From Naegleria gruberi (Eukaryota), in assembly GCA_000004985.1 (NCBI GenBank), contig GG738852.1: a DNA stretch of 64,000 nucleotides, one strand, 5' to 3'. This document shows, piece by piece, positions 1 through 64,000 of the stretch. Every line of letters starts with the position of its first letter. The first letter of the stretch is position 1. The notes beneath the pieces were generated by a model. The model ran no database searches and was not told the DNA's origin. It worked only from the letters and a program-made list of their open reading frames with translations. The position numbers and the translations under genes were made by a program.

Positions 1-647
1 AATTTAAATTGTAATTGGTCAACTACAATTTTAGATTCAAAAACATGTTTACAAAATTCAATTCCACTCACAAGCGACACTAATGTCATTACATTCTTTG
101 TATTATCTACACAAACCATGAAAGGATAATAAACAGCAAATTGAACAGATGTTTGATTAATAAAATTATTCGAATCTAATTTGAAATTCAACTTATTGGA
201 AATATAAAATTGCTTAATTGATCCCATTGCCTCTCTTTGATAAGGAATAAACTCACATTCCTTATTGAGTGTAATTAATTTTCTTTTTCTATTATTTTTC
301 TTTTTACATTCCTTTTTTAAAAGTTGATGAAATAAATTTCCATTTTTAGAATCATCACGAATAAAATCCAATTTAATTTCATCAAATTGAGAATAAATTG
401 AATCGTCGGACCCGAATAATTCTCTATATTGTTCATTCAAGTTTAATCTTCCACTTGTCGAATTTAAATAACAAATTTTAATTAATGCATGATGAAATGA
501 TGAAGTTGATGAAAAGAAAGTTGAATTCCAATAATTGCATACAAGCGAACACGATTTAAAAAGTGTGCTGACATCCAAGTGAGAAAATATGATCAATAAC
601 ACATAGGGATCATCAATGTGTGAAATTGATATGGTCAATTTGTGCAT
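1..647 (-). CDS. F-box domain protein, 5' part only (ATG at 647-645; ORF stays open to position 1 and continues beyond the window)
   Basis: Manual minus-strand translation gives MHKLTISISHIDDPYVLLIIFSHLDVSTLFKSCSLVCNYWNS..., an F-box-like motif, followed by about 200 aa with no stop. It is absent from the ORF track because there is no in-window stop. Confidence 0.5.
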   Translation of the reverse strand, partial: MHKLTISISHIDDPYVLLIIFSHLDVSTLFKSCSLVCNYWNSTFFSSTSSFHHALIKICYLNSTSGRLNLNEQYRELFGSDDSIYSQFDEIKLDFIRDDSKNGNLFHQLLKKECKKKNNRKRKLITLNKECEFIPYQREAMGSIKQFYISNKLNFKLDSNNFINQTSVQFAVYYPFMVCVDNTKNVMTLVSLVSGIEFCKHVFESKIVVDQLQFK

Positions 648-751
648 TTTTTTGAAATAGTTTTTATCTAGATGGTATTCGAAGAAATTATAAGATAATG
701 CAGTTCATACGAATCCAATTGATATTTCAATCCACATTGTTACTTCTTTAT

Positions 752-1470
752 TTATCTAATCAAAAGCAAACTCATAACAAAACCAACAGTAATATAAATA
801 ATCATTACTAAGGAGAAAGTAGATGAAGATTCACTTTCCTTTCTATCCATATAATCATAATAATTGGATGGAAGTGGAGTAATGTAATCTGGAATTTTTC
901 CAATCATTTCAACAGTCTTACTACATGAGCTAGGTGCAAAAAAGTCAACCTTCATAATCTTGGCGTCATTATGTCTACACATATCATCCAATCCAGCTGG
1001 TCTTGGAGATTTAAAGTTGGTTTTGGCAAATAATATACTACTCTTATCTCCTTGTTTGAAATTGTAATACTTTTCGTATCCAGTTCCAGACATAACCAAT
1101 GGTCTTTCAAAGACAATATTAATATTGGATGAGGTATTAGTGGTTCTCGAATATCCTGCTCCTTTGAGTTGAGGAACAAGCTTATCAGGAATAGCATCGG
1201 AACCAGCAATGTATTCATGGAAGTAATGATTATAGTAGACATCTCTGTATCCAACATAGATTAAGCTGTTTAGCATTTTGGAATTATCTACACCTCCATC
1301 AACTGGAACTGGATCTAAATACTCATATCCCTATTTAATAATAGTAATATTTAAATATTAAAATTGAAGAAATTAATAATCTAAATAATTAATTATAAAC
1401 GTACACTTCTGAATCCGATGCCAGCCCACCCATTAGCAGCATCAGTAAAAACAGCTCTTCCATCTATCCA
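752..1470 (-). CDS. Hypothetical secreted/membrane protein (C-terminal TM). Terminal exon 752..1331; upstream exon about 1395..1470 joined through a 61-nt GTACGT...AAATAG intron. Further 5' exons (signal-peptide-like MMSLRLGFAAVVIVLLL around 1680) are unresolved.
   Basis: ORF 752..1276 stays open upstream to the acceptor AAATAG|GGATATGAG at 1331. The phase-0 join gives ...TDAANGWAGIGFRS|GYEYLDPVPVDGG.... There is a hydrophobic C-terminus. Confidence 0.4.
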
Positions 1471-2206
1471 TCATTTAATAATAATATATTAATTTCCAAT
1501 CTTTAAATACCATCAAATATTAAACCTACAAATCTTTGAATCCTTAATCGTCCAGAAGAAGTAATTATTATTGTACTCCACACAATTCTCATACACAACA
1601 TCAGCATCAACAAACAAAATACTTCCGAGCAGGAGGACTATCACCACAGCTGCAAATCCCAATCTAAGGCTCATCATCAACAGCTAAGATTTTTTCTAAA
1701 TAAAAGAACAATATTTTCAGAGGGGAAATCAAGATAAGGTGATCAGTCTGATCTTACGGCGTTTTGAAACGCCCTTAAACATAACTAACTGTTGTATCGG
1801 AGGTTTTTGAGAAGATCCTCGAAATGAAATATTTCTTCAGGTGGTTATGATCTGACATCTAATCCATTATAATAGATAATACTTGTACGGTAACAATTCC
1901 ATTAAACCTGATATTGTTTCTAATAATTTTTCAGTTTGTTGAAGTTCGAATAAACTTATCCTTTAGAGGAAAACAAACACTCAAATTCCGAGCCAATGAG
2001 TAGCCCACAAATAGATGAATCTTATAAATGTTGTGAAATATTCACACAACCCATTCGATATCTCAACATCAGTAATGTAACATTCTTTGAAGATTCCTCC
2101 AAATTGACAACTTTTTTTGCATGAAACACCTTCAACCTCGCAGGGATCTAGCCGCAAACTGGATTTGGCGCGGTTTTGAAAACCAATTAAAATCCTCCTC
2201 GAAAAA

Positions 2207-3380
2207 ATGTCCAAAAAGCAAAGAATGGATCCACAAGGTTATCTCTTGGCCACTGATGAAATATCCGTTGTCCTATCATTCATCAATGATCACAAGACAT
2301 TAAATAATTTATCATTGTGTAACAAGGCCATACACAGTCAAATCGATCACATTGTGAATGGTTTGGTAGAAAGTCCACAGAAATTAATAGATTTTTGGAG
2401 AAGTAAATCGATTGATCCTGTTCTTGCATTCACCTATTTGAAGGAGACAAAAATCAAGTTACCATCCTATTCAGAAACTTTATTGAAATCATGCAATATG
2501 CATGTTGATTTGTTTTACAAAGCTTTCAAGTAAGTAGTTGTAGTATTGTTAATCATTATTTCACACATTTTAAAACCAAAACCTACTAAAATCATGATAA
2601 TGAAACAGTCGTTGTCCAGGAGGAAATGTTGATGCATTTATTCTAATGTGGAGACTTTTATTCACACATGATGAAGGACTCAAAGTTTGGCGTTGTTCTG
2701 CAAGAAACTGGGATGGCTCTTATTATGCATATAATCCATTTTGGAGTGAAGAAAAGAAGCCAAATTGGCCACAACTTTTGAAATGTATTATGAAGCAATC
2801 CATCAAGCATAAATCAGTTCTTTTCACCGAATTGATTCCTGAATTTGATAGTGATGAGTATGATACTGATTGGGCTCAAGTTCAAGCTCAAGTTTTTGTT
2901 AATAATGCCAAATTACTTGATTTTAAAAAGAAACTTGTAACAAACAAGAAGGAAAATACTAATCCAATCAAGACAGCTAAGAAATCTAAAAAGTCTAAAA
3001 AATCTGATACACCAACCTTAATTGACCACTCCAATCCATTAACTCTTCTAGATGAAATCAAAGAATTTTGTCAAGTCAAACTTCCTGTAAATGAATCAGA
3101 TGATTTTGAAGATGAGTATGGATCCATGTCAAAATCTGGAAAGGAGTTCAGAAGAGGTGCAAAATCAACTAGTCTTGCTGAAAATGATGGTGATTGTGAT
3201 GACGATTATCATGATGTTTTTGCATCTCATTTGGAAAATATTATTGAGAGAATTAAAAAGATTGAACCAGTTCCACCTAAACAAGTATTGAATCAAGATG
3301 ATGATGATCTAATGATAATGAAGACAATGATGAAGAACAAGATGAAGAGGAAGAGGATGAGGATGAATAAATCATCTTGA
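2207..3380 (+). CDS. F-box-like protein with a K/D/E-rich tail; 2 exons (2207..2529, 2609..3380; intron 2530..2608)
   Basis: N-terminus ...LATDEISVVLSFINDHKTLNNLSLCNKAIHSQI resembles an F-box. The donor TTCAA|GTAAGT places TAA inside the intron consensus. The acceptor AAACAG| restores the frame of ORF 2646..3380. Confidence 0.5.
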
Positions 3381-3475
3381 ATTTTACTGTATTTCCAATA
3401 AATACAAATTCAAACAACATTGATCTTGCAACAATTAAGTGGTTGTCAATTTTCTTTCAAGTTATTATTAAAAAA

Positions 3476-6400
3476 ATGAATAAATTGCGTTCTGTTGTGT
3501 CAAAGAAGAAACAACGTTACCAAAAGGAAGGTTTTGACCTCGACTTGACGTACATTAGTGATCGTGTCATTAGGTAAGTTTCTACTCGAAAGACAATAGT
3601 TTCGAATAAAGAATAGTATGGGTTTCCCTTCAACAGGTGCAGAAAGTTTGTACAGAAATCCTTTGGAAGAAGTAAAATCCTTTTTCCAGTCCAAACACGA
3701 CGACCACTACAAGATTTATAATTTGTGTTCGGAGAAGAATTATGATCCTAGTGTATTTTCGAATCGTGTTGCTAGGTAAGTTTCGAATAGAATAATAATA
3801 GTAACACCTTTTATAGATTCCCATTTGATGACCACAATGCTCCACATTTTTCATTAATTTTGGATTTTTGTGAAGGTGAGTTTAAAGTTTCGAATTGTTT
3901 GATGGAATTGTATAGATGCTTGTCGTTACTTGATGGAAGATAAACAAAATACTCTTGCTGTTCACTGTAAAGGTAAGTCTAAATTGCTATGAATTCATTC
4001 CATTGACATGTGACTTTAGCCGGCAAAGGAAGAACTGTATGTTTTTCTAATAGTATTTGAAAATTAATGTTTTAACAACAAAAAATATCCATTAACAATT
4101 ATCATCAACACACAACCGATATTTCATCATCAATCATACCAATTATGTCATTGCACAAATTTCTCTCTCAAATAGGGTACTATGGTTTCATCTTTGATGA
4201 TTTATACTGGTTTCTGCTCAACTGCATCCGAAGCTATGGAATTATTTGGTAGAATCAGATGTAATGATTCTAAAGGTGTGACTATTCCTTCTCAGAAGAG
4301 GTAAGTTTTGATGCATTTTTCTTCATTTACTAAAGATTTTCAATGTTAATCATTCGATCATTGTGAAATCTCTGAAATAGATATGTTCAATATTTTGAGG
4401 AATGTGTTGTTCATAGAGGAATGAGATTTCCAACAAAAGATGCGAAAATTACACTCAAAGCTGTTCATATGAATTCAGTTCCACACTTTGATAGAGATGA
4501 AGGAAGTGATCCATACTTTGTCATTCATCAACCTTTCTATGATAAGGAAACAAGAGATAATTATCGTATGGAAAAGTTATTTGATTATTCGGTAAGTTGA
4601 TCATTTTACATAATTTGCTGAAATTCACACAATTTGTAGCAAAATGAAAAAGTTAAACATTTAAAGAAGGGAGAGGAAGTTTGGATTAAAAATTTGAATA
4701 TTGACCTTTCTGGTGACTTTAGAATGATTTTCTATGATATGGATAAAGTCAAGAAGGATGAAAAAATGTTCATGCTTTGGTTGAATACAAACTTTTTACA
4801 CTTGCACCAACCTTACAATTCTTCCAATTCAATTCCACATAGAAAATTTTTGGGTCCTAATGATATTGTTGTTAGAATTCCAAAAGTTGAATTGGATAAA
4901 GCTGTAAAAGACAAGAAGAATCAAGCATTTGATGCTGATTTTTATGTTGACTTGATTATTGAAGTGAAGGAACCAAGTCAATATTCTGAACCACACAAAT
5001 TTGTGTACAATACACCAGACAGTGGAAAGGAATTGTTTGGAGAAATTCAACAATACGCTAAAACTGAAGCTTCAAGCAAGGAAAAGGAAAAAGCCAGAAA
5101 ACAATACGAACAAGGTAGAGAATTCTTTGCATTGAAACAATATTCCAATGCTGTTACATCTTTCTCGAATGCTATTTTGATTGATAGTGGATTTGAGGAA
5201 GCTTACATGTCAAGAGGTTTAGCTAACATGAATTTGAAACGTTTCCCTGAAGCAATTTACGATTTCACAACTGTTTTGAATATTCTGGCTAAGGGAACTA
5301 CAAGTTTGGGTGAAGATATTCCAATTCAAGATAGTATTACAATTACTTTAAGAGCATATCACTCCAGAGGTAAATGTCATACTAAAATGAAGGAATATGA
5401 ATTTGCCATCAAGGATTATGATAGTGCCACTTCAATTTTAGAACATGCTCAACATATTGGAAACGATGGATGTTCTACCACTACTGTATCCAACAATAAT
5501 CACTCTACATCTCCTTTCACTGATTCACTCTTCCAAACATTCTTTAGAGTTTATCTCGATAGAGGTCTCATTAACGATGCTCTTCAAAAATACTCTGACT
5601 GTATTATTGATTATACTAACTTTATCAAATATATGGATCCACTCTCTGAATCTCTAGTTGTTAAATTGAGAGAAGGTAAAATAACTGCAAACAAGTATGA
5701 ACAATACTTGTTTGAATTGTTCCAAGCCTTTTACAATAAGGCAATTGCTATTGGAAAGGTCGATAATTATCCTAACAAGGAAACTCAAGTATTCCATGAC
5801 TTGAACAAGGCAGTTGATTATATTGAAAAGATGTCTGACCCAATTAACAGTCCAGATGCTCTAGTATTTGGTCAAGTCTACCTTGCCAGAGGTGATAGAC
5901 AAACAGATAAGGAAGCTGCCATTAACGATTTCCTTAAATGTCTCTTATATGATAAGACTAACAGGATAGCTACAAAGAGATTGGCTGTTTTACTCTATGA
6001 ACAAAAGCAGTACAAGAGAGCTGTTCTCTATTTTTCAAAACTCATCAAGGATGAACCACAAAATGTCAAAATGCTTACCAATAGAGCTATTTGTTATTTA
6101 AAATTGGAACTTTATGAAAATGCCATTGTTGATTTTAAGGCAGCTCAGAATTTATCACCTGATACTATGAATTTATATGTACAATGTGCCAGATGCTACA
6201 GAAGAAAACACGAACTCTCAGACCCAGCTCAAATACCTCAAAAAGAATTGGAAGATTGTGAAATTCAATATTCAACAGCTATTGATTATCTTCAAAAGAG
6301 AAAGAAGGCAGCTACTCCATCCACTCCAAGCACACCAACTCTCTCTTCATCCTCAACTATTAAGGACGATGATCTTAAAACTCTCTACTTTGAACGTGGT

Positions 6401-6724
6401 ATGACTAGATTCGCTCTGAAAAAATACGAAAGTGCTATTCTCGATTATAGTCATTGTCTTGAACTCGACCCAAATCATTCCCTAGCTCTCTACAATAGAG
6501 CTTACACTCGTCAAAAATTCTTGAAACAATACGACAAGGCCATCACTGACTATGAACAAGTTCTGACCTTCAATTCATCTGATCTAAAGGCACGTCTTGA
6601 AAAGGGATGTTGCCTCTACTATTTAAAGAAAGATGAAGAAGCAATTATGGAATGGCAATTAGTATTGAAAAAAGATCCAAACAATGAAGCTGCCAAAGTG
6701 TATCTTTCCCAATTAGCTAAATAA
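3476..6724 (+). CDS. PTEN-like lipid/protein phosphatase (phosphatase + C2 domain) fused to a C-terminal TPR-repeat domain of roughly 480 aa. 8 exons: 3476..3573, 3617..3775, 3817..3875, 3916..3972, 4020..4036, 4176..4300, 4381..4591, 4640..6724.
   Basis: The spliced product reads KKQRYQKEGFDLDLTYISDRVIS|MGFPSTGAESLYRNP...HYKIYNLCSEKNYD...FPFDDHNAPHFSLILDFCE|DACRYLMEDKQNTLAVHCKAGKGRTGTMVSSLMIYTGF...KGVTIPSQKRYVQYFEE.... This is collinear with human PTEN including the HCKAGKGRTG P-loop, followed by a C2-like region (MFMLWLNTNF). Exon 8 continues into many TPR-like 34-aa repeats (AYMSRGLANMNLKRFPEAIYDF...). Confidence 0.85.
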
Positions 6725-6808
6725 ATATTCACTCCATTTTAACTCAATTCAACAAAGTTTTTAAAAAAAAAATCAACAAATTTTCTCGCTTTTTAAAAAT
6801 AGAAAAAA

Positions 6809-9800
6809 ATGAATAAACGACTAGAGGAATTTTCTCCTAAGCCAGTTGTTCGGAGCAGTAGAACAGCTGCTGCATCATCAAGTAATAGTAATATGGATGC
6901 TGATGATGATCAATTAATGGTAATTGATGAAAAAATCCTTCAAGAATTTAAACAATTTCACTCATCAGAAATGATTGAATATAATTCTAAAAAGTTTATT
7001 GAAAAGTATTGGAGCAATACACAAGAGAAGAACGAAAAGACCATGTATTTGGTAACCTTTTTACGTGATGTGATATATAAAGTACCAGAACATGAAGAAA
7101 AGGAATTACAAGTTTCGGAGAGGACACAAACAAACAGACAAAGATTAGAAGATTTGTTGGGAGGCTTGACCGGAGGAAATACTCCTACCATTAACAATTT
7201 TATGCAGCTATTGTCTGGATTGAGAGATCAACCAATGCCCATCACTACTTATTCTGAAGTTATAGTAAATCCTGATGAAACGGTAGAGATTGGATCCGAT
7301 TGGTTGTCTTGCTTGTTATGTTATGGACAAATGCAAAAGGAAGCACAGTACAAGAGAATATTAACAACAAATAGAGGAGTTTGTGGTAAAACTTGGACAG
7401 TTGGACAAATTGCATTCAAATGTAAAACTTGTCAGATGGATCCAACTTGTGCTATTTGTGAAGAATGTTTCAAGAAGGGAAATCATGAAGGACATGATTA
7501 TTCCATGACTAGAAATTCTAATGGTATGTGTGATTGTGGTGATGTTGAAGCTTGGAGTGTATCAGGTTTTTGTTGTGATCATACTGGAAGAAGTGATCCT
7601 CTGGCCCACTTGACCCCTGATTATTTGGAACTTTTGAAAGCCATCACCAAAGGATTATTCTCTAAAGAGGGTGTCATTAATAATTACATTCGAGAAATTA
7701 CAACCAAGTACAAATCGTTAAAAGATGAAGGTTCCAGAAAAAAGTCATTCCAACTGCAAACTCTCTACCAAAATTTCAAACAAGTTCTAGAAACTGTTTT
7801 GGAAAATTTTGATTCATCACCTTGTCTCAAAAAGTTAGCATATTTGGAACTTAAAGAGTTGAAAAAGGGATCGACGTCTCTAGATGAAATATTACTGAGC
7901 ATACCATCAATGACTCAACCAATCAAGTATTTGTATTCTGATATCTTTATGTCTTTCATAACAGACATTGATTTTAAAACATTTTTCTCGGAGAGATTTA
8001 TTGCTCATTACTCCATAATTATTGAAGACTACAAGGAATATTTGAAAACAAAAAATAAGGAAAATCGTGAAGATGATGAGAGAAAGTCAGTCCACATCTC
8101 TTCTCTTTCTGTTCAGCTATTAACTACTCCAACCGTAGCTGCCCACTTGATAGAAAATTGCAACTTGGTCTCAGTTCTTTTAGATACGTTAATAGAAACT
8201 GTAGAGGATGAATCTATAATGGATGAGACTAGAAATAATAGATTAGTTTATAATCCTGAAGCCAATTCTAAAAAAGTAGAAGCTCTGTATCATATCATTT
8301 TTGATATTAACTATTGTGTTATGCATCAAAAATTCAGTGATCATGTTTTACTCAATGAAGATTGCTACCACAAATTTTTAACATTCCTCTCCTATCTTCA
8401 AGCAACAATTGATATTAATAGAAAAGATAGCGATGACTCTCAATGGTATACGGCCTTCAATTTGGAGATGGGTACTTTACCTAAAATCATTAGATCCATT
8501 ACCAGTTTTATCGAAGGATATGCTAATGATTCAAAATATAAGACTATCCTCCGTCAATTAATTATGAATCTCAGCAAGATCATTTTGGATGATAACTTTG
8601 AAATTGAAACAGATGGTACTGTAAAAGTTAATCCATTCAATATTCCAATTACATACAACTTACCATTGCACAGGTTTGCAACAACCATATTCAAACAATT
8701 AATGTCAATATTCCCAACTGTTTCTCTCAAGTCATCTATTTCTGAAATTTTAGAACAAACATCACCAAACTCGCCACAAGTAACAAATCAATTCTTAATA
8801 CAGTTACTTGAACAGCCACTCAAAATTTTTGTTACTTCAGCCCAAATTACTGCTAGACTTTGGCAAAGAAATCATGAACATAGTAAGTAATTTAAATTTG
8901 AAAATCTTAAGATCAATTTTTCCAGTTCTTGAGCAATCTTATAATTATAATTCTGAAGCTTTTGGTGATTACACCTATTGTAATGACATATTCTTGATTC
9001 AAATTATTAGTGGACTCATGGATAATCATGATTTAATATTTAGAACACTTATCAAAAAGTTCAACAACTCCTTGGATGAATTGAAATTGTTTACCAAGGA
9101 AAAGCTAAAAGAAGATGAAGATAAAAGATCCATTTTGGAAGAAGAGTTTGCAAGACTCTTAGTTTGCATAAGTACCAACAGAGTATTTATGGATTCAATG
9201 AGCAACTTTGATATTTGTAGAAAATATGTTCTTCATTACTTGTTTACTGAGGAAAAATGCAAATTTTCAGATATTGTTTCGGCAGTTCCAAAATCCTTCA
9301 GAGCAGCTGGTATTGATCTCAAAGTTATTGTAAACGAAGTTGCTAATTTCCACAAGCCAAAAGGATCTCACGATCAGGGTTATTTTACTGTAAAATCAAA
9401 TTATTGGGATGAATTGGATCCATACTTTATTGGTATGAGCTCTCAATTATTTTATCAAGCTACAGAACAATACAAGACACAAACAGGGCTAAAACAACCT
9501 CCACCAATTTGTCTGGAAAAGCCAATATTTGCTGCCAATCAACAACTTGAAAGTGGGCTTACAGGATTAATGCTCAGTAATTCACTTTACAAGATAATTT
9601 TCTTTATCATGTATAGAACGATAATTTGGAGAAAGGATTCTAGCCAAGAACAGTTACCAGCTTTTGTTCTTCATTTACTCTTACTCTCACTGAATCATGT
9701 TCCTACTGGTACAGCAGAAGTTTCCCAAATAACTGTTCCTTCTAAACAATCCTTGCTCTCACCAATTAATAGTTATTTGGACATTCCATTTAAAGATGGT

Positions 9801-12080
9801 GAATCTCCAGTCAAGCTCATTCTTCGACCAATAGAAGATAGTGAAGGCAATGAATATTCTATCATTAGAATGCTTTTCGAATTTGGAAATCAAGGTGAAC
9901 TTGTTAATAAGATTTTCAATAGATTGATTGAATTGAACGAAGCTTGTGATAAAATTGTTGTTGAGGCTAGATTAAAGAAAGAAAACACCAGTAATAAGGA
10001 AGAGAAGGAAGCCAAGAAGAAGAGAGCTTTAGCCAATCGTCAAAAATTGTTGGAAAAGATGAATGCCAGTCAGAAAATGTTTGCCCAGAGCTTGGAAGAA
10101 GAGGAAGACACTGTTGACGATTCCGACAAATTGAAATGTGCCCTCTGTCATGACCACAAGTCACCAGAAGGAAACGAGTCTCTTTCTCTCCTCTGCCAAA
10201 TTGTTAACAACCCATTCCCTCAAATCACTAGAAACAAGGAAAATGTATCCCTCTTTGGAAATATTAGAAACAAACCAATTGTTGATATTGGAGAATTAAC
10301 AGAAGCATTTGCTGATGTCAATAAGGAACACAATGTTCAAATTAATTTCTGCTCTCATGCTTGCCATGCCGATTGTTTTGATAGATACTATACAAATCTT
10401 GTTCAAGAAGAATCTAGACGAAGAAGATTTAAAGGTTTTGGTCAAATAGATTTGGAAAGTATGGAAATACTCTGTCCAATTTGTTCTAGAGTGGCAAATT
10501 GTCTCTGCCCAATTGTTTCAAATCATGCCAATTTGCTCCAATCATCCAATTCTGTATCAACAGAATTACCATCACTTGAAACAATCGCTTCATTCATGAA
10601 GGATATTAAGGTTAAGGACAAGGCAGAAGATGTGAAAACTTCCACTACTCTTTCAACTATTTGTGAGAAAATTATTAATAAGAAGAAAGAAGACTTGGGT
10701 GATACTCTCGATCCAATGCCAGTTGATATTGAACCTTTTGAGTTGATTGATTCGGCATACTTTTCCAATACGTTTAGTTCGGAGATCGCTGTAGAGGAAA
10801 TACTTCAAAGAAGTCAACCACATTTACAAGTATTGCCTGAAGCAGTCAGAAAATCCCTCAGCCACGTATTTGGTCTTCTCATTTCATTCCAACAACTTAA
10901 TGAAAAGAATAGAGGAAAGACTCTTCAAGAAATTAATGCAGTAGTTGGTTCAATGATGGGCTTGAAATCCTATGCAAATTTGAGCCTTTATGATGAAGGA
11001 TTTAGAGAAAGAAAGATGTATCTTCCATTCTTGAGTGGAGACATGTTTACACTATTTGTGAGGTTAACAACCTTGCTTTTCTCATCTGAAAGAAAGATGG
11101 ATTCAGCAATGTTCAGAGATTTGTTAATGGTATTCTATACATCACATATCATTCAGATAATTATGCAATGCAACTTGAGACTTCAACAATCATTTAGTAC
11201 AGGCATTCCATCTATTGATAAGGAAATCTCCACAATAGAGAATATTCCAATATTTGAAAGATTTGAACTCAGAACCCTTGAAACTGACATTATTTTATCT
11301 GAAGATGAAATTGCTAAAATGTCCTGCGGTTTCTTAAGAAGAGTTGCTCTGTATTATTCGTTACTTTTCCCAGAAGAAGAAATTCCAACCTCAAGCTCTG
11401 AACATGTAAATTTGACGAATTATCTCCACCTTCCAACAGTAGATAACCTTTTGGTAATGATTAGAGAATCTAACCCTTATTCTGAGTTGATAACTAAATG
11501 GATTGATCAAGTTAAATTGTCCATGCAAAGTCTTTCAAAAGCCCTCAATGAAGAAACACAAGATGAAGATGATGAAGATTTGTATGCTAGTCAAGCTGAT
11601 TCTTTGATACCTTGCTTTGCAACTCCAAAACCTTTCAGCTTTATTGAGCTACCAAGATTATACGAAGATCTCATTCTCAAGCATAACAATGAAAGATGCC
11701 CACTCTGTTCCAAGAAATTGGAAAATCCTGCCATTTGTTTAATCACTGGAGAATTAGTATGGCTGAAGCAATGCACATGTGAGAAGCACATTTGTGGTAA
11801 GCTTACAAGATATACCAGGGAGAAATATTCTGGATTTGGACTCTTCCTTGTTATTAAATCATCGAGAATTTTGCTTATGCACGAAAGTAGATCAGGAATT
11901 TTGCATTCCCCATACCTAGATAGTCATGGAGAAGAAGATAAGAACCTTAAAAGAGGTGTTCCTTTATTCTTCCACAAAGAAAGACTCGATGAAAACATTC
12001 AAAAGTTAGGAAGAATGAATTGGGATCATGATACCATCATTTTGGAAAAATGTTCTAATTTGCAAACTCATGTTTTGTAA
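6809..12080 (+). CDS. UBR1: UBR-box N-recognin E3 ubiquitin ligase (UBR1 family); 2 exons joined by a 43-nt intron (8883..8925)
   Basis: UBR box CGKTWTVGQIAFKCKTCQMDPTCAICEECFKKGNHEGHDYSMTRNSNGMCDCGD at about 7380-7560. RING-like cluster CALCHDHK...CSHACHADCF...CPICSRVANCLCP. C-terminal CPLCSKKLENPAICLITGE. The donor CATA|GTAAGT and acceptor TTTTCCAG| join the 693-aa and 1090-aa ORFs in frame (...EHILEQSYNYN...). Confidence 0.85.
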
Positions 12081-12101
12081 ATCTAATTTATTTTCGATAA
12101 A

Positions 12102-13832
12102 TTAATTATATTTTGTTCCTTTGAACTCTTCTTCATTTTGAGTGCTACTTTGAATATTTCCATACTTTCTCTCATAAACTCTAAAGACTGCAACAATAGG
12201 AACAATGTAAATTGTTCTCATCAAGAAGAAGAGATAAACCAAAAGGTAACCAGCTGTAATTCCACCTCTTACACCAAGATCACTAATGTCAAGAATTTTG
12301 AGGGTAGCACTCCAAAGAATGAAAACAACTGGAGCCATAATAACAACAAGCAATACCTTAACCCAGAATAATTTTGGTCTAAAGTTGGCAACCTTTGCAA
12401 GTGGATGTTCTTCACCTGATTTGGAGATGAATGGCTTTTGTTCTTTCTTAGTCTTTTTCTTGGCATCTTGGCTTTCCAAATCGACAGCATCATCGTCACT
12501 TTCTTCATCACTAACCATTTCTACTGAATTAGTGGAAGCTTGTTGCTTATTACTCAAGTCAAGAGTTATTTCAGCAATAATAAACTTGTAGAAGAATAAA
12601 AGTACAACTGAAACAGTTGATGTCACCCAAGCATAACAAATAGTCCATCTGAGGAGAATGTCCCATTCATTTGATTGAATGGCATTGAAGAATAAAACTG
12701 AAATAAATGAAGTTAATGCCATCAAAATACAAGATATATATCCGATTCCTCTAATCTTTGAAGAAGTATTCATATTTGAGAAAAAAACTCTTCTCAAAAA
12801 GTTTCCACAAAAACCACAAGTGAAATCGTAAAGAGCAGACTTGTTGAAAAAGCTTTGTCTTCCAATAAAGTTGAAACATAGAGCAGCAACAATAATTGGC
12901 AAGATCAAGAGGAAGAATGGTGTAAAGTCAGGTGTGATTGATTGAACTGGCAATCTATTAAAGTAAGAAACCCATTCTTGACTCAAACCAAGGAATGGAT
13001 AAGAGTACCAATCCCAAGGTTTGACATACAAGTTATAGTTAATGATTCTCATACCTTGATTAACCATGTAATCCCAACTTGGCCTGTATGTATAATAAAG
13101 AGGTTCAAATCCATTCCAGTGAACTGGTAATCTAACAAGACCATCTGCCTTGGTATTACCCTCTTCAAGCATTGTATCATCAGCATATTCCGCAATTCTC
13201 CAATTATAATAAGTATTCAAGAAAGCTTGAGCGTTTCTATCGTAGGCCTTCTTGAGAACCTCTTCTTCTCTAGCAATCATATCATCAAAAGTAGCAATAC
13301 TTGGTTTAATAGCCATAAAGAAGGTATCCAAGTCATCAGGAATGGTCATTGAATTTGTTCCGCAAACCTTTCCTTTACACTTGAATAAACTATCAATATT
13401 ACGTTTAACTAGAACGTCTGTACTCAAGAAGATGACATTGTTAAAGCCATACTTTTCCAAATACCACAAAAAGATGTATGGGTAAATTTGTCCCTTTGAT
13501 GAAGGAATTTCATGAATAATAGTAATCTTGTCCTCCTTAAGAACTTTCTTACTTCTCTCGCTAACTCTATCTGTTACGATTGCAACAAATGGATGGGTTG
13601 ATTTAGTCTCTCGTACGCTTTTATGAATAACACGTACAGCAGCTAAATGTGAATCATCATCAAGTATTGTTACAAAGGCTTCTGATGATTTTTCTGTTGG
13701 TAAATTATCAATTGGATAAAGTAAACTAGATTGAGTATTTGCTCTCACAAATCCCGAATTTAAAACTACCACTACAAGAGCAAGACACAATAAAATTGTA
13801 TATAAAATCGATGAAGTTCTGGGTATTATCAT
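12102..13832 (-). CDS. GT8 (glycogenin-like) glycosyltransferase with a C-terminal multi-TM domain (PGSIP6/IPUT1-like architecture)
   Basis: N-terminal signal anchor. FVTILDDDSHLAAVRVIHKS...VAIVTD... and LSTDVLVKRNIDSLF (DxD-type) motifs typical of GT8. The C-terminal third has six or more hydrophobic helices. Confidence 0.6.
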   Translation of the reverse strand: MIIPRTSSILYTILLCLALVVVVLNSGFVRANTQSSLLYPIDNLPTEKSSEAFVTILDDDSHLAAVRVIHKSVRETKSTHPFVAIVTDRVSERSKKVLKEDKITIIHEIPSSKGQIYPYIFLWYLEKYGFNNVIFLSTDVLVKRNIDSLFKCKGKVCGTNSMTIPDDLDTFFMAIKPSIATFDDMIAREEEVLKKAYDRNAQAFLNTYYNWRIAEYADDTMLEEGNTKADGLVRLPVHWNGFEPLYYTYRPSWDYMVNQGMRIINYNLYVKPWDWYSYPFLGLSQEWVSYFNRLPVQSITPDFTPFFLLILPIIVAALCFNFIGRQSFFNKSALYDFTCGFCGNFLRRVFFSNMNTSSKIRGIGYISCILMALTSFISVLFFNAIQSNEWDILLRWTICYAWVTSTVSVVLLFFYKFIIAEITLDLSNKQQASTNSVEMVSDEESDDDAVDLESQDAKKKTKKEQKPFISKSGEEHPLAKVANFRPKLFWVKVLLVVIMAPVVFILWSATLKILDISDLGVRGGITAGYLLVYLFFLMRTIYIVPIVAVFRVYERKYGNIQSSTQNEEEFKGTKYN

Positions 13833-14122
13833 TTTCCCACTATACTAATTAATAAAAAATTATTAATGGCCAAGTTGTTCGTATTGTTGTTGTTTTTAAA
13901 CGTTTCTCTCGTTTCCGTTGTTGTTATCTGTTAGCAATCGAACAAATTTTCCTTTACCAACTTGGCGCAATTTTTTTTTTAAAGTATTTTGGAACGTTGG
14001 CTTGCAAACGTTCATAATCCTAATCCAACTCAGCAAGTTGATGACGAATGGAAAAGTGCAACGTTCGAATTGGATATGGATTAATGAGCGAAGGAAATGT
14101 TTAAAAACTATGGGCTGTATGG

Positions 14123-15298
14123 TCAATCACGATTATGGTGTGTTTTATGGTGTTGATGATGGTCAAGTACTTTTTCATTCATGGATTGGAAATTCATTTG
14201 GATGGAATGAAGGAGAGCTAGTTGTGCTCTTGTTCTGATGAGATTGTGTTGTGGATAGGTAGTTTTGTAATAGGTATCACCGTTGATGTAATCTGTTAGA
14301 AATCTCAATGCCTGCTCAAAGGTAATATACTTGGCACTGAAAGCTAGATATTCAATTTCGATATCTGTGAGGAATTTGTAACCCTCAGAGAGATATCCAT
14401 TGGTAAAGCTTTCGAATATGTCCATTTTGAGATGAATGTTTTGAGTATTTGGATCATCTTCTGTAGATGTGTTACAATACGAACGAATGGCATCTCCAAA
14501 ATCATTCAATACTGTACTGCACATTACAGTGTCAAGGTCAATTAAGCAACATGCCTTATTGGTCTCAGTATCGAATAAAATATTACTTAATTTCGTATCG
14601 TTATGAGTAATTCTCAGTGGAATTTTGTTACTTTCTACCAATTCCCAAAAATCAATCATTTCCTTTCTATAATTTTCCACAATTCCAATTTCATCTTTCA
14701 CTTCCTCCAATCTGTTAACAATATTCCTTTCAATGGCTTGATCAAATTGTTCAAATCTGAATTTAATATTGTGAAATCCAGGTAACACATCCTTAATAAT
14801 GCATTCTCTATTTTCATAGGTGATATTTCCATGGCTCTCAGAAACCAAATCAGAAAGCATATTCTGGAATTTTCCAATCATTTTACCTCCTTCAAACGCC
14901 AACTCTTCCGAATCAGCCTTTTCATGAGTAGTGGTATTTTCTATAAACTTAAACATGGTCCAATATTGAGAGTTTTCCGAATCTTGATTCTCAATCAATT
15001 TGTAAAATAATTTTCCATCATTGATGGTAGGAACAATAGAAAGAGTCTCCCTATCCGGATTTCCTCCCAATTTTGCAATTTTCCCTCTCAAATGTTCAAT
15101 CACGAGGGAAATATTATTCATCATGAGTTGAATGTTTTTAAATATTTTGTGATTCTTTCGTTGGAGAATGTATTTATTGTTCGGAGAGGGAATGTTAAGT
15201 TCTACCAGATAGGTATCATTGATGAGTCCACTCGGAATTGGTTCGATATTTATATTTCCAAGATTTGGACCTAAAAATTGGCTTACGATTTCATTCAT
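14123..15298 (-). CDS. Aminoglycoside-phosphotransferase / choline-kinase-like (APH family) small-molecule kinase
   Basis: N-terminal GLINDTYLV nucleotide-binding-like motif. HNDTKLSNILFD...CLIDLDTV catalytic (Brenner) motif. Confidence 0.55.
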   Translation of the reverse strand: MNEIVSQFLGPNLGNINIEPIPSGLINDTYLVELNIPSPNNKYILQRKNHKIFKNIQLMMNNISLVIEHLRGKIAKLGGNPDRETLSIVPTINDGKLFYKLIENQDSENSQYWTMFKFIENTTTHEKADSEELAFEGGKMIGKFQNMLSDLVSESHGNITYENRECIIKDVLPGFHNIKFRFEQFDQAIERNIVNRLEEVKDEIGIVENYRKEMIDFWELVESNKIPLRITHNDTKLSNILFDTETNKACCLIDLDTVMCSTVLNDFGDAIRSYCNTSTEDDPNTQNIHLKMDIFESFTNGYLSEGYKFLTDIEIEYLAFSAKYITFEQALRFLTDYINGDTYYKTTYPQHNLIRTRAQLALLHSIQMNFQSMNEKVLDHHQHHKTHHNRD

Positions 15299-15340
15299 TT
15301 TTTTTTGTTGAAATACTTTACAATGACTATTATTTAATAA

Positions 15341-16516
15341 TTATTCTTGATCATCTTCTGCTTGATAATTTTCATCATTAGCATCTTCCTCTTCGTAATA
15401 TTCATCATCTTCATCAATATCTTCCTCATAATCCTCATCATCATCTTCCTCATCTTCTTCCTCATCATCGTCATCATCCATGTAAAGTGAAATTGGTCTT
15501 CTAATTCCAATGAGAACTGTTTTCATTTGAGTGACAAAGGCAACATTATTGGCCTCATCTCCCTCAATGCAGAATGCAAGTGTGAAATCATCCGTCTTGT
15601 CTGAGATAAATTGATTCGTTTCAAAGGTATTTCTTTGTAAAATCAAATTGATAGAGTGTTTCTTTTCCTGCTCTGAAACATATTCCTGTAATTTGCTGAC
15701 ATAGAGACAAATTTCAATTATCTTTTCTTTGAGTTCCTTTTTAATGTTTGCATGATTGGCTTCAATACTGTCCATGAAACTTAAATATGATCTCGATGTC
15801 AAGTACCAAATCATTTTTGGAGTTGAAGTTGTAACATCATGTTTCGAATAGGAAGCACTCATACCAAGATTTGGAATATTTTGCTTTGGAATAATTGAAA
15901 AACTCAATGTAAATGTTGAGCTTTGTCCCATTCCCAAATCTTTTGTAACTTGTTGACCTTTAAATGTTGAGAGAAATCTGTTTTGAAACCAATTCACATG
16001 TTTGACTTGTTCCAAAGGATAATACCTCGATGCCAATTCAAATGCCTTGCTCACTCTCATCATTTGAATGATTTCTCTCAATGTAAGAAATGGAAATATG
16101 TGATTATTAATAATTTTGAATGGAATTTGCTTTTTACAAATAGAATACTTTAACTTTTCAAGATCGGACCTGAAAGATTCATGATTTTGTGTTTTCTTTC
16201 TTTCCTTGATGAGTGATGATCTCATCTGACGAGCAAATTCTTCAATTTTTCCAATATTTAATTTTCTGTCTTCTGATGATGAGGTTTCGTCTGTTGGATT
16301 TTCGTTTTCTTGTTGAGGAGGATTGGCTGCCTCTTCATTATCGTCATCATTGGTTGATTCGTCATCTCGGGATTTAGTTTTCAACATGTCGTTGAATAGT
16401 TTCTCCTTCTCATGATATTCCTTTAGTCTTTGTTCAGTTTCTCCTAACAAATCACTATCGAATAAATTTTCAAAATTACCCAGAAGAGAAAGGTTCTTAA
16501 ATTGTTGTGGAAGCAT
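15341..16516 (-). CDS. Hypothetical protein with an F-box-like motif and a poly-acidic (D/E) C-terminal tail
   Basis: IPFKIINNHIFPFLTLREIIQMMRVSKAFELASRY; C-terminus DDDDDEEEDEEDDDEDYEEDIDEDDEYYEEE. Confidence 0.4.
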   Translation of the reverse strand: MLPQQFKNLSLLGNFENLFDSDLLGETEQRLKEYHEKEKLFNDMLKTKSRDDESTNDDDNEEAANPPQQENENPTDETSSSEDRKLNIGKIEEFARQMRSSLIKERKKTQNHESFRSDLEKLKYSICKKQIPFKIINNHIFPFLTLREIIQMMRVSKAFELASRYYPLEQVKHVNWFQNRFLSTFKGQQVTKDLGMGQSSTFTLSFSIIPKQNIPNLGMSASYSKHDVTTSTPKMIWYLTSRSYLSFMDSIEANHANIKKELKEKIIEICLYVSKLQEYVSEQEKKHSINLILQRNTFETNQFISDKTDDFTLAFCIEGDEANNVAFVTQMKTVLIGIRRPISLYMDDDDDEEEDEEDDDEDYEEDIDEDDEYYEEEDANDENYQAEDDQE

Positions 16517-16677
16517 TTTTTTGTAATTGGTTAATTGGTTTTTGATGTGAAATATCCAGTTAGTTTATTATTGAAATAGAGCTTCATTTTGAGTTAATTG
16601 CTTTCACATCAAATGTTTAGTCTTCAAATGCCTCAATTTTGTTGATGTCTTAAATTTCTTAATATATCATCTTGTTA

Positions 16678-18483
16678 TTAGTAATCATTCCATAATCCAA
16701 TATCCAATTTTTTCTCATTAAGTTCAAATCTTGCACTGTTGTGTCCACAAAGACATTTGCAAATATCATTGAAACAGAATGATTGAATTCCATCAAACAT
16801 ATCTCTTGGAATGATTGGGGAATGATTGGCAATTCCTAGTAAATTTGGAATATCAAAATGCTTTGGAATATTGATATTTAGTGGAGAATCTCTTTCAAGG
16901 TATAAACTAATAATTTGAAGAGCTGTTTCTTTTGTAATTGGTAATTTTCCTGTTTTGAATAGCTCAATATCATACCAAGCTAACATTTGCTCTGGATGGT
17001 AACCTCTTCTTGCAATATCCAAAATTTCTGCATACGCATCTCCTTCTTTTAGTTTGATTGCAACCTCCATTGAAATTTCTTCGCTATTCTTTGAGTCATA
17101 TCTCACAGAATACAAGACAGGAAGGAATATTGTAACAAATTGTTCAATGGTACAATAGAATAACATGCAAGTACCAAAAGGAAAGAAATAGTCAACCAAT
17201 TGGACTATAATATCAATTTGACTAGTAATAATATAAATAAGACAAAAGATGAGTTGGACAACCACTACAGCTAGAGTTTCTTTCTTAATATACCAAATAT
17301 CCTTATCAGTCCTAATAGAAAGAATGACAAATATTGTCTCAATAATTATATAAATAACGGCCTCACATGTAACCAAAATAGAGGTATTCTTCTCCACAGA
17401 ACATCCTCTATCAAATAAAAAGGTTCCTCCATCTACAAAGAAAAGTTTTGTTTCCACAAGCTCATCCGAAACTCCAACTGAGACCCAAAGAGCTACATGT
17501 ATAAAAACAATCAAAATAAGTGCCGGTATTAAGAATTTTGAGCTCAAAAGAAATGAGTAAATTTTGATAAACCTCTTCTTGCGTTCAATGTCCCTGTTTG
17601 ATATTGCAGATGCATTTGTTGTTTTGTTTTCCGAATAAATACTTTGATCATGCATTTCATGTTCATTGCCTAATTCTTTCTGCAATGTAAACAGTTCAAT
17701 TTTTTTCTTACAGAGCTTAAATTTAAAGAAGAGTCTAAAGCATTTGTAAATGGTAGGAAGAAAAATACTTGCAGGAAATAAAAAGTAAATGCTCGAGTAC
17801 AAAATGCATGGAAATGCAGATCTCCCAACTATGAATCTAATACTAAGAATTGATTCAAATATCACATTTCCAGTTAGTGAAAATAATAGAGACAATGGAT
17901 GCCTCTCCTTAATGTGCCTACTCTTCCATTTCCACACTAGGCCAATAAAAGTCAAGAATGTTATCAGTAAATAGATCAAGTAAAATATTGCAGATAGAAT
18001 TGGTGTGAAAATAGTGTCAGGACACAGCCCATAAATCTCTGTAGGCCTCTCCTCTCTCGAATAGCCTCCATTAAACAGAAAAGGATCGCAACTCGTCGCT
18101 ACAGATGCATTATAATTTGGAGTTGTTGAGAGTATGGTATGAAATATTTGGTCCATGTATTCCTTAACTACATGGTCATGCAAGCCTAGATGTTGTGCTA
18201 TTGATTGCACAAACGTATTTTCATTTACAGACGATGATGAAGATGTCAATTCCAAATCATGTTCCGAACAAGTCACAACATTTATCAAAGTACTCATCAA
18301 GGCCACCATTATCAATGTATTTAGAAAAAGCCAGTTAGTTTGTTTCATCTTTTTAAAGCCAAAGTTTATGTTATATTGATGTTGCTGTTGATGTTGTTCT
18401 TCTTTTCGTTGGTGAGTTGATGAAATTGCTTTTGATGTCATTGTGCGTTCATTCTTTTTTTTATGGGATTCAAAAATGTTCAT
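16678..18483 (-). CDS. Seven-transmembrane receptor-like protein with a C-terminal RGS (regulator of G-protein signalling) domain
   Basis: Seven hydrophobic helices between about residues 150-460. The C-terminal ~130 aa (ISMEVAIKLKEG...MLAWYDIELFKTGK...LQIISLYLERDSPLNINIP...MFDGIQSFCFNDI) matches the RGS-box pattern (xFWxxVExFK ... IYxxYL...INI...). Confidence 0.55.
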   Translation of the reverse strand: MNIFESHKKKNERTMTSKAISSTHQRKEEQHQQQHQYNINFGFKKMKQTNWLFLNTLIMVALMSTLINVVTCSEHDLELTSSSSSVNENTFVQSIAQHLGLHDHVVKEYMDQIFHTILSTTPNYNASVATSCDPFLFNGGYSREERPTEIYGLCPDTIFTPILSAIFYLIYLLITFLTFIGLVWKWKSRHIKERHPLSLLFSLTGNVIFESILSIRFIVGRSAFPCILYSSIYFLFPASIFLPTIYKCFRLFFKFKLCKKKIELFTLQKELGNEHEMHDQSIYSENKTTNASAISNRDIERKKRFIKIYSFLLSSKFLIPALILIVFIHVALWVSVGVSDELVETKLFFVDGGTFLFDRGCSVEKNTSILVTCEAVIYIIIETIFVILSIRTDKDIWYIKKETLAVVVVQLIFCLIYIITSQIDIIVQLVDYFFPFGTCMLFYCTIEQFVTIFLPVLYSVRYDSKNSEEISMEVAIKLKEGDAYAEILDIARRGYHPEQMLAWYDIELFKTGKLPITKETALQIISLYLERDSPLNINIPKHFDIPNLLGIANHSPIIPRDMFDGIQSFCFNDICKCLCGHNSARFELNEKKLDIGLWNDY

Positions 18484-18935
18484 AACAATTTACTAATAAA
18501 TAAACTGAAGCACCGTATTGTGGATTTCTTAAATAGTCCTTCAGTGATGAAAATGGTAAAATGAACGATTTTCTTGTTACTTTGTGTTGGCATTTATAAC
18601 ACACTAGTTGAGAAAGTAAACAAGTGATTAAAAATCATTTCAACAATATTGCCAGTTCTCAGCCCGTAAAGAGTTACCTTAATGGAACAGTTTACAAGCA
18701 ACTCAGTAATTGTTTGCGTAAACAACTTTATTCTCTGATTTTCACGTGAGGATGGCTTACATGAACCTGTGTTTTATCTTCGTGTTGCTTCAACAGGCTC
18801 ACAATTTTTGTGTGCCCTTCTGTTAGTGCTATTTCCATTGGTGACTGAATTGTTAATGCTGACCAGAGCTGGCAGACAACTTACCAGCTTTTGGTTGTTT
18901 AAAAAAAGTGTTTCAGAGCCAATAATTTTAAATAG

Positions 18936-19694
18936 TACTTACTTCATCCTTATTTTGTTATAATGGCTTGTAAGGTGGAGAATACATACATTTTTAAAAA
19001 CCCACTACATAATAGAGCTTTAACATGCTTTGTGTTCCTCAACTTACATCCTTAAATAATCGTAAACATCATGTTGATGTGATTATCACATACGAAACTT
19101 ACAGTCTGCATGTTGTTAAACATCATCACACATGCCAGAAACTTACAAACTTTAGGACGTAAAAACAACATTTAACGGAAAATGGACTTACTTGCTTAAT
19201 AATATCACACAACATTATTTACATCAACATCTTAAATACATACTCCTCTTTTAACATCAACTCCTACAACATTCACTAATAATTGAGGAGTCTTCATCAA
19301 TGCATCCATGTTCAATGTTAAAAAAAGCTTACCTCCTATTACATCTTTCAAATGTAAATATTACAAGAAATACTTACATACTAATAATCAAGGTCATTAA
19401 AATTGATTCTTGAAAGCATGTAAAACATACAATCTATGTACATTTAGAAAATCAAATAAGCTGATCACTTACATCCTACATGGAGTGAGATCACTAATTC
19501 ATACTGCATACTTACATACTGGATGGCAAGTGAGTATTCAAATAACGAACATACGTACAGACTTGAATCATTCAAATAATAAGACTATATACATCGAAAG
19601 GTACTCACATACTATCGGATTATTTAAGTGGAGAAAATGGGAGTAACTTACACTCTGACAAATTGTAAAACAAGTTCAAAAGAAGCTCACTTAC
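18936..19694 (-). other. Array of closely spaced consensus 5' splice-site motifs (GTAAGT on minus strand) at roughly 45-nt periodicity, mostly in the configuration YAG-NNT-GTAAGT. Putative 3-nt micro-exon chain or recursive-splice/decoy tract downstream of the ankyrin exons.
   Basis: Plus-strand ACTTAC occurrences at about 18937, 19042, 19097, 19141, 19187, 19328, 19373, 19467, 19510, 19551, 19601, 19646, 19689. The reverse complement reads e.g. cag|AGT|gtaagt, atag|TAT|gtgagt, ccag|TAT|gtaagt, gtag|GAT|gtaagt, ttag|TAT|gtaagt, aaag|TTT|gtaagt, gcag|ACT|gtaagt, taag|GAT|gtaagt. Confidence 0.5.
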
Positions 19695-20491
19695 TCCTTT
19701 GTTGACATCAATCCTTTTTGATTTTAACAATATTTCTACAATGGCTAAATTTTCACTCTTACATGCAACATGAAGGGGACTCTTTTGATCTGTTAGAATG
19801 TCTTCAATCCATGCTACATACATACTAAACAAAAGGAAGAGACAATGGAACAATACGAATTGGAAATGAAACTTACGTAGTTCTATTAGATTGAAAGTCA
19901 ATTTTCCTTGTCAAAAAATTGAAATTGCTTACATTCTTATTACAATAATATTACAGAATAACAAGGATTGAATCTTACATTTTCCTATTTGGAATACTTC
20001 ATGTAATCTTGATTCTGAACTTACATACTAACATTATTATTTCTGATATATTGTTCAAATGCCTAAGACAACTTACTCCTCTATTTACATCAACTTCATC
20101 CCTTTCCACCAATAGTTTTACTATATTGACATGCCCGAACGTACATGCTGTATGTAAGGGAGACTTTTGAGAGATTAATTTCTGGTCTTTCCTCAAACTA
20201 CACTTACATTCTAATCACGCCAAATTCAATTCCTCAGATTATTGATAACTACGTACAGCCTTTTTAATAGAATCCAGTAAATTTTGATATCCACAAACTT
20301 ACTCCTTTATTTACATCAATTCCTTTTATTCCCAACAGAAATTGTACATAATCTGTATCACCTCTCTCACAAGCCTCAATCAATAATGTTTTCCCTTCAA
20401 CTTCATCATTGATAAAGCTTTCAAAATTCCGAATCTGACAAAATTGATGAAAGTTTCCGCTTCTAAGAATATTGAATGCCTTTTGAGCCAT
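19695..20491 (-). CDS. Ankyrin-repeat protein. Three recognisable coding exons (A 20303..20491; C 20077..20163; D 19695..19781), each ending ...DVN(K/R)G|GTAAGT. Exons C and D are exactly 87 nt and start after YAAAAG|.
   Basis: MAQKAF...GKTLLIEACERGDTDYVQFLLGIKGIDVNKG; SPLHTACTFGHVNIVKLLVERDEVDVNRG; SPLHVACKSENLAIVEILLKSKRIDVNKG. The spacers between them can be parsed as 40-100-nt introns separated by 3- or 6-nt in-frame segments (AAT; TAT, GAAAAT, AACTAC). Confidence 0.6.
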
Positions 20492-20582
20492 TTTTTAAGA
20501 GATGATTCATCTCCTCTATTGAGGCTCATCATTATATTTTCAAATGTAATGTAATTCAGTAGTGACAGATGGAAATTACATT

Positions 20583-21185
20583 CTATTCAATTTCGCTCTT
20601 CAATTTTTCATAGATTGTCAAGGCTACTGAATCAGAGTCAATCTTATCCTTTCCCTTGCAGAGTGATTTGGCCATTTCCTTATCAACCTCCACGAGAAGA
20701 AGTTTATGTCTCGATTTACCTCCTCTATCTAAAGTTACTCTTGATTTTGAAACTCCCAAAACACCTGATACGTAATCACATAATTCCTTGTTGGCTTCTC
20801 CTTCTTTTGGTGGTGCAGCAATGTGTACTCCAATTTCTTCATCATTAATATTAGCTATTTGACTTGATGAGCTGTTAGGCTTAGCCAATATTGTCAATCG
20901 GATTGAATAGGGTAAATTTGCAGAGGCAATACTAATTGATTTTGGAATGGCAGTGCTGCTGCTACTTGATGAATTGCTACTACTGGCACTGCTGCTACTT
21001 GTTTCCGTCTTTTTCTTAGGAGCCATGATGGTAGTGAATGACGATGAATTAAATCTTTGATATGAACAGTGAGTGTGATATTCTGAGAGTGAACTAATCG
21101 GTGGTGAATAGATTAATGATGATGAGCCAATAATAATATTGTTATGTTTCTGATGAAGATGTCTTATCAAGCCTCTCTTCAACAT
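20583..21185 (-). CDS. DUF167 / YggU-family protein with an S-rich N-terminal extension
   Basis: [47 protein letters not shown] matches the conserved core of UPF0235 (DUF167). Confidence 0.55.
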
Positions 21186-21676
21186 GAATTATTTTTTCCA
21201 ATTTCTATCAATTAATAAACAATCACGATGAACAATAATTTCATCTTCATCATTTAAAATTCAGTCCAATATATGAGAGTATTAAACCATTTGATTCAGA
21301 AATTAGAATGAGAATAATATTCATCTTTTGATCCGACTAATCGCAATAGAAGACATTAGATTGTAGCACATTTGCAGCGCTGCAATCTTTCGCATCCAAC
21401 GGCTAACAAAAAAACAAGGGAAAATCAAACTCTATCTTCATCAAGTAAATCGGAAATACATCAAAGCCTCCATTAAGAATATTATCATCACCAACAACAA
21501 TTAATTGGATGAATAATAATTAAATAGAATAGTATTAATGAATATTCCTTCCTGGTAATAATATAATTATACAATGCCACCAAATATACCAATAGTTACA
21601 GTCACAACATCGACTACTTTAATTCCCAAACACAGATCATCAGCTGCTGTTCATAATACAAGTGGAGAAGGCTCGG

Positions 21677-23214
21677 ATGAATCACCAATTCCTCATCTCG
21701 ATCACAAGATATCTTCACCATTCCGTACGGATGACGTCGAACAGACAACAACAATTGAATAATAATAACAATGGTCAACAATCATCCTCTCCTAACATGA
21801 TGAATTCGAATAATTCTATATTCTTTGTAATTTGCTTTTGTTATTCATTCTTTTGTTCTGGATTGTCTATTAGCATGATTGGACCTCTATTGCCATCCTT
21901 TGTTGCTCAAATTAATTTATCAAAGTATAGAGAAGGTGACATGACAAAAGTCTCATTAGAGGATTTAGGATTGGTATTTCCGAGCAGAGGTTTAGGAACA
22001 ATGTTGGGAAGCTTGTTAGGAGGATTCTTATTGAATTATTCAATCAAACATTGCTCGAGACAACAACATTTAATTCCACTCTTATTTAGTACTACTGGAG
22101 CTATTTTCATGTTATGTGCAAAAGTTTCATTACTTTTGGCTTCACAAGTTCAAGTTTTTGCAATTATTTACTTTGTAGTTGGTTTTTGTAAGTGATTTAT
22201 TTTACAATTATTGAAATAATCCCAACAATTACAGCACATGGATTAATTAATGTCAGTTCTAGTAGTTATATTTTGGCCAAATTCCCTAAAGAGAAGGTTA
22301 CTTTTTATTTTCAATTATTGAATGCATTGTTTGGATTGGGAGCTGTATTTGGACCATTCTTGACAGCCATAACAAAAAAGTATTATTCTAAATCTATTCA
22401 AACCAATGTAGTTGCAGTAGCTATTCTTTCAGATAGTGCCACTACAAAGGCAATTATTATTACATTAATGCTATTATCTATTTCTATTTTCCTTTATATT
22501 TCCGAGATTAAAAAGACCAAGCCAATCAATTCATCATCACCACAAAAAGAGTCCAATAGTGTCACTAATTGGAGTTCTAGAAATATCAAGATTATTGTAT
22601 TTATTTGTTTGGGAATTGTTTGCGTGACAGGTGTTGAACATGGAGTTGGTGGTACTTTGTATTCTTTTATTCATACAAAGAATTTAACAACAGAATCAGA
22701 GGCCAGTATGATAAATTCATCCTTCTGGCTTTCATTTACATTGGGAAGAATTATTAGCATTTTCCTTTCCTACCACATGAGATCATCATCAATTTTGGTT
22801 ATGGACCTTGTTGGTTCATTATTGAGCTCAGTCCTCTTTTTACTTTTCAATGATAATGTTTCAGCAATATGGGCAGCTACTGTGCTTCTTGGTCTTTCAC
22901 TTTCTTCTCAATATCCAACATTGCTTTCATTCCCTTCCTCATACTTAGACATCAAAGTTTCGAGCATTATCACATCATTATTTATTGTGTGTGGAGGTGT
23001 TGGATCAATGGTATTGCCTTACATTATGATTTCACTTTTCAAGTTGAAGGGACCTGAGAGCATGTTTTATGTCTTGTTCTTTACCCTCATCGTGGTTTCA
23101 TTTATTTATTCATATCTGATTCTTGGTTTCAAAAAGAAGATTCTTGACCCATATTTAGGAGGTATTATTAGCGATACAGTCTATGAAGATGATTCATTAA
23201 AGAGAAGAAAATAA
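21677..23214 (+). CDS. Major facilitator superfamily transporter (MFSD4-like); 2 exons (..22187, 22235..23214; 47-nt intron)
   Basis: Twelve hydrophobic segments across ORFs 21662..22195 and 22192..23214. These are joined in frame by GTAAGTGATTT...ATTACAG. GPLLPSF-type MFS motif. Confidence 0.7.
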
Positions 23215-23244
23215 CACGTAATTTTTCACAATTTTAAGAATTGT

Positions 23245-24648
23245 TTAAATGGATGATCTAGAGGATACACTCTTTCTTGATGTTTGATTTTCCATCATGG
23301 CTTCAATAGCTTGCTTTACCTTATTGTATTGATCTGGATTCTTTTCAAAGTACATTTCCAAAACTCTTGGTTCAGTTTTAGTACCTGGCTTAAAGGTGCA
23401 TGTGAGAATTAATGTTTGATTGAGTGTATCTTCTTCAAGTTCCAAAGTATCAGTGGATGAATTATCATCTTTAGAATGTGGAGCAAAAATAAATTCTTGC
23501 TTGGACAAAAATCCAGATCTTCTATTCAAGAGCAAGAGATCTGTGAAAACGTATAAATCTAAAATACCAGTCTTTCCATTTGATCTCTTATAGTTGACTT
23601 CATTGTCTCCCTCAAAATAATAGAGTAATCTTCTGGTTGGAATGAAAAAGTCCTTCAATTTGAAAGTTTCTCCCAATTCCAAGCTCTTATGAATGTTAGA
23701 ATATTCAAGTTGTCTATTATTCAATTCTGATGCAATTTCCTTAATGAGACTCAATGCATTCTCAATCAATACAAATGATTCATCATTATGATCAGTAAAT
23801 TCTTTCAATTGTTGTAATAAGAGTTGATATCTTGGAATTCTCTGAAGTGGCAATACAAGATGTCCATCAATGGTAAAATCTGATGATACAGTAGCCTCAT
23901 CACTCAATTTCTCTGCAATTTTATCCAACATTTTTCTCAATTTTCCATTCTTTTTCTTTTCCTCTTCAAGTGTTGAAACAGCAATTCCATAATTTCCAAT
24001 AAATCTCGTATAAAGTTTAAAAGAGTGAGCATAATGTAACATTAACTTGGCAACAGCTAGACAGGACAATCCATCAACTCCAAAATAAATCTTTTTCAAT
24101 TCTTGGAGGAAATTCTCATTAACACCCTTAATAATAGCAATATCATTAAATATTAAATCAAATGTTTCCTTTTGAAGAATTTCCTTGATTGGTTTCAAAT
24201 AATTTTCTTCCAAAGTTCTCAAACCTTTAACATAGCTCTCTTCAGTGGTCAAAATTTCTTCCAAAATTCGATCTCTTTTCTTTTCGATTGGTGACTTTTC
24301 AATAACCATTTTAATGTCATCAACCATTTCATCATCATTAATTGTTGTATTCATAATTTCATCAAAAATACTTTCATTACTCTTGACTGTTAAACTATCT
24401 TCTCTGGAGTGTTTCTTTGCAGGTGATGATAAATCTTCCTTGATCAAATTGTCAGTTGACATTTTGACTGGCATCTCCTTCTTCACAACTTCGGCTTCTT
24501 GTTCATCAAATAAATTATTATCAGCTTGTTGATTATTGGTTGATGATGTCTCGCTGGCTTGCTTGTAATACATCAAGACACCAGTCACTATCAACACCAG
24601 CACGTAGAATAATACTTCGAGTAATAACATTTTTTTCTTCTGCGCCAA
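23245..24648 (-). CDS. RhoGEF (Dbl-homology domain followed by a PH-like region) with an N-terminal membrane anchor
   Basis: DH signature RDRILEEILTTEESYVKGLRTLEENYLKPIKE...; downstream PH-like region; N-terminal hydrophobic LLLEVLFYVLVLIVTGVLMYY. Confidence 0.75.
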   Translation of the reverse strand: MAQKKKMLLLEVLFYVLVLIVTGVLMYYKQASETSSTNNQQADNNLFDEQEAEVVKKEMPVKMSTDNLIKEDLSSPAKKHSREDSLTVKSNESIFDEIMNTTINDDEMVDDIKMVIEKSPIEKKRDRILEEILTTEESYVKGLRTLEENYLKPIKEILQKETFDLIFNDIAIIKGVNENFLQELKKIYFGVDGLSCLAVAKLMLHYAHSFKLYTRFIGNYGIAVSTLEEEKKKNGKLRKMLDKIAEKLSDEATVSSDFTIDGHLVLPLQRIPRYQLLLQQLKEFTDHNDESFVLIENALSLIKEIASELNNRQLEYSNIHKSLELGETFKLKDFFIPTRRLLYYFEGDNEVNYKRSNGKTGILDLYVFTDLLLLNRRSGFLSKQEFIFAPHSKDDNSSTDTLELEEDTLNQTLILTCTFKPGTKTEPRVLEMYFEKNPDQYNKVKQAIEAMMENQTSRKSVSSRSSI

Positions 24649-24752
24649 TTTAATATCCTAAATTTACTTTTAAAGGAAGAAACTTGTCAGCATTCGAATA
24701 ATTGTTATCTGCTTAACCTACCACACGAGTTTGAACTATTTTGGTTATTGAA

Positions 24753-26078
24753 TCAATTTTGAATAAAATTCAAGACACCAGTCATGCATCTCTTGAAATG
24801 TTGTGGAAGAATGTCAGAAATGAGGTGGAATGCATGGATTGGGATTTTTTCTACATGTTTGGAGAGTTTTACGCCACTATTGTTGAGCTTGTTGATGAAT
24901 GATTCAATTTCATCGACAAATCTTTCCCTCTCACTATATGAAATGAATATTCCCTTAGAAATGGTTTGGTTTACAATTTGATTGACACGTTCTTGACTCC
25001 AATAGAATGGAGAGAGATTTCTAGCTCTTTCTTGTTGGTTTAAACCACATGGTACTCCATTGGATTTCCAAGTACGAATTAATTTGTTAGAGATGGCTCT
25101 ATCTTGGTGATCGAGATCCATAATTGAGGAAGTTCCTTTCAGAGTTAAATCCAACCATGGTGAGAAGAGAATGGCTCCTTTCAAAATGGATTTGTAATTC
25201 ATTTCCTGCTCTCCTGTCAAGTTGGCAATCTTTTCACAAAGTAAAAGTCCCAAATTACCTCCAGATGATTCTCCAATAATGTAAATTTCATCCATTTTCT
25301 TTTCATTAACCAACCATTCAAAAGCACGAAATGCTTCCTCAACAATATCTTCAATTTGTGCATGTGGATAGAGTGAATATTCCAATCCTAATAAATTAAT
25401 TCCATTCCTCTTACAAAACTTTTCATAAATGTGACAAGTCCTGGCATTTCCCACAATATAGGCTCCTCCATGTAAATGCAAAAAACAACTTGTACTCTCG
25501 GATTTGTTCTTCTTTTTAAAATTGAAATATAACGACTTGTTTCCTTTCAATAAAACAGGTTGTTCAATCATTGTTTTGAAATTCACCTCCTCACTTGGTA
25601 CATAGAATGGACCAGCAAGCAGTACATGAGGAGAGGCAGGAGATTGTTGCTGAATTTCCAACAAGTCATGAATAATTAATTCCTTTGATTTTGTCTTATC
25701 AATAAAGTAATCATCTACATCGGGATGAGGTTGTGGCTTTCCATTCAATAATTCAAACCACCTCAGGCAAGCCAATTCTCTCGAATCCAATCCTTGCAAG
25801 GCAGCTTTCTTTTTATAAAGTGGTGTATCCTCATCCTCTTCATCATCATCCTCTCCTTCAGTATTATCCATCATCATGATTGGATCTACTCGAGTCTTGT
25901 AAATATTCCTCTCTACAAAATAAAAGGCTTTGAATAAGAGTTGGAGAATTGTGGCTGGAATGGATAATCTAAATAATAACCATGACATGGCAAAGAAAAT
26001 TGCCCAAAATATTATACTGAAAAGAATTAACCATTTAAGCCACCACGGAATTAATTGTACAATATAATTCATTTCCAA
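24753..26078 (-). CDS. Alpha/beta-hydrolase fold esterase/lipase (Abhydrolase_3 / HSL-like family) with an N-terminal TM
   Basis: Oxyanion-hole HLHGGAY and nucleophile elbow IGESSGGNL. Confidence 0.7.
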   Translation of the reverse strand: MEMNYIVQLIPWWLKWLILFSIIFWAIFFAMSWLLFRLSIPATILQLLFKAFYFVERNIYKTRVDPIMMMDNTEGEDDDEEDEDTPLYKKKAALQGLDSRELACLRWFELLNGKPQPHPDVDDYFIDKTKSKELIIHDLLEIQQQSPASPHVLLAGPFYVPSEEVNFKTMIEQPVLLKGNKSLYFNFKKKNKSESTSCFLHLHGGAYIVGNARTCHIYEKFCKRNGINLLGLEYSLYPHAQIEDIVEEAFRAFEWLVNEKKMDEIYIIGESSGGNLGLLLCEKIANLTGEQEMNYKSILKGAILFSPWLDLTLKGTSSIMDLDHQDRAISNKLIRTWKSNGVPCGLNQQERARNLSPFYWSQERVNQIVNQTISKGIFISYSERERFVDEIESFINKLNNSGVKLSKHVEKIPIHAFHLISDILPQHFKRCMTGVLNFIQN

Positions 26079-26549
26079 ATGTATTAATTAATAATTATTG
26101 TGATGATGAATTTTTTGTTTTTTTTAAAAAAAATGAATGAACATTATTTTCAACATTTTGTTTTTCATATTGGAGAATGGAGTGATAATTTTGGTGTTAT
26201 TTTAATATTTTTGGAGAATATTGTTAATAATAATTTACAATTTTATCAATTTTTATTTTTTAAACTTTCTTTTTTTGAGGATATGGAAATGAAATATTAT
26301 AATAACTTCCAAATCTTACTAGAATTTTTGAAAACCTGTCATCTAATTCAAATTCACGTAGGTAGCTTATGATACATTTTCAATATTATTGTATCACCAA
26401 CTTTATGGTTATATCTAATCTCCTTGATGATACTTAGATCCTAATGTTTACCAGTGAAATCCTCATCAGCGGATTCCTTATTAGAGTCTTCATCAAGTTG
26501 ATTAGCTTGTTGCAGAATAGATGAAACAGCTTCAAGATGCTTTATTCTC

Positions 26550-26909
26550 TCACCCAAAGAAGTGATGTTGAGCTACCATTATCAGTAACTGGGATGTAAC
26601 TTGACTTGTAGAAGTTGAAGACTTGTTTGCTGAAACTCTTTGACGATGCTTGTGACTATTGGAATGGTATGAGTGATATAGGATAAAGTGGTTAGATTTT
26701 TGATTAAATCTTCTCTTTTGAAAGTTGCCACTACTTTTCTTTGGTCTTTCTTCTCTCAATTTCTCACCTTTCTTAATGGCCTTTTGTTGTTGCTTGGATA
26801 TAATATCATTGATTGTGCCATCAGATTTATAAGTATTGATAAATTCTTTTGCAGCTTCAAAACCACCAGAACCGGCACTCAATTTAATGGCAATACAATT
26901 TAAGTCAGC
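26550..26909 (-). CDS. Small lysine/arginine-rich protein (terminal exon; ORF open upstream of the listed Met to the acceptor TAACAG|AATATTGCT)
   Basis: NIADLNCIAIKLSAGSGGFEAAKEFINTYKSDGTINDIISKQQQKAIKKGEKLREERPKK.... No confident family assignment. Confidence 0.3.
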   Translation of the reverse strand, partial: ADLNCIAIKLSAGSGGFEAAKEFINTYKSDGTINDIISKQQQKAIKKGEKLREERPKKSSGNFQKRRFNQKSNHFILYHSYHSNSHKHRQRVSANKSSTSTSQVTSQLLIMVAQHHFFG

Positions 26910-27620
26910 AATATTCTGTTACATTGTAAATTAATAAAAACAAGATTGAGAACAAGTAATTATACTAATGAATATTAAAGCTCAAAGACTGTTTCACTTT
27001 TATTGATGAAGAATAAGTATGAAAAAATATTCAACTTATATTAAGTTTACAATAAAAACAAATCCATTCTTTACTTCGCTCAGAATTAGACATTATATCC
27101 TCAAATACTACTGCTCTCACTAATTCTTAATCTTAAACAATCTGATTCATCATTTGAGAGATATATCATTATACTCTCGTAAAATACAAGTTGAAAAAAT
27201 TGTAACACTTTAATTATGAGTTAATCAATAATTCAAGAAACCATTGTCTACATATGGAAGAACTAGTGTATTATTATAACAAAATTATTAAAATATTTTA
27301 AAAATTATCCTCAAAAAATAAGTCTCAACATCATGTCTTCATCATTATTAAGACAAAAAAAACCACTACTCCACCCTAAATCGAAAATATCTGTAAGTAT
27401 TGTATTTGCTTAATAAATTGGCTGGATGGTTGAATGAAAAGAGGATAAAATGTATACAATTTGTGTAGTAGAAAAATAAATTCACTGTTTTCAAAATCTG
27501 TTGTCCCATTGTTTTTACAAAAAAATTGATTATTTCAAAAGATTCATTCAAACTATCAATATGAAATACCAAATCAATATTACACATTTTTTTTAATTTT
27601 AAAAAAAAAACAAAATTATC

Positions 27621-29960
27621 ATGTTATCATTTACTTCTATTCAATTACAAAAGAATTTTAATTCCATCCAAGAAAATTTAATGACAAGGAATATACTATT
27701 AACTCCTGGAGAGACGATTCAAATTAATTCTCAAGTATTTTCAGTGAATTTATATTCATCATCGGATCAAAATAATTTAAATGATGAATTTCAAAAATCA
27801 ATTAGTGGACAAGTAGAAAACACAGAATTTATTCAATGTAAAGATCATTTGTTTACAATTGATAATTTATTACACGCTGATGAGTGTAGAGAAATTTTAC
27901 GCATGGAAGATTCCATTTACTTTACACCAATTTCGTCCGAATATCCTGAAGAGTATAGAAATAGCAAACGAATTGTTTATAATGATAAAGAACTTTCACA
28001 GAGATTATGGCGACGATTGAAAAAGTTTCTAGTTGATTGCAATTTCATGAAACCGTATGGTTTAGACACGGATGGATATTGGATTCCAATTGGTGTGAAT
28101 GAATGTTTGAGATTGAGTAAATATGAACCAGGGAATTATTTCAAACCTCACACAGATGGTCAATTTCTCAGAAATGATAATGAGAGAAGTATTTATACTT
28201 TACTAATCTATTTGAACGATGATTTTAAAGGAGGAGAAACCGAATTCTTACAAAGAGTAGATCCAACAGAGGAGTCTATCACCAAATTCAAACATATTTG
28301 TGCAATTAATCCAAGAATGGGATCTGCTGCAATATTTAATCATGAATTGTATCATCAGGGATGTATGGTCACTTCAGGGATCAAGTATATTTTGAGAACT
28401 GAGATAATGTTCAAGAGAATTGATTCAACAGAACAATTGGTGAATAAGAAGAATGATTTGCTTCACAATCAAATTATGAATCTCTTGAAAACAAGTGATG
28501 ATCTAGAAAAGAAAGGTGAAGTGATGGAATCTACCTATTACTATAGAAAAGCACAAGAGCTGTTAATTCAATATGGACATTCCACCTCATTATTGCTGGT
28601 ACCTACCTTTTCCAAGTCAAAAATCAGTTCCGAAGATTATTCTCTGAAAAGTACATTTTCTCAATTACCTGATGAGCTACTCATTCACATTTTCAAATAT
28701 TTGATGGATTGGGAAATTTGCCAACTCATTCTTCCACTCGATAGGTATTTCAATTATATTGGCAGAGACTTACAATTATGGGAATGGATGTATATGAACA
28801 AATGGGGAAATTCTATCACAAATTTATTGAAACAATTTAATGCAAGAAATACTGAGGAACTAAGAGAATTCAATTCACAAGACAATACGAGCTCACTTGA
28901 GGAAACACCAGCTGAGGAACAAGATTGGTTTCATATCTATATTATGAAACGTTATTTTGAAAAGGAATTTGAGCCAGTCTTTATTGATTATGGAAGTAAC
29001 CTATATGCAAACACCTATTTTTCATCAATTGATGGTCCTGTTCAAACTACTTTAACTAAAGTTCTTAGACCTCCAGCCTCTCAGTAAGTATTTCTATAGT
29101 TCATCTAGTTGATGACCATTATTTCAGCTTTTCACTTCCAAGATTTTCTTCTTATGGATTAATGGGAGATAATATTGATAGAGGACGTACTATAGATATG
29201 TTTGATGGTAATGGATTTAAAAAGCATATTCAAGTATTCACCTTTTTAATATACAAGAAAATGAAAAAGAGTTGTCAACGAAATCCACTTGTTGTCAGCT
29301 TGAATTCTAGAGCAATGGTTGACTTTGCAAAGGTCAAGGAAAGTATTTTGAATTTTTTGGTAAGTAGTATTGAAAATTCAACTATTAAATAATGTGAAAT
29401 AGTTCAGAATTCGTATTCCAGCCGTTTGCATTCTTCCAAGATGTTATCTATTGTCAATTTATTATAATCTTCCAACTTGCATAGTAGTGGATATTGGCAA
29501 ATATGATATTTATGTTCATACAGTTATTCAACATGATAAGGATCAAATAGGTACATTACATGCTGAATTTGATATTTATGGATCAAGTATCAACTTGTTC
29601 GAAACAGCTCAATCTACTGAAGAAAAAATCAAGTACATTGAAAATTGTGAAATTACTAAAGCCATTAATCAATTATTAGATCAGCATCCAAAAGAACTGA
29701 GAGCAGAATTGTTGGATAATATTATTTTCTCTGGAAATCTTGTGGAAATGGAATCATTATCAGACGTTCAACATGAAAGGAATCAAATTCTTAACATGTT
29801 CAATTCACCACATTCCACCTATCGAGTGAAACATCAAACGAGTGGTGAGGAGGCCATTCAGTCAGCCATTAATTTCTCAAAACTTCCAAACTTTAAAGAT
29901 TATTGCTCTTTCTGGTTTGATTGTGAAAAGATTGTTGAGTCAAAAGACACATTTATTTAA
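27621..29960 (+). CDS. Tri-domain protein: prolyl-4-hydroxylase-like 2OG/Fe(II) oxygenase, then an F-box, then a divergent actin-related protein. Exons 27621(or 27658)..29083, 29128..29359, 29403..29960; possible 5' exon 27334..27392.
   Basis: P4Hc motifs YEPGNYFKPHTDG...LLIYLNDDFKGGETEF...HELYHQG...KYILRTEIMF. F-box LPDELLIHIFKYLMDWEICQLILPLDRYFNYIGRDLQLWEW. Actin-fold start EPVFIDYGSNLYANTYF...VLRPPAS (compare actin VVDNGSG...IVGRPRHQG). The 488-aa ORF 'ends' at TAA 29085-29087, which lies inside the donor TCTCA|GTAAGT. The acceptor CCATTATTTCAG| at 29127 is in frame with ORF 29162..29392 (..H FSLPRFSSYGLMGDNIDRGRT...). A second 43-nt intron, 29360..29402, joins to ORF 29451..29960 (TCIVVDIGKYDIYVHTV..., LLDNIIFSGNLVEMESL..., C-terminus ...FWFDCEKIVESKDTFI). 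Confidence 0.6.
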
Positions 29961-30138
29961 TTTGGATATTTGAAAGTGGAACTGTGTTTATTTCAGTAAG
30001 GATGAACAGTTTCTTTAGTCTTTTTTCAACATTCGTCTCACTAATTTTAACAGCGCTTAATTTGGTAAACAGTAAAAAACCTGCCCTTAGAGATACAATT
30101 AGAGCAGAGCACTACTTATATGCATATACAAGAAAAAT

Positions 30139-31540
30139 ATGTCTCAACTCATGGTTCGAAGCTATTCATTCCTCCTGTTGATGATGCTCTTGAGTGCAGT
30201 ATTGATGATGTTCATCTCAGCAGCATCACCAATGAATGCTCAATCCACCAGAGCATCCAATGTTCTTTCATTATTGAATGAAAAGAAGGAACAATTAGAG
30301 AAGGTAAATAATGGCTTGTCGGAAACGAGCTTGTTGATGATTGCAAGCAAGAGGGAACAATCTTCCCCTCTCTACACTGCCTACAGTGAGGAAAAGAATA
30401 GAATTTATAATGTATTGGTAGCAACAAAGGCAGAATTGGAATATGAAGTTCAACTTCCTTCAAAAATTATACAATTCATCGATCAATGAATCAACAACCT
30501 CAACAACAAGTGAAGCAGATTTGAAAAAGCAGATGAAACTTGAGCAAGAAGCTGCTGCTGTCAAGAAAGTAGAACAAGAAAGAAAATTGAAAGAGGAACA
30601 GGAAAAGAAGATTAAGGAAGAACAAGAAAAGAAACTGAAATTAGAACAAGAAGCTACTGTTGTTGCTGCCAAGAAAGCAGAACAAGAAAAGAAGATTAAG
30701 GAAGAACAAGAGAGAAAACTCAAAGCTGCTGAAGAAGAAGAAAGAAAGTTGAAAGAAGAAGCTGCTAAAAAAGCTGAACAAGAGAAAAAACTGAAAGAAG
30801 AACAAGAAAAGAAATTGAAATTAGAACAAGAAGCTGCTGCTGTCAAGAAAGCAGAACAAGAAAGAATTCAAAAGGAAGAGCAAGCGAGAAAAGCACTCGA
30901 ACTTGAAAGAAAGGCAGAACAAGAAAGAAAGGCCAAGGAAGAAAAAAGAATCCAAGAAGAAAGAGATAGATTAATCCCAACTATTGGTGAATTGGTCGAT
31001 TCTGATTTATTGACACCTTCTCAATCTGAAAGATTTATGAAAGAAATCATGAAAGGAGTCAACCAACAATTACCTCACAGAATTTGGAAAGCCAAGAAGC
31101 ACGGCTCATCAATTGCTAATTTCCATGCTACATGTGATAACATGGGACCAACCATTGTGTTGGCCAAGACTAGAAATGGAGCTGTATTTGGAGCCTATTC
31201 AAAGATTTCATATTCCCTATCAGGTGATTATGTTTCTGATCCAGCTGCTTTTATGTTTAGTTTGATTTCGGCTGAGGGAGAACAAAGATTTGTCAAGTTG
31301 ACCCAAACACCACAAATTGTTGATGGAAAACAAACTTATCCAACTTCAAAGATTCATAACGCAAATCATTTGATTACTTTTGGAGGTGGTTATGACTTGC
31401 TCATATCAGACAATACTGTTAGCTTGAGTTCTTCCCTTGTTTGTCATACTTATTGTGCTCCACAAGTTACAAATCCAAAGACTTACCTTGCTGGTGAAAG
31501 AACATTTATGATTGACGATTTTGAAGTTTATAGAGTTTAA
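30139..31540 (+). CDS. Protein with a signal-peptide-like N-terminus, a K/E-rich tandem-repeat coiled-coil and a C-terminal TLDc-like domain. Two overlapping frames (30139..30489 and 30443..31540) point to a frameshift or unusual junction.
   Basis: MSQLMVRSYSFLLLMMLLSAVLMMFISAASP. Repeats of roughly 34 aa, (KEEQEKKLKLEQEAAAVKKAEQER)n. C-terminus HGSSIANFHATCDNMGPTIVLAKTRNGAVFGAYSKISYS...FGGGYDLLI...FMIDDFEVYRV matches the TLDc pattern. Confidence 0.5.
30520..30960 (+). repeat. Coding tandem repeat (about 100-nt unit, four or more copies) encoding the K/E-rich heptads of the TLDc-domain gene
   Basis: Reiterated gaacaagaaaagaagattaaggaagaacaagaaaagaaactgaaattagaacaagaagctgctgctgtcaagaaagcagaacaagaa...; the antisense ORF 30460..30846 is its mirror image. 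Confidence 0.7.
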
Positions 31541-31596
31541 ATTAATACACATTCGAAATATCTTTGTGAAATTTTGTTTGTATTATAGAATGTAAT

Positions 31597-32019
31597 TTAA
31601 GGTCTTCCTCTTCCACTAGTTCGCAAGCATTCACATGTTGGACAACCATGTCTATCTCTCTCAAATCCATTTTCACAAAACATTGTACAAGTGGCACGAT
31701 TACACTTCTTCACTCTCAATGGACGAATAAAATTACATTTACAAATTGGACAACCATTTCTTCTGTTCACTCTGAGTCCATATCGACACTTCTTTACAGT
31801 ACAAGAGGTACTTTGACCATAGCATTTGATGAATTGAAATCTAATCCAACGAACGAAATCATTGAGATCACCCTTGTGTCTTCTGTAGAGGAAACGATCT
31901 TTAGGATAACCAAAGAGTTTTTGATGAGTTTCGGCTTTCTCTTCTTGGAAACTGAATTGAATAAAGAGGCAGAGAATGATAGCAAGCAATGAAAGGGCAA
32001 TGATTTGTTTTGATTTCAT
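31597..32019 (-). CDS. Secreted cysteine-rich protein with two antistasin-like domains
   Basis: Signal peptide MKSKQIIALSLLAIILCLF; ...CRYGLRVNRRNGCPICKC... and ...CENGFERDRHGCPTCEC (CxxGFxxDxxGCPxCxC). Confidence 0.55.
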   Translation of the reverse strand: MKSKQIIALSLLAIILCLFIQFSFQEEKAETHQKLFGYPKDRFLYRRHKGDLNDFVRWIRFQFIKCYGQSTSCTVKKCRYGLRVNRRNGCPICKCNFIRPLRVKKCNRATCTMFCENGFERDRHGCPTCECLRTSGRGRP

Positions 32020-32203
32020 TTTTTAAGCTAAATTGATGATGATCTGAATCTAGAAGTTTCTATTTATGATAAAAGAAATGAGGAATTCGAATTAGAACCG
32101 AATGAATGAAGAAAATTTCTTTTTCTGAAAGGACGAAAAGAGAAATTAACTAAACTCGATGGGAATTCACAACGTTTAAAAAGATATCACTCATAACTTT
32201 GAA
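32020..32203. promoter_or_regulatory. Shared ~180-bp divergent (head-to-head) promoter region of the two antistasin-like genes
   Basis: The two start codons face away from each other and are separated only by this AT-rich spacer. Confidence 0.4.
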
Positions 32204-32623
32204 TTGACAACTTTCCAATTAAAAATGAAATCAAATCGTTTGGTTATTATTGCACTTCTCATGGTTCTGGTTGGCTTGATGATTGCAACGACAATTGTAA
32301 GCTGCCAAGAAGCTAGTGATACTACTATAATTGCTGAAGACAGTTCTGGTCAATCAGGAGAACAACAAGGTGGTGATTCTGATAGTGCAGATACATTGAG
32401 TCCAGGTGATGTAGAAGATTCAGATACTACCGACATTCCAGTTGACATTAACGTTGGTAGAGGAGGAAATACAAGAGATGTTAATAGTTTAAGGGGATTT
32501 AATATACTTCACGAACATTTAGATTGTAAGCCAAGTTCCAAAATGTTATTGGCTTGTAGTAAGTGTGCAGAAAAAGTATTAAGCTTTGACAGAAATGGGT
32601 GTTTGGTCTGTTCTTGTAATTAA
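32204..32623 (+). CDS. Secreted protein with one C-terminal antistasin-like domain; divergent paralogue of 31597..32019
   Basis: Signal/TM LVIIALLMVLVGLMIATTIVSC; acidic S/D/E-rich middle; C-terminus CSKCAEKVLSFDRNGCLVCSCN. Confidence 0.5.
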   Translation: MTTFQLKMKSNRLVIIALLMVLVGLMIATTIVSCQEASDTTIIAEDSSGQSGEQQGGDSDSADTLSPGDVEDSDTTDIPVDINVGRGGNTRDVNSLRGFNILHEHLDCKPSSKMLLACSKCAEKVLSFDRNGCLVCSCN

Positions 32624-32635
32624 ACAACTAATAAA

Positions 32636-34129
32636 TTAATTGAGCAAATTGAGAGCTTCAATCAAATTCTTTCTGGCAGTATCTACATCTTCAAATTGAA
32701 GTGAACTAATTGCAAATTTACATAATTTTTGTGCCTTCATCATATCATCGAGAGAGACTTCTCTCTTTGGTCCATTAGTATTGAGAACTGGTTGAGTAGT
32801 AGTGGTGGAATATGTTGGAGTTACAGGAGATGAGCTAATTGGAGTAGATGATGAGCTTGCTGGTTTTGGAATTGTTGAAACAGATTTTGGTTGTTGAAGT
32901 GGTTGTTGAGGTGGTTGAGTAAAAACAGGAGGTTGTACAAATTGTTGTTGTTGAGGTGGTTGAGGAGGAGGTTGATTAAATGTTGGTTGTTGTTGTTGAG
33001 GAGGAGGTTGTACAAATTGTTGTTGTTGTTGAGGTGGTTGTTGATATTGTGGTGGAACAAATGAAGGAGGTGAAACTTGTCTTGGAGGTTCATAAACAGT
33101 TGGTGAAGTGTTAAATGCAGATCTATTATTTGTTGGTGGAATAGGAGGTTGATTCCATGATGGGAAAGATTGTTCTTCTGTTGTTGTTGGAGAAATTTTC
33201 ATGGCATCATGATTAGTGTCAAAACTCCATGATGAAGGTTGTGGAATATTATTGTTGATATTAACTGAAGATGTTTGTTGTGAAGTTGACAAATTGAGTA
33301 ATCGTTGTTGTTCCATCAAATATTTAGTAACTTCATCTTCGTCATTGGAAGCATCATTGTTAATAGTATTTGCTGTTTGAGTTGGCATGTATTGCAATTG
33401 ATCATCTTCCTCTTCAGCTGTTTCTTCACTTGTAACTGGAGTAACAGGTTGACCTGTTCTAACTGATTTTTGAATTTCAGCAGCTCTCCACTTGGCATAC
33501 TTTTGTTTTTCCATCATCTATTAGTAATAATTAAATATGTTATTATATAATATGAAATTATTCAATGGAACCGAATGATAATAAAACACATACATCCGAA
33601 CTTAAATCACCAAATTGTTTGGTAACTTCAATCAAAATAGAGGCAGCATAATATAATTTAGCAATTTGACTATTTTCCAATGTTTTTAAACAATGATTGG
33701 TTGTTAATCAATTTAAATTATTATTATTATCATCATCATATTCATAAATATGTTTAATTAATATTATTAAATATATAAATAACAATAATAATAATAAACT
33801 TACGTATCGTGTCTTCCTGCACGATCGGCATCATCAGCCTTTTTAAAAACCTTCAAAGCAAAAACTTCAACAACACCCTTGGCTTCATCTTCTTGTGCTT
33901 CAATATTCAATTGTTCCTTATCTTGTTCCAATTGATCCATCAATCCAGTAAGTAAATTAGTAGCTTCATCATCGGCCTGATCTTGCGATTGAATAATTGA
34001 AATTCCCAATTGTGCAGCATAGGTTCTACAATAAAAACTCACAATAGGAGCTCTCTTTTCAAATTCATTGGCTCTTTGAATATAGGGAACGAGCGGCTTC
34101 AAGGAGGCTGGGTAATCATTGAGGGACAT
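32636..34129 (-). CDS. VTA1: Vta1/LIP5 (Vps4-associated ESCRT regulator); 3 exons: 33804..34129, 33594..33669, 32636..33517
   Basis: Exon 1 LKPLVPYIQRANEFEKRAPIVSFYCRTYAAQLGI...LMDQLEQDKEQL...EVFALKVFKKADDADRAGRH is collinear with the human LIP5 N-terminal MIT domain. The 76-nt middle exon, missed by the ORF track, reads TQIAKLYYAASILIEVTKQFGDLSSD. Exon 3 reads MMEKQKYAKWRAAEIQKS..., then a Q/P-rich linker, then the C-terminal VSL motif MMKAQKLCKFAISSLQFEDVDTARKNLIEALNLLN. Confidence 0.8.
32800..33120 (-). repeat. CAA/CCA-rich low-complexity coding tract (Q/P-rich linker of Vta1)
   Basis: QQPPQQQQQFVQPPPQQQQPTFNQPPPQPPQQQQF... encoded by a reiterated ttgttgttgaggtgg minus-strand pattern. Confidence 0.7.
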
Positions 34130-34985
34130 TTTTTTTTAATAATTTTAATGGGAAGAAATTGTTGTATTTTAATGTTCCTCTATGAACATCTTCCTCTTCT
34201 AATTGAAAAACATTAAAATTTTATAAAAAAAAAATGAAAAGAAGCGCGGAGATTTGAATTGGAAGGTTAATTGGAAGATGGAGTAGGGATTTGATGATCT
34301 TAATGCAATTACTTTGTAAGAAATATCGCTCCTCTAAAATTAAGCAACTTATGTTCATGAATTAAATTATTATTTGAGTAAACTAATCTCGAATGATTGA
34401 TGGAATTAGGTTGGATTTGAAATTGGCATTGGTACGTTAAATACTTAATATTTTGGATGATGATTTATATAGTAAGAAATCTTATCCTAAAACAATGACT
34501 GGCTTTTTGAATCAAAGTTAGTTTCACTTAAGCTTTGTTGTCAATAATTCACAAGTCAACTAACCTGTATATGGGGAAGATAACTCTAGTTTTCTGAATT
34601 GATTCTTGATTATTTGGTAATTGTAAGTTATTTGAATAATTCAATGCATTCACACAACCTAAATTGTTAGCGTTTATTCTTGTAATTTGAAACTTGATAG
34701 TTAGTGTCAGTTCATTCCAGAACTTGTAAAATTTCAATAAAGTTGAACTGTAAATTTGATACCTTGTTTATTGAAAATTGAGTACCATTTCATAAAAAAC
34801 AAGGGTAATAGATTAGTAGAAATTGGTGTATTGTTGGATAAAACAATTTTTAACCAAGCCAGACCTAAATCCATCACAGTAAGTGTGTTTTGAAATAAAC
34901 AAGAGACCTTCTTTCATTACCATTGAAAATGATTTAGAGAATATCAAGAGTTTAATGAACTAGAGCTCAAGTTGAAAATGATTCT

Positions 34986-35381
34986 TTATTTACAATCATC
35001 CATAATTTCCTTACTGATCTGTTCAACGATTTTGGCTTCCTTTGCTGCTGTTTCATTATCAGAATCAATCATTCCTATTAATTGAGTTGGTAACATCGTT
35101 GTCATCTTTAATGGTCCACCTTTTACTTCAGAATAGATCATTACTCTACAAGGAAGTGCCAAAGCAATCATTCTGTTCGATTTCACAACAGACGAAGCAA
35201 TCACAGGATTACAAATCTCGCACACTATACATTCCTCATCATATTCAATTTGTTTTTCATTGAATTTTTGCTTGAAATTATGAGAAATCAAAACTCCGAA
35301 CTGTCTCTTCTGACAAGATTGTTTGAAACGTTCGATGAGAATTGATGGCTCAGTTTCACTAGTTTCAACAGTGTAATACAT
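34986..35381 (-). CDS. DUF302-family protein (bacterial-type small conserved protein)
   Basis: 131 aa, ...FGVLISHNFKQKF...CNPVIASSVVKSNRMIALALPCRVMIYSEVKGGPLKMTTMLP..., typical DUF302 pattern. Confidence 0.5.
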   Translation of the reverse strand: MYYTVETSETEPSILIERFKQSCQKRQFGVLISHNFKQKFNEKQIEYDEECIVCEICNPVIASSVVKSNRMIALALPCRVMIYSEVKGGPLKMTTMLPTQLIGMIDSDNETAAKEAKIVEQISKEIMDDCK

Positions 35382-35511
35382 TTTTTTGAGTTGTTTTTAT
35401 ATGAAACTGTTCGTGTTGATCTCAAACCTTAAATAGATTTGAATAGGACGGCAGATTTGGTCGGCGAAAATTGAGGGGAAATTTGTGTTGTAAAAACTGA
35501 AATTCTTTCCA

Positions 35512-36471
35512 TCAATCAGCATCACAACCACAACTGCCACACGAGCCATCTGAATAATAATCATAGGTGTAGGTATCAGAAGTGGAGGTATTGTCAATTG
35601 GTGGGTCATCTTTTTTGTTGTTAACTTTCTCTGTTTTAGATGCCCAACAAAAAATCAAAACAATTACAACAATTCCACCTACGATGATAAAGGGTGGAAT
35701 GCTTGATGGAGTGCATAATTCAATTGTTGAACTCTTTACAATTCCTTTCAAATTAATACTCATGACACTTTGTGGAGAAAGTTGTCTGAAATGTTCTTCA
35801 ATTCTATGCATTCCTTTTTCAATAACCTTTGGAGAAACATCATCGTTCAGTCGATACAATTTTGAAGGATATTCAATTCTGAAAGTAGCTTTGTCAACAT
35901 ATCCCTTTTTAAATTTCATATTCCATCCCAATTCGAAAGTCTTTCGTTCACCATCTTGATAGCCAGCCAGTGGTCCTTTAATTAAATAGGTGAAAGTGAA
36001 TTTGACATAGGTAGTTTGATCTGTTGGTGTTCTTTCTTTTAGGAAAGCAATTATGGAAAAACAGGATTTTTTCTGAGATAGATCTGTTTCAGTTTTGAAC
36101 ACTTTCGAATAATTGGAAGAAACCATCAAATCTTCAACAATAAACTGCCCTGCATTAAAAGGTAAATTAGAATGACAAATAGCTCTCTCAACTCTTCCAA
36201 AATCTCCCTCAAAACCAAACACTATTTCTTCCTGCACATTGATCATACATGAACTGCCCAATCTCAGAGTTGACATTACAGAAGAAACCCAATAATACTT
36301 TTTTGATTTTGAATTGAAAAACCATGCCTCTACCAATGAACCCCCAACAATCATCAACACGATCACGAACACTCCCATTACAAGAGGCAGCAATGATCCT
36401 TTTCTAAGTAGTTGAGCCATTTTGTTTTTGAAGAATTTTTGTTTTCTCGCAGAGATGGAAATTGCAACCAA
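35512..36471 (-). CDS. Hypothetical type-I-like membrane protein (N-terminal signal/TM, C-terminal TM, tail ending CGSCGCDAD)
   Basis: Hydrophobic LLPLVMGVFVIVLMIVGG and IPPFIIVGGIVVIVLIFCW. No confident family. Confidence 0.35.
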   Translation of the reverse strand: MVAISISARKQKFFKNKMAQLLRKGSLLPLVMGVFVIVLMIVGGSLVEAWFFNSKSKKYYWVSSVMSTLRLGSSCMINVQEEIVFGFEGDFGRVERAICHSNLPFNAGQFIVEDLMVSSNYSKVFKTETDLSQKKSCFSIIAFLKERTPTDQTTYVKFTFTYLIKGPLAGYQDGERKTFELGWNMKFKKGYVDKATFRIEYPSKLYRLNDDVSPKVIEKGMHRIEEHFRQLSPQSVMSINLKGIVKSSTIELCTPSSIPPFIIVGGIVVIVLIFCWASKTEKVNNKKDDPPIDNTSTSDTYTYDYYSDGSCGSCGCDAD

Positions 36472-36874
36472 CTTTCAACTTGGAACATTGCTCTGCATTT
36501 ACAGCTTGAATTGATATGGAAAACACGTGTTTTTTTGAAACAAGATTCTATCAATAGCACAGTTGCAATCCAAGCTATCAGTTTGAATCATTTCCTGAAA
36601 AGAAAATCAATACTGACACTCAATACATTAAGCAGTACAACTCGATGTGAAATATCTTGGAGGAAGATCTGCGAAAAGGCGGACAAGTTGAACGTTAGGA
36701 AAAATCAAATTTCGATTTTTTTCAAAAACTTTAAAAAAACCAACAAATTAAATTTCCTTCATAGAGAGTTTGTGTGCTCCGAAGATTACTTGTTAAATGG
36801 AAGGAAGAGAATAGAGGATATTTAGATATTGAATAGAATATTATCAAAACAAAAGAATATAAATCTAATATATA

Positions 36875-37729
36875 ATGCTGCTGCGAGGAATTACCAACAT
36901 CAAGTTTAATCATACAACAACAAGAAGAAACAGCCTAACAATGACGATGATGATGATAAATATTGCTTCACTATTATTAATCATTAATATGATGATAATG
37001 GTGATACAGAGTAATGGATTGGTGGAGGCTCAAAACTTTTGTAAGACTTATACAGACTGCTCGGGATGTGTTCAATCACCAGATAATGGTTGTGTTTGGT
37101 GTTCTTCATCGAGATTGTGTGTACCAGTGACTTCTACCTTCTCACCATCGATAGGTTATACTATTGAAGCTGAGTGTCCTATTCAGAGTGAACCAATTTC
37201 ACTATTTACAGAGATGTGTACTGATCCACTTTTTGAAATTTGTGGTAATAGAGAATTGCCCAATATTGTGGAATCTAATTCATCTCTTTTCGATGCTTCT
37301 TCATCAACATTTGAAAGTACTAAATCTAATCAAAGTGTAAAGGATGTTTCATTGTGTCAGGAACATACAGATTGTGTTTCTGATAAGAATTGTGTCTATG
37401 TTTCAAGGGGTTTTTTCACAATTACTGATCCAGAGAGTTTGGAATCGAGAGTTATTCCACTTGGAGCGAATGGAACTTGTTGGAGAGCTTTACCTGTTCT
37501 TGGCTCACCTGTTTCATATAATGTTCATCGTGGAGGTTTAATTTACTCTCTCACTACACAAGAAACCTACTATGCAACATGTGTCATTAGAGAAGTGTAC
37601 TATTGGGTCATTATTGGATGCAGTTTATTGGCCATTTCATGTTGCATTTGTACTGGATGTGTTTGTTGTCTGTGTTGTTTCTGTTTCTATTGTAAGAGAG
37701 ATAGAAGATACATTTCACTCAATGGTTAA
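36875..37729 (+). CDS. PSI-domain membrane protein with a poly-cysteine C-terminal TM (candidate palmitoylation cluster)
   Basis: Signal IASLLLIINMMIMVIQS. PSI-like CKTYTDCSGCVQSPDNGCVWCSSSRLCV. C-terminus IIGCSLLAISCCICTGCVCCLCCFCFYCKRD. Confidence 0.5.
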   Translation: MLLRGITNIKFNHTTTRRNSLTMTMMMINIASLLLIINMMIMVIQSNGLVEAQNFCKTYTDCSGCVQSPDNGCVWCSSSRLCVPVTSTFSPSIGYTIEAECPIQSEPISLFTEMCTDPLFEICGNRELPNIVESNSSLFDASSSTFESTKSNQSVKDVSLCQEHTDCVSDKNCVYVSRGFFTITDPESLESRVIPLGANGTCWRALPVLGSPVSYNVHRGGLIYSLTTQETYYATCVIREVYYWVIIGCSLLAISCCICTGCVCCLCCFCFYCKRDRRYISLNG

Positions 37730-37881
37730 TTTATTTTTCAATATTGTGAAACACTCAACTTGTTGATTAAATATAACATTACTTTTGAAACATTCTATTC
37801 AATTATTTAATATTATTTAATATTATTTATAAGATTTAAAATTTCCCCTTTTTTAGAAATTTAAAATTTGAATAGAAAAAA

Positions 37882-39891
37882 ATGTTATCACAAACTGCTG
37901 CTACTATCAGCACACCCTCCGAAGAACCGTCATCAAATTCTTCTTCTGCTTGTACAAGTGGTGGTTGTGGTGGTGCAACTTTGAAATATAACTTCCAAAA
38001 ACCTAAAGATGAAAGCCTTCCGACTTGTTGTCTCTTCATTACCAATCTTCCATCACTTGGAGAAACATTGTCATCAAAGGAAGAAAATCGTAAAATTTAT
38101 CAAGATTGGTTACATGAAGAATTATCGGAAAATGTTCAAGAGATTGAAATTGAAGCCATTCTTGCACATGAACAAAAATTGAATAAGAAAAAGAAGGATA
38201 AATTGGAAAAGAAGAAAGAATTGGAAGGAGGTGTTGTTGAGCATCCTACCATGCAATTATATGCAGTTTTTGGAAGTGATGATGACTCTGTAAAGGTAAA
38301 GAGTTATCTTTCGGAAAAGTATAGAAGTATGCACATTTCATTTGCTGAACTTGCTGCTGAATCAAAGGAACAACGTAAGAAGAAACATGTTAAAGGATGG
38401 AATATTGATTGTACTTCATCTACTGATCATGTTTCAATTCCTGGATTGTATGTGATTGAAAATTTCATTACAGAAGAGGAAGAAGCTAAAATTATGGAAC
38501 AAGTGGAACCTAAGAATTGGGTTATTGAATTACAAAGACGTGTTCAACATTATGGATTTAAATTTGATTATGATATTAGATCTATTGATTTTAATACTCA
38601 AGTTGAACCAATTCCAGAATATACCACTAATATTATGAATAGAATGAAAGAAGCAATGAAAAAGAAAAAGGAAGAAAATGATTCAACTATTATGAGTGAT
38701 GAATTTATTTCTACTTTTGATTTTGAGACATACAATCCAGATCAATTGACCATTAATGAATATCAACCTGGACAAGGAATTAGACCGCATATTGATGTTC
38801 ACACTCCATTCAATGATGGTCTATTCATTGTTTCTATGCTCGGTAGTGCTGTCATGTACTTTTCTAAATGTGTAGGAGAGGAGGTTGTTGAAAAGAAGTA
38901 TGTCGATCTTCCAAGAAGGTCATTACTTATCCTCGTTGGAGAAGCAAGGTATTTGTGGAGACACGCCATTATGTGTAGAGAACTCGATAGAGTGAATGGA
39001 AAAATCAGAAAGAGACAACGAAGAGTTTCATTGACCATCAGATCAGTTAGAAAGGAAGGATTGTGCACATGCAAGTATACTGATGTTTGTGACTCTCAAC
39101 AAAATAATGAAATTGCTCACAATCTTCCATATTCTCAACAATTGGGAACTACCAATCTAGAAATTGAATACGTTCAAAAGACCTACAATCAAATTGCCTC
39201 TCATTGGGATAAAACAAGACATACACCATGGCCTAGAGTTCACGAATATATTAAGAGTCTATCTGACTATACATTAATTGGAGACATTGGATGTGGAAAG
39301 TAAGTAGTTTATTTCTAAAATGTTGTTGGATATAATAATAATTCAAATAATAGTGGAAAGTATATTAACCTGAATCCAAAATGTATTTGGGTAGCAACTG
39401 ATAGAAGTGAAAAATTATGTGAAATTTGTGTTGAGAAGGGATATGATGTCTCAGTTTCAGATGCTCTCAATCTTCCTTACAAGTCCAACCTTTTCGATGT
39501 CACTCTCAATATTGCCGTTCTCCATCACATTAGCTCTGTTGCCAGAAGAATCAGATTACTAAAGGAATTGGTTAGAGTTACGAGACCAGGAGGTGAAATT
39601 TTAATCTATGCCTGGAGTTATGAGCAAGAAAATTCATCCAAGAGAAAGTTCCAAAGTCAAGATGTGTTTGTACCTTGGAAACTCCAAGCTAAATACTTGA
39701 ATGGTGAGGATGATCAACCATCTCCTGCACTTATTGAAGAAAATGAAGTTACCATCAAGAGATATTGTCACGTTTACAGAAAAGGAGAATTGGATGAGTT
39801 GGTGACAACTAAGGTTAAGGGAGTGGATATTTTGGATTCTTACTTTGATGTTGGAAATTGGTGTTTATTGTTACGTAAGCACAGCAACTAA
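37882..39891 (+). CDS. ALKBH8: ALKBH8-like tRNA-modifying enzyme: AlkB 2OG-dioxygenase domain plus Trm9-type SAM methyltransferase; 2 exons (37882..39299, 39354..39891)
   Basis: AlkB core YQPGQGIRPHIDVHTPFNDGLFIVSMLGSAVMYF...RRSLLILVGEARYLWRHAI. The methyltransferase motif I is split by the 54-nt intron: IGDIGCGN|GKYINLNPKC.... Motif ...VTRPGGEILIYAW. Confidence 0.8.
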
Positions 39892-41730
39892 GTAAAGTTT
39901 GATTTTCTCTTCAATGATAGTAAGGTAGCTGCCAGGAATTTCTTTTTCACACCAATAGAACTGACATAGATTGGTTCTTTGAAGGAATCAACTTTCATGC
40001 CACTATTTGATTTCAATTGAGAATTATTGGCCAAATCATCGATATACAAACTTCCTCCATCTCCAACAAACATAAGGAAAGTATCCTCTACTTGAGGTTT
40101 ATCTAAGGTTGTCATTGTCATTGATAAATCATCCAAAATAACATTGGATTCTGTAATTTGCAATTGTCTATTAATAAAATAAAAGCAATTCAATTTGCTG
40201 CCACATTTCATAACAGTACAGCTAGATTGCTCAAATTTTGGTTTGAAAACCTTTCCATAGGTAGCCACAAGTGCAAAATAGTTATTCTCATCCGTATTGG
40301 AAATGTTAGATTTTTCAGAGATGGTAAATTTGAAACTGCAATTAATTGATCCAGCACGAACATTAGGAATATTGTAAACCTGACCTTTCACTGGAATGAA
40401 AGGTAAAATTGTTGTAATATTTGAATTGTCAGAGTTGGTTCTTGTTATCACTCGTTCTCCTCTCGATATCTTATTAAATGAGGAAGAAGGATTAGAAACG
40501 ACTGGTTTCGAATTTCCTTTGATCGTTGGATTATAGGTTCCCACTGATTGACCATTCTTATGAATACCACTTCCAGATGTATAAAATCCAAATCCACTCG
40601 ATGCTCCTAAAATGGTTGTGTTATAAGTTTTGGATACAGATTGTTGAAATTGTAAACTATTCCAATAAGGTGGGAAATTAACCCACCAACTTGAAAATAC
40701 CACTCCATCAACTTTTTCATCAAAAATCAAATTCTTGAATGGAGATTCGAATACAATATCAAAACAAATAATTAATCCAAATTTCATTCCAAAATCTGTT
40801 GTGAAATAAACTGGTTTACCATCTCCTCTATCTATTCCATCTTCAAAATACTATTTTCATATTTCAATCCACTATTTACTTATCAAATAACTTACCAAAT
40901 GAGTTTTGTGATATTTGGTAACAAACTATTACAGTAATTAATATGAAAATTCCAAATATTATTATACTTACATTTCCATTCCTATCAAACACAACATTTG
41001 TATTATAAAGATACCTCCTATCTATTAATATGTGCATTAGAAAATTCCACCAAATCACAAACATACCACTTGGACATTGAGAATCAACACTTGGATCACA
41101 ATACTGCACATCTCCCATATTAATCACCAAATAAGTGTGATACTTCTTGGCAATGCAACTTGCCCTCTTCAAAACCAAATACTCATTCGGATCACTACAA
41201 AGATCATTCACTGACTCATTCGGCACTTGTTCAAAAAACATGCTCAATCGAGTTCTATTAACCAAACCAGGTCCAAACAATCCATATTCTATTTTCCTCA
41301 ATAACTATTTCCAAAAAACCATTAGAAACCTACCTGGAAAGACAACAATATCCAATGGCGACTGCAATCCCGAAACAATCTTTTCATATTCATCCAAATT
41401 TGCATTCAAAATCTTGTTCGCTTCCTGTTGATTCAAATTTGGATAAAACACATGCATAGCTACAGGTGCATAATCCACCACAGCTGCTCTATATTCCTTC
41501 TCTTCATTCTTTCCTATTGATGATGATATTATTATACGAGATGACAAAATTGTAGAAGGGATTGGCAAGGCTTGTTTTCCATCATTATTATTCTTAATAT
41601 TATTGTTATTATTATTTACAATGTGTCCATTCACTACGACACCTATCCATGAAATCAAACTCAACACCACCACCATCAGCATCACTCCGAGTAAGTTCGA
41701 GTGAGAATCATCAATCAATTTTCTTGCCAT
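39888..41730 (-). CDS. Biotinidase/vanin (pantetheinase)-like carbon-nitrogen hydrolase, secreted; 4 exons: 41334..41730, 41067..41288, 40972..41021, 39888..40850
   Basis: Signal peptide. YRAAVVDYAPV...DIVVFPE|YGLFGPG...; CPSD|RRYLYNTNVVFDRNGN|YFEDGIDRGDGKPVYFTTDFGMKFGLIICFDIVF... is collinear with biotinidase (CPSDGRYQFNTNVVF, CFDILF). Intron 2 (41022..41066) is 45 nt with no stop, which is why the ORF track reads through it. Confidence 0.75.
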
Positions 41731-42105
41731 TGAAAGTTTGTTTTTTTTTTAAGTTTTTTGGATTTTTGGTTTTTCTGTGTTTTTAAAAGAACGAAGGAGA
41801 ATTTTGAGGTTCGGACCTTAATGATTAAAGTGCTTGTGTGTGTTGAGAATGATAATTGAAGGTTCTGGGAGGAGAGGAGTTGAAATAGCCGTTCAGAGAT
41901 GTTAGATTCTTCAAGAATAAAGGTTCAATTTGACTGATTCAATTATTCGAAAGTAAATCAAAATCAAAACTATCCAATTCGAATAGTGATTATATTCGAA
42001 ACTCAATCCTAGTACTAGTTTTAAACTGTTCAACTTGGAATGATATGCTCTTTACTAGTTTGTTTGGAGATAATAAAAAGATGCTTCTCCATTCACTTGT
42101 CCTTT

Positions 42106-42909
42106 TCATTGAGTTTTATTCATCTTCCATTGAGAGGAATTGTTAAAACTCATGAAATAGCCCAATATAGCAGATATGAAATAGGTAATGGTAGCAAACA
42201 AGGCATGTCCTGGAGCAAATACTTCACCATCCTCGACAAGATCTGCCATTTTGGAAGTATCCTGTCCATAGAAAATGGCTCTGGTCATGAAAATTCCCAT
42301 TCCAATATATAAACTCAATGCAATCCAAAAACTCTTGAAAATTCTTTCATTTCCATATTTAGTGGCAATGATAAATATTGCACCAATCCAATGGAATGCA
42401 ATTTCCAATAAGCAATTCTCAAATCTTGACCAATTTTCCCAAGTGGCAAATCCAATCTTTTGGGAGGTGAATGGCGGAAGGATGGCCACATCATTTCTTC
42501 TCACAATCACATCCAACAACCAATGAGAGGCAATGGCCATGAAGAATACTCCATATATTGATAGAAAGGAACGATTCTTTGGTCTATTGATTGCACAATA
42601 AAGCAATGACATGCACAATGTCCAAATTACTGAACCAGTCAAACTGTATGAAATGTCATTATGAGGTTCGAATGGGAAAATCTTATTTTCTCTCATGGCT
42701 TTCACATTATATCTACCATATTCCAAACAAAATACATTCTCACATCTTGCATTCGATTCAATTTTCATTTCACATGCCAAATGACAAGTCCAAGAAAATG
42801 AATAAAACATGACATCTATGACTTGAGTAGCAACCATCAACCATGCCAAGGATATATCTCGGAAAAAGTAATGAAGCACTCCTGCAGGGCCGTAATGTCC
42901 TTGAAACAT
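42106..42909 (-). CDS. Hypothetical multi-pass membrane protein (six or more TM helices)
   Basis: Hydrophobic profile only; no confident family. Confidence 0.35.
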   Translation of the reverse strand: MFQGHYGPAGVLHYFFRDISLAWLMVATQVIDVMFYSFSWTCHLACEMKIESNARCENVFCLEYGRYNVKAMRENKIFPFEPHNDISYSLTGSVIWTLCMSLLYCAINRPKNRSFLSIYGVFFMAIASHWLLDVIVRRNDVAILPPFTSQKIGFATWENWSRFENCLLEIAFHWIGAIFIIATKYGNERIFKSFWIALSLYIGMGIFMTRAIFYGQDTSKMADLVEDGEVFAPGHALFATITYFISAILGYFMSFNNSSQWKMNKTQ

Positions 42910-43290
42910 TTTTTTTAATCAACTTTTTCACATACCCAACCAGTAGGTCGGACAAATAAACGCTAACAAAGATTCATCTTTGGAAATGAACATGTGATTC
43001 AACGAAAATGCATCTAAACACATGTTTACACTTTGAAAATGAGGATTTCAGATGTTTGGTTAGCTTACCGAGACTTGCTTTCTCTATTATTAATAAAGTT
43101 TGCTGAGTTTGGTTATTAAGCAAGTAACTTGTTTGGGATTTTGTGTAAAAAGTATTGTAAAGGGAAAGTAGCAACAAACGTCCCAAATGATGAATCAAAT
43201 TTACAATACTTTTGCTGCTAGCTATTTATCCGTGATCATTTTGAAAGGTCGACTCTTTTGCCATTTCTTCCACTTTAGTTACTTAAAAAA

Positions 43291-45258
43291 ATGTCGAAAC
43301 ACAATTTGCTACTGTTATTACTATTAATACTGCTATTTATCCATGTCTATCACAGTGACTTGGTTACATGTCAAAGCAGTATCGATGTCAAGTATAAAAT
43401 AACAACTTTAGTGAGTGGAATTTCAGCTGATGGTAGAATTGACCAAGGATTAAATGGCGATATTTACTTTACTGAAAAAGTTGATAATTACATATCCAAG
43501 GCCAATATCAAAACAGGAATAGTTACACGACTCATTGGCACAGGTATTGGTGGATTCAATGGAGATGGATTATTAGCCAATTTGACACAAGTCAACTCGC
43601 CAAAAGGAGTTTCAATTTCTCAAATAAGTGGTGACATTTATTTTGCAGATTCGTCTAATAATTTGATCAGAGTAATGAATGCTGCAACGAATATTGTATC
43701 CACCATTGCTGGAACTGGTTCTTTTGGTTTCAGTGAAGGAAATGCCACATCCAGCAAGTTAAATAAGCCAACTGAACCAGTTTATTGGAATGGTCAATTG
43801 TTGTTTGCTGATTCGTTGAATTATAGAATTAGAAAGGTGGATCTTTCGAATGGAATGATTTCTACCTTGACAGGAACTGGAATTTCTGAATTTAATGGTG
43901 ATGGATTGGCATTGATTGTTTCAATTACTGAAATTCAGGCATTGACAGCAACTTTGAATGGAGATTTATATTTTGCAGATTCGGATAGTTTTAGAATTAG
44001 AAAATATATTCAATCGACAAAATCTGTAATTACATTGGTTGGCTCCACCAATAATTATAGAGATGGATTGGTCAACCAATCACTTTTGAGTTATCCAGAA
44101 GGTGTTTCAGTAGCTTCAAATGGAGATGTCATATTTAGTGATAATTCTAATCATGTTATTCGAAAGATTTCCATTTCTAAGGGTATGGTATCAACCATTG
44201 CAGGTACTGGAAGTGCAGGAGCTGCAATTGACAATGTGGATGCTACCAATTCTCCAATGCAGTTTCCTTCAGGTGTTTTGGTCAACTCACAAGGAATTAT
44301 TTATGTGAATGATAATGATAATAATCGAATTAGAGTATTGACACCGTATTGCAGTGATTCGAATTATGAATTGATTGATGGAGTTGTTTGTAGAATGAAA
44401 AATTGTTTTGGAATTGCAATTAATGAGTCAACTGTGTGTTCTGGACATGGAAAATGTAATTCGGATAATAATTGCACGTGTTCTTTTGGATATTCTGGTA
44501 ATGATTGCTCAATATTGGATGCGTGCTCACTTTTTACTAGTAATTATGCATGCTCATCAAGTTTTAACACGAGTGAGACTAAATTGCTTACAGTTTCGAA
44601 TATTACACAACTAGATTCGTCGATTATTCAATTTTCATCCACTAGTTCAATTTCAATTTCACTTCCTTCCTCAATTTCACAATATTTACAAGCCACAGAT
44701 ACAAACTTATCCAATGAAACCATTTCAGTACTGAGTTTACTTTCTGCTAACAATGCCAAAGATTCCAACTTGGTTTCTCCAATAGTTTCGTTAACTTTAT
44801 ACAAATCCAGCACAAAATCTGAAATCCAAATTCAAAATCTCAAAGATCCAATTTCAATCCAATTCCAAATCAACACAACTGTACCATCCATCTCATCATT
44901 GAATATCACATGCTCGTATTTCAATGAAATTCAAAAACTTTGGATTTCAGATTCGACCATCAAAACAATAATTTCCAAAATTGATACAATTAACACTCTC
45001 TCAGATGGAAATGTAACAATTTCTGTTTCATTGAATTGTGAAACGAGTCACTTGACTTCATTTGGAATAATCGATCAGAATTATAAGAAAGCAAATAAGG
45101 AATCTCAAACCAAAGATGATTCAGTCATGTTACAAGATAATACTACTGTATTAATTGCTGCAATTGTTGGAAGTGTTGGTGGATGTTGTGTTTTGGTAAC
45201 TATTCTCGTGATCATTATTTCAGTTATCATTCTATTAAGAAGAAGACATAAACATTAA
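43291..45258 (+). CDS. Secreted/type-I membrane protein with NHL repeats, an EGF-like module, an S/T-rich stalk and a C-terminal TM
   Basis: Signal peptide. Repeated NHL-type blades (GDIYFADSSNNLIRVMN, LLFADSLNYRIRKVD, DLYFADSDSFRIRKY, IIYVNDNDNNRIRVL). EGF-like CSGHGKCNSDNNCTCSFGYSGNDCS. TM LIAAIVGSVGGCCVLVTILVIIISVIILL followed by RRRHKH. Confidence 0.65.
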   Translation: MSKHNLLLLLLLILLFIHVYHSDLVTCQSSIDVKYKITTLVSGISADGRIDQGLNGDIYFTEKVDNYISKANIKTGIVTRLIGTGIGGFNGDGLLANLTQVNSPKGVSISQISGDIYFADSSNNLIRVMNAATNIVSTIAGTGSFGFSEGNATSSKLNKPTEPVYWNGQLLFADSLNYRIRKVDLSNGMISTLTGTGISEFNGDGLALIVSITEIQALTATLNGDLYFADSDSFRIRKYIQSTKSVITLVGSTNNYRDGLVNQSLLSYPEGVSVASNGDVIFSDNSNHVIRKISISKGMVSTIAGTGSAGAAIDNVDATNSPMQFPSGVLVNSQGIIYVNDNDNNRIRVLTPYCSDSNYELIDGVVCRMKNCFGIAINESTVCSGHGKCNSDNNCTCSFGYSGNDCSILDACSLFTSNYACSSSFNTSETKLLTVSNITQLDSSIIQFSSTSSISISLPSSISQYLQATDTNLSNETISVLSLLSANNAKDSNLVSPIVSLTLYKSSTKSEIQIQNLKDPISIQFQINTTVPSISSLNITCSYFNEIQKLWISDSTIKTIISKIDTINTLSDGNVTISVSLNCETSHLTSFGIIDQNYKKANKESQTKDDSVMLQDNTTVLIAAIVGSVGGCCVLVTILVIIISVIILLRRRHKH

Positions 45259-45302
45259 ATCTTAAATTCATTACAAAACGAAATTCTGGTTGACTTGGAA
45301 AA

Positions 45303-45743
45303 TTATTTACTTGGAATGAATTTCAATATCATTCCAAGCATATATCCTGCACTGTAAACAGCTCCCTTAATTATTGAAAAAACAATATGAAAAGCCGTTG
45401 GGGAAAAGTACCACAAGGCACAGGAAGCAATTACAAAAGCAGCTATTCCTAATTTGAATGAAAGTGGAATTGATTTTGGTGGAGAGGAAGAAGAATCGTC
45501 TGTTTCGTCTTGTTGTGGAATGTTGGAAGGAAAATTCGATTCTATTTTGTCATTGACATACTTGTTGATATCTTGCTCGATTTTATCTGCTTGTTCATTC
45601 AATTCTTTGGAAAGTTTATCTGAAATTTGAGTCGTATCTATATTGGAAAGGTTAGAGATTCGGAACGTTTGGAAGGGATTCCTGTAATTTATCAAAGAGT
45701 GATTTTTCAGAAGGGGAAGACTCGGAATTGGCATTCTTTTCAT
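45303..45743 (-). CDS. Small protein with a C-terminal pair of hydrophobic helices (possible tail-anchored/organellar membrane protein)
   Basis: GIAAFVIASCALWYFSPTAFHIVFSIIKGAVYSAGYMLGMIL; no confident family. Confidence 0.3.
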   Translation of the reverse strand: MKRMPIPSLPLLKNHSLINYRNPFQTFRISNLSNIDTTQISDKLSKELNEQADKIEQDINKYVNDKIESNFPSNIPQQDETDDSSSSPPKSIPLSFKLGIAAFVIASCALWYFSPTAFHIVFSIIKGAVYSAGYMLGMILKFIPSK

Positions 45744-46111
45744 CTAATTGTTGATTTTCATCTTTTTGCAAAGAAATCAAATTTATGTGAAAAGTTTGTT
45801 TTTGAAAGTGTTGAATTTTAAAAGAAAATAATTGTCGATGATTCGAGTGGAACATGCTGCAGGGAGGTCTAGCTCTGTGACCAATACAATGAATTGATTT
45901 TATCATTTTTTTAAAATTGATTAGTTTCTCTGAATGCAACCAATCATTTTGGAACTCCAATAACTGGAACAATGAAATGGTCTGTACAATTGTAATTAGG
46001 TGTCACCTGTTTCTTCAAGATCACTTTTCTGAATATCAGTTGAGAGCTGTGGCCACTAATGAATGAAATAATAATCTTTTTAATAATTTAATAAATTCCC
46101 TAGTTATTAAC

Positions 46112-47401
46112 CTAGAAAAGTGACTTGATGGCGTCCCAAGCTCCAGAGAAAACGTCAGAAACCTTTTCAGCAACCTTAAGGTAGGTTTCACTTTGTTGCA
46201 TCTTGAAAGCAAAGATTGAAAGTCCATACAGAGCACTCAAATGAATCAATGATCCAAAGAATAATTTTGTGGCATTGTCATAATCAACATTCTTCTTGAA
46301 AACAATGGATGGTTTGACAAGATAATACCAATTGATTGGAGTAGAAACAACAGCAAACCACCATGGAACAACTCCAAATGCAGGGAGAGCCCAACAAATT
46401 GGGAATAAGGCAAGTGAGTGAATTAATGATTGAGTTGCAGCAGCTTCTGGATTAGAAATTGAAAGCATCTTATAACCAGCTTTACCATAATCTCCTCTAC
46501 ATTTATATGAAATTGCCATAAAGTGAGAAATTTGCCACAAATACATGGATCCGAACATGAACAATCCTGTCACCAAGAGTTTTGTATTATAATCGGAAGT
46601 AGAAGGAAGTAAACCATCAAGAGGAGAAGGTTTTGGAGAAAGATGTTGTGTTAGAGAAAGTGGTAACATGGCTGCAGTGACACCCATAAGTGGAGGTAAA
46701 CTACCATTCAATGTTCCTACCCAAGTATTAATCCAATGGAGTGGTTTTGTTGGTGTATAAACACAAACATAGAGTAATAAATTAGCAAGACCAAGTAAAG
46801 CAGTCTCCTTGTTTGTATACTTGTTTAAAATATAGGTACCAGCAGCACCAGTAATAACGGCTTGAGTAATAGCATGAGTTACACTAATTTTGTTTCTTGG
46901 GAGTGGTCTATTGAATGTTCTACTCATCAATTTATCCCTCTCAATTTCAATAATTTCATTAAAACTATTAGCAGAAGCAGACTGTAAGAATGTTCCGACA
47001 CATAATCCGATCACACTTGTTGATGATGAAGATGACGCATTAATGAGTTGGAGTATCTCATCTCGTTCCGCCGAAATTAAATGGATTTTGTTTGCAGCAT
47101 AATAACCACCAGCTGCTGTGAAAACAACAAGAGCACTCAATCTAGTCTTCCACAATTCATAGTAACATCTCATATAGTGTCTGAAGGCTCCGACCTTCTT
47201 TTCCTCTATGATTGGTTTTTCAATTGGATTTTCAATAGCTGGTTCTACAATAGCAGCCTCACTTTTCTTCATTTTAATTTCGTGGAGAGATTCTTCAACT
47301 GGACAAACATCCTTTGTAGCCAATGAAAAATTAGCCTCGGAGGCTGGTGTTTCAGGCGATAAAGATTTGTTATCTTGTTGTGTTGCCATTTTTTTATGCA
47401 A
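46112..47401 (-). CDS. COX10: Protoheme IX farnesyltransferase (heme O synthase), UbiA prenyltransferase family
   Basis: NEIIEIERDKLMSRTFNRPLPRNKISVTHA...LANLLLYVCVYTPTKP...NTWVGTLNGSLPPLMG is collinear with COX10/CyoE conserved motifs. Multiple TM helices. Confidence 0.8.
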   Translation of the reverse strand: MHKKMATQQDNKSLSPETPASEANFSLATKDVCPVEESLHEIKMKKSEAAIVEPAIENPIEKPIIEEKKVGAFRHYMRCYYELWKTRLSALVVFTAAGGYYAANKIHLISAERDEILQLINASSSSSTSVIGLCVGTFLQSASANSFNEIIEIERDKLMSRTFNRPLPRNKISVTHAITQAVITGAAGTYILNKYTNKETALLGLANLLLYVCVYTPTKPLHWINTWVGTLNGSLPPLMGVTAAMLPLSLTQHLSPKPSPLDGLLPSTSDYNTKLLVTGLFMFGSMYLWQISHFMAISYKCRGDYGKAGYKMLSISNPEAAATQSLIHSLALFPICWALPAFGVVPWWFAVVSTPINWYYLVKPSIVFKKNVDYDNATKLFFGSLIHLSALYGLSIFAFKMQQSETYLKVAEKVSDVFSGAWDAIKSLF

Positions 47402-47560
47402 TTTTTTTGACCTTTTTAAATTCTTTCAAGCAAATTTAGTAATTTTGGTTGCTGACTGAATTTTCATTCGTTACTACTGGATTCTTCTGAAATGGCGTCA
47501 TTAATAATGATTGTTTCGAATTATGCTTCAGTCAATTAAAATAATCAACATTTAGAGGCT

Positions 47561-49428
47561 TTATTCTTTGGATTGATCGGCTAGATCAGGAAGTTTGTGT
47601 GTTTCTACTTGATTGGAGAGTGGCGAAATTATTTCAAATGAAAAATCAACAGGGAATGAATGTGGATTGAAACAGGTACAACCTTCGACTTTTGTATTGA
47701 ATGGTTGGCATCTATCGGCTAGAATGAGTGAATGTGGAGATGGGAATAGACTCAATGAGTGATCTTGTTCCCAGAATACAGGTTGTAAATGCATGGCGAA
47801 GGGACTCAAATGAGATTGTGCAAGAACTGTTTCACACATCTATTTTTTTCAATATTAATAAAAAGAAAGAATTGTAAACTTACTGATTGATAAATTTGAG
47901 TTTCCTCCTTGTGTTCTATCACAGTGTGTCTTCTCATTTGTTGTTGTAAATCTTGTCTGAATACAACAAGCTCTTGAGTGTAGAACCGTATTCTGCATGG
48001 ATTTGTGGCAAAGAAGCTGTTTGGAATTCTTGATTTAAAGGTTCTGCTGATACTATCTAAAATTGGAGATCTTGGAAGTACGCCATTTGGAGAGAATGTT
48101 GGATCATTTGGACCTGGTACAAATACAAACGTTGGAGCATTTTCATTTTCTTTGGAATTGTAAATGAAATTAGGGAATCGTTCTTCAATCATCTTGGCAA
48201 GCTTTTCAAAATTCTTTTGATATAAAACACGATCAGAGGTTGTTGAACTAGAGGAGGAAGAGGAATAGAATTGGAATGGTCTAGATATGAAATTACCAAT
48301 AAATAAAAACATTGCTGGCATCAATTCGTATGAGTCCTCAGAAGTTCTATTGTGTTGATTCCACTTGATATATTCAAATAAGAGAGCTAGCTTTTCAAAT
48401 ACTAAAGGCTTATCAAGGCAAACATCTGAAACAACCACAATGAAGGCATTCTTGTTGATATCTTCCTTATTTTTGAGCTCTTTTAACTTTTCTGGTGAAG
48501 ATGAACCAAACATGTCCAACATGCTGCTTCTTCCCACAGATAAGAATCTTTCACTATCATCTCTATCTTCACAAGTTGGTAAAACAATAGCAGATGCTTT
48601 GAATACCTTTGTCACACTATCATAAACACCTGAAGCAATAACAAAAGATCCTTCCAAAATCGTTCCTCTATTATTAGTTGTCTATTTCAGCGTTCAATGA
48701 TTCAAATAAAATTGATGAGAAACTTACTGACTCAGAAATATCAACCTGTGTGACACCATTCAAATCTTCAATTTGATAAATGTCTGCAGACTTTCTTGTA
48801 ATTAATCCCATAATATATTTTGATCCTCTACTTCCTAAAAGTGAATCAATACTAGTTAAAGAGATTGCATTAGGGTCTGTTGGATTGAATTGTTTTCCTC
48901 TCATTACTTTTTGATAAATCATTTTATATCTGTCACGGAATACTTCAACCTTTTGTTGAACCTCTGAGAAGAAGGTAGTATCTCTTTGTTCAGGTTCAAA
49001 AACCTTTCTTGACATGTTATAGGAATAGAATGGTTTATCCTCAGCATTAATTATTTGAATGGCATCTCTGTGTCCAAGAACTGCTGTATTATCATCCACT
49101 AAATCATCTGATGTATCCATTCTCTTGGATTGGAACTCTTTTAATTTCTCTTCTATTAATTCGCCCGATAAATTTTTATCTATTCATCACACAATTGTAG
49201 CATCACATATTATTATTCAATAATCGGGATCATTCCACACAATCACTCACCTTTAACATTCTTATCCTGCAAAAATTTAAAAAATTCTGGTAAAAATTCA
49301 TTGATTTCATCCTTGCTCATTAATTTATTTACACAATAATCAGGAAGTGCCGAATTTGACAAGGTAAATTGGTACTTTTTAGCTGCCGTCACGCAGAGCT
49401 TTGATGCGATGGCTTTATTTGCACTCAT
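47561..49428 (-). CDS. DNA polymerase alpha/epsilon subunit-B family, most like Pol epsilon subunit 2 (Dpb2/POLE2); 4 exons: 49251..49428, 48729..49179, 47884..48681, 47561..47839
   Basis: C-terminal block ...APTFVFVPGPNDP...ATNPCRIRFYTQELVVFRQDL... and last exon ...VFWEQDHSLSLFPSPHSLILADRC...CTCFNPHSF match the phosphoesterase-like domain of B-subunits. All three donors are consensus (GTGAGT, GTAAGT, GTAAGT). Two of them produce the in-frame stops seen in the track. Confidence 0.65.
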
Positions 49429-49922
49429 TTTTTTTTAAATTAATTAATTTGAATCACTTTTGGCGGGAAGAATTTTTGGAGGGAAATTCAGATCGAAAGA
49501 AAATATGAGAAACAAGTTGATTTCCTTCACAAACAACATTAAGATTTTACAATTCAAATAATTTTTATTACAAAAATTCTTTTAAAGTTAAACTCAAAAC
49601 CACTGTTTATCCAAAAATTTAAATGGCAACTCTCCTTTCCTTCTTCATGTGAATCAACAACAGAATATATTGACTTGAGAAAATCCAAGAGATTATAATG
49701 AATATGCACTCCTCACCATCAACAACCACCAACAGCTACACTTCACATGAACAGTAAGAGTCTAGGCCACATTTTCGTTGTGGGTTTTCCGCAAAATTAT
49801 GCGCTCCTCATCCTAGAGGGCAAACACTTCTACTTTTGAAACAAAACTAACACATTGTTATCAATCACAAGCTCCTTTGTGCTCACAAATCACCATCACC
49901 ATCATTATAATATCGAAAAAAA

Positions 49923-52139
49923 ATGTTTCTTCGTCGTATGATTAATGCCATCTCACAATCATCAGAGTCTGGCAAATCTGATAATTCGGCCTATGCTCTC
50001 AATATTGACCATATGGAAATACCTATAGAGGAGTGGAGTCATAAAGTGGTCACATGTTTTTTGTATAAGGAACAATTTTTCGAATTAATTCCCAAAGTTA
50101 CGAAACTGAAATATGAAGGTGTTGATTTTCTGACAAAAAACAAGGAACAATTGACTGCCGAGTTGAAAGTACATGAAGACGAAATTACTGAGTTGATGGC
50201 TAGAATCGAAAGTGTAAAAGTGAAACAAAAGTATTATTCGAAGGCTAATAGATTGACACTTTCAGAGACAGATACAGCAGATATTAATTCTCAACCAGCA
50301 GTTGGAGACCCATCATCGCCAAACAATACTTCAAACGGAATTGCCATCAAAAACAAACCAATCGATTCAACAAGAAATATGTCAGGCTCGCCGAGTGCAC
50401 AAACTTTATCTGCATCACCAATGAATGGAAGTAGAGTTCCTCCACCTGGCCTCACTGAATTGGATAGACAGAGGAGAGGCACTGGGTTGGAGAGGGGCAA
50501 ACTTCCAAGCTCTCCAACAGGAGCAACCTCTCCTTCGAGCTCATCAATTTCACCACCAGCATCATCATCAGGAGAAGCACATTTAAATATTAGTAATATT
50601 CAACTTTTGAAAATTGTGGAATCATTTAAGAGACAACTCAAGGAAAATGATCTTCTCGCAGAAAGATCATACCGACTCAATAAGTATAAGAATACATTTA
50701 CTGGAAGCGATGCAACCACATTATTGCATAAATTGATGAGAGATGTGGCAAAATCTGCAACGAGATTCGATGCCATTGATTTGGGAAATGCAATGATAAG
50801 AGATGGATTCATAAAACATGTTGCCGAAGATGAAGACTTTAAAGATGAGCCAGGTCAATTGTACTTTATTTCCGACGATCCTAGAGCAAGAGACAGTTTG
50901 AACTTGAATAATAAGAAGGGAAGTTCTGCATTCTTTGCCGAAGAGGACAGATCCATCACCAAAGATATAATGACACCTGCAGCTACTGATTTAATTTATA
51001 GAGGTGATTGTGCCTCCAAGATGATTGTACTGATTAAGAATACAGACACTTTGCTCGAGTCTTTAATTTTCCAAGCAGGAATGCTCAATGATAAGGAGAA
51101 GAAGACATTGGAAGCCGTTACTAAAAAGCTCAAAAACTTGAACTATCCTGTCCCAGAGGTTCAAATTAGTTTGGTAGCTCAAGATTTGAGTTTGTCAGAG
51201 AGATACTTGTACAGTTATTTGAATCCAAACAGAATTCCAAGAGCTAAGAAGACTCTTTTGCAAGAAAAATCATGTGGAAAACAATTTATGGATATTGGAT
51301 TGGCCTTGACATGTACAGAAGGATTGGCTGGAGAATTTTACACTTTCGCATTAATTGTAGGAACATTTATTGTGGAATTTTCGGATAGATGTCATTTGGC
51401 ATTGGTAAGAGAAAAGGATTCGAGCTTTGTCAACTTTTTCCATATCACAACTATCAATGATAAGGAAAATATCGAATTGTGCTTAAAAACAGTTAGTAAG
51501 TGCTGTGTAAAGTGGAATGAAAAACCAGTTGCAAAGAATATCAACTCTAAAACTTTTGTAACTGAACTTTTCAGATGGATTGACATTCCTGAAAGTGTGA
51601 TTGAAACTGTTGCCTCAGATATGGACTTTATATCAAACTATCCAATCAACTCAAAATCACTCTTCTTACAAAAGGGACAACTGGAAGAAATTTACAAAGT
51701 ATCCGAGACTGTAGAAATTACTTCATCACTTCAAACACTTCTCAGTCAAATTACCAATCAAACCATTACATTCTACAAACATTCTGATTTGGCTGAATTC
51801 TACTTGATTGCATCCCACCTTTTGAATCCTGTTCAAAAACTTCTCATTTCCTCCTTTGCCAAGACATTTATGAGACAATTCAATGAGGGTATTAATTTAC
51901 CAAACTCTGAACCAATGTCCTACAAGGCAGCAAAGAAAATAACCAAAGAGAGATTATGTAAAATAGATGATGTTTTTACATGCCCATTTAAAGGTCATGG
52001 AATTTGCACAAAGAATGTAAAATATCCAAAAGCTGCAAATAGTGAAAACGAAACTCCAGTCCAATCTGAAAGCTCTCCTTCCGATTCTCTGACCTACCAA
52101 TACTTCCCTTGTAACATTTCATTACCTACCAGACAATAG
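49923..52139 (+). CDS. Signalling protein with an N-terminal SAM-like domain and a central DEP domain
   Basis: WSHKVVTCFLYKEQFFELIPKVTKLKYEGVDFL (SAM-like); RSYRLNKYKNTFTGSDATTLLHKLMRD... (DEP-like); S/P-rich linker. Confidence 0.5.
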   Translation: MFLRRMINAISQSSESGKSDNSAYALNIDHMEIPIEEWSHKVVTCFLYKEQFFELIPKVTKLKYEGVDFLTKNKEQLTAELKVHEDEITELMARIESVKVKQKYYSKANRLTLSETDTADINSQPAVGDPSSPNNTSNGIAIKNKPIDSTRNMSGSPSAQTLSASPMNGSRVPPPGLTELDRQRRGTGLERGKLPSSPTGATSPSSSSISPPASSSGEAHLNISNIQLLKIVESFKRQLKENDLLAERSYRLNKYKNTFTGSDATTLLHKLMRDVAKSATRFDAIDLGNAMIRDGFIKHVAEDEDFKDEPGQLYFISDDPRARDSLNLNNKKGSSAFFAEEDRSITKDIMTPAATDLIYRGDCASKMIVLIKNTDTLLESLIFQAGMLNDKEKKTLEAVTKKLKNLNYPVPEVQISLVAQDLSLSERYLYSYLNPNRIPRAKKTLLQEKSCGKQFMDIGLALTCTEGLAGEFYTFALIVGTFIVEFSDRCHLALVREKDSSFVNFFHITTINDKENIELCLKTVSKCCVKWNEKPVAKNINSKTFVTELFRWIDIPESVIETVASDMDFISNYPINSKSLFLQKGQLEEIYKVSETVEITSSLQTLLSQITNQTITFYKHSDLAEFYLIASHLLNPVQKLLISSFAKTFMRQFNEGINLPNSEPMSYKAAKKITKERLCKIDDVFTCPFKGHGICTKNVKYPKAANSENETPVQSESSPSDSLTYQYFPCNISLPTRQ

Positions 52140-52565
52140 TCAACCCATTTTGCCACCTTAATTTCCAATTTTGATTAAAAATAATTCTCTGTTCAATTGG
52201 AATGTTGCTATTATTCACACAAAATACAATACAATATTGAGCGAATTCAATTATCCAGCTATTGAGAATATTCCAGTATCATCAGCCAAGTATCAACGAC
52301 CTATAGAACTACTTAATACCCAGCTGTTTTTCTGATATTATCCAGATGTCGATACTTCCAAACAAGAACCAGAGAATATTCTAACATCCACACTCAGCAC
52401 TACACCCCAACAATGTTTGGCATTAATTCCTTGTTTATCTTGCGCTTGATGGTTTACAGATTGACTTGTTTGGTCTCGAGCGTTTAAAAGTGGAGCTTCT
52501 GAAAAAAACGAATCAAAAAAAAAATAACTTTAATTCTCTCCCTATTTAATAATAATAATAACAAA

Positions 52566-53737
52566 ATGAAGATTGCTGTTTTCAGTGCCAAGCCATACGA
52601 TGAAGAATACATGACCAAGACTAATGAAGTTTTGGGTCAAGGAAAGCACGAAATTAAATATATCAAGTCTCCTCTTGATGAAGCTCACGTTCCATTGGCT
52701 CAAGGCTGTGATGCTGTCTGTGTCTTTGTTAATGATCCTGTTACTGAAGTTGTTGTTGATGCTCTTGCATCATATGGAATCAAGTTGATTTTGTGTAGAT
52801 GTGCGTAAGTATCTTTTCCGAATCTATTGGATTAATAGTTCAATTTTGTATTCAAAATATCTTTCTTCCATATTTGATATTATTAATGTTTTATACAAAA
52901 CTATCTAATACAAAAAATCTAATACAACAACAACAACAACAACAATAACAACGAAACAGTGGATACAATAATGTTAATCTTGCTGCTTGTAAGAAACACG
53001 GAATTACAGTTGCTCGTGTTCCAAAATATTCACCATATGCCACTGCTGAACATTCTGTTGCCTTGATGATGACTCTCAATAGAAAGACTCATCGTGCTTA
53101 TAATCGTGTTAGAGAAGGTGATTTCAGTATTAATGGATTGATGGGATTCGATATGAATGGTAAGAAAGTTGGTGTTATCGGAACTGGTAAAATTGGATAT
53201 TTGGTCTGTAAGATCTTAAAGTGTGGATTTGGTTGTGATGTTGTTGCCTATGATGTTTACCAATCTGCTGAAGTTAAAAGCATCGGAGTTGAATATGTTG
53301 ATTTGGATACACTTTTCAGAACATGTGACATTATTTCTCTCCACTGTCCACTTTTCAATAATACCAAGTATATTATCAATGATGAAGCTTTGGAAAAGAT
53401 GAAGAAGGGTGTTATGATTATCAATGCTTCTAGAGGTGCTTTGGTTGATACTAAGGCAGTTATTAAGCATTTGAAGAATGGTAAAGTTGGATCTTTGGGT
53501 GTTGATGTTTATGAAAACGAAGCCAATACTTTCTATGAAAATCACTCATCTGATCTCTACTTGAGCGACGAATTATTGCTCCGTCTCATGTCTTTCAAGA
53601 ATGTCCTTGTTACATCTCACCAAGCTTTCTTCACACAAGAAGCCATGCAAAATATTGCTGACTCTGTTTTCCACAGTGCCACCCAATACCAAACTGAAGG
53701 TAAGGTCACTGGTGAAGAATTTGTCCCATGCGAATAA
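52566..53737 (+). CDS. ldhA: Fermentative D-lactate dehydrogenase, bacterial LdhA-type D-2-hydroxyacid dehydrogenase; 2 exons (52566..52805, 52959..53737)
   Basis: Collinear along the whole length with enterobacterial LdhA: MKIAVFSAKPYDEEY...CDAVCVFVNDPV...ILCRCA|GYNNVNLAAC...VARVPKYSPYATAEHSVALMMTLNRK...GVIGTGKIG...SLHCPL...MIINASRGALVDT...GVDVYENE...SHQAFFT. It is interrupted by a 153-nt GTAAGT...AACAG intron carrying a (CAA)n run. Confidence 0.9.
52924..52952. repeat. (CAA)n microsatellite inside the ldhA intron
   Basis: acaacaacaacaacaacaacaataacaac read directly. Confidence 0.8.
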
Positions 53738-54203
53738 GTGCTACACACTCTAAGAAAACTGTAAATAAAAACAAATAATTATTTAATTGGTGGGCTTGCC
53801 TTAGTATCAACCTTTCTCATAAATGTCTTCTTTGGAAAGGCAATTCCAGATATTTGCAATAATTATGAGTTCAGATTGACTATTCTTTAATCTAACTGAA
53901 ATTTGAAACTGATATCGCTCAACAATCTGTTTGCTGTTTTTTCCAACAAGCTATCCTTCCTTATTTCCTTCATAATTTTGAACTGATAGTTAATATAGAC
54001 AACCGAATCGTTATTAATTTTCTTCTTTTGAGGAGCAGTACGTTGTTCTGTAACCAACACAGTGCAAAACACATTAATAAGGGAAGGAATAGAGTGTGCA
54101 AATGGTTTGAAAGAGGACAGACTGATTTGAGAAAAGTCACATATCTTGGTCATTGTAGCTGAATTTTCCCTCCTTCTCGTATTATGTTGTTACAATATAT
54201 CTT

Positions 54204-55415
54204 CTATTCCTCTTTATGTTGAGTGATAAATCCATCCTCATCCACCACTTGATTTTCAGGTTCAAATGAAGGTTTTTCAAGTGATGGAAGTAATTTCATC
54301 GAGTAGGGATGAATCTCTTGAACCGATAAATCTTCCAAATCTATCAGTATCCATTTAGTTTGTTGAGAAAATTCTTGAATATTATCGAATTTCAATCTAG
54401 ACTCAATAGATGGTGTACACAACTTGTACAGAAAGCATGTATCATTCAATCGACAATGTCCAATAATTTTCATCTTATCACTGAAATGTTTGTAGAAATT
54501 TTTAAAGTCACTTCTTGCTAACTTTCCATTCGTTTTTCCATCATCCATTACCTCGAAAGTTAATTTCCTGATGAGATGATGATTTTTCTTTGATTTCCTA
54601 TCTTCATAACTGATAATCAAATAATTATTCTCTTCACTGCTGCTACTCTGATTCAATCTTGATAAAATATTCGAATGAATAAGAAAACAGTGTGCGAATG
54701 GCATTGGAGAAATATTCACCACTTCCTTAATAAGTTTTGAAGAATCATTTGGTGCTTGTTTCAAAAAGGTTGGTTCAATTTGTAAAGTGTCTCGATGATG
54801 CTCCTCAAACATTAGAAACATGTCATGTTTGATGAAAGGCGTAGGAATAAGGTAATTCAAATGAGTAAAATGATCATTATTTGAAAATATAGGCAAGATG
54901 GGAGTCACTTCAAGCTTTGATCTTTCAATATCTTTCTGATCCAGCTCAATTGTAAACCTTTGAGCATAATATCCACAATAATAATCAAAAACCTTTAAAG
55001 TACCATTCCTTGTACTAGGATGTCCATTAATCAATGCTTGTTTAAACACATAATCATATCTATCATATTCCAATACTGTTTGTTTCCCACAAAAATCAAA
55101 AAAGTATTTTCTTGTTAAATTTCCATCATTTTCATTATGCAACAACAAGGAATTTAATCTCAACATTTTCACCTTCATATTCACTGTAACTCCTTCATTA
55201 TATTTTCCCTCTCGTTCCGATCTCTTCACCAAACACACTGCATGGGAAATGTTCGGATCATGTTTTGAAGGAAGATTTAAATGATTGGTTTCATCATTTT
55301 GATTTTCCAAAAAGTAATAACGAGAATGTAAATTATTGGTTAATGGGGGTGAGGAACAAACAAAAGCAATGGGAATGGTGGCATATTCTTCCTCCCTAAA
55401 ATCTAAATGCGCCAT
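54204..55415 (-). CDS. Hypothetical protein (403 aa), no recognisable domain
   Basis: Long uninterrupted ORF with a codon bias matching the neighbouring genes. Confidence 0.35.
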   Translation of the reverse strand: MAHLDFREEEYATIPIAFVCSSPPLTNNLHSRYYFLENQNDETNHLNLPSKHDPNISHAVCLVKRSEREGKYNEGVTVNMKVKMLRLNSLLLHNENDGNLTRKYFFDFCGKQTVLEYDRYDYVFKQALINGHPSTRNGTLKVFDYYCGYYAQRFTIELDQKDIERSKLEVTPILPIFSNNDHFTHLNYLIPTPFIKHDMFLMFEEHHRDTLQIEPTFLKQAPNDSSKLIKEVVNISPMPFAHCFLIHSNILSRLNQSSSSEENNYLIISYEDRKSKKNHHLIRKLTFEVMDDGKTNGKLARSDFKNFYKHFSDKMKIIGHCRLNDTCFLYKLCTPSIESRLKFDNIQEFSQQTKWILIDLEDLSVQEIHPYSMKLLPSLEKPSFEPENQVVDEDGFITQHKEE

Positions 55416-55784
55416 TTTTTTTTAAAAGATTTTGAAATTTCAATTTTAAGAGTTTACAATAAATAGGTGAAGTATTCAAAGTCAATTTAATTAATATCTG
55501 AAAAGTACTTGTTTAGTTCAGATTGGTTCTCCAGTAGTGAATTAGTTCTGAAAAAGATTCACACACAAAAAGGTTCTTATTGACTTGGTCTTTCCCATTG
55601 AATGTTATTTTCATGCATGTGTTTTAACAATGCAAGGAGAAAAGAAATTACATTTTTCAATTCAGAAACAAATTGAGAAACAACTTGATTGTGATGAACA
55701 AGTGAAGAAAGTACTGATTGAATCACTCATTACAATGATTCAAAGAGATTCAACAAAGAGACTGAATTCACTTACAAATTAATT

Positions 55785-56228
55785 ATGGAAAATTTAATCA
55801 AATTTTTGAAAGGTGAAATTGCTGATTGTTCTCAAGGAATTTCCTCTTACATGCCCAAATTCGATCGCCTTACAGAAAACAAAGGAAATATCTCTGCACT
55901 TACCACTCACAAATACGAATTGACCAAGAAAAACAAGTTACTAATGGAAGAAATTGAACAGTTACGATCCCAAGAAGGTACTTTGGATGTTTCTGTATTG
56001 GTTAATGATCTTGAGACTAGACAAGCATCTCTTAATGAAGAAATAGAACAAGTCAACCTTTCAAAACAAATGATTCTGGAGGAACAGTTAGAAATTAACG
56101 GGCAGAGCAATGCATTGACCATGTTAAACCTTGCTCAACAAGAAGAAATTGAAGAATTGAAGAAGGAATTAGCAAAACTAATTTTTCAATGTTTGAGTAT
56201 TGACATTCTTGTAGTTTACCTTCTCTAG
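55785..56228 (+). CDS. Small coiled-coil protein with a C-terminal hydrophobic tail (tail-anchored, SNARE-like topology). The adjacent upstream ORF 55630..55782 may belong to the same gene.
   Basis: Heptad-rich ...LETRQASLNEEIEQVNLSKQMILEEQLEINGQSNALTMLNLAQQEEIEELKKELAKL followed by IFQCLSIDILVVYLL. Confidence 0.3.
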   Translation: MENLIKFLKGEIADCSQGISSYMPKFDRLTENKGNISALTTHKYELTKKNKLLMEEIEQLRSQEGTLDVSVLVNDLETRQASLNEEIEQVNLSKQMILEEQLEINGQSNALTMLNLAQQEEIEELKKELAKLIFQCLSIDILVVYLL

Positions 56229-56295
56229 TTTTCATAAAAGCGCCATTATTTCCTATTAATATTCTCCAAAATGTTAAAATTTTCTTATTGCTAAT

Positions 56296-58272
56296 TTACT
56301 GAGCTGGAGTGGTTTGAGTCTGTTGCTGATTTCTGGCAAGTTGATAAGCTGCTCTATGAGCTTGAATCTTTTTTCTAATCAAAAATTCATTATAAACAAA
56401 GCATACAACTAGAATGATAAGAACAAGATAGAATACTGGCTTATCAAACATGTCATCCCAAATAGTGTCTTCATCTCTAGAATTCTTTGAGTGATAATCA
56501 GAATTGAAATAGCTTCCATAGGTAGATCCCTTTCTATCAGAGTCGAGAGAAGTTACATCATAAACAGAAATGGAGCCATCATCCAACATTACTGCCAAGT
56601 TATTATCTGAAATAAAGGTAAGTGATTGAATTGGAGCAGAGTAGTACTTTAAATGACTTCCTTCTCTTTCTATTCTCAAGTTTAACATGGACTTGAGAGC
56701 GAGTCCTTTTCCTTCAATCTTGAACACAAATCCTACAATTTGATGAACAACCACAATGTAAGAACCATCATGATTAATGGCTATAAAATCAGGATGGTTA
56801 TATCTTTCCAATCGTTTCTTAAGAGACTCGAAAACTGCCAAAGTTAATTGATCTTGAGAATAGTATCTCTCCTGTAATGATCTGACATCGTACAAGCCAA
56901 ATCCTGTACCAACAAAACTGTAATAGGTTGTCTTGTCAACACTGAGGTTCTCTCCAGAAGGTCTGTAAATGTACATGCAACCACCGTGAGCTGGGAAAAC
57001 AGTTGTCCTGCCATCTCCACTTTGATAGGAAATCTCCTTTCCTCTATAGTAAACATCATATAAACGATGAGCACTTCTTGAAAGAATTCCTGTAAGAGCT
57101 CCTGGAAGATTATTGTCAATTCTGCTCTTTTCCCACGTGCCATTAATAAGCTTGTATGTGTTGGATTCTACTAATGGACCATGTTTGAAATCATTATCAT
57201 ACATGGAGTGGAATTGTTGATTTCTTACATCTATAACATCAGCATTCTCCTTTAAACTCAAAACTGAGAATTGATTGTCTGGAAGCTTAACCTCATGAAG
57301 AGCTAAAACATTGTGAAGATCTTTCATTCTTGGAATTCTTGGATTTGTCTTGTCCATTTTGAGAAGAGGTGGTCCATTCTGTAATAATGTTCCATTTGCA
57401 CAAATGATTCGATATTCATAAAAATCATTAACGAACGAAGCCATTACACAATCCTCATCCAATGAAGTATCAGAAATACTAGTAACTTCCGGTCCATATT
57501 CATACAAATTAAAAATTCTATTCCTTTCCTTCTGTGGACATATTTTCCTTGCCTCCACATAGGTTTTCACTCTATCACTTTCATGAATATCAACACGTTC
57601 TGTCACCATAAATATGCAATCTCTATTTCTATAGTGTGCAGAACCCTTCTTTGTAAAATAAACTTTAGAATTTTCAATTAGTTGATCATCAGCAAGTTCC
57701 CATCTCAGAATATTAGCTTCCTCCAATTTCATCAACATTTCCGTATCAACTCTCGATAATTCATTCTTCAAATTAAAAAGCTGTAATCTAATAATAGATC
57801 CCACAAATTCAAATGTTGAATTCAAAGCTGTATCCTCATGAATAACCAACTTGGAAATATCAGCAGCTGCTTTTCCAATATTATTAATATTATTATTATT
57901 ATTAATATTACTATTTAATTCCTTCTCTTGATGAGATGATGGTGATAACAATAAATAGGTTGAAAAGTAATTACTCTGTCTAGAATCCATCGCTGAAGGT
58001 GAAACCTTATATTTGTATAATTGACGAGTATTGGGAATGGAAAATACTTTTCGTGGCAAATTTAATATTCTCGAATCGAATTGATTCTCAGAGTAGGCTG
58101 ATAAATCTCTCCTATAATGATCACTGCCAGCACTGTTGTATGATGATGATGATGAATCATTGGGTCCTCCCGAATAGAAATCCAAAATTTGATTAAAGAA
58201 TTGAAAAAAGATAAATAATCCAATGAAAAAGATGGTTACCCTCGGGCTTCCTCCAATGAATATAACGGGCAT
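56296..58272 (-). CDS. Bitopic membrane protein (N-terminal signal anchor, large lumenal domain with beta-propeller-like repeats, C-terminal TM)
   Basis: VIFIGGSPRVTIFFIGLFIFFQFF near the N-terminus; FYLVLIILVVCFVYNEF near the C-terminus. Family not assigned. Confidence 0.4.
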   Translation of the reverse strand: MPVIFIGGSPRVTIFFIGLFIFFQFFNQILDFYSGGPNDSSSSSYNSAGSDHYRRDLSAYSENQFDSRILNLPRKVFSIPNTRQLYKYKVSPSAMDSRQSNYFSTYLLLSPSSHQEKELNSNINNNNNINNIGKAAADISKLVIHEDTALNSTFEFVGSIIRLQLFNLKNELSRVDTEMLMKLEEANILRWELADDQLIENSKVYFTKKGSAHYRNRDCIFMVTERVDIHESDRVKTYVEARKICPQKERNRIFNLYEYGPEVTSISDTSLDEDCVMASFVNDFYEYRIICANGTLLQNGPPLLKMDKTNPRIPRMKDLHNVLALHEVKLPDNQFSVLSLKENADVIDVRNQQFHSMYDNDFKHGPLVESNTYKLINGTWEKSRIDNNLPGALTGILSRSAHRLYDVYYRGKEISYQSGDGRTTVFPAHGGCMYIYRPSGENLSVDKTTYYSFVGTGFGLYDVRSLQERYYSQDQLTLAVFESLKKRLERYNHPDFIAINHDGSYIVVVHQIVGFVFKIEGKGLALKSMLNLRIEREGSHLKYYSAPIQSLTFISDNNLAVMLDDGSISVYDVTSLDSDRKGSTYGSYFNSDYHSKNSRDEDTIWDDMFDKPVFYLVLIILVVCFVYNEFLIRKKIQAHRAAYQLARNQQQTQTTPAQ

Positions 58273-58681
58273 TTTGTTTTTTTCTATTATTATTATTAAA
58301 ATTATTAAAATTATGTAATATTTGTATTGATGATGTTATTGTTGTTGGACGGAGGAGAAAAAATCAAGTCCGATAGACACGTTTTTTTTGTAAAGTTTTT
58401 GCATTAGTTATTGCGCTTGGAAGAGTTTCTAATATCAAAATATTGAAAAGATCTTTTATTCGACATGAATATTGAAAATAGTATGAAATGGAATTTCTTA
58501 TTAAGCTTCAATTTCCAAGCATGTGAAAGATTAGTTTGAAAAATTACCATTTGTTCAACTTGCATTACATTAATAACTATAAAAAGGTCATTCTCGTATA
58601 TCTCCAAACTTTTGTAATAATATTAAATCAATGAAACAAAACAGCTGTTAATATTGTTTTGATTTTTTAAATTACAAAAAA

Positions 58682-59537
58682 ATGGTCAAACGTAAATTAT
58701 TGCTCATTTCCAATTCGACAAATTTCGGAGGAGAATATTTGGAACATTGTGCTAGTCAGTGCAGAGATTTCTTATCGGGATGTAAAACTGTTTGTTTTGT
58801 TCCGTATGCCTTGACTGATACTGAAGGCTATTTTAATAAGGTGGAAAATGGTATGAATTTAATATGAATTTTAGGAATTTAATTATTATTAATATTTGGA
58901 AAATATTTGGAAAATATTCGGAATGGAATATTAATTGTTATTATTATTATTTTAAATATTTGATGTAGCCTTTAAAAAGTATAATATTTGTGAACAAGTT
59001 ACAAATGTTGCTCAAAAGGGTGGAAATCCAAAGGAAATTATTCAATCGGCTGATGCTGTTTTTGTTGGAGGTGGAAATACATTTAGATTGTTGAAGAAAC
59101 TTTATGATAATGATTTAATTTCATTGATTAGAAAGAGAGTTTTTGAGGAAAATATGAGATACATGTCTGCTTCAGCTGGCACAAATGTTTCCTGCCCAAC
59201 TATAAGAACTACAAATGATATGCCAATCCTCTTCCCTCCATCTTTCAATGCTCTTCAACTTGTTCCATTCCAAATTAATCCTCACTTTATTGACAAGCAC
59301 ACTTTGGAATCATTAAAACATAATGGAGAAACTCGTGAACAAAGAATTCAAGAGTTCCACGAAGAATTGGAAAATCAACATGTTCCAGTAATTGGCCTCA
59401 GAGAAGGAGCCATGTTATTGGTCGAAGATGATACCATGACTTTGTGTGGAGCTAACGGGGCCAAAATATTTGCAAATTCACAAGAAATTGAAAAGGTAAC
59501 AGGAGATGATTTATCATCCTATTTGAAATCCAATTAA
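58682..59537 (+). CDS. pepE: Peptidase E (alpha-aspartyl dipeptidase, MEROPS S51), bacterial PepE-type; 2 exons (58682..58849, 58970..59537)
   Basis: LLLISNSTNFGGEYLEHC...VCFVPYA...; second exon ...ADAVFVGGGNTFRLLKKL...MSASAGTNVSCPTIRTTNDMPI...LQLVPFQINPHFID...NGETREQRIQEF... is near-collinear with E. coli PepE, including the Ser nucleophile context. Confidence 0.85.
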
Positions 59538-59674
59538 AAGAATTTCAAATACTAGTAATTTCAATAATTTCAATTGAGTTTACAATTTGATCTTAACATT
59601 CAATGCCAGAACTAAAATAGAAGTCGTACCTATTAAACGCTTTATCTCTCTGCTTTTAAAGATCACAAGAAAAA

Positions 59675-60691
59675 ATGCACGCACTCAGTCTAATAACAAT
59701 TCTTGATCATTTGATTTGTTATTCAGATGATGAATCAATATATAAATTATCACAATGTTCAAAAGATTGTCATGAATCAATTCATCAAATTAAAAGACGT
59801 CAATTATTTAAATTAATCAAGGATGGAAATATTCTTCATAATCAACACTTGAGATCAATTGAAAATATTGAATCAGTACATAATGAAGAAACGTTAAAAT
59901 TGTTAGAAATGATTAAAAGGAAAGAAGACGAATTGAAAATTATTTTGCCTTCCTATTTGAAGGAATTTATTTTAATTTGTGGAGATTTAGATTGTAGATT
60001 TACTCCACATTTAAATGGATATTATTCCTCACATCCTTGTTACAGTTTTATTCCCTTCCAAGAATGGGAATTTTTAAAAACTCATTTTCTGAAAATTCCA
60101 TCAAGAACAGAAATTGAAAAGAAATTTAAAGCTCACCAAAGAGATTCTTTAGTTATTGTTGGATATGATCCAATTACTCATTGTTGTTTATTATTAGAAT
60201 CTAATAGTGGTTTATTGTACGAATTTGGAAGGAACGAATTAACTAAATTTGGAAGTTTATTTGAATGGTATACAAAATTAAATAGTAACAAAACATTTAA
60301 ACATTCTATAAATAATAATCATCATTTGAATCAATTACAACATCCTGTTACAACAGTGGAATCAGCAATTAAATTATTAAAATTCAAATCAGGAGATTAC
60401 TCACAAATTTATAAATATTTACCAATTGATTTTAAAAAGAATGAACAACTAATTATGGAAGTAATGAAATCTGGATATGTAGAAAAATATATTCCTTTCA
60501 AATATAAAGATAATGCAGATTTCATGTTACAATACATTAAACAAAATTTAGATGCTTTCCAAATTTGTTCAGCCAGATTAAGATATGATATTGACTTTGT
60601 AAAGAGAGTTTTTGAAATTAATCCAAAAATTATTTATCAAAATAATTCAAGAGAATGGAATTTCAAAGTTAAACCTTTTATTGATGTATAA
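59675..60691 (+). CDS. Protein with C-terminal DUF4116-like repeats
   Basis: Repeated ~25-aa units MEVMKSGYVEKYIPFKYKDNADFMLQYIKQNLDAFQICSARLRYDIDFVKRVFEINPKIIYQ. Confidence 0.45.
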   Translation: MHALSLITILDHLICYSDDESIYKLSQCSKDCHESIHQIKRRQLFKLIKDGNILHNQHLRSIENIESVHNEETLKLLEMIKRKEDELKIILPSYLKEFILICGDLDCRFTPHLNGYYSSHPCYSFIPFQEWEFLKTHFLKIPSRTEIEKKFKAHQRDSLVIVGYDPITHCCLLLESNSGLLYEFGRNELTKFGSLFEWYTKLNSNKTFKHSINNNHHLNQLQHPVTTVESAIKLLKFKSGDYSQIYKYLPIDFKKNEQLIMEVMKSGYVEKYIPFKYKDNADFMLQYIKQNLDAFQICSARLRYDIDFVKRVFEINPKIIYQNNSREWNFKVKPFIDV

Positions 60692-60740
60692 ATAAACAAC
60701 ATTTTAAAAAAGTTGAAAATTCAAGTTTAATTACAAAAGT

Positions 60741-61559
60741 TTATTTGCAAATCAATTGAAGAATCTTTTCCCTTAGATCTCTAACTTCCTCCTCGGAATA
60801 TCTCTGATAGAGACCATCCACATTCGGTGGACTACTCTCCCTACAATAGAATTCTCCTGGATAACTCTCTGGCACAACATCTGGATATTGTTGCAGGAAG
60901 AGAACTGTTGGCTCCTTTTCACTCACTTGGATGGTATGAATTTCATTCGGTGAAAGATCATAACTCTCGCCCACCTCACAATGATCAATATGATTCAAAT
61001 GAAGCAAGACCTTATTCAATCTCTCAAATTGATGTGTATGATGAAAATAAGCATACTTCCAATAGAGATCTGAATGATCTTCCTGAGCTTGTCTCTCCTC
61101 AAATACCAAATTCTTTAAACTTCCATTCAATACAGTTGTTTTAAAGTGATACCTGTGATTGTGTGGATTGGCAACATATCCCTTTCCATGCTCAACAGGA
61201 TCCAACAAGTAGACCTTCGTAGTAATATTACAACTTCTCTCCAAACATAAATAATTGACTCCCCTCACATGATAATCTTTAAATGAGTGTTCACACAACT
61301 TTTTCAATGGTAATTGCCTCAGCGACCTCTCCACATACAAACCATCCATCTGAAATACTCGATTTATCAATGTTGACATTTTTTTGTTATTGCTTTCATC
61401 AATCTCTAATTTGAATTCAAGCATCAAGGAACTTTGAAATTCGAACACGTCTTCTGATTGAAAATCAAAGATGATCAATAAATTCTTGCACATATTAATG
61501 TTTTCCTCATCATCGTGGTCTCTTCGGTTTTTGTTCCGTAACCACCAGCCAGCAGCCAC
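60741..61559 (-). CDS. Hypothetical His-rich protein (possible cupin/dioxygenase-like)
   Basis: PHNHRYH...HHTHQFERL...HLNHIDH motifs; assignment tentative. Confidence 0.3.
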   Translation of the reverse strand: MAAGWWLRNKNRRDHDDEENINMCKNLLIIFDFQSEDVFEFQSSLMLEFKLEIDESNNKKMSTLINRVFQMDGLYVERSLRQLPLKKLCEHSFKDYHVRGVNYLCLERSCNITTKVYLLDPVEHGKGYVANPHNHRYHFKTTVLNGSLKNLVFEERQAQEDHSDLYWKYAYFHHTHQFERLNKVLLHLNHIDHCEVGESYDLSPNEIHTIQVSEKEPTVLFLQQYPDVVPESYPGEFYCRESSPPNVDGLYQRYSEEEVRDLREKILQLICK

Positions 61560-62119
61560 TTAGAAAGCCTTCATCATCACTTCTGCCAACTATTCAATGG
61601 ATTGTTTTTTTGCGGCAAAGTGCAAAATGCAAAGACGTGTTCTTAACGTTGATGAAAAAGTAGGTGCAAAAAAAATTCTCTCTTCTACACCTACCTCATA
61701 GTTTTTCAAACTTTTTTGACAAGTTCTTGTTGTTGTTTTGTGGTTTTCCTCTAAATTCCTACTACTATTACTACTCCTTTTTTAAATTATTATCAACTAT
61801 AAACCTTCCGCTCTTCATCAATATATTGACGCGAAAGGACCTACAAACTCTATCTATTTTTTAATTCTTTCAAATACAACAATTTTGTTACGTGTGCTCG
61901 TAAACTCGATACAAATTCATAATCACTAATTAGAGCCGAGTTTAGATCATTATTTACCTATAATTTCTCTCAGACTCTACTGTAGATGCCTTAACTTATT
62001 TAATATGACAATCAATTATAATTCAAACCACCATCACAAAACAACAACACCATCATCACATCTTTCTTCATCTTAAAACACCTTTTGAACAAATTTACAA
62101 TAACAATAATAATTTCAAT

Positions 62120-64000
62120 ATGGCACCAAAACATAAACCAAAGAATAATAACAAACCTAAAAACACACCGAGTAATAACACCAAGAGGCAGGATCACTCT
62201 GATCCTTCTCAGACAGGTGTTAACAAAACCAGTAATAATAACGCAATGTCAGGTATGTAATATTATACTTTTCACTGTTGATTAACCATTCTGTTTAGAA
62301 CCTAATGTACAGGGAAGATCTTTTAATTCTAATAATCAAGCCAATAGTAATAATGGTAATAACAATATTAGGAGAAATACAAGCACTTCTTCTATCACAA
62401 GTACTGACAGCAATTCGAGTAATGATGGATCTAATTCTCCACTTCCTAGAAGGAACAATACAAATTCTTTGAAGAAGAATAATCTATCAAACAACAACAA
62501 CATATCACCAACTTCTCCTAGTACTCATCAAATTAAGAGAAAACAACACGTTCCACCTCCTTTGAATACTAATTTAACACCAAAACCTAGTGAGAGGATT
62601 GAACTTGTATGGAACTGTTTAAAATCACCACTTAAACCACCAGTAAGAGGGTTTCACTCTTGTACACTAGTGGGCGATAAACTTTATATTATTGGAGGTG
62701 ATAATAGAGTGGAACACTTTAAGGATGTTTGCATTTATGATTTGAGTAAGTTTGTTCTTTTTGAAAAACAAATTGATTAACAAATTTTGATAGAAACCAA
62801 TTATTGGATTAAACTATCAGAAAATTCAAATCTTCCAATGCCTAGAACAGGCCACTCAGCAGTACTGTATCAAGATAAATTGTATTTATTTGGTGGAAAA
62901 AACGAAAACTATTACACCTCTGATCTATTTATTTACGATCTGAGGGAAAAACTATGGGACAAAGACGTACAACCCCACAATAAGAAAGTAAGTCTGACAC
63001 CAAGAGCAGCACATAGCTGCTGTTGTGTAGACGATAAAATGTATATATTCGGAGGTATCACATCATATCAAGCTAATGACGGCAGAAAAGCAAGTGAATA
63101 TATTGATGTATTATCTATGTATGATATTAGTCAAAGAAGGTGGAAAAAACCAAAAAATAAGGGTGCAGCACCTTCTGCACGTGCCGGTCATTCTTGTTGT
63201 GTTATCAACAGAGACATTTACATTTTTGGAGGAAGACAAGGAACAATTCTTTTCAATGATTTGTACAAGTATAATGTAGATTCTGAAAAATGGTCTAAAA
63301 TACAAACTAAAGGTGAGGCTCCTCAACCAAGTGCTGGACATACAATGAGTGCTTACATGGATAAGATTGTAATTCTAGGAGGTTCTGATTGGAAGAAATA
63401 TCCAACAGAAATTTATGTATTCCACATTCCAAGTAAGGTTTGGGTAAAATGCGCCTCACTCGGAATTACCACTGGTAGATTTTGGCATACAGCCACTGTC
63501 TATGAGGACAATCTTTATGTTTACGGAGGTGGTACAGTTGAACTCATTGACGATATTTATTCAATCAACTTGAGATCATTGAATGCCATTTCTGAAGCTA
63601 CTGCACTGACACCTCAAAGTTCAGCGTCTCCTGTTCCACTACCAGAAATGCCACTTCAAACATTCGCATCAGCGCTCAAATTTAAAACTATTTATAAGGC
63701 TGAGATGAGAGTGTTTGCAAAAGTTCCAAGAGATGTCACCTACTTGGAATTAAAAGAAACCATCAGCAAATCATATGGTTTCCCAGTTGTACTCAAGTAT
63801 GTAGAGCTGGATGACGAAAAAGACGAAATAACCATTGGATCAGACCGAGAATTAAGAGATTTTATCGAATGCTTTGAAGAAATGGGTAAGGGTCTGAGAT
63901 TAGAGCTTAGCGAGGAAAGAGTTGAATCTGATAGTGATTCAGAAATTGATCAAGAAGAGGAAATTCAAGCAACCACTAACGGCACAGGCATAATGTGGAG
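62120..64000 (+). CDS. Kelch-repeat (six blades) plus PB1-domain protein, 3' partial; exons 62120..62252, 62299..62745, 62794..>64000
   Basis: Kelch blades RGFHSCTLVGDKLYIIGG, RTGHSAVLYQDKLYLFGG, RAAHSCCCVDDKMYIFGG, RAGHSCCVINRDIYIFGG, SAGHTMSAYMDKIVILGG, FWHTATVYEDNLYVYGG. PB1/OPCA FKTIYKAEMRVFAKVPRDVTYLELKETISKSYGFPVVLKYVELDDEKDEITIGSDRELRDFIE. The last exon has no stop before the window end, hence it is absent from the ORF track. Confidence 0.7.

What the first reader, a model, noticed from the sequence alone, without database searches (positions are those of the whole stretch)
52566..53737. Bacterial LdhA-type D-lactate dehydrogenase resident in the eukaryotic genome, with a spliceosomal intron
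The protein is collinear essentially residue-for-residue with enterobacterial fermentative D-LDH (N-terminal MKIAVFS..YDEEY, NAD-binding GVIGTGKIG, catalytic R/E/H context). Yet it carries a 153-nt GTAAGT...AACAG intron with a (CAA)n microsatellite and has host-like codon usage. So it is not contamination but an integrated gene, probably of horizontal origin. The bacterial-type pepE (58682..59537) and DUF302 (34986..35381) genes in the same window make a pattern.
Basis: partly seen in the sequence, partly recalled or inferred. Interest (0 to 1): 0.5.

Follow-up and report, generated by a model that had tools for sequence, protein, structure and literature searches.

The report
Naegleria gruberi D-lactate dehydrogenase gene
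This is the already annotated NAD-dependent D-lactate dehydrogenase gene of the amoeba Naegleria gruberi; it is a real host gene with one intron, and its bacterial-looking sequence belongs to a family found in many microbial eukaryotes, so a gene transfer from bacteria is possible but not shown.

Summary
Window 52566..53737 (+) is a two-exon gene with a 155-nt intron (not 153), GTAAGT...CAG. The intron carries an (ACA/CAA)n microsatellite. The spliced 338-aa product is exactly XP_002680688.1, "D-lactate dehydrogenase [Naegleria gruberi NEG-M]". It has both D-2-hydroxyacid dehydrogenase domains and every catalytic, NADH-binding and pyruvate-specificity residue of E. coli-type LdhA.

It is not contamination. 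N. fowleri has the ortholog (81% identity), with an intron at the identical codon position and the same DEP-domain neighbour nearby. A second N. gruberi-like strain differs in the exons by four synonymous changes only. GC3 is host-like.

The horizontal-transfer reading is unproven. LdhA-type enzymes also occur in Willaertia, oomycetes, chytrids, ascomycetes, haptophytes, dinoflagellates and green algae. Identity to bacteria is flat, 47-56% across more than ten phyla, with no donor clade. In neighbour-joining trees only a heterolobosean clade (83-100% bootstrap) and its grouping with an unidentified environmental eukaryote (62-86%) get support. Every deeper node is unresolved, including monophyly of the eukaryotes (1%).

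The supposed "pattern" is weak. The pepE-like gene matches a PDB chain named alpha-aspartyl dipeptidase (from memory the Xenopus enzyme; organism not listed) far better than Salmonella PepE.

Verdict: known gene, ordinary, low interest.

The parts
49923..52139 (+). Upstream neighbour, a DEP-domain protein (N. gruberi EFC47943.1). It serves as the synteny anchor.
   Evidence: Pfam DEP, 4e-13. Exact match to XP_002680687.1. The N. fowleri ortholog lies about 7 kb from the N. fowleri D-LDH gene on the opposite strand (L001 18136..20715).
52566..52804 (+). Exon 1 of the D-lactate dehydrogenase gene (codons 1-79 plus two bases of codon 80). It encodes the N-terminal part of the substrate-binding domain, including Phe54.
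   Evidence: Splicing to exon 2 gives a protein identical to XP_002680688.1. One synonymous difference in a second strain.
52805..52959 (+). Spliceosomal intron, 155 nt, phase 2, GTAAGT...AACAG, 23% G+C.
   Evidence: N. fowleri has a 135-nt intron at the identical CDS position, with no detectable similarity in its interior. In a second strain the intron carries a 9-nt deletion, whereas the exons have no insertion or deletion. No RNA evidence was available.
52924..52952 (.). (ACA/CAA)n microsatellite inside the intron; its length differs between strains.
   Evidence: Tandem Repeats Finder: period 3, 9.7 copies. Three units are missing in the metagenomic contig L002.
52960..53737 (+). Exon 2 (last base of codon 80 through the TAA stop). 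It encodes the NAD-binding domain and the catalytic residues Arg238, Glu267 and His300.
   Evidence: The N. fowleri locus matches at about 85% by translated comparison. Three synonymous differences in a second strain.
53764..53769 (+). AATAAA hexamer 27 nt after the stop codon, a candidate polyadenylation signal (inferred only).
   Evidence: Read directly from the sequence. Not tested.

Best explanation
The locus is the single-intron nuclear gene for the NAD-dependent D-lactate dehydrogenase of Naegleria gruberi NEG-M. The enzyme belongs to the LDHD subfamily of D-2-hydroxyacid dehydrogenases, in the E. coli LdhA-type subgroup.

Mechanism, inferred from 50-55% identity to solved LdhA-type enzymes with every functional residue conserved:
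- NADH binds the Rossmann domain (G154-x-G156-x-x-G159). Asp178 selects NADH over NADPH.
- Arg238 holds the carboxylate of pyruvate. The His300/Glu267 pair transfers the proton.
- Phe54, Tyr103 and Phe303 restrict the pocket to pyruvate-sized substrates.
- The reaction is the reversible interconversion of pyruvate + NADH and D-lactate + NAD+.

The protein starts flush with residue 1 of the bacterial enzymes, so it has no N-terminal extension and is probably cytosolic.

Physiological direction is inferred, not shown. N. gruberi is reported to be an obligate aerobe. The more likely role is therefore oxidation of D-lactate to pyruvate, with the D-lactate coming from digested bacterial cell wall (the MurNAc-6-phosphate etherase route) or from methylglyoxal detoxification. 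A transient redox valve under hypoxia is also possible. Sustained lactate fermentation is less likely.

Evolution. The gene has been inherited vertically at least since the common ancestor of Naegleria and Willaertia. The intron was present before N. gruberi and N. fowleri diverged. The family is bacterial-like, but whether heteroloboseans got it by a separate transfer from bacteria, from another eukaryote, or from an older eukaryotic ancestor cannot be resolved with the present data.
For: - Identity: the spliced product is an exact full-length match to XP_002680688.1/EFC47944.1/D2V5G4, 'D-lactate dehydrogenase [Naegleria gruberi]', and both neighbours match N. gruberi proteins exactly.
- Family: Pfam 2-Hacid_dh (2e-30) and 2-Hacid_dh_C (1.1e-51). 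The best solved relatives are the LdhA-type D-LDHs 4cuj, 3wx0 and 5z20 (1e-97 to 1e-101), against 1e-53 for Lactobacillus-type D-LDH and 1e-45 or weaker for phosphoglycerate dehydrogenases.
- Residues: F54, Y103, the GxGxxG motif, D178, R238, E267, H300 and F303 are all conserved in a 57-sequence alignment. Their roles are taken from PMC6303947.
- Intron and vertical descent: N. fowleri P0001 is 81% identical and its gene has a 135-nt GT..AG intron after the same CDS nucleotide, 239. The DEP-domain neighbour and two other genes are shared between the two loci. Willaertia magna has an ortholog at 73%. The Naegleria+Willaertia clade has 100% bootstrap.
- Selection: against a 97.8%-identical second strain the exons show 4 substitutions in 1017 nt, all synonymous, and no insertions or deletions. 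The flanks show 3-6% substitutions plus insertions and deletions, and the intron has a 9-nt deletion.
- Physiology: a D-LDH acting on bacterial cell-wall D-lactate in free-living protists, N. gruberi included, is proposed in PMC7052976 and PMC9928731. N. gruberi did not grow without oxygen and gave no evidence of anaerobic energy metabolism (PMC6205838).
Against: - No transcript evidence for the splice junction and no enzymology for any heterolobosean D-LDH was available.
- No NCBIfam model reached its curated cut-off. The best were vanH_gen at 217 bits against 540 and PRK08605 D-LDH at 210 against 356. Those models appear to cover other D-LDH lineages.
- Codon-usage correlation with neighbouring genes is somewhat lower (r = 0.72) than for most window reading frames (0.78-0.95). 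This could reflect expression-linked codon bias or a residual foreign signature.
- The cytosolic location and the direction of the reaction in vivo are inferences.
Confidence: 0.85

Rival explanations
1. A bacterium donated an ldhA gene directly to a heterolobosean ancestor. The gene then took on host composition and gained a spliceosomal intron.
For: - Outside the Heterolobosea, bacterial proteins are among the closest named matches: 54-57% for Pseudopedobacter, Sphingobacteriales, Udaeobacter and Cytophagaceae. Most other eukaryotes are at 46-51%.
- One neighbour-joining tree placed the clade next to Cytophagales, but with only 13.5% bootstrap.
- Eukaryotes are not recovered as a single group (1% bootstrap).
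- Published analyses of D-LDH genes suggest several transfers between eukaryotes and prokaryotes (PMC7052976, citing Nyvltova et al. 2015). I could not confirm that the same enzyme family was analysed there.
- The environmental sister sequences have no intron, which would fit a later intron gain in Naegleria.
Against: - There is no donor clade. Identity is flat at 47-56% over Bacteroidota, Planctomycetota, Verrucomicrobiota, Lentisphaerota, Cyanobacteria, Proteobacteria, Firmicutes and Fusobacteria.
- An ascomycete (Metarhizium, 55-56%) is as close as the best bacteria.
- The only supported neighbour of the heterolobosean clade (62-86% bootstrap) is a group of environmental sequences on a eukaryotic contig.
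- Composition is fully host-like, so any transfer would be old.
Confidence: 0.4
2. The gene is an old eukaryotic gene, present in an early eukaryote (possibly from the mitochondrial endosymbiont or an early transfer). It was inherited vertically into Heterolobosea and lost in many other lineages.
For: - The family is present in Heterolobosea, oomycetes, dinoflagellates, haptophytes, green algae (Chlamydomonas 4zgs, Bryopsis), chytrids and ascomycetes.
- In the named-taxon neighbour-joining tree all eukaryotic sequences lie on one side of the tree, next to one another.
- PMC6303947 groups the eukaryotic enzymes with the non-Bacilli bacterial subgroup.
Against: - The split separating eukaryotes from bacteria has 1-4% bootstrap.
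- Distribution among eukaryotes is patchy.
- Long-branch attraction could explain why the eukaryotic sequences sit together.
- Other Discoba (jakobids, Euglenozoa) were not sampled here.
Confidence: 0.3
3. The gene moved between eukaryotes. Heteroloboseans and the unidentified environmental lineage (P0082/P0026/P0304) share it by eukaryote-to-eukaryote transfer.
For: - The environmental clade is sister to the heterolobosean clade with 62-86% bootstrap.
- Its contig L004 carries a Rab32-family GTPase and other eukaryotic genes but no detectable heterolobosean affinity.
Against: - The environmental lineage could simply be an unsampled heterolobosean, which would make this vertical descent.
- Support for the grouping is moderate and comes from neighbour joining only.
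Confidence: 0.15
4. The locus is bacterial contamination or an assembly artefact.
For: Only the strong similarity to bacterial LdhA.
Against: - A frame-restoring GT..AG intron conserved in position in N. fowleri.
- Eukaryotic flanking genes that are syntenic in N. fowleri.
- Host-like G+C and third-position G+C.
- The same locus in an independent metagenomic assembly.
Confidence: 0.01
5. The enzyme is not a lactate dehydrogenase in vivo. It would instead reduce another 2-keto acid such as glyoxylate, hydroxypyruvate, 2-ketobutyrate or phenylpyruvate.
For: LDHD members accept several small 2-keto acids, and subfamily membership does not fix the substrate (PMC6303947).
Against: The Phe (beta3-alpha3), Tyr (beta5-alphaA) and Phe (betaG-alpha5) residues linked to pyruvate preference are all conserved: F54, Y103, F303.
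Confidence: 0.12

Closest known systems
Naegleria gruberi D-lactate dehydrogenase, XP_002680688.1 / EFC47944.1 / UniProt D2V5G4 (genome annotation)
   Same: Identical over all 338 residues. The same scaffold and the same neighbours.
   Different: Nothing. This is the same gene.
Naegleria fowleri FDP41_005781 (P0001) and Willaertia magna ABK040_009693 (P0002)
   Same: Orthologs at 81% and 73% identity, of the same length. The N. fowleri gene has an intron at the same codon position and shares neighbouring genes.
   Different: The intron differs in length and sequence (135 against 155 nt). The neighbourhood is locally rearranged. The structure of the Willaertia gene could not be checked.
Enterobacterial fermentative D-LDH (LdhA; PDB 3wx0 and 4cuj) and Pseudomonas aeruginosa D-LDH (5z20)
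   Same: Collinear two-domain fold. About 50% identity. The catalytic Arg/Glu/His residues, the NADH-selecting Asp and the Phe/Tyr/Phe substrate pocket are the same.
   Different: It is encoded in a eukaryotic nucleus with an intron. There is a 3-residue insertion near residue 25 and a longer C-terminal tail. It is no closer to enterobacteria than to a dozen other phyla.
Chlamydomonas reinhardtii D-LDH (I recall PDB 4zgs as this enzyme; the tool lists no organism), described as the only eukaryotic LDHD studied biochemically (PMC6303947)
   Same: The same LDHD subgroup; E = 2.3e-84.
   Different: The Chlamydomonas enzyme works in chloroplasts and the matching PDB chain has about 60 extra N-terminal residues. 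The Naegleria protein has no N-terminal extension.

Membership tests
LDHD subfamily of D-2-hydroxyacid dehydrogenases (E. coli LdhA-type subgroup) | Two-domain architecture: a catalytic 2-Hacid_dh domain interrupted by the NAD-binding 2-Hacid_dh_C domain | tested here: met
   Pfam PF00389 (residues 4-329, 2e-30) and PF02826 (residues 113-302, 1.1e-51), both far above their gathering scores.
LDHD subfamily of D-2-hydroxyacid dehydrogenases (E. coli LdhA-type subgroup) | Catalytic Arg-Glu-His triad | tested here: met
   R238, E267 and H300 align with R234, E263 and H295 of the enterobacterial enzyme. These columns are invariant, or invariant apart from one gap, in 57 sequences.
LDHD subfamily of D-2-hydroxyacid dehydrogenases (E. 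coli LdhA-type subgroup) | GxGxxG dinucleotide-binding motif, with a conserved Asp in the betaB-alphaD loop that gives NADH preference | tested here: met
   G154-T-G156-K-I-G159, and D178 in 'VVAYDVY'. The criterion comes from PMC6303947.
LDHD subfamily of D-2-hydroxyacid dehydrogenases (E. coli LdhA-type subgroup) | Pyruvate-sized pocket: Phe in beta3-alpha3 (E. coli F51), Tyr in beta5-alphaA, Phe or Tyr in betaG-alpha5 | tested here: met
   F54, Y103 and F303. The criterion comes from PMC6303947.
LDHD subfamily of D-2-hydroxyacid dehydrogenases (E. coli LdhA-type subgroup) | Closer to LdhA-type D-LDHs than to Bacilli-type D-LDH or to other 2HADH subfamilies | tested here: met
   PDB search: LdhA-type chains at 1e-97 to 1e-101, Lactobacillus D-LDH at about 1e-53, phosphoglycerate dehydrogenase at 1e-45, glyoxylate reductase at 1e-35.
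LDHD subfamily of D-2-hydroxyacid dehydrogenases (E. coli LdhA-type subgroup) | Passes a curated NCBIfam D-LDH model | tested here: not met
   PRK08605 scored 210 bits against a cut-off of 356, PRK12480 187 against 579, and vanH_gen 217 against 540. Judging by their names and scores, these models cover other D-LDH lineages. No LdhA-type equivalog model appeared among the matches.
LDHD subfamily of D-2-hydroxyacid dehydrogenases (E. coli LdhA-type subgroup) | NADH-dependent reduction of pyruvate to D-lactate, measured | not testable with these tools
   Requires enzymology.
Spliceosomal intron | GT..AG boundaries whose removal restores one continuous conserved reading frame | tested here: met
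   GTAAGT...CAG. The length of 155 nt shifts the frame and read-through hits a stop codon at once. The spliced product is collinear with its homologs and equals the annotated protein.
Spliceosomal intron | Position conserved in orthologs while the sequence is free to vary | tested here: met
   N. fowleri has its intron at the same CDS nucleotide, 239, in phase 2, with a different length and sequence. Between strains the intron has a 9-nt deletion and the exons have none.
Spliceosomal intron | Spliced transcript observed | not testable with these tools
   No RNA-seq data were accessible.
Gene acquired by horizontal transfer from bacteria | Recipient sequences nested with strong support inside a specific bacterial clade | tested here: not met
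   Neighbour-joining trees of 126, 143 and 57 sequences give under 15% bootstrap for every node beyond the heterolobosean clade plus the environmental eukaryotes. Identities to bacteria are flat. The method is weak: neighbour joining on a single gene.
Gene acquired by horizontal transfer from bacteria | Absence from related eukaryotes (restricted distribution) | tested here: inconclusive
   The family is present in three heteroloboseans and at least seven other eukaryotic groups. Other Discoba were not sampled.
Gene acquired by horizontal transfer from bacteria | Physically integrated among host genes | tested here: met
   The flanking genes are N. gruberi proteins and are syntenic in N. fowleri.

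The most novel reading that the evidence does not exclude
A heterolobosean ancestor acquired an LdhA-type D-LDH from a bacterium, possibly one like Bacteroidota or Verrucomicrobiota. The gene then duplicated (Willaertia has a second paralog) and gained a phase-2 intron in the Naegleria lineage. The intronless environmental sister sequences would preserve the pre-gain state. That would make this locus a datable example of intron gain in a transferred gene.
Probability: 0.3. Interest if true: 0.25.

Novelty: already known. Interest (0 to 1): 0.1.

Why it matters
It matters little beyond bookkeeping. The gene has been annotated as D-lactate dehydrogenase since the N. gruberi genome was published. 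Its family is already described as occurring in bacteria and lower eukaryotes. D-LDH has been discussed in Naegleria metabolism (digestion of bacterial cell wall) and in the literature on gene transfer.

The useful outcomes here are three:
- a firm exclusion of contamination;
- evidence that the intron and the locus predate the N. gruberi/N. fowleri split;
- a caution that 'looks like E. coli LdhA' is not evidence of a lineage-specific transfer when the family is spread across many eukaryotic groups and the tree is unresolved.

Tried and rejected
- Willaertia gene structure: the encoding-contig look-up for P0002 found nothing, so conservation of the intron position beyond Naegleria is untested.
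- Key papers not held by the library: Nyvltova et al. 2015 and the N. gruberi genome paper. I could not check whether D-LDH is on the published list of N. gruberi transfer candidates, or which D-LDH family the cited phylogenies used.
- Phylogeny: three neighbour-joining analyses with Kimura or gamma distances and 100-500 bootstraps resolved only shallow nodes. No maximum-likelihood software was available.
- Identifying the environmental sister lineage:
  - a homolog search with P0082 gave no named close relatives;
  - a translated comparison of its contig with the two Naegleria loci matched only the D-LDH gene;
  - its Rab32-like neighbour has best hits of about 50% to animals, fungi and Capsaspora. 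It is a eukaryote, but the lineage is unknown.
- Rfam found no RNA family anywhere in the window, so there is no sign of an RNA gene hosted in the intron.
- Contamination was considered and rejected (see the rival explanations).
- Structure prediction was not run. Identity of 50-55% to several solved structures makes it unnecessary.

Full report
**What is there**

Window 52566..53737 on the + strand holds two reading frames that cannot be joined without splicing. The first runs from the ATG at 52566 and stops at a TAA at 52806..52808. The second continues to the TAA at 53735..53737 in a different frame. Removing 52805..52959 joins them into one 1017-nt coding sequence of 338 codons. Tandem Repeats Finder reports an (ACA)x9.7 array at 52924..52952 inside the intron.

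The whole window is 33% G+C and is evenly composed.

**Which gene and which organism**

The spliced protein is an exact full-length match to XP_002680688.1 / EFC47944.1 / UniProt D2V5G4, named "D-lactate dehydrogenase [Naegleria gruberi strain NEG-M]". It lies on a 938,756-bp scaffold. The two flanking reading frames are exact matches to the neighbouring N. gruberi proteins EFC47943.1 and EFC48111.1. The window is therefore N. gruberi NEG-M, and my splice model equals the public gene model. The gene is already annotated.

**Family and mechanism**

- Pfam finds both halves of a D-isomer-specific 2-hydroxyacid dehydrogenase: 2-Hacid_dh at 2e-30 and 2-Hacid_dh_C at 1.1e-51.
- Among solved structures the best matches are the LdhA-type D-lactate dehydrogenases 4cuj/4cuk, 3wx0/5z1z and 5z20, at 1e-97 to 1e-101 and collinear over residues 1-324. 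Lactobacillus-type D-LDH follows at about 1e-53, and phosphoglycerate dehydrogenases and glyoxylate reductases are weaker still.
- In a 57-sequence alignment every functional position is conserved. These are the dinucleotide-binding motif G154-x-G156-x-x-G159, the NADH-selecting Asp178, the catalytic Arg238/Glu267/His300, and the three pocket residues Phe54, Tyr103 and Phe303.
- The published 2HADH classification links those three pocket residues to a preference for pyruvate (PMC6303947).
- No NCBIfam model reaches its curated cut-off. Judging by their names, the D-LDH models in that library cover other lineages (VanH and PRK08605/PRK12480-type enzymes).

I conclude, by inference from homology, that the product is an NADH-dependent pyruvate/D-lactate oxidoreductase. 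It has no N-terminal extension relative to the bacterial enzymes, so it is probably cytosolic.

**Physiological role (inferred)**

N. gruberi trophozoites did not grow without oxygen and gave no evidence of anaerobic energy metabolism (PMC6205838). Sustained D-lactate fermentation is therefore unlikely.

Published genome-based accounts propose another role. They suggest that D-LDH in free-living protists, Naegleria included, handles the D-lactate released from bacterial murein by N-acetylmuramate-6-phosphate etherase (PMC7052976; PMC9928731). Oxidation of D-lactate to pyruvate, or a short-term redox valve, is the most plausible role. Neither has been shown.

**Not contamination; inherited vertically within Heterolobosea**

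- The closest database proteins are from N. fowleri (81% identity, 338 aa) and Willaertia magna (73%).
- The N. fowleri gene spans 1152 nt for 338 codons. Its only frame-restoring GT..AG intron is 135 nt and sits after CDS nucleotide 239, exactly as in the window.
- A translated comparison of the two loci matches both exons but not the interior of the intron. It also shows that the DEP-domain gene next to D-LDH in the window (49923..52139) lies about 7 kb from D-LDH in N. fowleri.
- Two further N. fowleri neighbours match genes near the start of the window. Synteny is therefore conserved but rearranged.
- A metagenomic contig (L002) is 97.8% identical to window 52442..54575 and must come from another N. 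gruberi-like strain. Against it the exons differ by four substitutions, all synonymous, with no insertions or deletions. The intron has one substitution and a 9-nt (CAA)3 deletion. The flanks differ by 3-6% plus insertions and deletions.
- G+C at third codon positions is 0.30, within the range of 17 other reading frames of the window. The correlation of codon usage with those frames is 0.72, somewhat below most of them.

**Is it a horizontal acquisition?**

The family is far from restricted to bacteria. Cluster names show LdhA-type proteins in the following:
- a second Willaertia paralog;
- oomycetes (Globisporangium, Pythium);
- chytrids (Boothiomyces);
- ascomycetes (Metarhizium, Exophiala, Helicocarpus);
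- a haptophyte (Chrysochromulina);
- dinoflagellates (Breviolum, Scrippsiella);
- a green alga (Bryopsis).

PDB chain 4zgs, which I recall as the Chlamydomonas enzyme, matches at 2e-84. The literature describes the subfamily as present in "bacteria and lower eukaryotes".

A scan of one genome per bacterial species returned 80 loci. Identities ranged from 47 to 56% and were spread over Bacteroidota, Planctomycetota, Verrucomicrobiota, Lentisphaerota, Cyanobacteria, Proteobacteria, Firmicutes, Fusobacteria and others. The best bacterium (56%) is no closer than the ascomycete Metarhizium (55%).

Neighbour-joining trees with bootstrapping gave these supports:

| Grouping | Bootstrap |
|---|---|
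| Naegleria + Willaertia | 100% |
| ... plus the Willaertia paralog | 83-98% |
| ... plus the environmental clade P0082/P0026 | 62-86% |
| every deeper node | under 15% |
| all eukaryotes against all bacteria | 1% |

The 27.7-kb contig carrying P0082 encodes a Rab32-family GTPase, a DUF4211 protein and a dual-specificity phosphatase, so it is eukaryotic. Its lineage could not be identified.

The data therefore neither nest the gene among bacteria nor place it in a supported eukaryotic clade. Published work on D-LDH genes reports weak support and suggests several transfers; I could not read the primary phylogeny. I rate a separate transfer from bacteria into heteroloboseans at about 0.4, older eukaryotic ancestry at about 0.3, and transfer between eukaryotes at about 0.15.

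**The claimed pattern**

The pepE-like gene is real. It spans 58682..59537 with a 118-nt intron at 58851..58968, and matches Peptidase_S51 at 2e-55. The DUF302 reading frame at 34986..35381 (- strand) matches Pfam at 4.6e-10.

However, the pepE-like protein matches a PDB chain named "Alpha-aspartyl dipeptidase" (7c9b, 1.8e-67) much better than Salmonella PepE (1fy2, 3.9e-38). A eukaryotic PepE from Xenopus has a published crystal structure. From memory, 7c9b is that Xenopus entry; the tool does not list the organism. This weakens the idea of a cluster of bacterial-type genes.

**Verdict**

It is a known, annotated member of a known family, and its horizontal origin remains an open but unremarkable possibility. 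Interest is low.

Noticed in passing
window 58682..59537 (+): A pepE-like gene with a 118-nt GTATGA...TAG intron at 58851..58968. It matches Pfam Peptidase_S51 at 2e-55. Its best solved relative is the chain 'Alpha-aspartyl dipeptidase' 7c9b (1.8e-67), far better than Salmonella PepE 1fy2 (3.9e-38). It therefore looks like the eukaryotic type and not a recent bacterial import.
   Followed up: partly
window 34986..35381 (-): A 131-aa reading frame matching Pfam DUF302 (4.6e-10). Its origin and distribution were not examined.
   Followed up: no
proteins P0130, P0131, P0135, P0139, P0141, P0173, P0176, P0207: A family of proteins of about 470-780 aa fuses an N-terminal cyclic-nucleotide-binding domain to an LdhA-type D-LDH. 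All eight long representatives tested had it, and many more representatives have the same length and layout. One is from the chytrid Boothiomyces. This suggests a D-LDH regulated by cyclic nucleotides.
   Followed up: partly
proteins P0121 (815 aa), P0122 (952 aa), P0123, P0124, P0126: Proteins with two or three tandem D-LDH units. P0121 and P0122 belong to dinoflagellate clusters (Breviolum, Scrippsiella). They could be true tandem fusions or merged gene models.
   Followed up: no
protein P0125 / P0271 (Willaertia magna KAL9651060.1, KAL9643756.1): Willaertia has a second, divergent D-LDH paralog of 357 aa, about 54% identical to the window protein and present in two copies. It branches at the base of the Naegleria+Willaertia clade with 83-98% bootstrap.
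   Followed up: partly
L004 7958..8965; L005-L007; protein P0304: An environmental clade of intronless D-LDH genes (members 66-69% identical to one another) is the nearest supported relative of the heterolobosean enzymes. Contig L004 is eukaryotic: it has a Rab32-like GTPase, DUF4211, a dual-specificity phosphatase and proteins rich in poly-Q and poly-T. It is 35% G+C and its lineage is unknown.
   Followed up: partly
L002 / L003 (metagenome run ERR1078381) against window 52442..54575: A second N. gruberi-like strain appears in a public metagenome at 97.8% identity. Its (CAA)n array in the intron is three units shorter.
   Followed up: yes
protein P0192 cluster (310 members): Proteins of about 435 aa from gut Firmicutes are annotated as a fusion of an HPr-family phosphocarrier protein with a 2-hydroxyacid dehydrogenase (Eubacterium).
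   Followed up: no
window 750..6724 against L001 5100..6000 and 14457..17922: Two genes that lie within 10 kb of D-LDH in N. fowleri (a 268-aa protein and a PTEN/TPR phosphatase-like protein) lie about 46-52 kb away in N. gruberi. The two species therefore differ by rearrangements within the chromosome.
   Followed up: partly
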